Position numbers and translations under genes: made by a program. The notes below the pieces were generated by a model, which ran no database searches, was not told the origin of the DNA, and worked only from the letters and a program-made list of their open reading frames with translations. This document shows, piece after piece, positions 1 through 64,000 of a stretch of 64,000 nucleotides of DNA (position 1 is the first letter of the stretch; each line of letters opens with the position of its first letter). The stretch comes from Picochlorum sp. SENEW3. Lineage: Eukaryota. The stretch lies in NCBI GenBank assembly GCA_034226945.1, contig CP120456.1, positions 1,116,001 through 1,180,000 on the forward strand, read 5' to 3'.

Positions 1-1019
1 TAGATACATATACAGTGAAGCAAGGCACTAACTTGTTCACACGAGTAGATAGACAGCACCGACAGCACGACGCAGACGCCTCCGGAGCTGGCTTGAGATC
101 ATAGAGAGTGTGCCCTGGCCACTTCGCAGAATCTTCAAGCCTTTGCAACAGCTTCAGCTCCCATCTATCTATAAACTCCCTTTCTGGGAGATCCTCATGG
201 ATACTCAGGTGAATGCTCAGAAGACTCAGAAAGAAAAAGGATGTGTTTGTGGCCATTCAAATGCCACACCAGGTAGAAACCATTATTATACCACAGAATG
301 CAGCATTGCTTGTAGCCTATATCAGCACCTTGCCACAGGTCTTGGCATTCCAGTCACCCAGGTGTTGCACTCCATTTGGACCAATCAGCCTCCCTCACAT
401 CTTCCGTACCCCTCGGACACTTGGGGTCTCATCGTGGTGGCGTGCAGTTATAGCTTGGATGATATTCGACGACCGATCTTCAAGGCCTCGGCAGACGCTA
501 CATCTGCCCAGTTTATTGACACCCTCATCAGCACATTCAATGAGGTATTAGATGCTTATAAAGATAGCTTTTCTCCCGGGTCGGTAAGCCAGACATGTCT
601 CCCCATCATTCGTTGGTGAGATTCTGAGCACCGCTGGGAACTTGCCAGGTAGTTTGTGCCTCCTGTAGGTCTTCTTTTCCCCTCTTTCGGTTGCCTCAGA
701 CCTCAGTTTTTCTTATTGGATAGCTACGTCTCGCTGGAAACTTGTGTTTTTATGGTACTCTGGATCAAGGTCGTTTATGACAGTTTTACCTGCTAGAGTT
801 ACTCTGACACTGGTCTCCTCCCTGTATTAGTGGGTTGATAACAGGTGGAGTCGTATCTTGAGTTGAATCAATAGCGTAGATTTATTTGCCACTGCATTTG
901 TTTTCTCTGTTTTCTTATTGTTTTTCCTCTTCGCCAATGATGTCTGGAGTGGGGCCTCCGACGGACGAATTCCTCCATCGACCGAGAACTCCCAGGCTGG
1001 TGCTGTAACCCACACTAAT
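1..1019 (+). mobile_element. 3' part of non-LTR retrotransposon family B (end of ORF2 with Cys/His motif, plus 3' UTR)
   Basis: Near-identical to the reverse complement of 38142-39050 and 18331-18478. ORF 110-619 (LPFWEILM...CVCGH...HYYTTEC) matches the C-terminus of the RT ORF at 38406-40229. Confidence 0.85.
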
Positions 1020-1963
1020 TAATTGGATTGAAATGCTTTGATCTTCATTTGAGAATATGTGATGAGCCCCAGCATGGCTATGACGCAGCCTGTGATCATC
1101 TTAGGTGTCAAGTCTTTTCCTTCCTCGAACAGATAAGTTGAAAGAATTAATAAGCCCACTACTTTAATCTCCCCCAGAACAGTTGTGATAACAGAGGAAC
1201 TTTTCTTAATCATCAGATAATGCACAATATTGTATGCGACAGCGTTGATACTAGTCATAAGTAATATGACAATTGCCCTTGCTGAGTTTTCTTTGAGATA
1301 ATTACTCAGATCGGCCATCTCCACACATGCCGTAAATGGCGAGAGACATATTAACGACACTGGTGCAGTGTAAAATGTCAACCGAACGACTTCCAAATTT
1401 TCCGACAACAACTTGCCACTAAAAGTCATCATCATAGCACTGCACACTGTGCTGGAGATACAGAACAAGATCCCTTGGGGCTTTCCAGCAATTGTACCTT
1501 GCCAAACTGCTATCATCACTCCAACTGAAAGAATCAGGAGAGAAATAGCCTCTTGAATTGTTGGCATCTGTTTTTCGATAAATACAGATAAAAGACATGT
1601 AATAACTGGAAGAGATGATCGAATTACTTGATTCAATGATAAGGTAATGCCAACCAAAGATATGTTGTTCAATGCAATGCTTAAGGCCATAAGAGATCCT
1701 ATGTAAAAGATACCTTTCCATTCCTTCTGCAAGGTTTTTGTGTGCGATTCTAGTGGAATGATGATTGCAAATGGTGCCAAAACTATAAAGCTAAAAGACA
1801 TATGCGCGCAAGTCAGCGCCAACGGAAATTTTAGTCCATTATCCAAAGCCCACTTATTCGACAAATTCAACGATGTGTTCAATGATAAATAAGCGATAAT
1901 CAAAAAAATTAAAAGTGGTGTCTTAGGCGTGCTATTCAAACAATCGATGAAGGACTCGGCCAT
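1019..1963 (-). CDS. Triose-phosphate-translocator / nucleotide-sugar transporter family protein (DMT superfamily), intronless
   Basis: 314-aa ORF with many hydrophobic segments and family-typical motifs LNLSNKW, FPLALTCAH, LNNISL...SLNQVIRS and TTVLGEIK. Confidence 0.85.
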   Translation of the reverse strand: MAESFIDCLNSTPKTPLLIFLIIAYLSLNTSLNLSNKWALDNGLKFPLALTCAHMSFSFIVLAPFAIIIPLESHTKTLQKEWKGIFYIGSLMALSIALNNISLVGITLSLNQVIRSSLPVITCLLSVFIEKQMPTIQEAISLLILSVGVMIAVWQGTIAGKPQGILFCISSTVCSAMMMTFSGKLLSENLEVVRLTFYTAPVSLICLSPFTACVEMADLSNYLKENSARAIVILLMTSINAVAYNIVHYLMIKKSSSVITTVLGEIKVVGLLILSTYLFEEGKDLTPKMITGCVIAMLGLITYSQMKIKAFQSN

Positions 1964-2172
1964 ATTTTGTAGTGTACCTGGTATGATTTTTTACGGCCTA
2001 TCATACAGGAAAATCAATTGATTTTAAAATACCGTAGTGACGAATATTAAGGTTGCCCCACCAACCTTGGGGGTGCCCTTGGGGGGCTCAAAATGGCCAA
2101 TTTTGGAGGGTCCAAATCCGGGCCTGCGAGATCTATCTGGGAGGCCCGTAGCGTATGTCCCATTGCATGACG

Positions 2173-2240
2173 TGGAAGATATTCGTCATATTTCTCGACT
2201 GTGTAATAATCCCCTATAAAAAATCCCCTATAAAAAAAAA
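2173..2240 (+). mobile_element. Very short 3' tail of LINE family A, with duplicated end and poly(A)
   Basis: TGGAAGATATTCGTCATATTTCTCGACTGTGTAATAATCCCCTATAAAAA is identical to 38089-38140. The terminal AATCCCCTATAAAA is duplicated. Confidence 0.8.
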
Positions 2241-2247
2241 TAAGGCT

Positions 2248-3186
2248 CTGAGAGAGATCACCAAGCTCACACGAGAACTGCTGCCTGATAATGCTCGCTG
2301 CTGGAGTACGACGCGAATGTCGGCCCCACCACAAGAAGGAGGTCTAGGCTGCCTCAACTTTGCAGCGCATACCCAAGCAAGACAAGTAAAATGATGCTTG
2401 CGACTGCTACGCGTGGGCACATCGCAACTGTGGTCGCAGATGGTGTGGAATGCCTTCCTTCTACACCCACATAATGCTCATATGACCTCCACCCAGTGCT
2501 TGCGCGAGTGCGCATTGCCCCCAATGACCACCATCGTCGACGGACAAGCATATCTGGTCTCGATCCCAGCGTGCATCGAGACCATCCAGGCAAACAGGAC
2601 CCAGCCAGAGCAACAGACTTGGTACAGGGACGACTACCACTGGACCATCGGCCAAAAAGCCCACCCGATGAAGAAGTATACAGTGAAGCTGGGCACTCGC
2701 TTGTTATCGATGGAGGGACAGTTAGAGAGGGCCGATGCCTATTACAGATGGCTGTATGCCCTCTGCGGAGCCACACAGGCTCCGGGCAGCCCCCTGATCC
2801 ACCAACACCTCTGGAAGCTCCCGATGGACAATAGGTGGAAGGAGCCGTTCTGGCATGCGTCCATGGGCGGTTTCATCCGCTCTTCAGGGTCGAAGCCATG
2901 CGCATGTGGCATGTGCGAGACACCCGACATCCTTCACCACTTCAAGCACTGCCCTGTGGCAGCAGCCGTGTACGGCCAGCTGTCAGGCGAGTCCATCCAT
3001 GCAGAAAAAGTGCAGTTCCTCGTATGGACAGGAACACCACCTCAGCATGTGCCAAAAAGCATATGGCTCTTCATCTGCGTCAGCGCGGTGTATGCCATTG
3101 ACAGAGGCAGACGCCACATGTACAAATTGAAGTACCATACAGAGGGCCCAGTCCCCCAAACAGATGCCATTGTCAGCAAAGGAAAG
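2248..3186 (+). pseudogene. LINE family C ORF2 C-terminal fragment, with an internal stop
   Basis: Near-identical to the reverse complement of about 57631-58570 (PPQEGGLGCLNF; CACGMCETPDILHHFKHC). TGA at 2392 replaces TGG. Confidence 0.85.
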
Positions 3187-3190
3187 GGTA

Positions 3191-4548
3191 GTTTATTCTC
3201 CATGACATCAAAGTTCACCTCCCAGTCCGTCGTCCTTTTGTTTTGACCTGTCGTTCTTGACACATTATGGCATGTCTTGCATTGTTTCCAACATATTTGG
3301 CCCCGTCCATTTCGAAATGTGTACTTTCCTGGCAGAGTGGGGTTGTTCCGTTGAGCACGGCACTTTCCATCCTCCACATCGGCCCGGTGCTCTTAGTCAT
3401 TCACAAATGTTGAGTTCAGCGATCCATCCAGATCACATGCCCTTCACAGGCAGCACCGTGCCATTGCCGTAAAGGTTTTGGAGCACAGGTCATCCCATTC
3501 TTTTGTCGCCTCCAACAGCAAATCATAGTACTCTCTGCCTCTTTCTCGACCACATGCTTCAATTTCAAATGTTTGATTGCTTAATCGTGCTATTTCTGGA
3601 TTACAATAGTCCACCGCAGGCGACCCAGAGTCATCGTCGTTGTCTGACAAATTGTCCAGCTCCTCGTCTTCAAGATGGTAGTCTGCATCGTCCGCATCTC
3701 TTGGGCGTCGGCGTGGTCTTCCCCTCGGCCGAGAGGAAGAAGAACGTACCTTAGCGTGTCCATGGCTGTCATATTGACATTTGCATGGCCTCGTGCTCTT
3801 CAAAGTTCGAGTCAAAAGGGTCATCCACACCAGTGTCGTCATCGAAGAGCAAGAAGTCTCCGTTCTGCAAGTGCGTCTTCCTGGTGGCACGCCTTCTGGG
3901 TCTTTGGGACTCAACAGGCGTACTTTAAGTCTCAGAGCTTCTTCTTGCTCTTAAAGACACCGAACGTATTCTTCTAATGCTTCTCTCTGTATCATCATGT
4001 ACCCTGAAGTCCTCATCTAGAACTTCCTTGAATAGTGGCATGGTAAATATCAGTACCAAAAAGGCACAATCTTTTTACATGTATATTGCAAGTATCACAT
4101 ATTTCAAGCACTCAATGTGTTCTTACTGAACCAAATGCCTGGTCAACCCACCATGGTATGGCACGTTGACTCTCTTTTGCTACCAGCCTGGTAGGGTGCC
4201 CAGTCAACCCTTCAGTCCAAGGCCAACTATCGCGAACATTAGTCGCAATATCTTTCTCGTCTTTGAGCCTTTCCGCCCATGTTTTGAAACTTCATCCACA
4301 CAGTTATACACTGATTTCATTACGTGGACTAGAATAGGCTGTAGTTCCAACTCTTCGGGTTCGATTTTCGTCCGAATCACCGCATTTCCACCTTCTGCTC
4401 GTCCTAGCGAGACGAGTTTTGGACCATTCGACGCAGAACAGGCTTCTCAGTCGAATTCGGCCCTCGGCAGGATTAATCAGGCAGGCACAGGGCCAGCAGG
4501 CGGCGATTTAGGCCACAGTGCAGATTCGGGATATAAGGAGCCCCATTA
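3191..4548 (-). mobile_element. Partial Helitron copy (5' part only)
   Basis: Colinear homology to 16632-18330, without the solo LTR. Both copies share the terminus GGGATATAAGGAGCCCCATTA. Confidence 0.8.
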
Positions 4549-4554
4549 CAATAT

Positions 4555-5499
4555 CTATATCTGTCGATGTGTAATGACAATGAGGTCTGAGTTTGGGTTG
4601 GTTTGCATGTACACAGTGGAGAATTTATCTTTCTTTGCTTCCATATACTTGCGAAAGTTGTTGCATATACAGTCTTCCACCACATAGGTACCCCTTTCAT
4701 GGAGCCAAGGCTCAAAGGCTTCAAAGGTTCTTTGCACGGTCTCATCGGTATGAAAGCCATCATCAATAACAAATTGGAACATTTCCTTGGTTGCAATTGT
4801 CGGTTGAAATTGATCGAACTCATGTAATTCCAAGTTGTTTGAGGCAAACGCTCCTCGTGCTTTCAAAAAATCCATGTTCTCCTTGATATTAACAAGATTA
4901 ATATCAAATCCATGTACTTTCGCATTGGGAAACAACTCTGACCAAATGGCTAATCCTGACCCTTTGAGGATACCAATTTCGGCAACTGCTGTCACGGGAG
5001 TCGGCAAAGAACGAAGTATGTTTTCGTAAATCACTCCATAATTGTGGTTATCGTAGGACATGCGATCTCCTCCAGTCATTCCTCCTTTTCCAACTTCTGT
5101 CTTTGAGCGAGGATCATGTTTACTCACCACTTGACGAGGTACATTTCGAACAAAGCCACCAAAGCGATTTTCCAGTGCAATCAATTTTGAAACAGGAATT
5201 TCTTGGTCTTTTTTCTTTTTCTGTCCGTACACTCCTTGTTGTTCAGGTCGTTGCTGTCCATACATTTCTATGGCTTTGGTTGCTGCTGCCCAATTCCAAT
5301 CAGATTCCTCTTTAGTGATAATCTTCCACAACAATCCAAGAATGATGATAACGACGTAGATAACAATTCCTGTACGACCAAAGAAAAATCGTGAAGCTTT
5401 GTCCAGGGAGCGGTTATTTTGCTCAACCTCATGATTCCGGCCACCATCACTGCTAGCCATATCCAAGCCAGTTTGTCGTTTCCTGATAGCAACAACCAT
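4555..5499 (-). CDS. Putative class I SAM-dependent methyltransferase with N-terminal membrane anchor (type II membrane topology)
   Basis: TM segment GIVIYVVIIILGLLW. Motifs VAEIGILKGSGL, VHGFDI, FVIDDGFH and GTYVVED resemble sugar O-methyltransferase / Methyltransf_24-like enzymes. Confidence 0.75.
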   Translation of the reverse strand: MVVAIRKRQTGLDMASSDGGRNHEVEQNNRSLDKASRFFFGRTGIVIYVVIIILGLLWKIITKEESDWNWAAATKAIEMYGQQRPEQQGVYGQKKKKDQEIPVSKLIALENRFGGFVRNVPRQVVSKHDPRSKTEVGKGGMTGGDRMSYDNHNYGVIYENILRSLPTPVTAVAEIGILKGSGLAIWSELFPNAKVHGFDINLVNIKENMDFLKARGAFASNNLELHEFDQFQPTIATKEMFQFVIDDGFHTDETVQRTFEAFEPWLHERGTYVVEDCICNNFRKYMEAKKDKFSTVYMQTNPNSDLIVITHRQI

Positions 5500-5968
5500 A
5501 TTTTTACTGTATTAGGGCGAGCACAGGTCACACTGCATTTTATCGTAATAAAATGCGAGTCAGACACAACTAGTCCCGAGGTCTCCTTATATTTCCCTTT
5601 AGAGGCGGGCGCTCGACCGGACCGGTCGATCTAGGACTGATTGATTGATCACTGGTATGAGATTCCCCATGTTCTAAATAGTGTAAAAACACAAAGGGGA
5701 TATAGTGTCCAAGTCATCAATCTTGTGTGGCCGACACACATTTTGATTGGTTGAAATTTCAGCATAGCAATGAATTAAAGCAGCTTAATCTACTGTGCAA
5801 TTAAATTTGAATCAAGTTGTGTGTGGTGTTCAGAGACGCCATTCGAACGGGTCGCGAGCTTGCTGCGATTTCGTGGTCTATTGTATCGCGCGTTGTCGTT
5901 TATAAGTATTAATAAAGTTTGTTGAGGAATTTGGAGAGTTTTTCTTGGATTTTAGCGCTGTGAGAGGT

Positions 5969-7165
5969 ATGTCGCGTGGACATGCGCCAATGGACCCAGA
6001 GGTTGGTCGAGCTTCGAAGCGACTTTGCAGCGCATTCGATGCTGTCTTGGAGCAAAACGCGCGCGATACAGCATCTATAAATCAACCAAATTCTGATGTG
6101 AAAAGGTGGACGACGCGCGATTGGTGCCACATCTATAAAGCCGGCACCGAAAACCCTGAACAGCAGTATGAGATGCTCCACAATGGCGCTCTGGATGCCA
6201 AGGAGATGTGCCCAGAGCTCAGCAACAAGCTTCTTGGGCAGCTGCTGTTCGACTACAAGTCAACGTTTGACAAGCTGGCGCGAGCAGATGCCAGAGTGGC
6301 CTCTTTGGAGCAGGCCCAAGAGGAGGCTGCATACAAGATGCAGCAGGTTGAGGAGGGCAAAGGGGTGGTGCAGAACTACTTGGATAATTTGGAGGTGATC
6401 ATGGAAGATATACAGATGGTTTCTACAATATTTGGCAAGTTCAGTGTCGATTTCAGCGAGGCTGCTGGTACATTGGCTGCTCTGCCATTCATGAGGGATG
6501 ACAGTGATGGGGTAACCCCAGCACCCCACCAGCAGGTGACGCCTGCAACGCCCGCTGCCGGTGAGGAGTGCTTGCTAGAAATGGAGGAAATCAATAACTC
6601 AATAGAACTGGGCGCTACGAAGCGGTTCATTGGGGGTAGTGAAGATGCTTGTGCCACCCTGATCTCTGTGACAGTTCCAGATGGAACACCAGACCAAAAG
6701 GGCAATCCCATACAAAACGGCATGTATTACCTGAAGAAGGAACTGATTGAGATTCTTAATCGCCTTCTCCCGAGCTGGAACAAGAAGCGGGACACCAATT
6801 CGCTGGTGAGGAGGCCAAGCCTAGACTTCAACCTGCACAGGAGGGATGTGGAGCATGCAACCTGGGCACTGAGTGATGCCAGCCAGGGCGACGAGGAGTG
6901 GTTGCTCGATCGCAAAAGATATGCATGTCAAAATGCATCGAAAGGCGTGTCTTTCGTGTCGGTATCAAACCTTGATGACATCATTAGCACCCTGAAGGGG
7001 CAACTCAGGAAGAAAGGCAGAGATGCAGCTGTTGTGACATCTCATGAACAGGCGCTGGATGCACTCTTGTCTCATCTACAAACTACTGATACACATCAAC
7101 AAGAAGAAGCGTTGAATATCGACATGCCGCCTGAGCAGCTTGTGCAAGGTGAGGATGGACAGTAA
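5969..7165 (+). CDS. Hypothetical protein (~398 aa) with a predicted coiled-coil segment
   Basis: Long open frame (track 5945-7165, first ATG at 5969). No family recognised. Confidence 0.6.
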   Translation: MSRGHAPMDPEVGRASKRLCSAFDAVLEQNARDTASINQPNSDVKRWTTRDWCHIYKAGTENPEQQYEMLHNGALDAKEMCPELSNKLLGQLLFDYKSTFDKLARADARVASLEQAQEEAAYKMQQVEEGKGVVQNYLDNLEVIMEDIQMVSTIFGKFSVDFSEAAGTLAALPFMRDDSDGVTPAPHQQVTPATPAAGEECLLEMEEINNSIELGATKRFIGGSEDACATLISVTVPDGTPDQKGNPIQNGMYYLKKELIEILNRLLPSWNKKRDTNSLVRRPSLDFNLHRRDVEHATWALSDASQGDEEWLLDRKRYACQNASKGVSFVSVSNLDDIISTLKGQLRKKGRDAAVVTSHEQALDALLSHLQTTDTHQQEEALNIDMPPEQLVQGEDGQ

Positions 7166-7593
7166 GTTGCATAGTTTGGATCACTTGCAGCGGTACAACA
7201 TTGTTGGCTTTGCACATGCGTTGTGACCATTCTCGCCACAAGGCTGGAAATATATATCATATGGGTGTGGTAATATATTGGAATGGAGTGCAAGTCTTAT
7301 TTTAATTGGAACCGCTGTATGAGCATGAATTGGGCCTTGTGCCACACATGCAGCATGATGTTTTGCATGCACATGACACACTTTCTTACGGGGACGGCAG
7401 CACTGCCCTCTCCGCAGCATTCATTTGGCTTTTATATGCATCAATATATATTATACTACCGTAATCACTTTGTATTTGCGTCCATAAGGCGGCCATCCTG
7501 GTCCTGAAAGTTGGCAGCCTTCATTGAAGTCCTGTGATGGGAGAGGGAGAGCCTGCCTGTCCTAGCCATCCCTCTCTTCCACGGGGTTGCTCT

Positions 7594-7658
7594 GAGATTG
7601 ACGTTCGTCTCCCATTGAACAGGAAAAACGCGTTTGATGGGAGACAAACGTCAATCTC
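7594..7658. other. 27-bp stem-loop
   Basis: GAGATTGACGTTCGTCTCCCATTGAAC pairs with GTTTGATGGGAGACAAACGTCAATCTC; 3 of 27 positions are non-Watson-Crick. Confidence 0.8.
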
Positions 7659-8499
7659 CTGTGCCAGATAGGGTATTTCCTCATGCCAATCAAATATGAT
7701 GACAGACCGGCTCCTCTGGCGCGGGTTTTCATCCGCCTAGGCTCTGAACATCGACATGACCTGCACAAAATCGCACCATGCATATACCCTGTATCCTGGG
7801 GACTCGCCATATGCCCTACACCGGAGTTTACCCGAAGCTGCTGCAGACTGGGAATTCAAATGCCAGTTCGAAAAGTCGGGTCGCCACCCAGGCCTCTATC
7901 ATGCTAGCAGGGTGCATCCAATAGATTCAAATATATCAATAACCATTAATTGCCACGCAGATTACGTCGCGAGCTCCGGATCGGCCGTGCTCCGCGCAAC
8001 GACCTGCTCGAAATTTGAATTTCTTGCCTTGCGCGATCGCGCGCAGGGGATCTCAACAGTCGCGGATATCCCCTAAAATCATCAATTAAATGTGTAAAAA
8101 GATACCATCGGATGCTTGAGCACATGATGCTGTGCGGTTCGTCGCCGTCCGAACCGTGTCATGTCTCCACAAGAAGGCGAGCCAAGGCGGTCTACACTCG
8201 GTCGAACGCTCCACTGGCCCACAATCCTGTATATTGAAGTATTGAAGATGCCAATGTGGACGCGAGAGCGGCTCGGGGCGGAGGTCGACAAGGCTGGGTG
8301 CCGTTCCTGCGGTCAAAAAAGCAGGCTTTTAGAGGGTCATGGCGGCATCGAGCCGATCTTCAACCCCGCATTCTGCAACGATTTGGCATCGTTACAACTC
8401 AAATAGTGAATCGGGACGTATTTGACGCATCGAAACGCGCCATGGTACGCTGTAGACGGCGGAAAACCCTGCTGAAACAGCAGGCCACTCGGCAGTCCC

Positions 8500-11400
8500 T
8501 CACTGCTGATCTGGCGCATGTACCTGCACCTGCTCCGGCCTTGGGCGCGCCATGCTGTATCGAATGAGTTTATGGTACTTTGAGATGTTCCATTGTGTCA
8601 GAAACAGGCGTAACAGGGCGATGAATGGCCGCTGGCCCATCCTGGAAAGAACCGGCTTGAACCTCTTCATGGCAGCATTGATTTGTTCGCACGCCTCTGT
8701 GTTCTGCGTCATGCTGGCAATGTCCTTCATCTCACTGTATAATTTAATGGAAAAACTCCTGGCACAGGCGACGTGATTCACCCAATGGAAGGCATCCACA
8801 ACGAACAGAGTAAATTTGAAAAAGTCTGGTGCCCTGTTGAGGCAGTAATCCATCAATGCGCACGCGAAATCGTACACCACGACCCTCGGAGCTTTCTTGA
8901 GATAGCAGGTGAGAAATGTGAAAGGTTCATCGCGGCCCTCGGCATTTTTGATGATGAATGAAGCATATGCAACGCCGTGCTGGCACATGCACGTAAACAC
9001 TCCACCTGTCCTCTTCCCTGGCTTGTGAAACGCATGCTTACAGGATGCTTTGTCCTTCTCACTCACTTTTGAGTCTTCTTTTTGTCCATCGCATGCGTAT
9101 GGGGGACGGAAACGCAGCCGAGGGAGGCCGCAACAGACGCCATTCCTGAGGAAATCCCCATTCACTGCAGAGGCCTCACATGGGTGAGGAATGTCATCTC
9201 CCAGCTCGCGCTCGCCACAGTTGATCTCGGAAATCCATCTGCTTCTTTCTATGATCTCACGTAGAAAAGAAACCCACCCAATGGGGATCACAGCTCCCTC
9301 TTGGCCCGGCGCTTGCACAATCCTTAGCAAATTCTTGACGATGGGGCCCACTTTGTCCATGACGGCCTGTCCCACCACCCTCCCCGCCTCCAGGCAGCCA
9401 TCAAGGTCTATAGAAGACTCGTAGGAGAGGTATGACGTGGTTGGACTATCGCTCCGCAACTCCCGCAGCATGGCTTTGACTGCTTTCCTATCCACCACAG
9501 ACAGCCGCCCCTCTCTGCACGATTCGTGCACCCACGCCACAAAGTCGCCCAAATTCCACGTATCAGCGAGACTACGAACTCTATGGATGCCCACAAATCC
9601 CTGTGGAGTGTCCTTCGACTCGATCCAAGACTCAAAGTCCTGCACAAGCTTGATGACTTCTCGCCTCTGCCCTGCACGTCTCTCTGGGACCTCATTCGTC
9701 CCATTGCTGACATTGAAAAAGCACCGCTCGACCATCAAATGCGGTCTTTTCTTAGTAATAGTACCTCTGCGCGCCGTAAAGGACTCGGCGCTGCAAAGAG
9801 AGGCGCTGATGGACATGGAGGTGCCATCCATGATGATCACATCTGGGCTGTCCTGGCAAATGGGACACATCATGGCATTTGGTGGCATTGCAGCCCCACA
9901 TCCTTCTCGCAAGCTCCTCTCAATGCCCTTTATATCAAATTGAAGACAGCTAGCAACTCCATATACTGCTTTTCGGAACGCATTGGCCACTAGGAAACTC
10001 TCAGTGGGATTGGTGCGAGAAACCATGTCATACATTTCACTGATGCTGTCGCGCTGTGCAGTGAGCGAATGTCCTCTAAATCCGACAAAATCCCTTGCAC
10101 ATCGTACTAAAAGATCCAGTTCTACCGCCACTGTCTTGGAGGCACGCCACAGGCCGTCCTCCAAGCCTGTATAGTGCAGGGTGCATTCTGGTGCACCCCT
10201 TTGGCACTTCAACACCATGCAGGGAAGCGTCCTGGCGCAGTGCGGCGGTCTCATATACACCGTCACAGGATCTGTCTCTTCAAATCCTCTCCTTGTATAA
10301 GGAAGGCCGCATTCGCACGTGATCGAGGTGGGCATGGGTGGCTGAAGAGGCCCAAGTGGGGTGCCTTCCTTGTCTCTTGAAAAGCCAAACAGCAGCCGCT
10401 CCATCACCGCCTCCTCCAATACACTGCTATAAGGATACTCTATCTTGAATGATTTTGATGTATCCGTTATCCATGCGTTCGTGGGCAGCACGTCTGCCTC
10501 GTCATCAGAGGAAGAGGAGCAGGGATCAAGTGAACCCTCACTCTCTTCCTCTCCAGGCTCCACATCCAGGTGCAATGCCTCCCTCACCCGAGAGACATGC
10601 CGGCAATAATAAGCTTTATCTGAATCGCATCGAAGACCCCTATCGCCTTGCATCCTGACGAAGCAGCCGTCCACGTAGTAGCCAGCTGTGGAGGAGTTAT
10701 TTTTCATGATGGTCACCACCTCGCCTTCCTTTGAAAACGCCATACTGCGCAGGCGTTCCGAGTTCACACGGGTATACAACGTGTGAACACATTCTTTGGG
10801 CTCCAGACAATTGCGAAATACGGCACAAGAGCACCGCAAATGGCCCATGGGATCAAGCCCAGATTCCACCTCAACCAGCAAGTTGTGGTGGACCCTCATA
10901 CTGCCCCCAGGCCCATGGCATCGAGCATCCGCGAACGCCCATTTATAATACATGTCTGACTTGATCAAAGCAGCTACTCCGGTGCCGTTAGGATCCTTGA
11001 TCGCGTGACAATACCACGGCACCGAGCCAGGTTCATGCACAAACTCCATGGCCTCCCATTCATCCCCTGGAGACCGGCAATCCCTTGTCTTGGGCGTCTT
11101 CTTTCTCCTGTTCGGACGAGACGACAAATTTGATGGTCGCTTAAGTCTGCAACTGCTGTCAACATGCAAAGAGGGCGGCAGAAACGAGAAGTTAGGCTTG
11201 ATTTTTGGCATGCACCCATCATTGGACAAGGATTGGTAGTACTTTATCACCTTCTCCAGCATATTTTGCATCTTCGTATCTTTCTGTGGATGACACAGCG
11301 TTAAATACTTATTGTTAGCGTGAACTAGAGCGACCACAGGCAAGGCGTGCGACTTTGCAAGCCTCTTCTGCAGCAGGGAGAAAGCAGCCTTCTTGTTGTG

Positions 11401-11769
11401 ATATCCTTTGCTATTTCCCCTCTCGTCCTGGCTCCCTCGTCCATATATATTCTTCACCTTAACACAATCAACCCAGAGGGGTCTATATCCCAGGATTTCA
11501 GCGACGTAGGACCTCAGACCTTGCTTCAAAAGCCTCAAGGGTATGAGCCTAAAGGCAAGCCCCAAGTTCCTGCTGGAAACCATATACATCTTGCCATCGG
11601 TCCCCAGCCACACCACCACGCCGTACAATGCCCCATAGCGTTGAATTAGAGTCTCTACGTGGTTACAGATGCGGGGAATAGCGTCCGAAAACGCCTCAGT
11701 CTCTCTCCAAAACTCCCAGACGTCCCTGTCTTTGTACAGCTCGTGTAAAGGGAGGGCCATTTCCTGCAC
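8500..11769 (-). CDS. KDZ (Kyakuja-Dileera-Zisupton) transposase with SWIM-like and CxC cysteine clusters; probably the last exon
   Basis: SWIM-like CSC..C....CVH. KDZ-type motifs CPIC..IIMDG, GGVFTCMCQHGV, VVYDFAC, VDAFHW..H..C and NTEACEQ. The ORF starts at a probable splice acceptor (TTTCTGTGCAG, ~11763). Confidence 0.85.
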   Translation of the reverse strand: MQEMALPLHELYKDRDVWEFWRETEAFSDAIPRICNHVETLIQRYGALYGVVVWLGTDGKMYMVSSRNLGLAFRLIPLRLLKQGLRSYVAEILGYRPLWVDCVKVKNIYGRGSQDERGNSKGYHNKKAAFSLLQKRLAKSHALPVVALVHANNKYLTLCHPQKDTKMQNMLEKVIKYYQSLSNDGCMPKIKPNFSFLPPSLHVDSSCRLKRPSNLSSRPNRRKKTPKTRDCRSPGDEWEAMEFVHEPGSVPWYCHAIKDPNGTGVAALIKSDMYYKWAFADARCHGPGGSMRVHHNLLVEVESGLDPMGHLRCSCAVFRNCLEPKECVHTLYTRVNSERLRSMAFSKEGEVVTIMKNNSSTAGYYVDGCFVRMQGDRGLRCDSDKAYYCRHVSRVREALHLDVEPGEEESEGSLDPCSSSSDDEADVLPTNAWITDTSKSFKIEYPYSSVLEEAVMERLLFGFSRDKEGTPLGPLQPPMPTSITCECGLPYTRRGFEETDPVTVYMRPPHCARTLPCMVLKCQRGAPECTLHYTGLEDGLWRASKTVAVELDLLVRCARDFVGFRGHSLTAQRDSISEMYDMVSRTNPTESFLVANAFRKAVYGVASCLQFDIKGIERSLREGCGAAMPPNAMMCPICQDSPDVIIMDGTSMSISASLCSAESFTARRGTITKKRPHLMVERCFFNVSNGTNEVPERRAGQRREVIKLVQDFESWIESKDTPQGFVGIHRVRSLADTWNLGDFVAWVHESCREGRLSVVDRKAVKAMLRELRSDSPTTSYLSYESSIDLDGCLEAGRVVGQAVMDKVGPIVKNLLRIVQAPGQEGAVIPIGWVSFLREIIERSRWISEINCGERELGDDIPHPCEASAVNGDFLRNGVCCGLPRLRFRPPYACDGQKEDSKVSEKDKASCKHAFHKPGKRTGGVFTCMCQHGVAYASFIIKNAEGRDEPFTFLTCYLKKAPRVVVYDFACALMDYCLNRAPDFFKFTLFVVDAFHWVNHVACARSFSIKLYSEMKDIASMTQNTEACEQINAAMKRFKPVLSRMGQRPFIALLRLFLTQWNISKYHKLIRYSMARPRPEQVQVHAPDQQ

Positions 11770-12192
11770 AGAAATTGCTCAGATGCGGATAAGAAAGATG
11801 AAAATATATGATTATACCGATATAGCATCATGGGTAGAGATTGCAACAATGTGTGAGAGAGCAAAACGCACATGTATAGGACATGCTCAAACTCTCGTTC
11901 AAGGTGTAGGTCACCGAGGTGAGCGTTGCAGCATGAAGATTGCCAAAATAACTTTAAAGTGTAGATTGATTGTACATGCGAAGAATTGTGCACAGTACTT
12001 GTGTATCCAGTGCGAATGAGATGAGTCAAGATTGCCCCTCGATCGGGGGTTTTTAGGACCCGGGGCTAATGACTGGTATTGATATTGACAGTCTCAGAGT
12101 GGTGTAAGATGGTTACATTTACAATCGACACAGGTTGCCTTCCGTCAGGCATGGTGTGGAACCCTGATCAGGGTCTTTCGTGACGGAGGGAG

Positions 12193-15100
12193 TCATGCTG
12201 GACCGTGTCGGTCAGAGAGGAGGTGTTTCACGATGGTGAGCTGCCGCGGAGTCGGGAGAGCAGTGAGCTTGAGGCCTTCCCGGGATGTTTTCCTGGACAG
12301 CATCACGTACCCCATGCCCGGAGCGAACAGGTCTCTGAAGTCCATCAAGGTGGGCCCCGTAATGGAGGCACCTTGACACCTGTGAATGGTCATTGCCTTG
12401 GCAAGCATCAATGGAAAGGTCTTTCGGACAAATTGGTGCCCATCGAATTTGATCTCCTCCTGCTTCCTGGTGATCCCCACCGGAACATCATGGCCGTGAA
12501 ACAGCACATGTATGGTCTGAATGGATGGAGAATCGCGCTTTCTGGTGATGGACGTGACGATGCCACGATCGCCATTGAAGACGGGATTGGCAAGACTGCC
12601 AAAATTCTGGGTGCACACCACCGAGCAGCCTATTGCAATTTTCTGGAGGGAATGAAACTTTTCCGAAAAGCACCATTCCTTCTTCTGTCTCGCCGCTTTG
12701 CCATTCACTCGGGCAATGTCTTCATAGTTGGATACCATGTCCACCGGAATAATGTCGTAGCGTGGGAACTGTGCGTGCAGCGCAGCGGTGTTGAAATAGG
12801 CAACCTTTTTCAAATGAGCATGCAGCGAGATGGCCCCAGGCTGGGACATGAATTGGATCCACGTATCGTTGCATGCCGTGTCATACTCGTCCTGAACGAT
12901 GGTGCCGTCTCGATCGGGGCGTAAGACGCAGTGTCCCAGGACCCGTTCTATGTCTGCCTGTGTGGGCGGCGCATGGAGCATGTTCTGCAGGAATTCAGCA
13001 AACTCCGGATCCTGTCGCTGCCGCTCCGATATTTGCAGCGTATGCTGTGTGGCGAACTGGAAGTAATGACACCTTTCCGTCAAGCAACTCGTGCAAACAC
13101 TTGCTGCCAGATCCTGGATGTTACTGGACTGGTCGTCTGACTTGTGGTGGTCGCTATCCTCTGCACTCGACGATCCAACAGACTTGCAATGACAGATGGG
13201 AGGCAGCTGATTGGGGTCTCCCACCAAAATGACTGCCTTGGTCGTAAAGACATCTTCGACACGGCTCGCATGGGGATCCACAGAGGCATATTTGGCCAAC
13301 GCAGTTTGCAAAAAGTTGCCTGTGAGCATAAAAGCCTCATCAATAATGAGGACTTTGGAGCTTTGACAAATGGCATACTGCTTACTCTCCGTCCTGACAG
13401 TGCTGTGCAAAATGCTCCTTTTGTATCCAGGTCCAATGGACAAGGCGCTGTGCAGGGTGGATCCATCTGGCAGGTTGCGCGCTGCCGCGCCAGTAGATGC
13501 GGTGACAAGGACACGTTGCTTCAATTCCTGGGTGCAGTGTTGGATGATCTTTTTGATCAGGAAGGTCTTTCCTGTTCCAGGGCCACCATTGATGACGTGC
13601 AGTCCCGTAAAGTTCGATCGACATAGAGCATCGAAGACGTTTTGCTGATCCTCGTTCAGTGGGACCGGGCACTGCAGGGCGAGATGGCTCTCAGGGAATT
13701 CATCGGTCTGAAAGGCAGTGGTCCGGTCGTCCCTGTCTCTGACGTTCGCACCAGTCTTGTAATACTCTCTCAATTTAGCAACATCCGTGAGGATACAGTA
13801 CTTGGTAATGTTGTAGTCCCTGTAGTACTGTTGCAAATGTTGAGTCAACTTGAGCGACACATCACGCTCCAGATCTTCATCCGAATCTACCATGCCCAAG
13901 GCTTGGCACTTTTTGAAATACGAGCCTTCCGTCAGCAGCGTGCCCTCCATCCTAAAGGATACGGTCGATAACAGCAGATTGTAGAAAAACCCTTCTGGCA
14001 ATGCTGTGGGTGGATGGTTGGTGAAATGCACAATCTGCGGGCATTTGTGTCTGTACACAAACCTATTCTTTTTGTCCTGGCCAACATACAGGTCTTCACC
14101 TTTCAATCGCTTTTTGAGCACCCTGTATGACCTGAAATACTCGGGGTAGGTGATGTGCTCCATCTCTGGGAGGTCGGGCCTATTTTCGTAGTAGTCCATG
14201 TGTGGCGTGATGACACCATTGCTGCAACTGAGCATCGTCCGGCGAATCTCCTGTGGTTCTGTCCGGATGTACAGGAAAGGGCATTTGATCCAGCGCCCAT
14301 CGTGTTTCATCCGCATGTCCGCTACAGGGATTCCCAGACATTGGAGGGAGGCCTCCACGTGGCTGACAGGCTGGCTCTGTGTGGCAGCATTGACCACTTT
14401 GACGACTGCAGGGTCGATGCGCGCCATGTTCAGTTGCCTCTCAACTTCGCCATTGACCTCCAGCTTCCCGGTGGGTTCCGATTTCATCGTGTATTTGCAG
14501 ACGTAGAAGGACAGTTCCGAATGGGTGACTCTCTTGAGGTTCATGTGGCCATTCCAGGCCATCAGTAGCTGCACGTGTAGAGTAATGAAAAACAGTCAGG
14601 GAGCAGTAGACACATCACACAGAAAAGATCTCGAATTGAAACGTACGAGTGGGTCGTATTCGACGACATTTCTGCTTTCGTAATTGGGGCAATAGTAATC
14701 GTACGAATTATTGAGCTCGTCCAGTTCAATGTCACCCAGATGGATGCCATGGGGAAAGTGGAGTTTACACCCTCCCCGACGGAGGCATTTGCCGTTGCAG
14801 TTGTGTATTTGCTTTCGACTGATAATCTGATGCAGTCTATACTTTCCAGGATTGGTGGCGGCATCAGGACGCTGCAGGGTTCCATCAGGCCCCTCGTCCA
14901 GCAGAATGTCTCTTTGAATCTGGTTGCTGTACCGGGCCACGGATTCTGGTGTGGACCACAGAAGGATGTGCGCGTGCACCGCCTGCCTCCCTTGCATTTC
15001 GTATCGGCATGTATACTTGGTAATATCCCCCAGTCGTTTCATTCCCCCTAGAATGAAATAATTCATGAAATTGGTGACTCGGTGATGGAAGAGGACAGCA

Positions 15101-17765
15101 GCCTCTGCTTGGCAGTTGTTCATTTTTAGTTTGTACGCCCCACGGTCTTCTCGCAAATTATTGAGCTCCGCCAGTATCTCATCCATCTGTTTGTATTCGT
15201 CCCATTTCAGTTCGGTAATGTTGTCCACCGTCAGAGTCAGGAAATAATCTGGCATGCCAGATTCCTTGGTCAGAGCATTGATCTGATTGACTTTGATGCG
15301 CCACCACTGAGGAGAGAAATCAATAGTTCCTGGCACTTTGTATTTAATCAAGTGGCGGATACACTTTTCTTCACTCTCGTTGGGATGCGTAATCCTCCTC
15401 CTTTTGTATGCGTCTGTCAAGGTGAATTTTCTTTGTGACGTTGTGTACTGCATCACAATCAATATTTGGTACATCATCAGAATGTACTCCTGTACCAGGG
15501 TAAATGGAGAGAATAAGCACGACAGCCTATTCTTTAGATACTGACCGAATTCTCCCACAAACGACTGCTTGCCTGGTGGAGGAATGAAGTGGCCTGTGCC
15601 TTGAGGAAACAGATATGGAAAAATTGTGTTCTCGGCCGTCATGGGAACATCGCTGTTCGGCAGATGCAGCAGCTCCAACTCCTCTGGTACGTCCTCGGCA
15701 GTATCAGTAGAATCATCTGAGGATGGACCAGGCTCGTCAACAGTATGGGCTGTAGGATACTCCCCGCTCTCGCTCGTAGTGTGCTGCCTTCGGATACTGG
15801 CAATGCCACTGGGATAGCAGGCAAGCTGTTCGGGTTCGCACAGACTGGAATTCCTATCTACATATCTTGGGTACACCTTTCCGACATTCATCGCCGTTGA
15901 CCCATACAATGCATTCCTGTACACAGGATCGTTAGCAACGATGATCATATCCTGTTCGTGGGCCTGCATATCACAACAAACATGGTTTGGTGACTTGCGA
16001 GTACGGCTGACAGCATGCAACAGATAACACATACCTGATCTGTACTATTGGAAGGATCTGTACCGGCACCAGCCGTGGTTTGAGAGTCAGAAGGACCTGG
16101 ATCATCATGTGAGGGAGAGTCACCATCCTGCATGAAGAAACAGTGTGTCAGTTCACTATTGTGAAGCACACATGTACAAAACTGTACATACCACTTGATC
16201 GCTACGTTCCGTGTCTTCTACAGGCCTTTGGTATATCGCAGGGTTACGATTACGAGCAACTTCCAGGATTGACTCCACTATTCCAGGTGCCAGATATCTA
16301 TTCAGCAGGAGATCAGGCACTTCCGCCATAGGTCTCAGCTTGCGATACACAGGATTGGTCACCAGATTTGTAAACAGGACTGATTGAGCCCCGGGATGTA
16401 TGAGAAGTCTGCCATGTTCCCCAACAATCAGGTTATCCACGCCAACATCAGCAAAATCTTCATCCTCATACCGAGTGCCAGCCTCTCTGACAAGTGGTGC
16501 CAGAAACATGTTGAACGCCTTGGCCATTCCAGTACTCCCGCAGCTGTACTCGGTGAATTCGTAGCCAACGTCCACGCACTGCAACAGCTGCCGTTCTCGA
16601 GGGTGGCACCCAAGCAGGACACCTGCATACTGTTTATTCTCCATGACGTCAAAGTTCACCTCCCAGTCCGTCGTCCTTTTGTTATGAGTCCGATTCTTTG
16701 TCACGTTATGGCATGTCTTGCATTGTTTCCAACATATTTGGCCCCGTCCATTTCGAAATGTGTACTTTCCTGGCAGAGTGGGGTTGTTCCGTTGAGCACG
16801 GCACTTTCCATCTTCCACATCGGCCCGGTGCCCCTGGACATTCACAAATGTTGGATTCAGCGATCCACCCAGCTCGCATGCCCCGCACAGGCAGCACCGT
16901 GCCATTTCCGTAAAGGTTTTAGAGCACAGGTCATCCCATTCTTTTGTCGCCTCTAACAGCAAATCATAGTACTTTCTGCCTCTTTCTCGGCCACATGCTT
17001 CAATTTCAAATATTTGATTGCTCAATCGTGCGATTTCTGGATTACAATAGTCCACCGCAGGCGATCCAGCGTCATCGTCGTTGTCTGACAAATTGTCCAG
17101 CTCCTCGTCTTCAAGATGGTAGTCTGCATCGTCCTCATCTCTCGGGCGACGACGTGGTCTTCTCCTCGATCGAGAAGAAGAAGAACGTATATTGGCGTGT
17201 CCATGACTGTCATCTGACATTTGCATGGCCTCGTGCTCTTGGAAGCTCGAGTCATGTAACGGGACGAGATCTCTAGTGGCTGGTAAGGTCTCGTTCCGCC
17301 AGAGGTGTCGAGGTGTGTCACTCCTCAACACTACCTTTTTGTCATACCACTGTGAAAACATGTGCGGGGCCCGAGGTCGTGATAGCCTGTGGGGCAGCAG
17401 TGGAAGGTTGCCTTGATGTTGTCAGAGCCTTATATTAAATATATTCGCGATATACATATCTTAGAAGTTATAGAAGTTATCGTCATATGAATGGGGCATG
17501 GCATGTATAGCTTCATGGACATTCTCGAAGCTCTGGGGAGCATGGCCTCATGCCTCTCGTAACAGGTCACCATGAGCCCTGTTACAAGTCAAAAGGATCA
17601 TCCACGCCAGTGTCATCGTCGAAGAGCAAGAAGTCTCCATTCTGCAGGTGTGTCTTCCTGGTGGCACGCCTTCTGGGTCTTCCGGACTCGACAGGCGTAC
17701 CTTGAGTTTCAGAGTTTCTTCTTGCTCTTGAAGACGTTGCACGTCCTAATATGCGTCGGTCGGTC
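12193..17765 (-). CDS. RepHel protein (HUH endonuclease + PIF1-type SF1B helicase), spliced, interrupted by a solo LTR
   Basis: Rep motifs PDYFLTLT, YEMQGRQAVHAHILLW and YVCKY. Helicase motifs GGPGTGKT, IIDEAF, VGDPNQLPP, AMTIHRCQG and YVMLSR. Frame-preserving GT-AG introns at 14569-14646, 15964-16034 and 16128-16191. The 5' start is uncertain. Confidence 0.88.
17255..17586. mobile_element. Solo LTR (332 bp)
   Basis: TGTAAC...GTTACA termini with a 5-bp TSD AGTCA (17250-17254, 17587-17591). The empty site, with a single AGTCA, is in the Helitron copy at ~3810. Confidence 0.9.
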
Positions 17766-18330
17766 CTGTAGTTCACAGTGAAGTCTGCGTCCTCTACATG
17801 TTTAGAGTTACACATGACCAATGTTAATTAATTATTAAAGGTTGCTGAAGGTTCGATCTTTTTACATGATTATTCCAAGTATCACATATTGATAGCAGTC
17901 AACATGGTCTTTAAGGATGAAATGTTTGGTCAACTCAGCACATCATAGTAGCACGTTGACTCTCCTGTCACCAGGTGGTGCCCAGTCAACCCTTCAGTCC
18001 AAGTCCGACTATCGCGAACATTAGTCGCAATATCTTCCTCATCTTTGAATCGATCAGTAGGTCTTTAGGAACAAATCCTGTCTTTTTTAATCTTCTTGTC
18101 ATTTCGTCGACCAGAAGAAGCCACAGTTCAACTTGGTACAATCAGAAATTCGTCCAAATCACCGCATTTCCCCCTTCCACCAGTCCTCACGAGGTGAGTT
18201 TTGGACCATTCGACGCAGAACAGGCTTCTTAGTCGGATTAGGCCCTCGGCGGGATTAATTAGGCAGGCACAGGCCCGGCAGGCGGCGAATTAGGCCACAG
18301 TTCTTATTCGGGATATAAGGAGCCCCATTA

Positions 18331-18478
18331 ATTAGTGTGGGTTACAGCACCAGCCTGGGAGCTCCCGGTCGATCGACCGTCGCGACGGATCCGTTCCTCC
18401 GGAGGAATTCGTCCGTCGGAGGCCCCACTCCAGACATCGTTGGCGAAGAGGAAAAAAATAAGAAAACAGAGAAAAACA
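18331..18478 (-). mobile_element. Detached 3' terminus of the LINE-B copy at 38142-43200
   Basis: Reverse complement of about 899-1019. It continues seamlessly at 38142 when compared with the intact copy. Confidence 0.85.
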
Positions 18479-18479
18479 T

Positions 18480-20696
18480 TCTCGCGGGCCCCTTATTGAC
18501 GTGAGTCTCATGACACTTCAATCGACATAGTGATGTTTGGATGGAAAGGGCGGATGGACCGCCCTTTCAGTAGGCCAGGTTTGGCCAAGCCCCATGGGCT
18601 GGGAACATGCATGTACTGACAATTCTGTGGTGAGACTGAAACCTTGTATGGTCCTTTGTATGGATTTCCAAGCGTTCTTGGTTTCTTTGACATCCGTTCT
18701 AATTCACATGATCCTAGAAAATCCTTTGCACTACAGCAGTATAGACTGATCACTGGATCAACTGGCATTGCACAAATGCAGTTGTCGACACGCCATCAAA
18801 GCTCTATTTGCGGTTTCTCATTGCCTAATATCGATACAAATCTCCCAAATCCGTGAATCGGCTGAGCAGACCTGCGTTTCCATTGTTGGACTCACATCCC
18901 CTGTAGCAGAGAGCTACGTCCCTGTGGGAGGAGATCTCTTGTAAACATCTAGGGAAAGGAGATCCCTAGGAGAAATCTAGTCATCATGGTCATTTCCTGA
19001 GAAGATTTATTCTCATTCGGCAACTTCAAATTCAAACCATCCTGTGAAAGAAGAGATAACCCTCTGTACATTGGTTGGTATTCTACCCCATCCACTTCTA
19101 TCGAACCTCACTGCGTGTGAAGGTTGAACGTTTTTCTCTGTGTCGGCAACGACACGAGAGTGACAAGGCAGTATATTGTGTACCCTGCGAAGGAAATCCA
19201 GGCCACGACTGGAAATGTACGCTGTCACATCCCCCATCTGCAAACTGGTACATATATCTCTTCAGTAGGAGGGAAAGGCTTGCAATGTAACTGCTTTCAT
19301 ATTCAACATCAACCCCCGCTGAAGCGCTGCACCTACATTGATTCTGTCTAGAATCAGAACACACACCAATCTCGATGGCATGCTTGATCTTCATGATCAA
19401 ATGTCACAGCTCGAGAGAACCACATTGATTCTACTACTATAAGGTTTGTATTGTTGCCTCTGTGCCAATAATGAGCAGCTATATTGGCCATCAATCGTCA
19501 CGTTCACAATCTCATGTACATATGAGCTTTGGGCTAATGCATCGCGCATCATGGCCACAAGAGCACCCACTGAGAGCCATAAGAAAGCAATATGGTGATA
19601 TGCAAGCATTTGAGCGGACAGTGGCACAAACGAGCTTGTTATGGACCGACAGAAGTCCGAAGGCATACTCTAGAGATCAACAAGTTCATGATACGGTTTC
19701 GATACATTCGTACCGCAGGAACTGACGGAGATACTGACGCCCACCTTCATTGGAAATAGGCTGCGGTGTGGATGGTCTCAGGACCATCAGCACTTGCATA
19801 CAATCCGCAGAAAATCGTACTGCTCACGGATATCACCCGCTTATCGCGACTGTATATGTTTCCATGATGCTTGGCATTGAAGTGTTGGCTGTAACTGTTC
19901 CATTTGAGAGATGACTTGGCTGCATGAGCATTGCAGCATCTGGTCATTATGACATTTGCGCGTGGGAGTGTCACGATAGATGGCATTCAGGAGCAAATAT
20001 GCATCAAAACATGGCAGATTGCTGTAGAATATGTCCCCCCCTGGGCGATGAAATATGGTGCAGTTAGCCTTGAGCAATGACAACCTTGGCCCAAACTCAA
20101 GTGTCATGAATCGACTATTGTCGCCCAATAAAATGCCATTTTGAACGGACAGTTGGACACTCTCGATCCGTGAAGAACAGCATCCCATCACAGTGGAACT
20201 TTGACCGTTCCGAAAATATCAGGCGAATTGTAATATTCTCGGTCAAAATTAGCCTGTGATGGGAGACCAATGTGGCACTGTATGCTCCCCTGAGCTGCCT
20301 CTGATACCCGTCAGGCGTCGACAGAGAATCCTGCAATCCATTTCTTCTGGAATATCAAAGCCCAATAGGTGAATTGACAGCCAACACCGTGACACAAATA
20401 CCAACCAGAGGTGCGCACGGACATTCGACCGTTAACGACGCCCAAATTTGGCCAACTCCTGTAGCCCTGGGCGGTATTAATGAGCAGGATGATGTACTAT
20501 CTTATGTATCATATATAGTTGTATTTCTATAGCGCTTCAACGGCGTTCATGGGGCACCACAAAAGTTCGGGCATCTGAATTTACGCGAATTTTTCACTAA
20601 ATCGACGCTCGCGAACGCTGCGCGGCGGGCTTCGTACCCCTCGCAGTCTCGATAACCTTATATTACAATACTAGTCATTTTTATGTACACAGTGTA
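18480..20696. repeat. 2.2-kb dispersed repeat, copy 1; no convincing ORF
   Basis: Highly similar to the reverse complement of 52069-54286. Confidence 0.85.
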
Positions 20697-20825
20697 ATTT
20701 ATCCTGCTGCAGGGAAGCGGGAATCGCGTTTGTGGTTACAGCTATATAAAGTTATTCCCCCCTATAGGCCCGTAACAAATAAATATATAGGTATAAAAAA
20801 ATAAAGAAATATATATAAACAATAA

Positions 20826-21196
20826 TTGATCAAAGATCGTAGTGTTTCTGAACATAACGAGAAGCTCATACTCCTCATCGAGAGGCAACCTGCGACGATG
20901 GCCACGGCTGTCGCCAACCTCCAGAACTTTATGGAGGCTCTGCGAGAAGCAGAAAAAGCAACAAAGTCAGCAAGAGTGACTTTCACCACCACCCTGCAGT
21001 GCGAGAATGGAGAACCGGAACGTTCGTACATTCAAAATTTGAAATTGCGAATCGACCGATCCATCATCTTGCACCTCGAACAAGGGTTGCAAGCCTACGG
21101 AAATCAACCTTTATTGCAAGATAACATTGAAGATCCCCACAAGATGATGTTCACGGAGGAGAAGATCGGCCACCACTATGCCACCAAAACAAAGAC
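20826..21196 (+). mobile_element. LINE-A ORF1, N-terminal part
   Basis: Joins in frame (TKTK-TLRIFW) to the minus-strand segment from 28922 once the LTR element is removed and the inversion is undone. Confidence 0.8.
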
Positions 21197-21243
21197 TGTA
21201 ACAGTACGAGGGTTGTACTGTTATGGCGCACCCGTGGAGGAGT

Positions 21244-21297
21244 GTTCTAGAACCTTCTAGAACCCATGACGTGACAGTGTTCATGAAATGTATAAAT
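21244..21297 (+). promoter_or_regulatory. Heat-shock element (four nGAAn units) + TGACGT + second HSE + TATA box in the LTR
   Basis: gTTCtaGAAccTTCtaGAAc at 21244-21263, gTTCatGAAa at 21279-21288, TATAAAT at 21291. Present in all four LTRs. Confidence 0.75.
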
Positions 21298-21682
21298 ACC
21301 ATGCTCCAGCCCTAGGCTGGAGGACTTCAAATATTACTATTTTTCTTATAGTGTAACGTCGGACCAATGGAACAACTAGTATCATTATATGGGCCCCGCA
21401 TGATATATTTGGGACGCTTACTCATTGTGTTGCAATGAGTACTCCCACGACGACGACACTTTTGAACAGGGAACACCTCGCCCCTGTTACAGTGGTTTCA
21501 GACTCCGACACGAAGCACACGGCGTCGTTTCAAGCAAGACGTGGCTTGAAGGGCTCGTGTGGTTCGCTCGAAATTATAGGAATTCAGTTTACTACCTCTT
21601 CCAGCAGGTATGGGACTGCTGCACAGTTGGGAACGCGTGTGGTACAGACCTTGGCCAGGAGACGTCCACGCGAACGCGGTTC

Positions 21683-21750
21683 GGAAGCTTCTAGAAACGC
21701 GTCTTCTAGAAGGTTCTAGAAGCCAGAGAGGATTGGGAATTTCTATAAAA
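21683..21750 (+). promoter_or_regulatory. Internal heat-shock elements + TATA box in the 5' UTR
   Basis: gGAAgcTTCtaGAAa at 21683-21697, cTTCtaGAAggTTCtaGAAg at 21703-21722, TATAAAA at 21744. Confidence 0.65.
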
Positions 21751-21929
21751 GGACAGCGACACGCGGTAGTCTGGCATAAGAAATTCAAACATAAAACAGT
21801 ACAGACTACATAGTGGTGTCCAGTACATTTCGAGTTGTTGTACTACTATACTAGAAACATATTTGTTGTCCCTCGCATTCTTGTTGCTGAAGAGAAACAA
21901 ACACGGGTCCGGAAGGTGAAGAAAGCAAA

Positions 21930-24900
21930 ATGTCTGAAGCATAGGACAACCCAGCATTCTCAAGTGGAAGCACTGACGGCGAAGAAAGGACGGAAAGAGA
22001 CTTCAGGTCGCAAAACCGTACCTTGCGAGCAAAAGTCGCTGAACTGGAAGCTCGCTTGGAACAAATAACGTCCCAGACGGACCCGGAAGCTGGTGATGTT
22101 CCAGTGGACGCGCTGGCGGAAGCGCTGAAAAGGATTGCTCGGGAGACGGCAAAGCCCAAGACGCAGGTGGAAGGATACAAGAAGGCCCAGAAGGAAGTGC
22201 CCTTGTATCGAGGGTCGTGTGACGTATCCTCGATTACCACCTGGCTGTCCTCGGCAGAAATGTACTTGAAAGCTGCGCATGGAAATGATTCTAGCAGAGA
22301 CTCCTGGATCGGCTCATTGCCCTCGTTGTTGGACGGTGATGCTGCCAAGTGGTACGATGCAGAGCACGCCAAGGCACCATTTCAGTCTTGGAGTAGCTTT
22401 GTGGAACGCCTTTTCACGGCATTCACTGGTCACGGATCCAAGTCGTCTCTGTTGGACAGGGTGGCAGGGTTTGAACAAGGAAAGCTGTCAATCCTAGAAT
22501 TCATTGCTCAGTTCAAGCAGCTGGTGGATGCATTGGAAATCTCTGGAGTACCCATGTGCGACGAAATGCGAGTCAAGATGTTTGTGGAAAATTTGGCTCC
22601 CAACTACAAAGCCCAGGCACAGAAGTACTTGCTCGACTATCCCACCATACATGGAGTGTATGGCTCTTCGGGCGTACTGCCTATGTTTTCTGGGTTGACC
22701 ACATATCTTGTGCAATGGAGCTCGACGTTGGCTGCTTCTGGTTCTGTGTCGGTCAATTATGTGGCTGGGAAAGCCCAAGGTGACACATATCAACAGCAGA
22801 AGCAGTTCAACAGCAGGAAGGATAAAAAGGGCTTCAAAAAGGATCGCCCTTGTGTGGTGTGCGGCGAGAAGTATACGCCGGGGCACTTTTGCCCGCGGTA
22901 CTGCATGCGCTGTCGACAGTTCATCACGCAGCCGTGCAGATGCCCGCCACGCAAGGCAGCGGTAAACAGTATATCGACGAGAGCTTGCTCGACGGTCCAG
23001 GTACCACCGTCCAGAACGGGCAGCTCCATAATCGTCCCGCCAAATAAAGATGAGTCGGCCACGGAGGAAGAGAAAAGGCCCCCCTCCGGTGTCACGAATC
23101 CTCAGATGGATCACGCGTGCGAAGAGACCCAGTTGCCGAAGGAGATGCTGCAGCACGTTGGCAAGACTCATCCTGGCACGAACGTCCCAGACAAAGAAAA
23201 AGGGCTGACGTTCAGTTTTGAAGGGTCCATAAAAAAGAAGAGGGTCAGAATTCTCATGGACTCAGGGGCTCAGGATGACTTTATCTCTGAAAGCTTCATC
23301 CGAACTCATGGCTTGCCAGAACAGAGAATGGCGCCGATGAGTATAACGATGGCGGGTGGCTCAACGAAGGCGTCCCACACAGAATATCGGGGACGGTTGG
23401 TCATCAAGCAGGAGGACGCTCCGCAGATCGTGTCGGAAGTGAGGCTGAAGGTTGCGCCGCTGGACAATGAGTACGACGTGTTGCTTGGTCAGCCCTGGTT
23501 GTCTGCCAACCAGGCAGGCTTGTGTTACAAGACCAACAGCGTGTACCTCCAGAAACAAGGAAGAGTCTTGCAGTCTCCCACCTCCTCGAGCACCTTGATG
23601 TCGTACAAGACGATGGCTCGAGCGATGAAGACGGCGGGGGATGACGAGCTCTTTGGCATGATTGTGCCTTTCCAGCGCAGGAAGCCAGACAGCCTTCGTG
23701 TTTGCACCGTGGGCACGACGGAAGGAAAAGAACACGAGAACTTTATTGAGAAAATACATGAAAAATACAAGGACTTGTTCGTGGATGGCTTGCCTCCAGA
23801 AAATGTCGAGAGACCAGGTGGCGTGATGCACAAGATTGACTTGTTGCCAGGTTCTACACCTGTGGCCGAGCCTCTCCGCCGCATGGCTCCCAAGTTGCTT
23901 GAAGAATTGAAGGTTCAGTTGGATGAATTGTTGGAGAAGAAATTTATTCAGCCGAGTGTGTCGCCATACGGCGCACCGGTGCTGTTTTCCAAGAAGAAGA
24001 ATGGAAAGCTCAGACTCTGCGTGGACTACAGAGCGTTGAATGATCAGACGGTCAAGAACAGGTACCCCATTCCCAGGGCTGACGATTTGCTGGACCAGCT
24101 TCGAGGCGCAAAATATTTCACGTCGTTGGACATGACCTCGGGATACCATCAGATCCCCATTGCGCCGGAGGACAGGCCCAAGACCGCCTTCCGCACCCGC
24201 TATGGCTCTTTTGAATTCTTGGTCATGCCCTTTGGACTGACCAACGCGCCGGCGACGTTCCAGGCATGGATGAACTCCATATTGGCGCCCTATTTGGATA
24301 CTTTTGTGATTGTGTACCTGGATGACATCCTGATTTTCAGCAAGACAGAGGACGAGCACAAAAAGCATGTGCAGATGGTGCTGGACACATTGACACAGCA
24401 CAGAGCATATTTGAATCTGTCCAAGTGCAGTTTCTTTCAGCAAAGGATAACGTTTTTAGGGTATGAAATCTCTTCGGATGGCGTATGCGCGGATACAGGT
24501 CTGGTGTCGAAGATCCTCGAGTTCCCTGTACCAGAGACCAAGACGCACGTCAGGTCGTTCCTGGGAGCCGCTGGATTCTATAGAAGATTCGTCAAAGATT
24601 TTGCCAAGATTGCTGCGCCACTTTTTGATCTTACCAAGGAGAATGTGCCTTTTGTGTGGAACTCCATGCATCAGACAAGCTTTGATAGGTTGAAGGCAGT
24701 GCTCACCACATCTCCTGTCTTGAAATTGGCCGACCCCACAAAGGAGTACTATGTGTTCACGGACGCTTCGAACGTGGCCATAGGAGCCGTGCTGATGCAA
24801 AAGCACGAGGATGTGTATCATCCCGTTGCCTTCTTCTCGAGGAAATTGAAGCCTGCTGAACAGAACTATCCCGTGCATGACCGAGAGTTCTTGGCACTTG

Positions 24901-26616
24901 TGGCAGCCTTGCTCCACTGGAAGCATTATTTGTACATGGAATCTCCGGTGATTTACACTGATCATAGACCTTTGGTTCACCTGAGAAAGCAGAAAGATTT
25001 GAACCCTCGACAGATTCGATGGATGGAGAAGATAGCAGCATTCAATGCAGACATACGGTATGTTCAAGGCCGGGCAAATGTCCTTGCCGACTTGCTCAGC
25101 CGCCTCCTGTGCGCCTCTTTGTTGCATCGGAGTTGCAACATGATGCCCCCAGGGTGGAGGAAATCAAGCGAATGTACGAAAAGGACAAATTCATTGGCTC
25201 GCTGAAGAAACATCTTCACAGCAAATTGCCAGTACCAGCGGTGTTTAACGCGCTCAAGGTGGAAAAAGTAGTGGAAAAGGATGGACTGTTGTACTATGAA
25301 CATCCTGAGAAATCTCGCCTGAGGCTCATTGTCCCTGACGACAAGAGCTGAAGTGGGACTTGTGCAAACATCACCACGATGCGGTGTGTGCTGCCCATCC
25401 AGGCCGAGACAAAATGTATCAGCAGATGAAGCGATATTACTACTGGCCAGATATGTTCTCGGATATTGCAGACTATGTGCGCCAATGTCGCGTGTGCCAA
25501 GTGGTGAAAGACCAGAGCAAAAGACACCAAGGATTGCTCAAGCCGTTACCAGTGCCTCGTGGGCCTTGGGAGGACATCAGCATGGACTTCATCGTGGAGC
25601 TTCCAAGCACTGCGAGGAAAAATACGGTGGCTCTGGTGTTTGTGGACAGATTCACAAAGATGATGCATGTGGCACCGACGTCCACTCCTTGTGACGCCGA
25701 AAAGACGGCCCGACTGTTCATTCACCATGTGTTCAGATACCACGGTATGCCAAAGCGAATCGTGTCAGACCGAGACTCGCGATTCCTGAGTGCCTTTTGG
25801 CAAGAACTAATGAGTCGATTGGGATGTCAGACACTCATGTCCACTGCATATCATCCCCAGACAGATGGTCAGACCGAACGTTCCAACAGGATTCTGGAAG
25901 AAATGATTCGATGCTATTGCGACGAATTCACGAATACTTGGGATGATGAGCTGGATGTCCTGGAGTTTGCGTACAATAATTCGTATCAGAGCAGTATCAA
26001 GAGTACGCCGTTTTATGTGAACCAGGGCAGACACCCTGCGTTGCCCACCACCGTAGCTCTTGGGCTGGAGGATGACACTACTGCGACAAATGCCAGCCAA
26101 CTCATACAGAATATGGCATCTGCCAGGTATGCTGCGAAACATTATATGGAAGTTGCTCAAACAAGACAAGCCAAGTACGCCAATACGAAGAGAAAAGCTC
26201 TGCCACTCAAGGTTGGAGATGAAGTGCTTTTGGCTACGAACAGGCTCAAGATGAATGGAGAGAGTTTCAAGAAGTTACAACCGCGTTGGATAGGACCTTT
26301 TGTGGTGACAAAAGTGATTAACAGTAATGCAGTCAGGATAAACTCTGACCAGATGGGTCACAAATTCCACCCCGTCATCAACGTGGAACGGCTCAAACCA
26401 TATCATTCAGGAATGGACGTACAGAAACTCGACGACGAGTTATCTCAACAAATGTCAGAAATTGCTGTTGAGCATATAAACGAAGAAGAAGAAAAAGAAG
26501 GAAATGTGCCTGAGACCAGTATGGACGCACAGTCCAAAGACTCTCAGCAGCCTGACCAGCTCATATCACCAGAAGAGGACGAAGATGACCTCGTGATCGA
26601 GCTGGATGATTATTAG
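21930..26616 (+). pseudogene. gag-pol of copy 1
   Basis: Motifs CVVCGEKYTPGHFC, LMDSGA, YLDDILIFS, TDAS...HDREFLA and integrase HHCC / D-D-E / GPF. Private lesions relative to copy 2: TAG at codon 5 (21942) and a 1-nt deletion at ~25348. Also carries the shared frame break at ~25105. Confidence 0.9.
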
Positions 26617-27053
26617 ATAGATTGTTTGATGTGGGAAGGTTTTCAAGGGGAGATACAACCCTTGGCTGAGTTGAAGAAACTACCTCAGCACCTGCAATGG
26701 TTTTTCCCTTCCAGCCACATGACAACTGAGGACAGTTGGTCCAAACTTAGCGGGAAGGACTGTAACAGTACGAGGGTTGTACTGTTATGGCGCACCCGTG
26801 GAGGAGTGTTCTAGAACCTTCTAGAACCCATGACGTGACAGTGTTCATGAAATGTATAAATACCATGCTCCAGCCCTAGGCTGGAGGACTTCAAATATAA
26901 CTATTTCTTACAGTGTAACGTCGGACCAATGGAGCAACTAGTATCATTATATGGGCCCCGCATGATATATTTGGGACGTCTACTTATTGTGTTGCAATGA
27001 GTACTCCCACGACGACGACACTTTTGAACAGGGAACACCTCGCCCCTGTTACA

Positions 27054-28922
27054 AATTTCCCGATGATGCTCATGATGACTGGCTTATGGTCTGATACTAT
27101 TCCGTAGCTGTGGATCTCTATCGTTTTGATAGGTTGTGTGATATATCTGGTCATGTCTGACGAGGCATAGAAGCGGTCCAGGCGGCTATGAATAGTTCCT
27201 TCCATGGTTCCATGGTGTTGTGTGTACATGTGTTTCTGTCTCAGTGTCTCCTGTTGGCATTCTGTGATCGAGTTCCCTACAGTTTCTTTCCAGTACCTGA
27301 TGAGGTATTGTTCTTGTTTGTTGTTGATTCTCTTTGTGGAGGTGGTATCCAGTGTCTGGTCTTCAACAAAATTCCAGTCTCCAGCATAAATGATTCCCTG
27401 TGTTCTCTGTGTATCTTTCTTGATGTGGTTGATCAGAGCCGTGCTGATCGTCCAGTGGTTGGAGGTGGAGGTGGTAGGCATATACACATTTCCTATTCTT
27501 AGTTTATGTCCCGACCAGTCCAGTGAAAGACTGATCATGCGGCCCATGCCTTTCCTTGTCACTGTGCTGGGGTGGAGGTGAATTGGTGCTCTGCCTTGCC
27601 GATAGGTTCGGATCCAAATTGCTGTACCTCGAGCTCTGCCGTGTTGGCGATCATTGTGCCAAAATGTTTTCCATTCTGCTTGTGTGTTTCTATCGAGTAG
27701 GTCTGTAAAGTTGTGTTCGTCTGTGTTTCCTTTGAGATGGGTTTCCTGTATCAGGGCAATATCAATCCTGTGATCTTCTAACAGCTTCATCATGGCACTG
27801 TATTTGTTTGGGGTCAAGCCTCTTACGTTGAATGTCATGAAGTTCAAGCCGTTCATCATCATGGATAATGATTTACTTGCGGATGGCATGCGCCTTCTTC
27901 TGAGGCGATGCCGTTGGTGAGGGGCCTGTGGCTAGCTTCTTTTTTGGTGAGCCTTGCTGCTCCCTCTTTTTGGTCGAGGCTCTTGTGATCCTCCTCTGGC
28001 TCTCCTCCCCTATCAGGTCCTGCAGATTGTTGTGTGCTTCTTCAGAGTTGTCCAGGCCTGAGTTGTCCAGGCCTGCGTCGCTGTGTTGCTCGCCACAGTG
28101 CGTGTCTCTGCAGACACCACATCCTCTGAGTCCTCTGTGTTGCCGGCTTCCCTTGGTCCCTCTTCCCTCTGTGTCATAAGCTTCATTCGTTCCATCCTGT
28201 TGGTTGGCGGCGGTGTGCTGTGGGTCGACAAGGTTGTCGTGTTCTTCGGTGTTGGGTGCCTCCTGTTGGTCCTCCTCCATCTGTTGTGCTGGCTGGGGTG
28301 CTGATGTGTCCTGTGTTTCTGTGTGTGCTTCTTGTGTCTGGTTTACTTGGGCTGCGAATTCCTCGCTTGTGATGTTCACGAAATCGTCGGTTTGGATTTC
28401 GTTGTTCTCCACCATGGCGGCATACTGTACTTCTCTCACTGGGTAGTTGGCCAGGGTTGGTACTGTGTCCAATGAGACATGTGGGCGGCGGGGTCTGAGT
28501 ACCTGCCACTCCAGTGCAGGTCCTGTTGGGCCCACTGGGATGGTGCCATTCTGTCCTGGCCTGTTGTCCTTGTAGGTGATGAGCCATTCTGTTGCATGGA
28601 GGTATTCTGGCATTTCTCCGGCGTTCCTCGTATGGCTGCGAGGTGCGCATGTCATTATCTCCGCTTCTTTCGAGATGTTACCTTTGTTTGCCAAGTGTTG
28701 CATGATACTTCCCAAGAACTGTTGAAGCAGCTCCGGGTGTCGAGTTGGGACACCCCGTAAGATGGCTTGTTGCGTCTGTGTCTGAGTTTCATACTGTACA
28801 GTCACCGGGAACTGTTTGTCTTCATGTTCAAAGAACATCCAGGACCCGTCATTGACGATTTTTCCGAAATGTGGCTGAAATTCCCGCAGCACCCACATAT
28901 TCCAGAAAATCCTCAGTGTCTT
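27054..28922 (-). mobile_element. Inverted middle segment of LINE-A (ORF1 C-terminus + APE endonuclease of ORF2)
   Basis: APE motifs TFNVRGL, LIQETH, AGDWN, SRLDRF and SDHKPV in ORF 26984-27889. Confidence 0.9.
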
Positions 28923-29359
28923 TGTAACAGGGGCGAGGTGTTCCCTGTTCAAAAGTGTCGTCGTCGTGGGAGTACTCATTGCAACACAATGAGTAAGCGT
29001 CCCAAATATATCATGCGGGGCCCATATAATGATACTAGTTGCTCCATTGGTCCGACGTTACACTGTAAGAAATAGTTATATTTGAAGTCCCCCAGCCTAG
29101 GGCTGGAGCATGGTATTTATACATTTCATGAACACTGTCACGTCATGGGTTCTAGAAGGTTCTAGAACACTCCTCCACGGGTGCGCCATAACAGTACAAC
29201 CCTCGTACTGTTACAGTCCTCCCCGCTAAGTTTGAACCAACTGTCCTCAGTTGTCATGTGGATGGAAGGGAAAAACCATTGCAGGTGCTGAGGTAGTTTC
29301 TTCAACTCAGCCAAGGGTTGTATCTCCCCTTGAAAACCTTCCCACATCAAACAATCTAT

Positions 29360-30890
29360 CTAATAATCATCCAGCTCGATCATGAGGTCATCTTCGTCCT
29401 CTTCTGGTGATATGAGCTGGTCAGGCTGCTGAGAGTCTTTGGACTGTGCGTCCATACTGGTCTCAGGCACATTTCCTTCTTTTTCTTCTTCTTCTTTTGT
29501 TATTTCCTTCCTATGCTCAACAATAATTTCTGACATTTGTTGAGATAACTCGTCGTCGAGTTTCTGTACGTCCATTCCTGAATGATATGGTTTGAGCCGT
29601 TCCACGTTGATGACGGGGTGGAATTTGTGACCCATCTGGTCAGAGTTTATCCTGACTGCATTACTGTTAATCACTTTTGTTACCACAAAAGGTCCTATCC
29701 AACGCGGTTGTAACTTCTTGAAACTCTCTCCATTCATCTTGAGCCTGTTCGTAGCCAAAAGCACTTCATCTCCAACCTTGAGGGGCAGAGATTTTCTCTT
29801 CGTATTGGCGTACTTGGCTTGTCTTGCTTGAGCAACTTCCATATAATGTTTTGCAGCATACCTGGCAGATGCCATATTCTGTATGAGTTGGCTGGCATTT
29901 GTTGCAGTAGTGTCATTCTCCAGCCCAAGAGCGATAGTGGTGGGCAAGGCAGGGTGTCTGCCCTGATTCACATAAAACGGCGTACTCTTGATACTGCTCT
30001 GATACGAATTATTGTACGCAAACTCCAGGACATTCAGCTCTTCATCCCAAGTATTTGTGAATTCGTCGCAATAGCATCGAATCATTTCTTCCAGAATCCT
30101 GTTGGAACGTTCAGTCTGACCATCTGTCTGGGGGTGATATGCAGTGGACATGAGTGTCTGACATCCCAATCGACTCATTAGTTCTTGCCAAAAGGCACTC
30201 AGGAATCGCGAGTCTCGGTCTGACACGATTCGCTTTGGCATGCCGTGGTATCTGAACACATGGTGAATGAACAGTCGGGCCGTCTTCTCGGCGTCACAAG
30301 GAGTGGACGTCGGTGCCACATGCATCATCTTTGTGAATCTGTCCACAAACACCAGAGCCACCGTATTTTTCCTCGCAGTGCTTGGAAGCTCCACGATGAA
30401 GTCCATGCTGATGTCCTCCCAAGGCCCACGAGGCACTGGCAACGGCTTGAGCAATCCTTGGTGTCTTTTGTTCTGGTCTTTCACCACTTGGCACACGCGA
30501 CATTGGCGCACATAGTCTGCAATATCCGAGAACATATCTGGCCAGTAGTAATATCGCTTCATCTGCTGATACATTTTGTCTCGGCCTGGATGGGCAGCAC
30601 ACACCGCATCGTGGTGATGTTTGCACAAGTCCCACTTCAAGCTCTTGTCGTCAGGGACAATGAGCCTCAGGCGAGATTTCTCAGGATGTTCATAGTACAA
30701 CAGTCCATCCTTTTCCACTACTTTTTCCACCTTGAGCGCGTTAAACACCGCTGGTACTGGCAATTTGCTGTGAAGATGTTTCTTCAGCGAGCCAATGAAT
30801 TTGTCCTTTTCGTACATTCGCTTGATTTCCTCCACCCTGGGGGCATCATGTTGCAACTCCGATGCAACAAAGAGGCGCACAGGAGGCGGC
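29360..30890 (-). CDS. Integrase, in a different frame from RT-RH
   Basis: Motifs HHH..AHPG..YYWP..CRVC, SMDF, VSDRD, DGQTERSN and WIGPF. Confidence 0.88.
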
Positions 30891-33800
30891 TGAGCAAGTC
30901 GGCAAGGACATTTGCCCGGCCTTGAACATACCGTATGTCTGCATTGAATGCTGCTATCTTCTCCATCCATCGAATCTGTCGAGGGTTCAAATCTTTCTGC
31001 TTTCTCAGGTGAACCAAAGGTCTATGATCAGTGTAAATCACCGGAGATTCCATGTACAAATAATGCTTCCAGTGGAGCAAGGCTGCCACAAGTGCCAAGA
31101 ACTCTCGGTCATGCACGGGATAGTTCTGTTCAGCAGGCTTCAATTTCCTCGAGAAGAAGGCAACGGGATGATACACATCCTCGTGCTTTTGCATCAGCAC
31201 GGCTCCTATGGCCACGTTCGAAGCGTCCGTGAACACATAGTACTCCTTTGTGGGGTCGGCCAATTTCAAGACAGGAGATGTGGTGAGCACTGCCTTCAAC
31301 CTATCAAAGCTTGTCTGATGCATGGAGTTCCACACAAAAGGCACATTCTCCTTGGTAAGATCAAAAAGTGGCGCAGCAATCTTGGCAAAATCTTTGACGA
31401 ATCTTCTATAGAATCCAGCGGCTCCCAGGAACGACCTGACGTGCGTCTTGGTCTCTGGTACAGGGAACTCGAGGATCTTCGATACCAGACCTGCATCCGC
31501 GCATACGCCATCCGAAGAGATTTCATACCCTAAAAACGTTATCCTTTGCTGAAAGAAACTGCACTTGGACAGATTCAAATATGCCCTGTGCTGTGTCAAT
31601 GTGTCCAGCACCATCTGCACATGCTTTTTGTGCTCTTCTTCTGTCTTGCTGAAAATCAGGATGTCATCCAGGTACACAATCACAAAAGTATCCAAATAGG
31701 GCGCCAATATGGAGTTCATCCATGCCTGGAACGTCGCCGGCGCGTTGGTCAGTCCAAAGGGCATGACCAAGAATTCAAAAGAGCCATAGCGGGTGCGGAA
31801 GGCGGTCTTGGGCCTGTCCTCCGGCGCAATGGGGATCTGATGGTATCCCGAGGTCATGTCCAACGACGTGAAATATTTTGCGCCTCGAAGCTGGTCCAGC
31901 AAATCGTCAGCCCTGGGAATGGGGTACCTGTTCTTGACCGTCTGATCATTCAACGCTCTGTAGTCCACGCAGAGTCTGAGCTTTCCATTCTTCTTCTTGG
32001 AAAACAGCACCGGTGCGCCGTATGGCGACACACTCGGCTGAATAAATTTCTTCTCCAACAATTCATCCAACTGAACCTTCAATTCTTCAAGCAACTTGGG
32101 AGCCATGCGGCGGAGAGGCTCGGCCACAGGTGTAGAACCTGGCAACAAGTCAATCTTGTGCATCACGCCACCTGGTCTCTCGACATTTTCTGGAGGCAAG
32201 CCATCCACGAACAAGTCCTTGTATTTTTCATGTATTTTCTCAATAAAGTTCTCGTGTTCTTTTCCTTCCGTCGTGCCCACGGTGCAAACACGAAGGCTGT
32301 CTGGCTTCCTGCGCTGGAAAGGCACAATCATGCCAAAGAGCTCGTCATCCCCCGCCGTCTTCATCGCTCGAGCCATCGTCTTGTACGACATCAAGGTGCT
32401 CGAGGAGGTGGGAGACTGCAAGACTCTTCCTTGTTTCTGGAGGTACACGCTGTTGGTCTTGTAACACAAGCCTGCCTGGTTGGCAGACAACCAGGGCTGA
32501 CCAAGCAACACGTCGTACTCATTGTCCAGCGGCGCAACCTTCAGCCTCACTTCCGACACGATCTGCGGAGCGTCCTCCTGCTTGATGACCAACCGTCCCC
32601 GATATTCTGTGTGGGACGCCTTCGTTGAGCCACCCGCCATCGTTATACTCATCGGCGCCATTCTCTGTTCTGGCAAGCCATGAGTTCGGATGAAGCTTTC
32701 AGAGATAAAGTCATCCTGAGCCCCTGAGTCCATGAGAATTCTGACCCTCTTCTTTTTTATGGACCCTTCAAAACTGAACGTCAGCCCTTTTTCTTTGTCT
32801 GGGACGTTCGTGCCAGGATGAGTCTTGCCAACGTGCTGCAGCATCTCCTTCGGCAACTGGGTCTCTTCGCACGCGTGATCCATCTGAGGATTCGTGACAC
32901 CGGAGGGGGGCCTTTTCTCTTCCTCCGCGGCCGACTCATCTTTATTTGGCGGGAGGATTATGGAGCTGCCCGTTCTGGACGGTGGTACCTGGACCGTCGA
33001 GCAAGCTCTCGTCGATATACTGTTTACCGCTGCCTTGCGTGGCGGGCACCTGCACGGCTGCGTGATGAACTGTCGACAGCGCATGCAGTACCGCGGGCAG
33101 AAGTGCCCCGGCGTATACTTCTCGCCGCACACCACACAAGGGCGATCCTTCCTGAAGCCCTTTTTATCCTTCCTGCTGTTGAACTGCTTCTGCTGTTGAT
33201 ATGTGTCACCTTGGGCTTTCCCAGCCACATAATTGACCGACACAGAACCAGAGGCAGCCAACGTCGAGCTCCATTGCACAAGATATGTGGTCAACCCAGA
33301 AAACATAGGCAGTACGCCCGAAGAGCCATACACTCCATGTATGGTGGGATAGTCGAGCAAGTACTTCTGTGCCTGGGCTTTGTAGTTGGGAGCCAAATTT
33401 TCCACAAACATCTTGACTCGCATTTCGTCGCACATGGGTACTCCAGAGATTTCCAATGCATCCACCAGCTGCTTGAACTGAGCAATGAATTCTAGGATTG
33501 ACAGTTTTCCTTGTTCCAACCCTGCCACCCTGTCCAACAGAGACGACTTGGATCCGTGACCAGTGAATGCCGTGAAAAGGCGTTCCACAAAGCTACTCCA
33601 AGACTGAAATGGTGCCTTGGCGTGCTCTGCATCGTACCACTTGGCAGCATCACCGTCCAACAACGAGGGCAATGAGCCGATCCAGGAGTCTCTGCTAGAA
33701 TCATTTCCATGCGCAGCTTTCAAGTACATTTCTGCCGAGGACAGCCAGGTGGTAATCGAGGATACGTCACACGACCCTCGATACAAGGGCACTTCCTTCT

Positions 33801-34059
33801 GGGCCTTCTTGTATCCTTCCACCTGCGTCTTGGGCTTTGCCGTCTCCCGAGCAATCCTTTTCAGCGCTTCCGCCAGCGCGTCCACCGGAACATCACCAGC
33901 TTCCGGATCCGTCTGAGACGTTATTTGTTCCAAGCGAGCTTCCAGTTCAGCGACTTTTGCTCGCAAGGTACGGTTTTGCGACCTGAAGTCTCTTTCCGTC
34001 CTTTCTTCGCCATCAGTGCTTCCACTTGAGAATGCTGGGTTGTCGTATGCTTCAGACAT
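30784..34059 (-). CDS. Gag-protease-RT-RNaseH polyprotein
   Basis: 1091-aa ORF from an ATG, with Zn knuckle, DSGA, YLDD and RNaseH ending NVLADLLSR. Confidence 0.9.
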   Translation of the reverse strand: MSEAYDNPAFSSGSTDGEERTERDFRSQNRTLRAKVAELEARLEQITSQTDPEAGDVPVDALAEALKRIARETAKPKTQVEGYKKAQKEVPLYRGSCDVSSITTWLSSAEMYLKAAHGNDSSRDSWIGSLPSLLDGDAAKWYDAEHAKAPFQSWSSFVERLFTAFTGHGSKSSLLDRVAGLEQGKLSILEFIAQFKQLVDALEISGVPMCDEMRVKMFVENLAPNYKAQAQKYLLDYPTIHGVYGSSGVLPMFSGLTTYLVQWSSTLAASGSVSVNYVAGKAQGDTYQQQKQFNSRKDKKGFRKDRPCVVCGEKYTPGHFCPRYCMRCRQFITQPCRCPPRKAAVNSISTRACSTVQVPPSRTGSSIILPPNKDESAAEEEKRPPSGVTNPQMDHACEETQLPKEMLQHVGKTHPGTNVPDKEKGLTFSFEGSIKKKRVRILMDSGAQDDFISESFIRTHGLPEQRMAPMSITMAGGSTKASHTEYRGRLVIKQEDAPQIVSEVRLKVAPLDNEYDVLLGQPWLSANQAGLCYKTNSVYLQKQGRVLQSPTSSSTLMSYKTMARAMKTAGDDELFGMIVPFQRRKPDSLRVCTVGTTEGKEHENFIEKIHEKYKDLFVDGLPPENVERPGGVMHKIDLLPGSTPVAEPLRRMAPKLLEELKVQLDELLEKKFIQPSVSPYGAPVLFSKKKNGKLRLCVDYRALNDQTVKNRYPIPRADDLLDQLRGAKYFTSLDMTSGYHQIPIAPEDRPKTAFRTRYGSFEFLVMPFGLTNAPATFQAWMNSILAPYLDTFVIVYLDDILIFSKTEEEHKKHVQMVLDTLTQHRAYLNLSKCSFFQQRITFLGYEISSDGVCADAGLVSKILEFPVPETKTHVRSFLGAAGFYRRFVKDFAKIAAPLFDLTKENVPFVWNSMHQTSFDRLKAVLTTSPVLKLADPTKEYYVFTDASNVAIGAVLMQKHEDVYHPVAFFSRKLKPAEQNYPVHDREFLALVAALLHWKHYLYMESPVIYTDHRPLVHLRKQKDLNPRQIRWMEKIAAFNADIRYVQGRANVLADLLSRLLCASLLHRSCNMMPPGWRKSSECTKRTNSLAR

Positions 34060-34794
34060 TTTGCTTGCTTCACCTTTCGGACCCGTGTTTGTTTCTCTTC
34101 AGCAACAAGAATGCAAGGGACAACAAATATATGTTTCTAGTATAGTAGTACAACAACTCGAAATGTACTGGACACCACTATGTAGTCTGTACTGTTTTAT
34201 GTTTGAATTTCTTATGCCAGACTACCGCGTGTCGCTGTCCTTTTATAGAAATTCCCAATCCTCTCTGGCTTCTAGAACCTTCTAGAAGACGCGTTTCTAG
34301 AAGCTTCCGAACCGCGTTCGCGTGGACGTCTCCTGGCCAAGGTCTGTACCACACGCGTTCCCAACTGTGCAGCAGTCCCATACCTGCTGGAAGAGGTAGT
34401 AAACTGAATTCCTATAATTTCGAGCGAACCACACGAGCCCTTCAAGCCACGTCTTGCTTGAAACGACGCCGTGTGCTTCGTGTCGGAGTCTGAAACCACT
34501 GTAACAGGGGCGAGGTGTTCCCTGTTCAAAAGTGTCGTCGTCGTGGGAGTACTCATTGCAACACAATGAGTAAGCGTCCCAAATATATCATGCGGGGCCC
34601 ATATAATGATACTAGTTGTTCCATTGGTCCGACGTTACACTATAAGAAAAATAGTAATATTTGAAGTCCCCCAGCCTAGGGCTGGAGCATGGTATTTATA
34701 CATTTCATGAACACTGTCACGTCATGGGTTCTAGAAGGTTCTAGAACACTCCTCCACGGGTGCGCCATAACAGTACAACCCTCGTACTGTTACA

Positions 34795-37700
34795 AAATTG
34801 CCCCATAAAGATGCTGCACCCGTGCAGAAAGAATACATGAAAAGGATTAAAACCGCAGCAAAATGCCACCCACTTGCAATGAAGGAGGCGAGGAACGCAT
34901 TCGAGGCTTTCCTCTCCTCATTCCAGGGTGGTGTTTGGCTCTCGGAGGAAACCCAAGGGTCTCTGCCGGACACTGACAGACATCGGATGATACTCGAGCA
35001 GTATCCACATATTAAACGCCAACTGGGGAAAGTCTGGACTCAGGCCTCGAACCAAGCAATTGAAGCACTGAAGCTGGCTTTACATCAAGCCGAGGAACAG
35101 GGCATTGACCGACACATCAAAGATTGCAAACGACAGCTGCAGCAAGGGCAACAGGCAAATCGATCGGATTCACACACGTGTATTCCAAATGACGCAATGG
35201 ATCAACTCTCTTATCAGCTGCTGATGAGACCCAAGGGGAGCAACTGCATTGGAAGCTTGACTGACCCAAAGTCACAGTATACTTATACCAGTCCCAAAGG
35301 CATCGCAAATTGCCTTGCCAACACGATTGCAGAGGTATCAAAGCCTCCGCAAACAAATCAGGAAGCCCAGCAGGAACTGATCGATTTGATTGCGGAGGAA
35401 GATCGCACTGTCTTCCCGACCTTTTGTAACCCCTCAGAGACAATCAGCTCACAGGAAGTCGCCAAAGCCATCAGGAAAATCCGCAACTCCTGTCCTGGAG
35501 ATGATGGGTTGCAGATTATCCACTACAGAAAGTTTAGCAAATGGATGTGTCCGATCTTGGCCACACTATTTTCCGCCATCATCGCAAGGAACGAGATGCC
35601 AGCCAAATTTCATCATGGCACGATCAGAGCCATTGAAAAGGGAGGAACCCTGACAGATCCCACCAATTATAGACTCATCACCCTACTCAATGTGGACTAC
35701 AGAATCTTCGGGTTTATCCTGAAGGAGAGAATGACTTTGAGCCTCCAGAACTTGATTCCAGCAACGCAGACAGCCTTCCTGCCTGGAAGACAGTCAGCAG
35801 AAAACATATGGGCAGTACAGACCATCCCCCTACTCCTACACAGAGACAACAGAGAAGCATTGATCGCCCTATGCGACTTTCGCAAAGCCTATGACACGAT
35901 TGATAGAAGCTTTCTGTTTCAGATATGCCATACACTCCAGATGCCAGACTACCTGGTGAGATGGATTCAACTCATGCTCCAGGAGACAACCAGTAAGGTA
36001 TATGCAAACCATTGCTTTTCAGACTACAGACAATTTCATGCAGGGCTGAGACAGGGATGCCCAGCGTCCCCACTACTCTACCTGTTAATTGGATTTATGC
36101 TAGCTCGCCTGGTACAACACTCAGAACTGGGCATAACAATACCATGTCCACTCCAGACAGACCCAACACAGTCAGATACAGCCTTGAAGCTATGCCTTTT
36201 CCAGTTTGCTGACGACAGCAAACTCATTCTCGAAGAAGATCAGATCCCGAGGTTTAAACAGATTATGGCGCTGTTCGCTGAGGCAACAGGGCAGCACTTG
36301 AACAAGGAGAAGACCAAACTCTTGCCCATAGGCGCCCTCAAGACCCTGCATCACAAGCAACAGATCGATGACTTCAAGGTCACAACAGAAGCAAAAATCC
36401 TAGGTGTGACACTACACTGCGGAATTGACGCTCCGACATACCATTGGCAAAGCAAAATGTCCCAACTCCAGCAGCTCACGGATAAAATCAAGCGTATGAC
36501 AGGACTGTCCATCTTTGCAAAATTTGACCTCTTCAACAAATTTGTCACCTCCAAAGTACTCTATGCTGCAGAATTTATCTATACACCGCCATCCATAGTC
36601 GATGGCATCCATAAGATGGCAAGGAAGCTTTTACCACCAGATGCACCATGCTGGAAAAACGAAGCAATACAGTCTAGAGCCGATCTTGGCGGCCTGGGCA
36701 TGCTCCCCTTTCGGGAACATATCAAGGCCCGTCAATATAAATGGCTCATCAGCTTCTCGTGTTAGGCACCACCACCGTCTGGTCCACGCTGGTATGGAAT
36801 GCCACAGCACACTACAGAAGAACCAACAGGCCAACAAAGATCATGGCTCTCAGGCTCCTCACCCAGCCGTGTGAGTTACCGGGAGTCCACCCGGCTCTCA
36901 TGGAATACAGCGAGGACAACGAGATCTCATTGCACTCGCTGATCAACTCAGTATTCAGGAATCCAACAGAAGAAAGACAGTGGAACTACTGCTGGCATCG
37001 CTACAAAGGAAACCAGTTGCCACTCCACAAGTATACGGTGAAAGATGGCACTCGCCTGATCACCATCAACTCGCCAGACCCAGTCAAATGGCAGCAAGCG
37101 ACCAACAATCAGATTGCTTGGATACACACTGTGAGCGAGATACGGCCCAGGTTCGGTAAGATGCTAGGAAACATCAGAAAATGGTGGAGAGCACGGGTGC
37201 CCAACCCGTGGAAGGAGATCATATGGCATATAAACTCAGGAGGGCTCCTCGTGAGTCATCTCCCAGCGGAGAGGCGCAAGGACTGTGCATGTGGACATTC
37301 GAAGGCATCAATGGACCATTATGCCCGAGAATGCCCTATTGCCAAACATGTCTACAGCCTCCTCAAACCAGAAAGCATGCTTGCTGGAACAAACAGCCAT
37401 TTCCAACTCCTCCTTCACAACATATGGAGCAACACATCTCCAAAGGATGTGGACGATGCCATATGGACTGAGATTAGTATTATTACCATCAATGCTTTGG
37501 ATGTAGGCCGTAAAACAGCCTACAGACTCCTCCACCACTCCACCACAGCACACCCACCACAGCCACAGGATATCATTAGAAAAGCCAGCCACACAGCAGA
37601 GCAGTACTTTTGGGAGCTGCTGAAACAACGAAAGCCAAGCTTCCCTCCACCATCGCCAACAATGAAAGAGTTGCCATTCCTGAAATGGCAACCTGCTAAC

Positions 37701-38141
37701 AATCGCTGGGTGTTACAGAAACCCCTGATATGGACCCTGACTAGAAACAGATCAGTGACACTCGTGCAGTGAACAAGGAAGCGCTTGCCACTTCCAGGAC
37801 AAACATCAGCATTCCAAGAGAGACTATAGTCAGATTTGCCTGAAGTATGACGGCCCAACTGCTCCTGTACGGTTTAGTGGTACCCATGGTAAAAATTTCA
37901 CAACCTGGAGCAGTCGTCATATGGAAGGTCGAGGAAATCTGTTTCATTCACTATGCTACACTCGCTCAAACAAAACACTACAGAGGAGTATGTCCAATGG
38001 ACAATGTACAGGTCAGGAGGTTTTGTATCCCTTTATAAATTCCTCAACATTTTATTTAGGGATTTCCTCCTGTGGGGCTTGTATGATTTGGAAGATATTC
38101 GTCATATTTCTCGACTGTGTAATAATCCCCTATAAAAAAAA
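34795..38141 (+). mobile_element. LINE-A 3' part: RT domain, C-terminal Cys motif, 3' UTR and poly(A)
   Basis: Motifs NYRLITLLNVDY, QTAFLPGR, DFRKAYD, GLRQGCPASP and FADD. Frameshift at ~36760. Ends in CCCCTATAAAAAAAA. Confidence 0.92.
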
Positions 38142-41100
38142 CAAAGGCAGTGGCAAATAAATCTACGCTATTGATTCAACTCGAGATACGACTCCACCTG
38201 TTATCAACCCACTAATACATGGAGGAGACCAGTGTCAGAGTAACTCTAGCAGGTAAAACTGTCATAAACGACCTTGATCCAGAGTACCATAAAAACACAA
38301 GTTTCCAGCGAGAAGTAGCCAATAATAAAAACTGAGGTCTGTGGCAACCGAAATAGGGGAAAAGAAGCTAGTGCAAGAGGTGAGAAGACCTACAGGAGGC
38401 ACAAACTACCTGGCAAGTTCCCAGCGGTGCTCAGCATCTCGCCAACGAATGATAGGGAGACATGTCTGAGCTACCAACCCGGGAGAAAGGCTATCTTTAT
38501 AAGCATCTAATACCTCATTGAATGTGCTGATGAGGGTGCCAATAAACTGGGCAGATGTAGCGTCTGCCAAGGCCTTGAAGATCTGTCTTCGAATATCATC
38601 CAAGCTATAACTGCACGCCACCACGATGAGACCCCAAGTGTCCGAGGGGTATGGAAGATGTGATGGAGGCTGATTGGTCCAAATGGAGTGCAACATCTGG
38701 GTGACTGGAATGCCAAGACCTGTGGCAAGGTGCTGATATAGGCTACAAGCAATCCTGCATTATGTGGTATGAAAATGGTTTCTACCTGGTGTGGCATTTG
38801 AGTGGCCACAAACACATGCTTTTTCTTTCTGCGTCTTCTGAGCATTCACCTGAGTATCCATGAGGATCTCCCAGAAAGGGAGTTTATAGATAGATGGGAG
38901 CTGAAGCTGTTGCAAAGGCTTGAAGATTCTGTGGAGTGGTCTAGGCACACTCTCTATGATCTCAAGCCAGCTCCGGAGGCGTCTGCGTCGGTGCTGTCTA
39001 TCTACTCGTGTGAACAAGCTAGTTCCTTGCTTCACTGTATATGTATCTAACGTCATAGTGCATTTAGGGTGTATCTGCCATCCTAGTTCGCCTTGAAGGC
39101 CATTCATGACATATGTTCCTGTCTCCTGATTCTGGAGAATGGCCCTCTGAAGATCTGCGAGATGGTATGCATATATGCTAGATGTAAATAATAGGGTAGG
39201 TGGCTCGTACCGTAAATAAGCAGGCTCATGAAGGGAAACTGTGGGCGGTAGCTCAAAATTGGGAACAGCCGGGATGCCTCTCTGTAGAAGGTGGATGGGC
39301 AAACAGGCAGGTATGTCTGTATGCGGACCATCCTGCATCTTCAAAAAGATATTCCACGCTAATTGAACCCATGCTTTGTCGGCGCCAGCTGTGAATAAAA
39401 GAGTATACCACTTCAAATCACGCGCAGTGAGGTGGGCCTGAAGGGGTAAACAGCCAAGGCCTCCTTCTTTTGGATTGGCTGTAAAAGCTGTGCTTCTCCA
39501 AAAGTTGCTCTGGAGGAGTTGGCGTATGGCTGTCCAGACTTCCTTTACTTGTGCTTGAGTGGGCTTCACAACTTCTGCATAGTCTAAATCTTTAGGAAGC
39601 TGGTATGTCGAGACAATTCTAAATTTGCTAAATGGTGATAAATGTCTTGCTTTGACTTTTCGAATGGCTGTTTTCAGTTTGGCGACTCGAGTGTCCCAGT
39701 CTATGGCAAAGGCGCCTGTATGTGCCTGGACCTGGAAACCTAGGATTGTTGCTTCACTCACCACCTGGAGCCCTGCGATTGTCCGGGGGTGCTCTGCCGG
39801 CTGTCCAATGGGGAGGAGCAATGTTTTGGTCATATTCAGGACCTGTCCAGTGCCTCGTCCAAATCGATGCATGATGTTGATGAATCTCGAGACATCCGCG
39901 TAACTACTTAATGGTACCGTGTTGTCATCTGCATATTGTAATGTAGGAATATAGAGCTCGTGAGGGCAGTGCTGCAGTCCTCCGTGAAGATAGTGTTGCA
40001 TCTTGTGTGTCAGTGGCAGTCTGATGCCAATTCTGTGTGTTTCTAGCCATCTGGCGAGGATATGACCGATCAACAGGTATAAATATGGAGAGACAGGATC
40101 GCCCTGGCGTACGCCTGCTTCAAATTTTCTGCGTTTGGAAAATGCTCCATTATAGTAGACCTGACTATACGTATTCTCCAGCAAGACTGCGATCCAGTGT
40201 TGGAGTGAGGCATCTGCAAGCATTGGCAAATTTTCATGAGAAATCGTCGATCAATCTTATCATATGCTTTGGAAAAGTCGCAAACCGCTAGGAAGGCTGA
40301 TTTCTGCTCAAGTTGCAAGTGCTGTGGAATGAGTTGGAGAGGCCACACTTTGTCCATAGGGCTCCGTCCTGGCAGAAAGGCTGTCTGTGTGGGGCTGATC
40401 AACCGCTGCAGCGGTCCTTTCAATTTCGCAAGAAGTATCTGAGTAAAAATTCGATAATCTGTGTTGAGTAGGGTGATGGGTCTGTAATTGATGGCCTGAT
40501 ACCTGGGTCCTTTTTTGTAAATAGGGATAATGAGACCCTCCAGAAAGGACTGAGGCATGTCGTGCAAGAGACCAGTGAAGACTTTGGCCAATATCGAGGC
40601 CAAGGAATCCTTCAAGAGCCGATACGTGACAATCTTAATGCCATCTAGGCCTGCTGCCGTGGGCTTCATTCGTTTGATGGCATTCCTGACATCTTGTTCT
40701 GTGATCATGTCGGGGAAATCCTGTGCTGGAAAAACTGTTCGATCTGTTGGCGTGAGGGAGTGTAGGATTTCCTCCTGAATCTCTTCTGATAATATGTCCT
40801 GTTGTGATATGTCGGCATCGTGGTCAATGAGGATATTTGCACAGGCCGTCGAGTCCCCTTGTAACTGCTGGTGGCGATCTTGAAGTCTGTAATCGGTGGT
40901 GGAATATCTGTATGGGGTCAACGGCATGGCATGACTTTCTGTGTCTGCATCCCATTGTTGTTCAGCATTCGGCTGGTGATCTACATGAGCGTAGCGATGT
41001 TGGAGCTGATGACTGGTGAAAGAGCTCATGGCTGCTTCTTGCGCTCGAAGTTGTCTGACAGCCTCCAGTTCTTTACCTCGAAATTTCCGTTGTGCACTGG

Positions 41101-43200
41101 ACGACAGGCGTGCAATGGTGCCTTTGATGTCAGGCCATGTCTTATAACTGATGGTATCTTGTGTGGCAAGGGTACTAAAACGCTGAGAACATTCATCACG
41201 GAAATTTTGCAAGATGCTGGCATCATTTCTGAATTGAGTTGGGATGCGTCTTCTGTAGGCCTTCTGCTTCGGGATTGTTATCGGAGTCTGGCGCCTGAGC
41301 GACACGATAACCGCCGCGTGATCTGTGTGGACCACCGAAGATTCAATTGACTGCACTGTGATGGATTTCAGAAGTGGTTCCAATTGCTTTGAACCATAGA
41401 ATCTGTCTAATCTGCTCTTGGTGACACAACGTGGATCTTGCTGTGTCACGTGTTCATGTATGTAGGCAGCCCTGTCCCTGAGGGTGTTACCGCCAAACTC
41501 GCATATATCTGTGCTGTCAAACGCAGTGGCCCATAGTTTCGCTGTGCGTCTGTATGGATGTGCTCTGTGGAGGGTGGTCGTTGTGTCACGCTGATGTGAG
41601 ACAAAATTATAGTCACCACCCCAGAGAACCTGTTGGCTGTTCTCCAGTTGTTGTTTCAGGATGCGGATGCATGGCTGTATATCCGAATCTCGTGCTGAGC
41701 CTGTATTAGGAAAATATACCGAGATAATACGCACGTCTAATCCAGGTCCTTTGAAACGGCCAGTCAGTATCCTGCTTGGGAGATCGTGCATGATGGGGCT
41801 AAATGTATGAGACTGCTCTAGTAGTCGTCTCCTGACTAAAATGGCCACTCCTTGCCGAGGTCTTGCCTTATTGGTTGTCTGGCTTAATGCACTGCCCCAG
41901 TAACATTGCCAAGGGTGGAGGGATCGTTCAATCTGACGTATGCGATGATCATCTGTGAGCAGATGGGTCTCCTGCAATAGTACGATATCAATATGTAATC
42001 TTTCCAGTTCCACATGTAAATCTAATGCTTTGTCAACGTTGAGACCATTAACGGCGAGGCTATAGATTCTGAGTGTCTGTGGCGTCATCTTGATGGTATA
42101 TATATATTGATGTATGCCTGGGGCATGGGTCAAAGATCATCCATGATCTCAGGATTTTGCTCCAGACAATCTGCAATTTCTTGGAGCTCCTGTGCATGGA
42201 TAGCATCCTCCTGAAGCAGCGACGGTTCTGGTGGCTGTATAGGGATGGGTGCTGTCTGCGGTAAAGAGTTTCTTTGTATCTCTGGGCTTGGTCTCCGTCT
42301 GTCCATACCTCGTTGTGAGGCGTTCGAGAACAACACAGTGCGAGAACGCTTCGTAGGAGTACTCGGGTACATCGCCTGGTTGGTCATTAGAGCCTCCCGA
42401 TAGTTTGGCGGGTTCTTGGACTCTGCATAGTCTGCCCTGGCTTCTGCCAGTGCCTGTCGGCCTGAGCGGAAGGGCATCCGTCTGTGTACTGCCGTTATCC
42501 TGTGGAGAGTGAGCTTCAAGGATCTGTCTCCGAACATGAACTCGATCGGTTCAATTTTGGCCAGGTTATCAACTTCCATAGTGGCAATCCATGAGGCTTG
42601 CGTCACCTGTTTGTCACCTCCCCATTGTTCCTTCTTGTGAGCGACTTTGGTGGGATGCAGTCCCGTAGCTTCCAGGGCTGCTTTGGCCATGGAGGGATCC
42701 ACGATAGCCACATCAGCCTGTTGATCCCAAAGATCCATGGAGAAATCCTGTTGCCGTGTGCGATTTGGCCACACGATTTCAACGAGCTGTTCGCTTTCGT
42801 CAACAACCATTGGAATCGTATCCTCGGGAGCAAGAGCGTCGACTGTTTCGAGCATGTCCTCAAAGGAGGAACAAAATACCGTAGTGACCAAAAAAAATAC
42901 GGACCTTGTCCGGTTGGAATCTCTATATCCCGTAATGGATCTCCAAGCAAACTTCATTTGCCGATAACTCGTCATCCAGGGCAAATCTGCACTCGGGGAC
43001 ACCGCCAATCGCTCTATTATCATCTCCTCTTTCATTTCGTGCCCTGCCCCGCCCAAATGACCTCGTGGATGGGGCCATGCCACGCACTCATCATTCCCAG
43101 CATTGACCGCCTCCCATGGAGGCTTGGTGCTGAGCCATCTGGTGGATGATAGGACAGTGTCGCACATTATTATTTTCATTTACATCTATTAAACATATAC
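38142..43200 (-). mobile_element. LINE-B near full length: ORF1 42130-43179, ORF2 APE-RT 38406-42133 with frameshifts at ~40215 and ~38760
   Basis: APE motifs LLQETH, GGDYN, SRLDRF and TDHAAV. RT motifs YRPITLLNTD, DFSKAYD, GVRQGDPVSP and YADD. Confidence 0.92.
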
Positions 43201-43269
43201 ACATACCTGGTACCTGGTTTAAACCAAATTTGGGCGGCAGCAGAAGCCAAGGTTTGTTGAGCATACAGA

Positions 43270-43465
43270 GAAGAGGCCTTATTTAAGACCCCCTGTAGTT
43301 TAGGGATTTCCCATCAAATGGTCCAGGGACCGGGTAGGGTCGGGTAGGGGGCCGGGGGATTAGGGTATTAGGGTTAGAAAACATGTAGATTTTGGACCGT
43401 GTTTGGCCGGTCGGATATTTTAAGCGACCGGTGATTTAGCTCGGGGTCTTGAATAAGACCTCTTC
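43270..43465. repeat. MITE-like unit: 23-bp inverted repeats around G-rich telomere-like motifs
   Basis: GAAGAGGCCTTATTTAAGACCCC / GGGGTCTTGAATAAGACCTCTTC (2 mismatches). Internal TTTAGGG, GGGTAGGG and TTAGGG. Confidence 0.6.
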
Positions 43466-45744
43466 CATACCTCGGCGTTATACGCACTTTTCTCCCTCTA
43501 TAGTGTATTATACTGTATACAATAAATATATTATTAATCCTTGTTGCATTTTACATCGTTTGATATAAGTTTGAGGCAATATGATGCAGTATACGCGGAG
43601 AACGAAGCGAATGTTTCCAGGGCGATTCTGCATCCACGGTCCAGACATGCTTTTGATAGGTGTAGAAGGGAAAAGGAGAATCCGACGGTTGGTTACATGC
43701 GCAGAATCGTCACCACGTCGTCCACAATAATTTATTTTCCTTCATAATTCTCACGTGTAATTTATCACGTATAATAATAACTATAACCAGATGTAGGGCT
43801 GGTAGAACTCCTGCGCGATTCCGCAGAAGTCACCAACGAACATCGGGCGGTTACTCGCACGATGAACGAGTATATCGGTGCGTTGGCATGGTTGGGCAAT
43901 CATTTGTGCTATTTATATTGTTTTAAGGCATTTCTGATGTGCAGAACGGATTCAGAAGAGGGAATGCGAGGGCACCGATGAACCAACCGTCTCTGACGAT
44001 CAGGGTGTACTTTATGACCAGAATTTTCAATGATCTGGCATAGATCACCACATAATCGAATGAGAGCTATTATTTAATCCATTCAGACGCATGTATCTCC
44101 CCCTGAATCATGCCCAGAGAAATTCTGGTTTGAGCAGGGTGGTTCCTCCACGAATCAGGTTCACTGCCCTCGTAGGCTTCAGCCTTTTCGGGAATACGCT
44201 TTTGATGTTGATAATATATGCATAAATCATCATTTGAATGGATGATCCTGCTCTCAATACACGGATTGAAGGAGTGCATCATGGCTCTGGGATGGAAGTG
44301 ATGCAATGTCCATTGGAGACGTTCCTGTAGAGCTGGCATTACATGATATTGCTAAATTTTTTGAGTATTCAGCGTCTTTAAGAGCCAATGTCGACGTATG
44401 GGCGAGTCTGTTGCCTGGAGATTTTGTAACACAGTGTGCAACGATTTCCAGAAAGGAATGCATCAAATCAGTGCTGGAATGCAGAGCTCTACCGAACACC
44501 AGGCACGAGAAACTACCACTAATACACCAAAAATAAAAATTCGAGTCAAGAAACAGAAAATGCTGTGTCAAATATAGGTCCTAGAAACTTCATCCAGACG
44601 TCAACTGGAATACAGTTAGAAGAGAGAATTCATGTGATCATGAGTGTGGATTCAGATTAATCATGAGTGTGGATTGTTAGAAAGTTGCATGGAAGAAATC
44701 CCCAGAGTCTTCATGCCGCAAACCATGTCAGAATGATACTTTTGAAGCTATAATCGAATGGACAGGTCTAGATGTCTCGCAGCTTCGGCTGAGTTTGCCT
44801 GAGTTACTCTGATGGCAAAATACTTGCCATTGATGCCAAAACAGCGATTCTTTGGTCATGAAACATACCCATTTGCGCTTCATTTTGACGATAATAAACG
44901 TATGCGAGGATATCAAGTTCATAAGCAAGGCAATGCGGCTGCACAGGAGATTTATGAGCTTCCGCATTCAAATGGACATGCAGCAAGTCAGCATGCATTA
45001 CCAAGGTGCTTCCAGCAATCAAAAATATCTGCGCTGATCACTCTCATATATATATCGAATACATTGCAGGGCGATCGTCGTTTCTGGATCGTGAAACTCG
45101 ACTGTCCTATTTGCTACAAATACTTTGTCAATGGGTTGGTGGGTGCCCAAGCAGATGAATTCATCCTGCAGATTTCGGTCCCACAGCGATCTCAGAAGTA
45201 GCATTATTGCATAGTACAGGATACGATAGAGGCAATTCGAGAAAAGAATGGATCACAATTGTCAATTATTTCTTGGACATGCAACAGGTTAGCCATCATC
45301 TTTTAAATGAGCCTGGATATGAGGACAATTTGAATTAAATCACTCCTAAATGGTGCAACGGTCAAGGGATGTAATAAATCTTCGTATTTTCTTTCCCTAG
45401 AGGACAAATTGGCAACAACATCACTAATTTTGGTGGAGCTATAATACAAGCATTCACACTCTCAATCTTCGGCACAGTTATCTTGCACTATCCCAAGCCA
45501 TTAGAAGTCTGTCCTCTTTACAACTGACTTTGTCCTTTCTTCGACATTTATAAATCGTTCCAGCCCTGTTTGGGCATGAAAAAATGTTCGACACGTCCTC
45601 ACACAATTGGTGACTCCATGAAGAAAGCTGCTTTCTTCATCACTGCATCCTCAGTCGTCCTGCTTGAAGATTATTATAAATGAATATTGAGATCATTGAA
45701 ATGTAATAATAGCGCAAGCGGTATAGAAAAGGCTAAAGATAGCG

Positions 45745-46629
45745 ATGGTTGACTCACAGCAACAACGAAACGAGCCAACATGCAATCAGCTGTTGCTTCT
45801 CCTAGACAACTGGAAAGTGCATACAACCGCAGAGTTTAAAAGCGCAGTGGAAGAGAAATTCAAAGGGAAAGTGAAACTAAGATTCCTGCCTCCAAACATG
45901 ACACACAAGCTTCAGCCTCTTGATGTGTCTATCAATTCAGCTCTCAAGACCAAAACTGAAGCGGTGTACAGCTTTGAATATGGCAAGAAGATTGCAGATT
46001 TGATATCAAAGAGCGCACAGGACGATAGACTGGCTGAACAGATTGTGCAGATCGAAAAGAGCACAAAACCCAAGGTGAAAAGAGAGGATGCCATTGACTG
46101 CACCTATAAAGCATGGCAGCAGATCGAGACAAGTCTAGTCCAGAAAGCTTGGCTCGATTGCACTATATTAGATGCTTGGGATATTGAAGTTCAAGAAGAA
46201 GCCCTGAGATTGTTTGAGAATGGCCTTCTTCTCCCGATGGACCCAGAGACAAACAGAGTCAATGTCTTCCCGGATGCTGTGCCTTGTGAAGCACCACTCC
46301 AAGTGCTTGAGGACAAAGATACAACAAGCGAAAATGAAATCGAATATTCTATACGTGATACAGACGACGAGAGCCACAATGAAGAGCCATCAGAAGGAGA
46401 CCATGCCCATCCAATCATCCCAGGGGAAGGAGGTCTGGAACAAGATCAAGCAATCGATCATAACCACGTCTATCTTTGGACGTCTACAGCATCTAAGGGA
46501 TTTATTTACATCTATTGTAATCTATTGCACATTGTTTCCACCTCAGATCGGCCAGAAATCCAATTTTGGCACTCGAAAACTTTGCAGGACAAGAAAAGGA
46601 GGGAATTTCCTGAAATCACGAAGAGTTAG
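45745..46629 (+). pseudogene. pogo/Tc1-mariner DDE_1-type transposase, C-terminal part
   Basis: Motifs LLLLDNWKVH and FLPPNMTHKLQPLDVSINSALK. No N-terminal HTH or first Asp is visible in frame. Confidence 0.75.
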
Positions 46630-46922
46630 CGGCGGTACAGTATTATTATGATTGTAGTGTGTCGTTAGTTTGTCTTTGTCTTTTCCATTTTCTTATTTCT
46701 TTTCACGGAGCCCTGGGTTGTAAGTAGGAAGGAAGATCACCTACTTAATATATCTAATTAAGACCTGATAATAGATTTAAGTAGAATAATATATGTGGAT
46801 CTTCATGGATACGTTCAGATGATAAGAGATGCTCTAGATCTCTAGGATGGACCCGTGGGAGATCCGAGGGGGTCCATCACATTCCTCCCCCCTCAGCAAA
46901 AACCAAGGGTTTTGCGACAAGA

Positions 46923-49900
46923 TTAAACGTTGTAGTAGTACTGAGGGAAAGACGGGTGACGAGACTGTGGTGGCCAGAAATTGTGAAAGACGAAGATCTT
47001 ATGCCAATCGGCCTCAGTAAAACTAGTAACTGGCCTCCAGTCGTGAACCTTATCAAGCTCCTTATGCTGAAATTTGACCAAGTAGTGGGGTGTACCATAC
47101 TCGTCCTCTTTCACATCCACAATTTCTTCTACAACAAGAGGCTCCAACGAGGACGTCACAGTAGGTTCTACAAAGTCCTGAGACTGAACATGTTTCTTAA
47201 GCTTGGAAACATGGTAGTACGCCGTTTGGTTGCTCTTCCTATGAGGAATATCCAGCTTGTACGCTGTGTCTCCGATACGATCAATAATAGAGAATGGACC
47301 TTCATACTTTGGTGCAAGGGACCCATTTTTCTGCACTTTAGCATCAGAAATCTTGACGAATACGAGATCTCCAATGTTGAAGGAAAGAGGTCTATGATGT
47401 TGATTATAATACTTAGCTTGCTTTGCCTGTGCCTTGCTGAGGTGATTCTTGGCGAAATCCACGAGGTACGAAATCTTGTGGTCAGTCGTCATAAGCGAAG
47501 ATGAAGACGTGGGCTTGTTAAGAAAATCTGGCATGTGCCAATCCTCTCCAAAAACTAACCTGTTTGGGGAACAACCTGTGGATGCCTGCACCGAACTATT
47601 ATAAGCCATCTGTAAGGTGGGTAACGCTAAATGCCAATCCTGCGATCTGTGTTCCAACAAATATGAACGAAGCATCTGTTTGATTGTGCCATTGACGTTT
47701 TCAACCTGACCATTGGTTTGAGGATGTTCAACCGTAGCCAGCCTGTGCTCAATGCCAACAGTCTTCATGTAAGCTCTGAAAAATTGGCCTGTAAAAGCCG
47801 ACCCCCTGTCGGTGATAATCACATCAGGATGCCCAAAAAGATTGAAGAAATGGTGCCGCAGTAACTCTAAGGTTTCGGGGCCACCCACATGGACGTCACA
47901 AGGGATGAAGACAGCAAATTTAGTCAACCTGTCAACAACAACCAAAATGCCATTGGAACCCAATGAGGTTCTACGAAATGGGCCTACAAAATCCATGTGA
48001 ATGATGCCAAAACGCCGATTAGGGATTTCCAGCGACTGTAACAATCCTGCAGGAGCTTGCCGAGAGTGCTTGGAACAAGCACAGACTGGACATGCTGAGA
48101 TGTAGCGACGCAGCTGATTATACATCCCAGGCCAATAGTATTTAATTTTAGCTTCTGATAGCATTTATCTATACCCATGTGCGCGCCCTGGTGCTCATTA
48201 TTATGGTAGTAGTGAAGCAATTTACCTCGCAACATGTCTGGGACATACAAACATGATGGTGGGCCATTGTCGCGCTGAGCCAATGGCCAATGGTAGATAA
48301 CACCATCACGGACCACCAATTCTTTCGGAATAGGAAGTGTAGTTGACTTTGAATGTAAGAGAGCCTGAGCAATTGCATCCGAGGCATACGCAGCTTGTAC
48401 CTGAGATATCCAAGTGTCCCCTGCCAAGGTGAGTTGAACCGCTGCATACACAAAAGGGATAGACTCCTCTCTAAGGTGGCGCTTAAGCAATACTCGATTA
48501 ATGTCTGCAGGGTGATGCTCTTGAAAGATGGCTAAGGAAGACCAAGGGCATACGGAGGGAGGGCCCTCCAAGTGGACTGCAGCAACCACCAGCTCATGAT
48601 CTGGGCGCCTGCTTAAGCCGTCAGCAACAATATTTGTTTCACCTTTCTGATACTCTATTGACAGTTCTGGGCCCCATTCAAGCAATTCACACATCCACCT
48701 GACATGCCTTGATGACTGAGAAACGGCAATACTTTGCTGGAACTTGTGGACTAATGGACGATGATCAGTCCTGATCACGACCTTTTCACCAAAAATCAAA
48801 GGCTTCCACTTGTCCAGAGCTGCCATGATGGCAAGCCATTCACGATCAAAGGTACTATAATTTCGCTGAGCTTGGTTAAGCGAAACGCTCATATAAGAGA
48901 TTGGAAATAATGCATCGGTATGGTACTGCTGTAAGACTGCCCCAACAGCGATGAGACTGGCATCCGTATTGATATAGAAAGGTTGATCTGGAATGGGCAA
49001 CCTCAAGAGGGGAGGCTTGCTCAGTAACTGCTTTAACCCTTCAAACGCTGACTGATGCTGGGCGGTCCACTGAAATGTGACTTTGGAACTGGTGAGTTGA
49101 TTGAGCGGAGCAGCCAACGCCGCAAAATTCGCAATGTACTGGCGATAATAATTGCACAACCCAAGAAATTGGCGGACATGCTTCGTGTTGGCAGGCACTG
49201 GCCACGCTTGGATGGCATCAAGCTTGACTTGCACTGGTTGCAATCCATGCTTGGAAAGGCGACTCCCTAAAAATTGGACTTCTTCTTGGAAAAAATGACA
49301 TTTTTCAGGCGCGATGCGATAGTCCTCTTTTGCTAGAGCGGCAAACAGGCGCTCCAGAATAGACTCATGCTCCTCATGAGTGCAAGTGCCGACAATGATG
49401 TCATCGAGATACACCGCAGCATGATCTCGGAGATCATAGCGACGCAGCAAATCCGAAGTAAGGCGCTGCATAATGCTCGGTGCATTGCATAATCCAAAAG
49501 GCATGACACGCCATTGATATAAACCCTCATGGGTAATGAATGCTGTCAGGTGGCAATGGTCAGGATTTACCAAAACCTGATGATACGCCGACTTCAGGTC
49601 GATCACACTAAATATGGATTTGCCTCCAAACTGTGCTATCAGGTCATCCGTATGAGGAATAGGAAATCTGTTAGGTATTGTGACAGCATTCAAGCATTTG
49701 AAATCAAAGACTAACCGATCCTTACGGTTTGGTTCATGAACGATAAAAGCTGGAGAAGCCCAGGCTGATTGTGAATACTCTATAAACCCAAGCTTGAGAA
49801 GCTTGTCGACTTCCTGTCGAATCTTTGTTCGGTCCTTGGGGCCACAACGACGCGCTTTCTGAGACGAAGGAGAAGCCCCCGGCACTAATTGTATGTCGCA

Positions 49901-50424
49901 ATTAATAGAGCGCTGTGGGGGCAACCCTGACGGTGGCTCAAAAACGCATGAGTACTTCAAGATGCAAGGAGGAATGTGGCTCATGTGTGAAGAAGCCATA
50001 ACTTGCCTGCCAATAGGATAGATGGAGGTGGAAAACCACTGCTCCTGATACTCAAAACGAAGTTCATGTGTACCATGGTTGATGATGGCCTGGTGATCCT
50101 CAAACCACGGCACTCCGAGAGTAACATCTGCCACTTGGGGCATGACAACGAATGCCAGGACAGCTGAGTATTCCTGAATTGCGATGCGCAACTGAATGAC
50201 TTCAGACAAAGAGGCTGAATGGGCAACCCCTGACGCCAATGTGACCGACAATGGCTGACGCAAACGCTGCGTAGGTAAAGAATGTCTGGTAACCAAGGCC
50301 TGGTCGATAACGTTGGCCGAGCACGCCGTGTCGAGCAATATGTGCACCGGAATTGTCGATGACTGGGCATCATATAGGGTGCCCACGGCGATCGGTGGAA
50401 ACCCGACTGTGACGGAGGCCAACT
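46923..50424 (-). CDS. Pol exon: protease-RT-RNaseH-integrase-chromodomain, with one frameshift at ~48150
   Basis: Motifs LLDTAC, YLDDIIV, NTDAS, MDF / TDRG / GQVE, YEGPF and chromodomain VEEIVD..HYLVKF. Confidence 0.9.
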
Positions 50425-50616
50425 CTGCATAGAAATGTGAAGGACATCAGGAGGTTACAGAACACTACCCGAATTAAGAAAGAGAGAAAGCCAAAACCGG
50501 GATGCATGCCGATTCAATGCCGAATTGACGAGACAATAGTGGAAACTAGGGAGGTCATGACCCTTGTTGGACGCAGCAAGGGTGCAAGCAGTTGCTTTCA
50601 TCAACCTCGTTTGTGA

Positions 50617-50870
50617 TTCTTGGGGTGACCACTGGTGGACGCAGCAGTGGTGCGATAGACGCTTCACCAGCCAAGGCAATTTCATGCTTATAACCACTGG
50701 AGGACACAACAGTGGGGCGAGAAGTAGCTCTGTATGATTCTTGGGGTGACCACTGATGGACACAGCAGTGGTGCGATGAACGCTTCACCAACCAAGGCAA
50801 TATGGTTCTTGGGATGACCACTGATGGACACAGCAGCGGGCGACGGACGCATTCATCAACCAAGGCAATA
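50617..50870. repeat. Three ~63-bp direct repeats in the gag-pol spacer
   Basis: TCTTGGGGTGACCACTG..GGAC.CAGCAG..CCAAGGCAAT at ~50617, ~50738 and ~50807. Confidence 0.8.
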
Positions 50871-50986
50871 TCATGGGGGTAGATTACCAAACGGTGGACA
50901 CACCATTGATACGAGCAATTGGAACTGCTCAACCCGAAAATATCTAAAGAGGGGACGTTACCCAGAAAAGACCGAAAATGTAAGAA

Positions 50987-51772
50987 TTACTCACCGTCAT
51001 ATTTGAACGAAGGGGCTTGTAGCCCTGCCTCTGGCTGCATAGTCTGAGCTGCATGCGTAACTGGAGGCCGCCTCCAGCGCGGGTCTTGTCTGCGCTGACG
51101 ATCCGACCCGTTATTGCGCTTGAACTGAGGAGGCGCATAGGAATGCTTCAACTGCTGCACCTGTGTGCGAATATCCTGCGTCGAGGTAATGGACTCAATA
51201 TCAAGCTTCTTACGCAGCGGATTCGGCAAACTCTTGGCCATAGCTAAGGCAATAAACGCGTGGCTGTTGGCATGAAACCATGACAAAAAGGCTGGGTTAT
51301 TGGCAAGAGCGTGCATGTCATCGAGAGTGCTAAGCACTCGCTCAACAGCAGCCGTATTAGGCAAAACAGGCAAGTTCCAAAAGCATAACTGAGGCAACGT
51401 TTCCGCCACTGGAGGAAACAGTTTCTGCAAGGTTGCGGTAAAGTCGTCTAGACTCATCTGTAGGTACACGTCGACGGGTTTCAATTCCAAACGCATACAG
51501 AATTGCTGAATAATTTCGTCATCAGCCAATTGAAAACGATTTCGCATAACCTTAACCTGGGTCTCGACAAAAGCTTCCACCGAGGAAAAACTCTCCAAGG
51601 AAGGCATAACCTGGTAGTAGCCTCCACCCAGTTGAGAAACCATAGATGACCCCGCCGCATTCACACTGGCCGATCCGGATCCCATTAAGGCCTGTGGAGT
51701 AGATTGAGGATCTGAGGGCGTCTCAGGGCGAGCCCGCTTAGTGGACGCGCGAGTGCTGCGACGAGGCGGCAT
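50987..51772 (-). CDS. Gag (261 aa unspliced); probable first exon of spliced gag-pol
   Basis: First ORF after the 5' LTR/PBS. The stop lies immediately inside a GTGAGT splice donor. Confidence 0.75.
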   Translation of the reverse strand: MPPRRSTRASTKRARPETPSDPQSTPQALMGSGSASVNAAGSSMVSQLGGGYYQVMPSLESFSSVEAFVETQVKVMRNRFQLADDEIIQQFCMRLELKPVDVYLQMSLDDFTATLQKLFPPVAETLPQLCFWNLPVLPNTAAVERVLSTLDDMHALANNPAFLSWFHANSHAFIALAMAKSLPNPLRKKLDIESITSTQDIRTQVQQLKHSYAPPQFKRNNGSDRQRRQDPRWRRPPVTHAAQTMQPEAGLQAPSFKYDGE

Positions 51773-52068
51773 AGCTTGCAGAATTTCTGTCGGGGAAATT
51801 CGATTCTGTCAGCTCCACCAATGTAAGTAGGAAGGAAGATCACCTACTTAATATATCTAATTAAGACCTGATAATAGATTTAAGTAGAATAATATATGTG
51901 GATCTTCATGGATACGTTCAGATGATAAGAGATGCTCTAGATCTCTAGGATGGACCCGTGGGAGATCCGAGGGGGTCCATCACATGGGTACGTACCCACG
52001 GGGGTATACCCCACTTGATCAAGAGGCGACCTGGTCAGGGGGCATTGATGTAAAATCATACAATACAA

Positions 52069-54286
52069 TACACTGTGCACATAAAAATGACTACAATTGT
52101 AATATAAGCTTATCGAGACTGCGAGGGGTACGAAGCCCGCCACGCTGCGTTCGCGAGCGTCGATTTAACGAAAAATTCACGTAAATTCAGATGCCCGAAT
52201 TTTTGTGGTGCCCTATTAACGCCGTTGAAGCGCTATAGAAATACAAATATATATGATACATAAGATGGTATATCTTCTTGCCCATGAATACTGCCCAGGG
52301 CTACAGGAGTTGGCCAAATTTGGGCGTCATTAACGGTCGAGTGTCCGTGCGCACCTGTGGTTGGTATCTGGGCCACAGTATTGGCTCTCAATTAATCTAT
52401 TGTGGTTTGATATTCCATAAGAAATGGATTGCAAGATTCTATGTCGACGCCTGACGGGTATCAGAGGCAGCTCAGGGGAGCACATAGTGCCACACTTGGT
52501 CTCCCATCACAGGCTGATTTTGACCGAGAATATTATAACTCGTGTGATGTTTTCGGAACGGTCAAACATCCAGTGTGATGGGATGCTGTTCTTCACGGAT
52601 AGAGAGTATCCAACTGTCCGTTCAAATTGGCATTTTAATAGGTGACATTCGTCGATTCATGACACCTGAGTTTGGGCCAAGGGTGTCATTGCTCAAGGCT
52701 AACTGCACCATATTTCATCGCCCAGGGGGGGACATATTCTACAACAATCTGCCATGTTTTGGTGCATATCTGCTCCTGAATGCCATCTATCGTGACACTC
52801 CCACGCGCAAATGTCATAATGACCAGATGCTGCAATGCTCATGCAGCCAAGTCATCTCTCAAATGGAACAGTTACAGCCAACACTTCAATGCCAAGCATC
52901 ATGGAAACATATACAGTCGCGATAAGCGGGTGATATCCGTGAGCAGTACGATTTTCTGCGGATTGTATGCAAGTGCTGATGGTCCTGAGGCCATCCACAC
53001 CGCAGCCTATTTCCAATGAAGGTGGGCGTCAGTATCTCCGTCAGTTCCTGCGGTACGAATGTATCGAAACCGTATCATGAACTTGTTGATCTCTAGAGTA
53101 TGCCTTCGGACTTCTGTCGGTCCATAACAAGCTCGTTTGTGCCACTGTCCGCTCAAATGCTTGCATGTCACCATATTGCTTTCTTATGGCTCTCAGTGCG
53201 GTGCTGTTGTGGCCATGATGCGCGATGCATTAGCCCAAAGCTCATATGTACATGGAATTGTGAACGTGACGATTGATGGCCAATATAGCTGCTCATTATT
53301 GGCACAGAGGCAACAATACAAACCTCATAGCAGTAGAATCAATGTGGTTCTCTCGAGCTGTGACGTTTGATCATGAAGATCAAGCATGCCATCGAGATTG
53401 GTGTGTGTTCTGATTCTAGACAGAATCAATGTAGGTGCAGCGCTTCAGCGGGGTTGATGTTGAATATGAAAGCAGTTACATTGCAAGCCTTTCCCTCCTA
53501 CTGAAGAGATATATGTACCAGTTTGCAGATGGGGGATGTGACAGCGTACATTTCCAGTCGTGGCCTGGATTTCCTTCGCAGGGTACACAATATACTGCCT
53601 TGTCACTCTCGTGTCGTTGCCAACACAGAGCGTTCAACCTTCACACGCAATGAGGTTCGATAGAAGATGGGGTAGAGCACCAACCAATGTACAGAAGATT
53701 ATCTCTTCTTTCACAGGATAGTTTGAATTAGAGGTTGCCACATGAGGTTCAAATCTTCTCAGTATATTGAAATGACCATGATGACTAGATTTCTCCTAGG
53801 GATCTCATTTCCCTAGATGTTTACAAGAGATCTCCTCCCACAGGGACGTAGCTCTCTGCTACAGGGGATGTGATTCCAAGAGATGGAGACGCAGGTCTGC
53901 TTAGCCGATTCACGGTTTTGGGAGATTTGTATCGATATCAGGCAATGAGAAACCGCAAATAGAGCTTTGATGGCGTGTCGACAACTGCATTTGTGCAATG
54001 CCAGGTGATCCAGTGATCAGTCTATACTGCTGTAGTGCAAAGGATTTTCTAGGATCATGTGAATTAGAACGGATGTCAAAGAAACCCAGAACGCTTGGAA
54101 ATCCATACAAAGGACCATACAAGGTTTCAGTCTCACCACAGAATTGTCAGTACATGCATGTTCCCAGCCCATGGGGCTTGGCCAAACCTGGCCTACTGAA
54201 AGGGCGGTCCATCCGCCCTTTCCATCCAAACATCACTATGTCGATTGAAGTGTCATGAGACTCACGTCAATAAGGGGCCCGCGAGA
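52069..54286. repeat. 2.2-kb dispersed repeat, copy 2 (inverted relative to 18480-20696)
   Basis: Reverse-complement similarity over the whole length. Confidence 0.85.
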
Positions 54287-55427
54287 TACCCCTGTGTTGG
54301 ACTCCATACGCCAATTCCCTCGATCCGTGGTCGTTCCATACACCTGTAAGGCATCTAAAAATCCACTCTATCGATCCTATAGCCCAGACAAGCACATATC
54401 CAAGGTGAACTTGTCCAAACTGCTGAGTCAAGCCATGGCATCACCACAGGACAACACACCATGGCCACGTCCAATCCAAGGCCTGCGTAAAGCGCACTCT
54501 ACACTTGTCATGTCATCAAACGCATCCTATCATACCATGAAGCAAGTAGCAGACGCCCAACGACATTCAGTGGCGACCATGATGTGTCACTACAACGCTG
54601 TATCACCTTGTTGTTCTGTTGAGGGCGGTACCCAGGCCAGCACTCCTGAGGAGAGGATTGCACCAGTCATGCAGCAAACTGGTATCTCTCAGTCAAACGT
54701 TATTATCATGACACATTGCGGCGAATCTCATGGAAATGACTCTCCTGCATGGACTCTCTATTGCAGTAATCCAGACCTGCAAGAACGTGCAGAACAGGGC
54801 CTGGCCATCATGCAGGACCCATGCTCATCAAGAGGCCAATGAATGTGATGTTCTCGCAGAAGAAGACAGCGCTATGGAATTTTGACGCTAATCATATTTA
54901 CATTGCAGGTATCAACATCGGGTAAAGTAATGAGAGATCACTCATAGTTGGCAAACATAACGTAGCGGTCAAACAGGAGACCACTGTAGATGCAACAACA
55001 TGCCTGCCAATGCAAGTGCAACGCCATAGAGCAATGATGTACGCCACACGAGCGTCTTTTCATTTAGTAGTCTTCTTTCTTGAATGCAACTCTACGCTTA
55101 ACAGTAACGACAGAAATTCATGCTGACATGATGACAATCCATGCTCAACACCTCAGCTGATACATCACCCAGAGCAGAAAAGTCAACCATACTGGCTCAT
55201 ACTCATCTCCACAGACCTGTCCATCAGCCTCTGCTCTAATGCCCTCCCTGCCATTTTTCCAATAAAATTTACATGTATATATAAATTTATATATAAATTT
55301 TACCGAATTTGAGCCCGACTGTCTGACGCCTTGTGGCGTATTCAGTTTTTGACTTAGCTGGTTTGATCCATTAAAGCGGCCAACATGCCAGCCTGATACT
55401 TCGTAGCGCCAGCCCACTCTGAATGCT

Positions 55428-57020
55428 TCAAGTACTGATAGAGCAAGTTGGTTGGGAGAAAAGTGTGTCTATAAGTGTACCGCGATATTGTAACAAGAAA
55501 ATCCTGCAATGATCACGAAGGCCAGGCACGCATAACTCTTTTGAGGGTTTCCCAATATTTTGTATGACATCCTCCTTCCTGAAAAGACTATCTTTTATTT
55601 TCACGTGGTCTGTTGATTCAGCTTCCCAATCCATGACGATTACCTTTTGACTGTTGGAAGCAGCCTTTTGATATATTGAAAAAAAATCAGTCTTTTCCAC
55701 TGCTCCCTCTCCCACCAAAATGTGCAAGATAATGGTGTGAGCTCGACAGTGGCCTAGTGACATGAACTTTTCCACGGACAAGACAGTTCTTGGGAATTCA
55801 CTCATTCCTCCAGGCAAAAGTTCGTGTTTCAACACCTCCACAATATTCTCTTTGAAATCCACCATGGTTGTTAGCCAGTAAAAGGCATTGAAGTGCGTAT
55901 TTCCGGTGCTTCTTGCATGAAGCTGCAAGTAATTGTCATTTTGGGGCATACCATCAAACTTGGGGATAGGAGGTACGCTAATGATATGCAAAACTTTTTT
56001 GGAGTCTAGCAGTTCCTTCTTCATATCAAGAATCGCATGTTGAATCGGTATTCGCTGCTCAAAGCCACTGAAACTTAAAATATTCGATGCATAAATTGCA
56101 AGATCCGAGTCAGACGATATGGGTGCATCCCAGAGGCTCCCAAGATAGAATTTGTGATTTGCTCTTTGGACTGCAGATTTCAATTTCTGAAATTGGGCAT
56201 CAGACGCCATAGCACCAAAGCCGTAGTCCAGACTGCCTCTGTTCACAACTCCAATCTTTCCAACCTGGGTCAATGGCCCTGAATTGTTCTGAAGCAAGGG
56301 CAAAATGATGTGTTGATTCACTCGAGTGTTGTTGCTGATAGGCCCTGTTTGAGCTCGGGGAACGATGTTTTCCTGATACAATCTTTGGAGTTTAGGGCTT
56401 AATTTTGATAGGGTTTGATTTCGTATCTCCTCATCAGGCTCAATGTCCATAAATGGTTGAACTGTATTTACAGTTAAGGTAGAGACTTTTGCAGGGTCTC
56501 TACAAAAGACTTTCTTGACGTAGTCAGATCTGTCATTTGAGATAGATATCAACGTTAATATTAACTGAGCATTGTCCAGGGCATGGCAATTCACATCAAC
56601 CCATGTGATGGACTCTAACTCGCTCCAGAAAGGAAACAGATGCAGCACAGACATTCCTCCAGCAACTGAAATCAACTGTGTGACGTTATAGATTCCGCTG
56701 TTCTCAGACATTGCATTAATATTTGACAAGACTTTCGACATTGAAAGCTGGTCCTCAGCGAATCCCACATAAACATCCTCTTTTCCGCTAAAGTACTTGA
56801 TGTCATATTTTGATTGATAGAATTCACAAAAGCTGTAAGAATTTTGTAGATCCGTCCCTATGGAGTTCAGCTGGCCTGGCGAAGAACTTTCGGGAGGTCC
56901 CAACTTTATCAGAACACCTCTCTCTCTATATATATATATATATATAAGCATCGATGCCACGGCGAGGAAGCCAACGTCTCTCCTTCTGAGTGCCCAGGCC
57001 GGATATGCTCTGCCGGCCAT
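55428..57020 (-). CDS. Membrane-anchored hypothetical protein (~530 aa), possibly with a SAM-binding Rossmann fold
   Basis: Long intronless ORF with an N-terminal TM segment (VGFLAVASMLIYIYIY). ISVAGG...ITWVDVN resembles SAM motifs I/II; the function call is weak. Confidence 0.65.
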   Translation of the reverse strand: MAGRAYPAWALRRRDVGFLAVASMLIYIYIYRERGVLIKLGPPESSSPGQLNSIGTDLQNSYSFCEFYQSKYDIKYFSGKEDVYVGFAEDQLSMSKVLSNINAMSENSGIYNVTQLISVAGGMSVLHLFPFWSELESITWVDVNCHALDNAQLILTLISISNDRSDYVKKVFCRDPAKVSTLTVNTVQPFMDIEPDEEIRNQTLSKLSPKLQRLYQENIVPRAQTGPISNNTRVNQHIILPLLQNNSGPLTQVGKIGVVNRGSLDYGFGAMASDAQFQKLKSAVQRANHKFYLGSLWDAPISSDSDLAIYASNILSFSGFEQRIPIQHAILDMKKELLDSKKVLHIISVPPIPKFDGMPQNDNYLQLHARSTGNTHFNAFYWLTTMVDFKENIVEVLKHELLPGGMSEFPRTVLSVEKFMSLGHCRAHTIILHILVGEGAVEKTDFFSIYQKAASNSQKVIVMDWEAESTDHVKIKDSLFRKEDVIQNIGKPSKELCVPGLRDHCRIFLLQYRGTLIDTLFSQPTCSIST

Positions 57021-57116
57021 CAACACTTGGATTCTCGAACGAGTCGAAGCTGGTTTCACGAAAAAGTAAAAGCAATTGACTCAAAATTCGATTTGTAACA
57101 ACTGGCTTCAAAATAT

Positions 57117-59477
57117 TTTTTTATTTTCCAGTCTTACATGCCCGGTGGTGATGCATAGTGAAAGATGAGCACAATCCTCAAATTCGGATTGAGGGGCTCG
57201 ATTCCTTGAAAGAGCCTTTACTCATCCCCACCACCATCACCTCGTTTAGGCCAAGGTGTAATAATTGATGGATTGCAAACAATTGACTCAAACCATTCGT
57301 TCCAGTGATGGAAGGGAAGAAGTGGAATCCACACACGACGAGGCAAGCCTGGAAGTGTGCTTTGGAGGCACTGGGAAGATTTTGCCCACTGGCAGCCCAT
57401 GAACCTCTGGGCCATGCTTCTTATTCCATCGCTGAGAGAATGTTTGGATAGCTACCTATTGGCTAATGGATGCTTCCTACAAGTTGCACCCCTGGTGGTG
57501 GTTTGGGGAACCAGCTGTTGGTGTTGGTGTTCCAGGCTATAATTGGGAGGGTGGCGTGCTCTGGCTTGCCTTGAGGCATCTTCTTGGCGTGGAGATGGAG
57601 GAGGTTCCAGAAGGTCTGAACGGCGATGGTCTTTCCTTTGCTGACAATGGTATCTGTTTGGGGGACTGGGCCCTCTGTATGGTACTTCAATTTGTACATG
57701 TAGCGTCTGCCTCTGTCAATGGCATACACCGCGCTGACGCAGATGAAGAGCCATATATTTTTTGGCACATGCTGGGGTGGTGTTCCTGTCCATACGAGGA
57801 ACGGCACTTTTTCCGCATGGATGGACTCGCCCGACAGCTGACCGTACACGGCTGCTGCCACAGGGCAGTGCTTGAAGTGGTGAAGGATGTCAGGTGTCTC
57901 GCACATGCCACATGCGCATGGCTTCGACCCTGACGAGCGGATGAAGCCGCCCATGGACGCATGCCAGAACGGCTCCTTCCACGTATTGTCCATCGGGAAG
58001 CTCTCAGAGGTGTTGGTGGATCAGGGGGCTGCCCGGAGCCTGTGTGGCTCCGCAGAGGGCATACAGCCATCTGTAATAGGCATCGGCCCTCTCTAGCTGT
58101 CCTTCCATCGATAACAAGCGAGTGCCCATCTTCACTGTATACTTCTTCATCGGGTGGGCTTTTGGGCCGATGGTCCAGTGGTAGTCGTCCCTGTACCAAG
58201 TCTGTTGCTCTGGCTGGGTCCTGTTTGCCTGGATGGTCTCGATGCACGCTGGGATCGAGACCAGATATGCTTGTCCCTCGACGATGGTCGTCATTGGCGG
58301 CAATGCGCACTCGCGCAAGCACTGGGTGGAGGTAATATGAGCATCATGTGGGTGTAGAAGGAAGGCATTCCACACCAGCTGCGACCACAGTTGCGATGTC
58401 CCCACGCGTAGCAGCCGCAAGCACCATTTTGCTTGTCTTGCTTGGGTATGCGCTGCAAAGTTGAGGCAGCCTAGACCTCCTTCTTGTGGTGGGTCCGACA
58501 TTCGTGTCGTACTCCAGCAGCGAGCATTATCAGGCAGCAGTTCTCGTGTGAGCTTGGTGATCTCTCTCAGGACCTCTTGTGGCACTCTGGTGAATTCTGC
58601 AGCATACAAGATTCTCGAAATGACAAAGGTGTTCCACAATCGGAACTTTCCAAAACAGGAGATCCTGTTAGCTTTGATGACCTTGGCTGTCGTTGCCATG
58701 CTGTTCAGTTCGCTGTCCCAGTCGACCGTCGGTGGTGCGGTCCCATGGTGCACGGTGATACCCAGCACCTTGGCCTCTGTCACCAATTGGAATCCCTCCA
58801 GTGCACGAGGCAGTGTGGAGGGTATCCTGCCGATGGCCAGCAGGTGTGTCTTATCTCGATTCAATCGTTGTCCAGTAGCCTGATGAAATATGTTCATGCA
58901 GGCCCTGAACGTCTTGACCTGCTCTTGACTGCCGAGAAACACTTTGCTATCATCTGCATATTGGCTCAACTTTAGAGTCACGGTGGTGGGCTTGCATGCA
59001 TCGAATGCTCGTCCCCCATTGTGGCATTTGGCCACTCTATATGGACACTGGAGTGTGATGCCGATGCCCGTGGCATCAATGAGGAGGTGGAGCATGTACC
59101 CAATGAGGAGGTAGAGGATGGGTGAGGCCGGACAGCCCTGTCGGATCCCCGCGTGGAACTGCTTGTATGACGATATGTGGTTATCGGCATACACACGGTT
59201 CCTAGTATGCTTCATGATACCTTGTATCCAGGCCATAAGGAAGCCTGGCATTCGGAGTTCTCTGCAAATCTGTAACAGAAAACCCCGGTCAATGGTATCA
59301 TATGCTTTTTTGGAAGTCACACAGACCCACCAATGCCCATTTGTTTTCGTGTGTCAAGAGGTGTGGCACCGCATCTTGAATCCATATATTCTGCGCTGAG
59401 TGTCGTCCAGGGAGAAAGGCCGTTTGTGTCTCAGGGATGAGCTTACTCATGGGCAGAGTCAGCCGATTCTTGAGCAC
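57117..59477 (-). mobile_element. 5'-truncated LINE-C (RT, C-terminal Cys motif, 3' UTR), frameshifted
   Basis: Motifs KAYDTIDR, GIRQGCPASP, QYADD and CACGMC. The 3' end is placed at an A-rich tract and is approximate. Confidence 0.85.
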
Positions 59478-59514
59478 AATGTTGAGAAATTTATCAAGGG
59501 ATACAAAACCTCCT
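59478..59514 (-). repeat. Remnant of the LINE-A 3' UTR
   Basis: AGGAGGTTTTGTATCCCTTGATAAATTTCTCAACATT matches 38015-38051 with 2 mismatches. Confidence 0.75.
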
Positions 59515-59518
59515 AAGT

Positions 59519-62410
59519 CAGGGTTGCAGATAGTGTCATATTTTTGTCATATTTGGTGTCCCACTAAAGCCCGATTTTGACCGAAAATGTCATATTTCGT
59601 CATGTTTTTGTCATATTTTTGGGTACGGTCAAAGGGGACGTTTGATGGGCAAGTTCTACACAGGGGGTTGATCGATCCAAATATCCCTTCATTAGGGCGA
59701 CTTGATCGGACGGCACGTTATCCATCCAAAGGTTACAGAAATCACTCATTCTAAAATGTTCATTCAACTGCACACCGCCTTAACATGGAATTCCAGGCCT
59801 CAAAAGCTGGTAAAATTACTTCATTATAGATCTTGCTGTCCTCCCACAACTCACAAGGGATATATTTCAGTCGAAGGCATGAATTCAAATGCTTGGAGTC
59901 AAGCCTGGTTCTTGTCTTTGTCTTAGTGAGGTTCATGTGAGCAAACCGGCGCTCATTTTCCACTGTGGTGAATGGTATCGTGAGAATCAACTGACATAGC
60001 TTTACAGCCTCAGGACACTTGCTCTCAAGAAGGCCATTCTGTAACAGATAATTGAGAAATTTGATTGGGCCTGACTTCTCCCCACAGCAGGAATTTATGA
60101 ATGCTTCACTTCTTACTTTAACAATCTCCAGAAAGTCTCTCATCTCAAAATTCACCTGATGTCGGTCAATTGGAGGTTCAATATTGTCTTTGGCCTTTCC
60201 AAACAGTTCCAGCAACACATCTATTCGATGCAAATATTCCTTCCTTTTGACATCTTTCAGGCTGTCTGTCCTCTCAGCTGATGGTTGTTCCTCAACATAC
60301 GACGCTGGTGAGAGTATTTTGCATGCGTCAAGAATTTTATCAGATGGGAATCTTGCTTCCAATGCTGACAAGAAGTCCCGTGCAGTCTTCTCCGTCAGAT
60401 CCACAGCCCTTGTCAGGACCTTCATGAACTTCTCATTTGCTTTGTTTGGAAACTCCCAATCTTTGGGAGGCAATTTAGCGAGTTCTAGATCAACATCCAT
60501 ATCCTCGTTTAACAAATCCAACATACTAGCGGCTCTCACTTGCCCCTTGCTCCTTTCATTTGCCAGAATCTGAGATACTTCGCGGTCATATCGATCAAAG
60601 TTCAGTACATACTTGTCTTCCATTGTATGGAAGTAGCAATACCATTCCCCCATATCATTTTTTCCCAACTGTAAAGGGGTTACCATTCATATAACTTCTG
60701 CTGAGGTCTTCCTCTCTAAATAACATTTCAAAGTCAAAGGTCTTGAATGCAGATTTCTCCTCCAGATAGTTCTCTTTGATGTTTCTTGAAGCATCTTCAA
60801 GAATGGTCTGCATATCCTGAAAGAAAATGTCCTTTTGTTGGAATTTTTTCATCATCCTACCAAGTGTTTGCAGCAAAGGGAGATGCAGAAATATTTCCCA
60901 GAGAGTTGTGAAATCAGACAGTCTTCGGAATAATTCACCTGCTTTCACATTCACAGCAGATTCTTTCCTGGAACAACGTAAGGTTGCCGGCAAACCATAA
61001 CAGAAGGATCTAAAAGATGAATCTACAGGCATCCATCGTACATCAATTATTCGCTCTATCTTCTTTGGCTTGAGTCCAACTTCTTCAAAAGAAACATCCA
61101 GGTTCCTCATTCTCAATGGTGAATCGTATACGAAATTCCGGACATCTTGGACTAGTTGACAAATTTCTGCAAATGACTTGTTCTTGCTGATAACTTCGCA
61201 CGCAAGATTGGCTCTGTGTGCAGCACAGGACATTGGCAACAGAAATGGCAGACTCTTCATCATTTTAGCTAGAACTCCATTTTTCTGCCTTGCATCGTAC
61301 TGCATCCATCCGCGGCAATAGATACCACTTTTCGTGCAAGATCCTCACGAGACAGGCCTGTGAATTCCTTGAGCCCTTCGAAAACAAGCTCTGCTTGATC
61401 ATGTGCCTTTGTTCTTTCCTTCATTGGCGCCATGAACAAGAAGAGATGTAAGACTCTTCCTCCTCTCCAGACCTGCATTTCCACGTCCATTTGATCTATA
61501 GTGGAATTATCTGTGCTGGCATCAATTGTCAGTGCAATAAAAGAGGATTGAGAGATCAATTCCCGGATTTTTTCTTTCAAAACCTTATCCAGAGCATCAA
61601 CCATCTCCCAAATAGAATGCCTTGAAGAGTGCTCTTTACTCAGCAGTCCATGGTCACTCTCTGGTAACCACGCCATTAATCGACCAACATTGTTCTCAAA
61701 TCCATGAACTGAACCATACTGGGTAATATGCGACAAGATGCTTGTAAGCTGAAAACATTTCTGACGCTTGATCTTTGAAGTGGGATTCTGCAAGCTTTGT
61801 TTGACTTTTGTCTGGGTGTCGTTTTTGACCTTAAATGTCTTTTCTGATTTCGAAAAGATCATGAAGTGGTTATGTTTTGATGATTTTTGATGCTGTGCTA
61901 GCAATGTCTTCTTCTTTGCAGCATTGACTATCACCATCTTGCCTGTGCCTAATGAGCACCATTCACAGTATTGTTCTTGGCCTGCCACACGCAGCCAAGG
62001 AAACTCGGCCATCCAATGAACATTAATCTTCCTACTCTTCACCGCTCTACTAGAACCTGCACTTGTGTCTGGATCACCACTGAACTTCCGCTTCGAGGCC
62101 TCAGTCTGCTGGGAAGACATTTTTGACTTTGCTTCCTCCCAACTCTCAAGGTTAGCTCGAATTGCCCTCCTGGTATCATCGTTGATGCCCTTGGACTCTA
62201 TTATTTTACCCTGTCTTTGTTTTATTTCTTTTTCACTCAAGATCTCGCAGAAATCACTTTCACTATTCTCTAGGGGAGAGGAATGTCCCGCCTCGTCGTC
62301 CCCTGAAGATCCCATTCCTGAGCCACTTTGGTGTCATCTTTTTACAGATTTTGTCATATTTTGGTGTCATATTGCCAAAAAGTGTCAATTTTGGTGTCAT
62401 ATTTCCGCCA
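59519..62410 (-). mobile_element. hAT DNA transposon (ZNF862-like transposase 59760-62315, split by two frameshifts)
   Basis: Motifs FIALTIDASTD, AADGCSTM, CAAHRANL, DVRW and dimerisation-type TIPFTTVENERRF. CAGGGTTG end at 59519. TGTCATATT subterminal repeats at both ends. Confidence 0.88.
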
Positions 62411-62804
62411 GGAAAGGGTAGGGTAGGGTAGTTATATGGCCCAAATCCATGTGTCAAGCACGGTAGGGTATAGATTTTTTGACGATGTGCTCCGTCTCTC
62501 CACATATTAAGTTTTATTTACCTTTCAATAGCATCAAACACGAGTCAGAACTGAAAAATATTTTGTTTTGGGTCCATTTCAGAGGGGTCAAAAACTGGGG
62601 CAAAATTGGGCGCGCCACAAGGAGAAAAAGGCGCCCCCACTTGGAAGAAGGTGACTGTCACTAGTCCAATCCTTTGCAGTGGTCTAGCTACCAGACGAAA
62701 ACGTGTCCAGTCCCGCACGTTTGCCCAGATATATAATCATATATAAGTAGTATCTGAGTGAACGTAGAGAAAAAACAAATGTCTCTGAGGTTGGTTTTCA
62801 GGGG

Positions 62805-64000
62805 GCTGAAGTGGGCCACCCTGGTGGTGAGTGTCAGGGGGCTTGTGGGGCGTGTTTGGGGGTGTCAAAGACAATGTCCAGTCCTGCGCTCTTTTGTGTG
62901 GCTGTATTTATATAATATCAATGTATGTGCAAAGCGAGAGGAGTGGAAATTGTCTCTGGCATGGTCATTTGTCGGGGTGAAGTGGTAAAGCTGGTTGTCA
63001 CTATGACCAAGCTTGTGGGGCGTGTTTGGTGGTGTCAAAGACAATGTCCAGTCCTGCGCGTTTTTTTGTAGATGTATTTATATAATATCAATGTATGTGC
63101 AAAGCGAGAAGAGTGGACATTGTCTCTGGCATGGTCATTTGTCGGGGTGAAGTGGTAAAGCTGGTTGTCACTATGACCAAGCTTGTGGGGCGTGTTTGGT
63201 GGTGTCAAAGACAATGTCCAGTCCTGCGCTCTTTTGTGTGGCTGTATTTATATAATATCAATGTATGAGCAAAGCGAGAAGAGTGGACATTGTCTCTGGC
63301 TTGGTCATTCGGCGTGTTGAAGTGGTGACACTGGTGGTGAGTATGAGTGAGTTTGTGGGGCGTGTTTGGCGGTGTCAAAGACAATGTCCAGTCCTGCGCC
63401 TTTTTGTGTGGATTTATTTATATAATATCAATGTATGAGCAAAGCGAGAAGAGTGGACATTGTCTCTGGCATGGTCATTCGGCGTGTTGAAGTGGTGACA
63501 CTGGTGGTGAGTGTCAGCGACCTTATAGCGCGTGTTTGGTGGTGTCAGAGACAATGTCCAGTCCTGCGCGTTTTTTTGTAGATGTATTTATATAATATCA
63601 ATGTATGAGCAAAGCGAGAAGAGTGGACATTGTCTCTGGCATGGTCATTCGGCGTGTTGAAGTGGTGACACTGGTGGTGAGTGTCAGCGACCTTATAGCG
63701 CGTGTTTGGTGGTGTCAGAGACAATGTCCAGTCCTGCGCGTGTTTGTGTAGACGTATTTATAGTATAGTAATATATGTGCAAAGCCAGAGGAGTGGACAT
63801 TGTCTCTGGCATGGTCATTCGGCGGGGTGAAGTGGTGACACTGGTGGTGAGTATCAGCGACCTTGTGGGGCGTGTTTGGTGGTGTCAAAGACAATGTCCA
63901 GTCCTGCGCGTTTTCGTGTAGATATATTTATATAATATCAATGTATGTGCAAAGCGAGAAGAGTGGACATTGTCTCTGGCATGGTCATTTGGCGGGGTGA
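62805..64000. repeat. 170-bp tandem satellite (at least 7 copies, runs off the window)
   Basis: Unit registers at 62842, 63011, 63181, 63351, 63521, 63691 and 63861. Confidence 0.95.

Follow-up and report, generated by a model that had tools for sequence, protein, structure and literature searches.

A young Ty3/gypsy retrotransposon in Picochlorum sp. SENEW3 with a hairpin-bearing candidate intron between gag and pol

Structure, classification and age of the element

The window analyzed here, a stretch of 64,000 nucleotides from contig CP120456.1 of Picochlorum sp. SENEW3, harbors a 5,266-nt Ty3/gypsy element on the minus strand (46719-51984; all coordinates are those of the window). It is flanked by a target-site duplication, ACCCA on the sense strand, which can be read directly on both the 5′ (51985-51989) and 3′ sides (46714-46718). 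The 5′ LTR (51822-51984, minus strand) and 3′ LTR (46719-46881, minus strand) are both 163 nt in length, have TG...CA ends, which were read directly for the 5′ LTR, and share 100% identity; the 164-nt repeat first detected comprises this LTR and one chance base. A primer-binding-site-like stretch, recognized from its position and sequence only, starts with TGG one base past the LTR (51799-51820, minus strand), and a tRNA scan of the 64-kb window yielded 0 genes, and hence no tRNA gene to which it could be matched. A polypurine tract adjoins the 3′ LTR (46882-46894, minus strand). No Rfam matches to the element were obtained at E ≤ 1, and a bacterial promoter and terminator scan, which is inapplicable to a eukaryote, returned signals at chance level.

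The gag ORF (50987-51772, minus strand) comprises 261 codons and a TAA stop, with its ATG at 51772, in a stop-to-stop frame spanning 50987-51808. Its translated product has a basic tail, matches no Pfam family and lacks a CCHC knuckle, and relatives were found in Picochlorum-type records only. An AlphaFold model based on a seven-row alignment is all-helical and of low confidence (mean pLDDT: 41.1; pTM: 0.26).

The pol ORF is located at 47984-50446. The first part of the pol coding region (48150-50424, minus strand) encodes a protease, a reverse transcriptase, an RNase H and the start of the integrase zinc finger (Pfam RVP_2, 31-127; RVT_1, 241-396; RT_RNaseH, 486-590; Integrase_H2C2), and the second (46923-48149, minus strand) encodes the integrase, an SH3-like domain and a weak chromodomain-like tail, followed by a stop (Pfam Integrase_H2C2, rve and SH3_Tf2-1). 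The Chromo match at the integrase C-terminus (E = 0.005) scores 17.1 bits against a cut-off of 25.1. The LTR pair, the TG...CA ends, the 5-bp target duplication and the PR-RT-RNase H-IN domain order place the element among the Ty3/gypsy (Metaviridae-like) retrotransposons. A frame break separates the two parts of pol (48149-48150, minus strand). It is private to the window copy, with one extra letter present at this point in all four runs that were compared as contigs, namely X13 and X18, which are RNA, X16, which is guessed to be RNA, and X1, which is of unknown kind. The initial annotation of this DNA is silent on the frame break. A continuous 1154-aa pol protein, P0004, which is 99% identical to the first part, reads through this position.

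In runs X16 and X18 the insertion site is empty, with 46718 joined to 52007 and 13 other letters between them. A young and recently active element is thus supported by its identical LTRs, by its intact target duplication and by the empty site in two runs, the last of which adds to the grounds on which the initial annotation had proposed recent activity.

The gag-pol spacer: splice-like ends, hairpins and polyadenylation

A 570-nt non-coding spacer (50425-50994, minus strand), with six stops in the gag/pol frame, lies between gag and pol and is treated here as a candidate intron. At 50994/50995 the minus strand reads ...TAT GAC G|GTGAGTAA, in which a candidate 5′ splice site, GTGAGT (50989-50994, minus strand), can be read overlapping the gag stop (GGT GAG TAA). 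Both GTGAGT and GTGAG occur only once on the sense strand of the element, at the gag stop, compared with 4.7 GTGAG expected from Markov simulations (P(≤1) = 0.05). At the opposite boundary (50425/50424) the minus strand reads ...CCTGATGTCCTTCACATTTCTATGCAG|AGTTGGCC. The candidate 3′ splice site (50425-50450, minus strand) consists of a branch-point-like CTGAT 25 nt upstream of the acceptor, a tract with 70% pyrimidines and a terminal CAG|. Together with the G|GTGAGT donor, these features give the spacer intron-like ends, in apparent agreement with the host consensus. When each GT in the final 300 nt of gag (15 sites) was paired with each AG no more than 150 nt from the start of the pol ORF (nine sites), 14 GT-AG pairs kept the frame open, among which 50994/50425 ranks best by a simple consensus count.

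The pol frame opens 22 nt before the CAG of the pyrimidine tract, and is the same as that of gag, because the distance from 51808 to 50446 is 1362, or 3x454. The interval 50425-50994 (570 = 3x190) begins after the first base of a codon, a phase-1 junction. Its removal joins G and AG into GAG (E), and therefore gives the junction FKYD-E-LASVTV, so that, as in Ogre-type elements, two ORFs become one continuous frame once the spacer is removed. The first methionine of the open pol frame is residue 102, beyond the DTA motif of the protease (residues 39-41). As such, three observations of the initial annotation hold, namely a gag stop inside a consensus donor, an in-frame junction upon removal of the spacer and a pol without an ATG of its own.

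A single short-read contig from run X1 covers 46853-51847 with zero mismatches, and the spacer is therefore not an assembly artefact. A copy in X16 with 2.4% divergence contains the spacer with a 121-nt gap and three 1-nt indels, and its gag and pol are free of indels relative to the window, except for the window's own. The spacer is four to six times as long as the mean intron of three Picochlorum genomes, for which values of 88, 101 and 133 nt are given (PMC6141220, Table 1). A further sequence, GGTGAGTA at 5121-5128, was considered as an example of a host intron and ruled out, as it lies inside a continuous 318-codon ORF.

Three repeat copies occur within the spacer, as the initial annotation had counted, with a unit of 68-76 nt, instead of the ~63 bp given there, and spacings of 68 and 121. 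Inside these repeats an array of six predicted stem-loops can be drawn (50560-50910, minus strand), each with 7+2 pairs and a loop core of UG(U/C)GUCC. In the aligned array 90.7% of cells are paired, compensatory changes occur at two pairs, and the covariation score of 0.311, against 0.154 in shuffles, is reached by 3/500 shuffles. On this comparative evidence the repeats carry a conserved, covarying hairpin, which is a candidate for a packaging signal or for an element that slows splicing or polyadenylation.

The spacer further contains the sole TGTAA on the sense strand of the element (50455-50459, minus strand), a candidate chlorophyte poly(A) signal that is absent from the LTR; nine copies are found on the antisense strand and none on the sense strand of the other gypsy family in the window. 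A contig of the oligo-dT RNA run X18 (50443-50643; depth: 7.4) continues with eight A on the sense strand, and these are untemplated, as the next genomic bases past 50443 are C and T. With the cut placed at 50443, the TGTAA starts at -17, the position at which UGUAA peaks in chlorophytes (PMC1868727), an agreement seen in one contig. The candidate poly(A) site lies 18 nt before the acceptor, and the TGTAA itself is 34 nt upstream of the 3′ splice site. The pyrimidine tract preceding the CAG may instead belong to the poly(A) site. With a probable poly(A) site in the spacer, the genomic RNA is probably accompanied by a short gag mRNA. The initial annotation had assigned both Gag synthesis and the genome to a single unspliced RNA, which is amended here by the addition of this shorter, polyadenylated species. 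The six covarying hairpins and the sole sense-strand TGTAA with its tailed contig, which points to the short gag mRNA, are the features newly described here.

Among the contigs of all four runs, an assembly form that drops rare species, no 50995→50424 joint was found, nor any other GT-AG joint. The initial annotation's proposal that Gag-Pol arises by splicing of a 570-nt intron agrees with the sequence and with the comparison of copies, but its spliced joint is missing from these contigs. The only RNA contigs that cover the donor, X13 record 15 (50866-51259) and X18 record 31 (50828-51254), are unspliced, which does not refute splicing, since rare forms are lost from contigs. A diverged RNA variant retains the 11 nt of the donor beside sequence that has diverged beyond alignment, so that its contigs have loose ends at 50946 and 50984. 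Two apparent joints were rejected as introns and represent copy variants, namely 51014→51210 in X18 (195 nt), the ends of which are not GT-AG on the sense strand, and the 121-nt skip in X16. Uncovered stretches of the RNA runs, such as 50442-49355 in X18, were not counted as evidence. The search for intronless DNA copies, which the initial annotation had also suggested, found none lacking the spacer in the four runs.

Relatives of gag and pol

Seven of the eleven database relatives of gag end in YDGE-stop, as does the gag of the window, with the preceding 40 residues being highly variable. They include a Picochlorum oklahomense transcript peptide with 73% identity. Diverging ends are found in two P. 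renovo gene models, P0130 and P0131 (YDDSNI), and in P0126 (YDRD), and the donor may therefore not be kept everywhere. As judged from the protein ends, conservation of the donor among relatives, a check suggested in the initial annotation, may be partial. DNA sequences of the gag relatives were absent from the metagenome_contigs, genome_contigs and viral_contigs collections, and no relatives were found among proteins of 479-2000 aa. A search against 1.84 billion representatives matched P0124 and, spuriously, P0127, a bacterial collagenase/TIG protein. Neither the proteins of 479-2000 aa nor the 1.84 billion representatives included a natural fused gag-pol ORF.

The nearest relatives of pol are metagenome chromoviruses (loci L001-L076), such as P0007, which share 35-41% identity with it. 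They have the PR-RT-RH-IN order and the SH3-like domain in common with the window element, but possess a full chromodomain (PF00385), which is weak in the latter. In most of the 54 tabulated loci, the end of gag overlaps a pol in the -1 frame (for example, in L001, L005, L012, L017, L038, L047, L058 and L060); a single in-frame stop separates gag from pol in L029, L031, L033 and L054, and one long ORF is present in L025, L026, L030 and L040. A spacer between gag and pol occurs in 0 of these 54 loci. A CCHC knuckle terminates gag in all 15 inspected relatives, unlike the Picochlorum gag, which lacks it and shows no similarity to the gag ORFs of these relatives. When the latter were compared with the whole element by tblastn, the best match had an E-value of 0.09, and the spacer is therefore no recognizable relic of their zinc-knuckle region.

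A candidate route from gag to pol and its alternatives

LTR retrotransposons and retroviruses must derive abundant Gag, a little Pol and an intact genome from a single transcript, and usually solve this by frameshifting, by readthrough or by a single ORF combined with degradation. For the element described here, we consider Ogre-like splice-to-fuse expression, combined with a poly(A) site inside the intron, to have slightly better than an even chance of being correct; 50425-50994 would be an intron with a regulatory role in an active, chromovirus-like Ty3/gypsy element of a Picochlorum-type green alga. Such splicing is favored by purifying selection on pol, by the non-3n indels of the spacer in a relative, by the gag end shared with seven of eleven relatives and by the outer sites of the deposited gene models, and disfavored by the junction missing from the four runs, by the two RNA contigs unspliced at the donor, by the length of the spacer and by the modes of expression in the nearest pol clade. 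Gag-Pol would then probably be made by splicing of this candidate intron. Translation of unspliced RNA would end at the stop, located 5 nt into the intron, and hence yield only Gag, and part of this RNA would be cut and polyadenylated at 50443 to yield a short gag-only mRNA. Joining of the donor at the gag stop with the CAG acceptor (50425) would create an RNA with a continuous Gag-PR-RT-RH-IN frame, which would provide the small amount of Gag-Pol required. A two-intron route around a 21-nt mini-exon, as in the deposited gene models, would likewise fuse gag to pol. Full-length RNA that is neither spliced nor polyadenylated within the intron would serve as the genome. The six hairpins would be present on intron-containing RNA only and could act there as a signal for packaging or for slowing splicing or polyadenylation. 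The anatomy of the element, the lack of coding capacity in the spacer, the selection on pol, the unspliced RNA over the donor and the single tailed contig are observed, and splicing itself, the control of the ratio and the role of the hairpins are what we infer from these features.

A broader proposal, which we regard as doubtful when taken as a whole, is that of a three-way switch. The intron, with the gag stop in its 5′ splice site, six hairpins that mark RNA for packaging or restrain splicing, and the sole poly(A) signal, would set the Gag:Pol:genome ratio through competition between splicing, polyadenylation and read-through. It would have evolved in an algal chromovirus after the loss of the zinc knuckle and of the -1 frameshift. 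If true, a retrovirus-like logic would have been reached independently in a 13-Mb green alga. In retroviruses the packaging signal is a structured RNA downstream of the major 5′ splice site and is thus found on unspliced RNA only, a layout resembled by the hairpins of the window element, which are candidate signals by sequence. Foamy virus Pol likewise comes from a spliced RNA but, in contrast to the pol product proposed for the window element, starts at an AUG of its own and remains separate from Gag.

In Ogre (Ty3/gypsy, Tat lineage) of legumes and in Bianca (Ty1/copia), two ORFs are also parted by a stop-rich non-coding stretch. Splicing has been demonstrated for Ogre, whereas for the window element it is predicted from sequence. 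Furthermore, unlike in Ogre, the candidate intron is situated between gag and the protease and measures 570 nt. It contains a hairpin array together with a probable poly(A) site, and belongs to a chromovirus-like element of a 13-Mb green alga rather than of a legume. EVADE and other Ty1/copia elements of Arabidopsis, BARE1 and Drosophila copia combine splice signals with premature polyadenylation to form a short Gag RNA beside the full-length RNA (PMC5580714; PMC12786077). For EVD, U1 positioned at the 5′ splice site is proposed to suppress poly(A) sites within the intron, and an extended 3′ UTR is avoided by means of the short mRNA for gag (PMC5580714). The coding assignment in these elements is, however, the reverse of that proposed here, with their unspliced RNA encoding Gag-Pol and their spliced RNA Gag.

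No algal LTR element with a gag-pol intron was found in the literature searched, as far as the texts were accessible, which is weak evidence of its absence from print. If confirmed, the element would provide a green-algal case in which an intron at the exact gag|protease border harbors its own poly(A) site along with a repeated hairpin, and the splice-based solution to Gag and Pol supply would have arisen more than once. It would also offer a very small, young and polymorphic system (5.3 kb, identical LTRs) within a compact genome, where simple mutations could tell apart the contributions of splicing, intronic polyadenylation and packaging; some Picochlorum strains are transformable.

An unlikely alternative is that the spacer is never spliced and forms the 3′ UTR and terminator of the gag mRNA, with pol reached by an unconventional mode of translation, on RNA that arises by read-through or from an internal start. 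The poly(A)-tailed contig ending at 50443, the sole TGTAA at -17 and the RNA contigs unspliced at the donor all agree with this, and translation of LINE-1 ORF2 without need for its AUG offers a precedent. This could take the form of termination-reinitiation, of internal entry at the hairpins, or of initiation at an ATG at 50430 followed by a -1 slip. This ATG opens a 149-codon frame over the protease, and a canonical heptamer, G_GGT_TTC (50404-50398), lies 26 nt further on, upstream of the protease active site and in the right phase for a -1 slip into pol (features within 50398-50430, minus strand). Furthermore, -1 frameshifting is used in the nearest pol clade. However, the fold downstream of the heptamer is no better than that of shuffles (z = -0.59). 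The heptamer and the overlapping frame could be fortuitous, with an in-phase heptamer within 25 codons having an estimated chance of ~4%. Twelve ATGs, mostly out of frame, lie between 50994 and 50300 and would render scanning or reinitiation inefficient. This alternative also leaves unexplained why the sole GTGAG should coincide with the gag stop and be in phase with the best-scoring acceptor.

It is quite unlikely that the spacer is instead an insertion, produced by repeat expansion, which severed pol, so that Pol is supplied in trans or the lineage has recently died, with the splice-like ends arising by chance. This would fit with the spliced form missing from the contigs of the four runs, the integrase frame break of the window copy, the distant relatives without a spacer and the gag that lacks the CCHC knuckle. 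Nevertheless, 19 of the 25 coding differences listed over pol and integrase between copies are synonymous, against six non-synonymous, and 21/25 fall at codon position 3 (from 40 of 184 difference rows). This pattern, in an ORF lacking a usable ATG, indicates that pol is expressed and selected, and on the basis of this comparison pol is under purifying selection. The continuous pol of P0004, the absence of the frame break from all four runs, the identical LTRs, the intact target duplication and the polymorphic insertion also speak against a severed or dead lineage. The spacer is moreover present in the copy with 2.4% divergence, and the gag ends suggest its presence in the 73% subfamily as well. 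No other pol above 41% identity was found as a source in trans, in a comparison to which the other gypsy family of the window was external.

The fused gag-pol proteins encountered are gene models only. Two MAKER2 models of Picochlorum sp. SENEW3, P0134 and P0135, use the same outer donor and acceptor as the intron favored here, but place between them a 21-nt mini-exon encoding VPIARIN (50904-50924, minus strand; a prediction), flanked by introns at 50994-50925 (70 nt) and 50903-50425. Removal of the 70-nt intron alone, which would alter the Gag C-terminus without fusing pol, is very unlikely, since, despite a length in keeping with the host mean of 88-133 nt, the choice of GAGCAG|TT as acceptor by the gene finder and a frame that stops ~14 codons past the splice, both RNA contigs over the stretch are unspliced, the pyrimidine tract of the acceptor is weak and pol would still have no route to translation. 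These contigs (X13 record 15, X18 record 31) also cross the mini-exon unspliced, and the mini-exon, like the jump of these models over the integrase frame break, is an invention of the models. For annotators, the deposited models thus already fuse both ORFs, by way of this mini-exon and jump.

Anatomy of the element and state of its coding frames

The Ty3/gypsy LTR retrotransposon occupies positions 46719-51984 on the minus strand (5,266 nt) and is bounded by two 100 % identical LTRs (51822-51984 and 46719-46881; 163 nt each, TG...CA), with the 5-bp target duplication ACCCA on both flanks. A primer-binding-like stretch with TGG at its start lies just after the 5' LTR and a polypurine tract just before the 3' LTR. 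ORF1 (gag; 261 codons) extends from the ATG at 51772 to the stop at 50989-50987, and its product matched no Pfam family. ORF2 (pol), open from 50446, encodes a protease, reverse transcriptase, RNase H and the start of an integrase zinc finger, while a third frame (46923-48164) encodes the remaining integrase, an SH3-like domain and a weak chromodomain-like tail; both are on the minus strand. The break between ORF2 and this third frame is private to the window. An extra letter is present at 48149/48150 in all four public sequencing runs compared as contigs, namely the RNA runs X13 and X18, the presumed RNA run X16 and the 0.99-share run X1, and a database pol protein (P0004) 99 % identical to the window pol is a continuous product of 1154 amino acids with no break. 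The break reflects an assembly slip or else a mutation private to the window, and deposited gene models skip over it (48149-48150). The LTRs lack the motif TGTAA, and X13 and X18 also contain a subfamily whose LTR sequence differs but whose primer-binding site is the same (loose ends 51825 and 46798).

The window was compared with the diverged copies in X13, X16 and X18. Among 40 listed of 184 differences, 25 are coding, comprising 19 synonymous and six non-synonymous changes, with 21 at codon position 3. Recent activity, as proposed in the initial annotation, is supported by the identical LTRs, the ACCCA duplication and an empty site, lacking the element, in X16 and X18. This synonymous bias, the LTR identity and the empty sites mark pol as a selected gene with recent activity, one that needs a translation route despite being devoid of a start codon and lying behind 540 nt of stops.

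Signals in the gag-pol spacer

The initial annotation explained the 570-nt spacer (50425-50994) as an intron whose removal fuses gag to pol, and the features that it named are present in the sequence. The gag stop lies within the donor G|GTGAGTAA, the first Met in pol comes at residue 102, past the protease DTA motif, and CTGAT, a pyrimidine tract and CAG precede pol. Removal of 50425-50994 yields the in-frame junction FKYD-E-LASVTV given initially, as gag and pol share one frame, the spacer length is 3 x 190 nt and both ends are in phase 1. Six stops interrupt this shared frame across the spacer. The motif GTGAG(T) occurs once on the sense strand of the element, at the gag stop (4.7 expected in simulations; P = 0.05). 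When 15 GT sites from the final 300 nt of gag were paired with nine AG sites around the pol start, 14 pairs left the frame open, and the proposed pair scored highest by a simple consensus count. Such splice-like signals are unlikely to have arisen by chance.

The spacer itself is non-coding. Its repeat units fall in different frames, and in the X16 copy (about 2.4 % diverged) the spacer shows three single-base indels as well as a 121-nt gap equal to one repeat step, with no gag or pol indels among the differences listed other than the window's own. One X1 short-read contig covers 46853-51847 with zero mismatches, indicating that the spacer is neither an assembly artefact nor common to other loci at the 31-mer level. 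The three repeat copies described initially were recovered, with a unit of 68-76 nt rather than ~63 bp.

Six stem-loop units, each with 7+2 pairs and a UG(U/C)GUCC loop core, were located at 50560-50910. The window contains four exact copies of the motif (0.02 expected), all of them within the spacer. In the six-row alignment 90.7 % of cells are paired (slid controls: 28-61 %), two pairs are changed on both sides (A-U to C-G; C-G to U-A or A-U), and the covariation score of 0.311 exceeds the 0.154 of shuffles, 3 of 500 of which reach it. Since six paralogous rows are few, support for a maintained hairpin structure is moderate. The fold of the whole spacer is modestly better than that of shuffles (z = -2.47), and an Rfam search of the element gave no match. 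Gag lacks a CCHC knuckle, which is present in 15/15 inspected gag ORFs of the nearest pol clade, and ends in an Arg-rich tail. The hairpins may serve as a Gag-binding packaging signal restricted to unspliced RNA, or alternatively as a brake on splicing or polyadenylation.

The spacer furthermore harbors the only TGTAA on the sense strand of the element (50459-50455; 3.8 expected in simulations), with nine on the antisense strand. A contig of the oligo-dT metatranscriptome X18 (depth 7.4), the one contig bearing on polyadenylation, matches 50443-50643 with no mismatch and continues into eight sense-strand A residues where the genome has C and T. TGTAA lies at -17 relative to its genomic end, the position at which UGUAA peaks sharply in chlorophytes, trebouxiophytes included (PMC1868727). 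This candidate poly(A) site is a specific lead that alters the model: the end of a short, polyadenylated gag mRNA probably lies 18 nt ahead of the acceptor, and such an mRNA would avoid a 4-kb 3' UTR, as argued for EVADE (PMC5580714).

Routes to Gag-Pol

We propose that unspliced RNA would be translated into Gag, with part of it polyadenylated at 50443, that a minority would be spliced to give Gag-Pol, and that full-length RNA escaping both processes would constitute the genome. Seven of 11 database relatives, a 73 %-identical subfamily among them, end gag in YDGE-stop, the codon reading of the donor, and the 40 residues preceding this end are highly variable. A diverged RNA variant likewise retains the 11 nt GTGAGTAATTC beside a non-alignable stretch (loose ends 50946 and 50984). 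Two deposited Picochlorum sp. SENEW3 gene models (P0134 and P0135) join gag to pol through the same outer donor and acceptor, with an additional 21-nt mini-exon (50924-50904). These derive from MAKER2 with Augustus (PMC11092101), also jump the integrase frame break, and were rejected as RNA evidence, being frame-saving predictions.

The junction check suggested in the initial annotation gave no 50995->50424 joint among those listed for the contigs of all four runs, and just two RNA contigs reach the donor, X13 record 15 and X18 record 31, both of them unspliced. The peptide of a P. oklahomense transcript stops at the in-intron stop, its ORF being marked complete by the source, and the protein collections searched contain no natural fused gag-pol ORF. 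At 570 nt, the candidate intron is 4-6 times the host mean, reported as 88-133 nt for Picochlorum, with genomes of 13-15 Mb (PMC6141220). The missing junction is a weak negative, since contigs drop minor RNA forms and unspliced RNA is the major species in the model. On balance, an in-frame gag-pol junction in RNA is slightly favored, while the use of exactly 50994/50425 falls just short of an even chance.

Unconventional translation of pol from RNA that is never spliced, possibly from an ATG at 50430 with a -1 slip at G_GGT_TTC (50404), is unlikely; the heptamer is in phase, but has no stimulatory fold. A 157-codon open frame (49981-50454, minus strand; 149 codons from ATG 50430) overlaps the protease region in the +1 frame and is probably due to chance. 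That the family is cut off from its own Pol is marginally more doubtful still, with the synonymous bias and recent activity standing against it, and removal of only the first 70 nt of the spacer is improbable.

The proposed splicing route would resemble that of Ogre, in which a partly spliced intron joins two ORFs (PMC6317226). It would differ from Ogre in its position at the gag-protease border, its lineage and host, the intronic poly(A) site and the hairpin array, while its logic would be the mirror image of that in copia, BARE and EVADE. No algal LTR element of the gag-pol intron type was found in the portions of the literature searched. The design is attractive and testable, and its key step, splicing, is one that we infer.

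Relatives and genomic neighbourhood

Relatives of gag are restricted to Picochlorum-named proteins, namely a P. oklahomense MMETSP transcript, gene models of P. renovo and NCBI records of P. sp. SENEW3; across 5.8 billion clusters and 1.84 billion representatives, none was detectable beyond such records. The host therefore belongs to the trebouxiophyte green algae and has very short introns. Outside the family, the closest pol proteins come from metagenome chromoviruses and Chara braunii, with only 35-41 % identity. Among the 76 relative loci fetched, the 54 containing the pol start were tabulated. The prevailing arrangement in these is an overlap of gag with pol in the -1 frame; in four (L029, L031, L033, L054) a lone stop interrupts a frame common to gag and pol, and another four have a single long ORF (L025, L026, L030, L040). 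Continuous ORFs in relatives, anticipated initially as an argument against splicing, thus exist but are too distant to refute it. None of the 54 loci has a long gag-pol spacer, indicating that it was derived within the Picochlorum family, possibly from an ancestor that carried an in-frame stop.

Two inverted copies (21191-27055 and 28921-34794; 97-99 % alike) represent a second Ty3/gypsy family, which has LTRs of its own; they encode gag, PR, RT and RNase H in a single ORF (1086-1104 codons) that gives Pfam gag matches. The integrase frame offset differs between the copies (indel near 25349/30639), and TGTAA is absent from their sense strands. The element under study adjoins a DDE_1 ORF (flanks 45727-46718 and 51985-52300), and the contig depth of the flanks is 2-10 times that of the element in X1 and X16, indicating that the insertion lies in another repeat. 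The region 8500-62333, which also harbors a KDZ transposase, a Helitron (Helitron_like_N and PIF1), hAT and pogo-like DDE_1 elements and several LINE-like ORFs (Exo_endo_phos and RVT_1), stands out for its richness in mobile elements, given a compact 13-Mb genome, and may represent a repeat island, for example a centromere region. A 170-bp tandem repeat (62821-64000; 6.9 copies, 91 % matches) runs past the window end, with GTGAGT in every unit.
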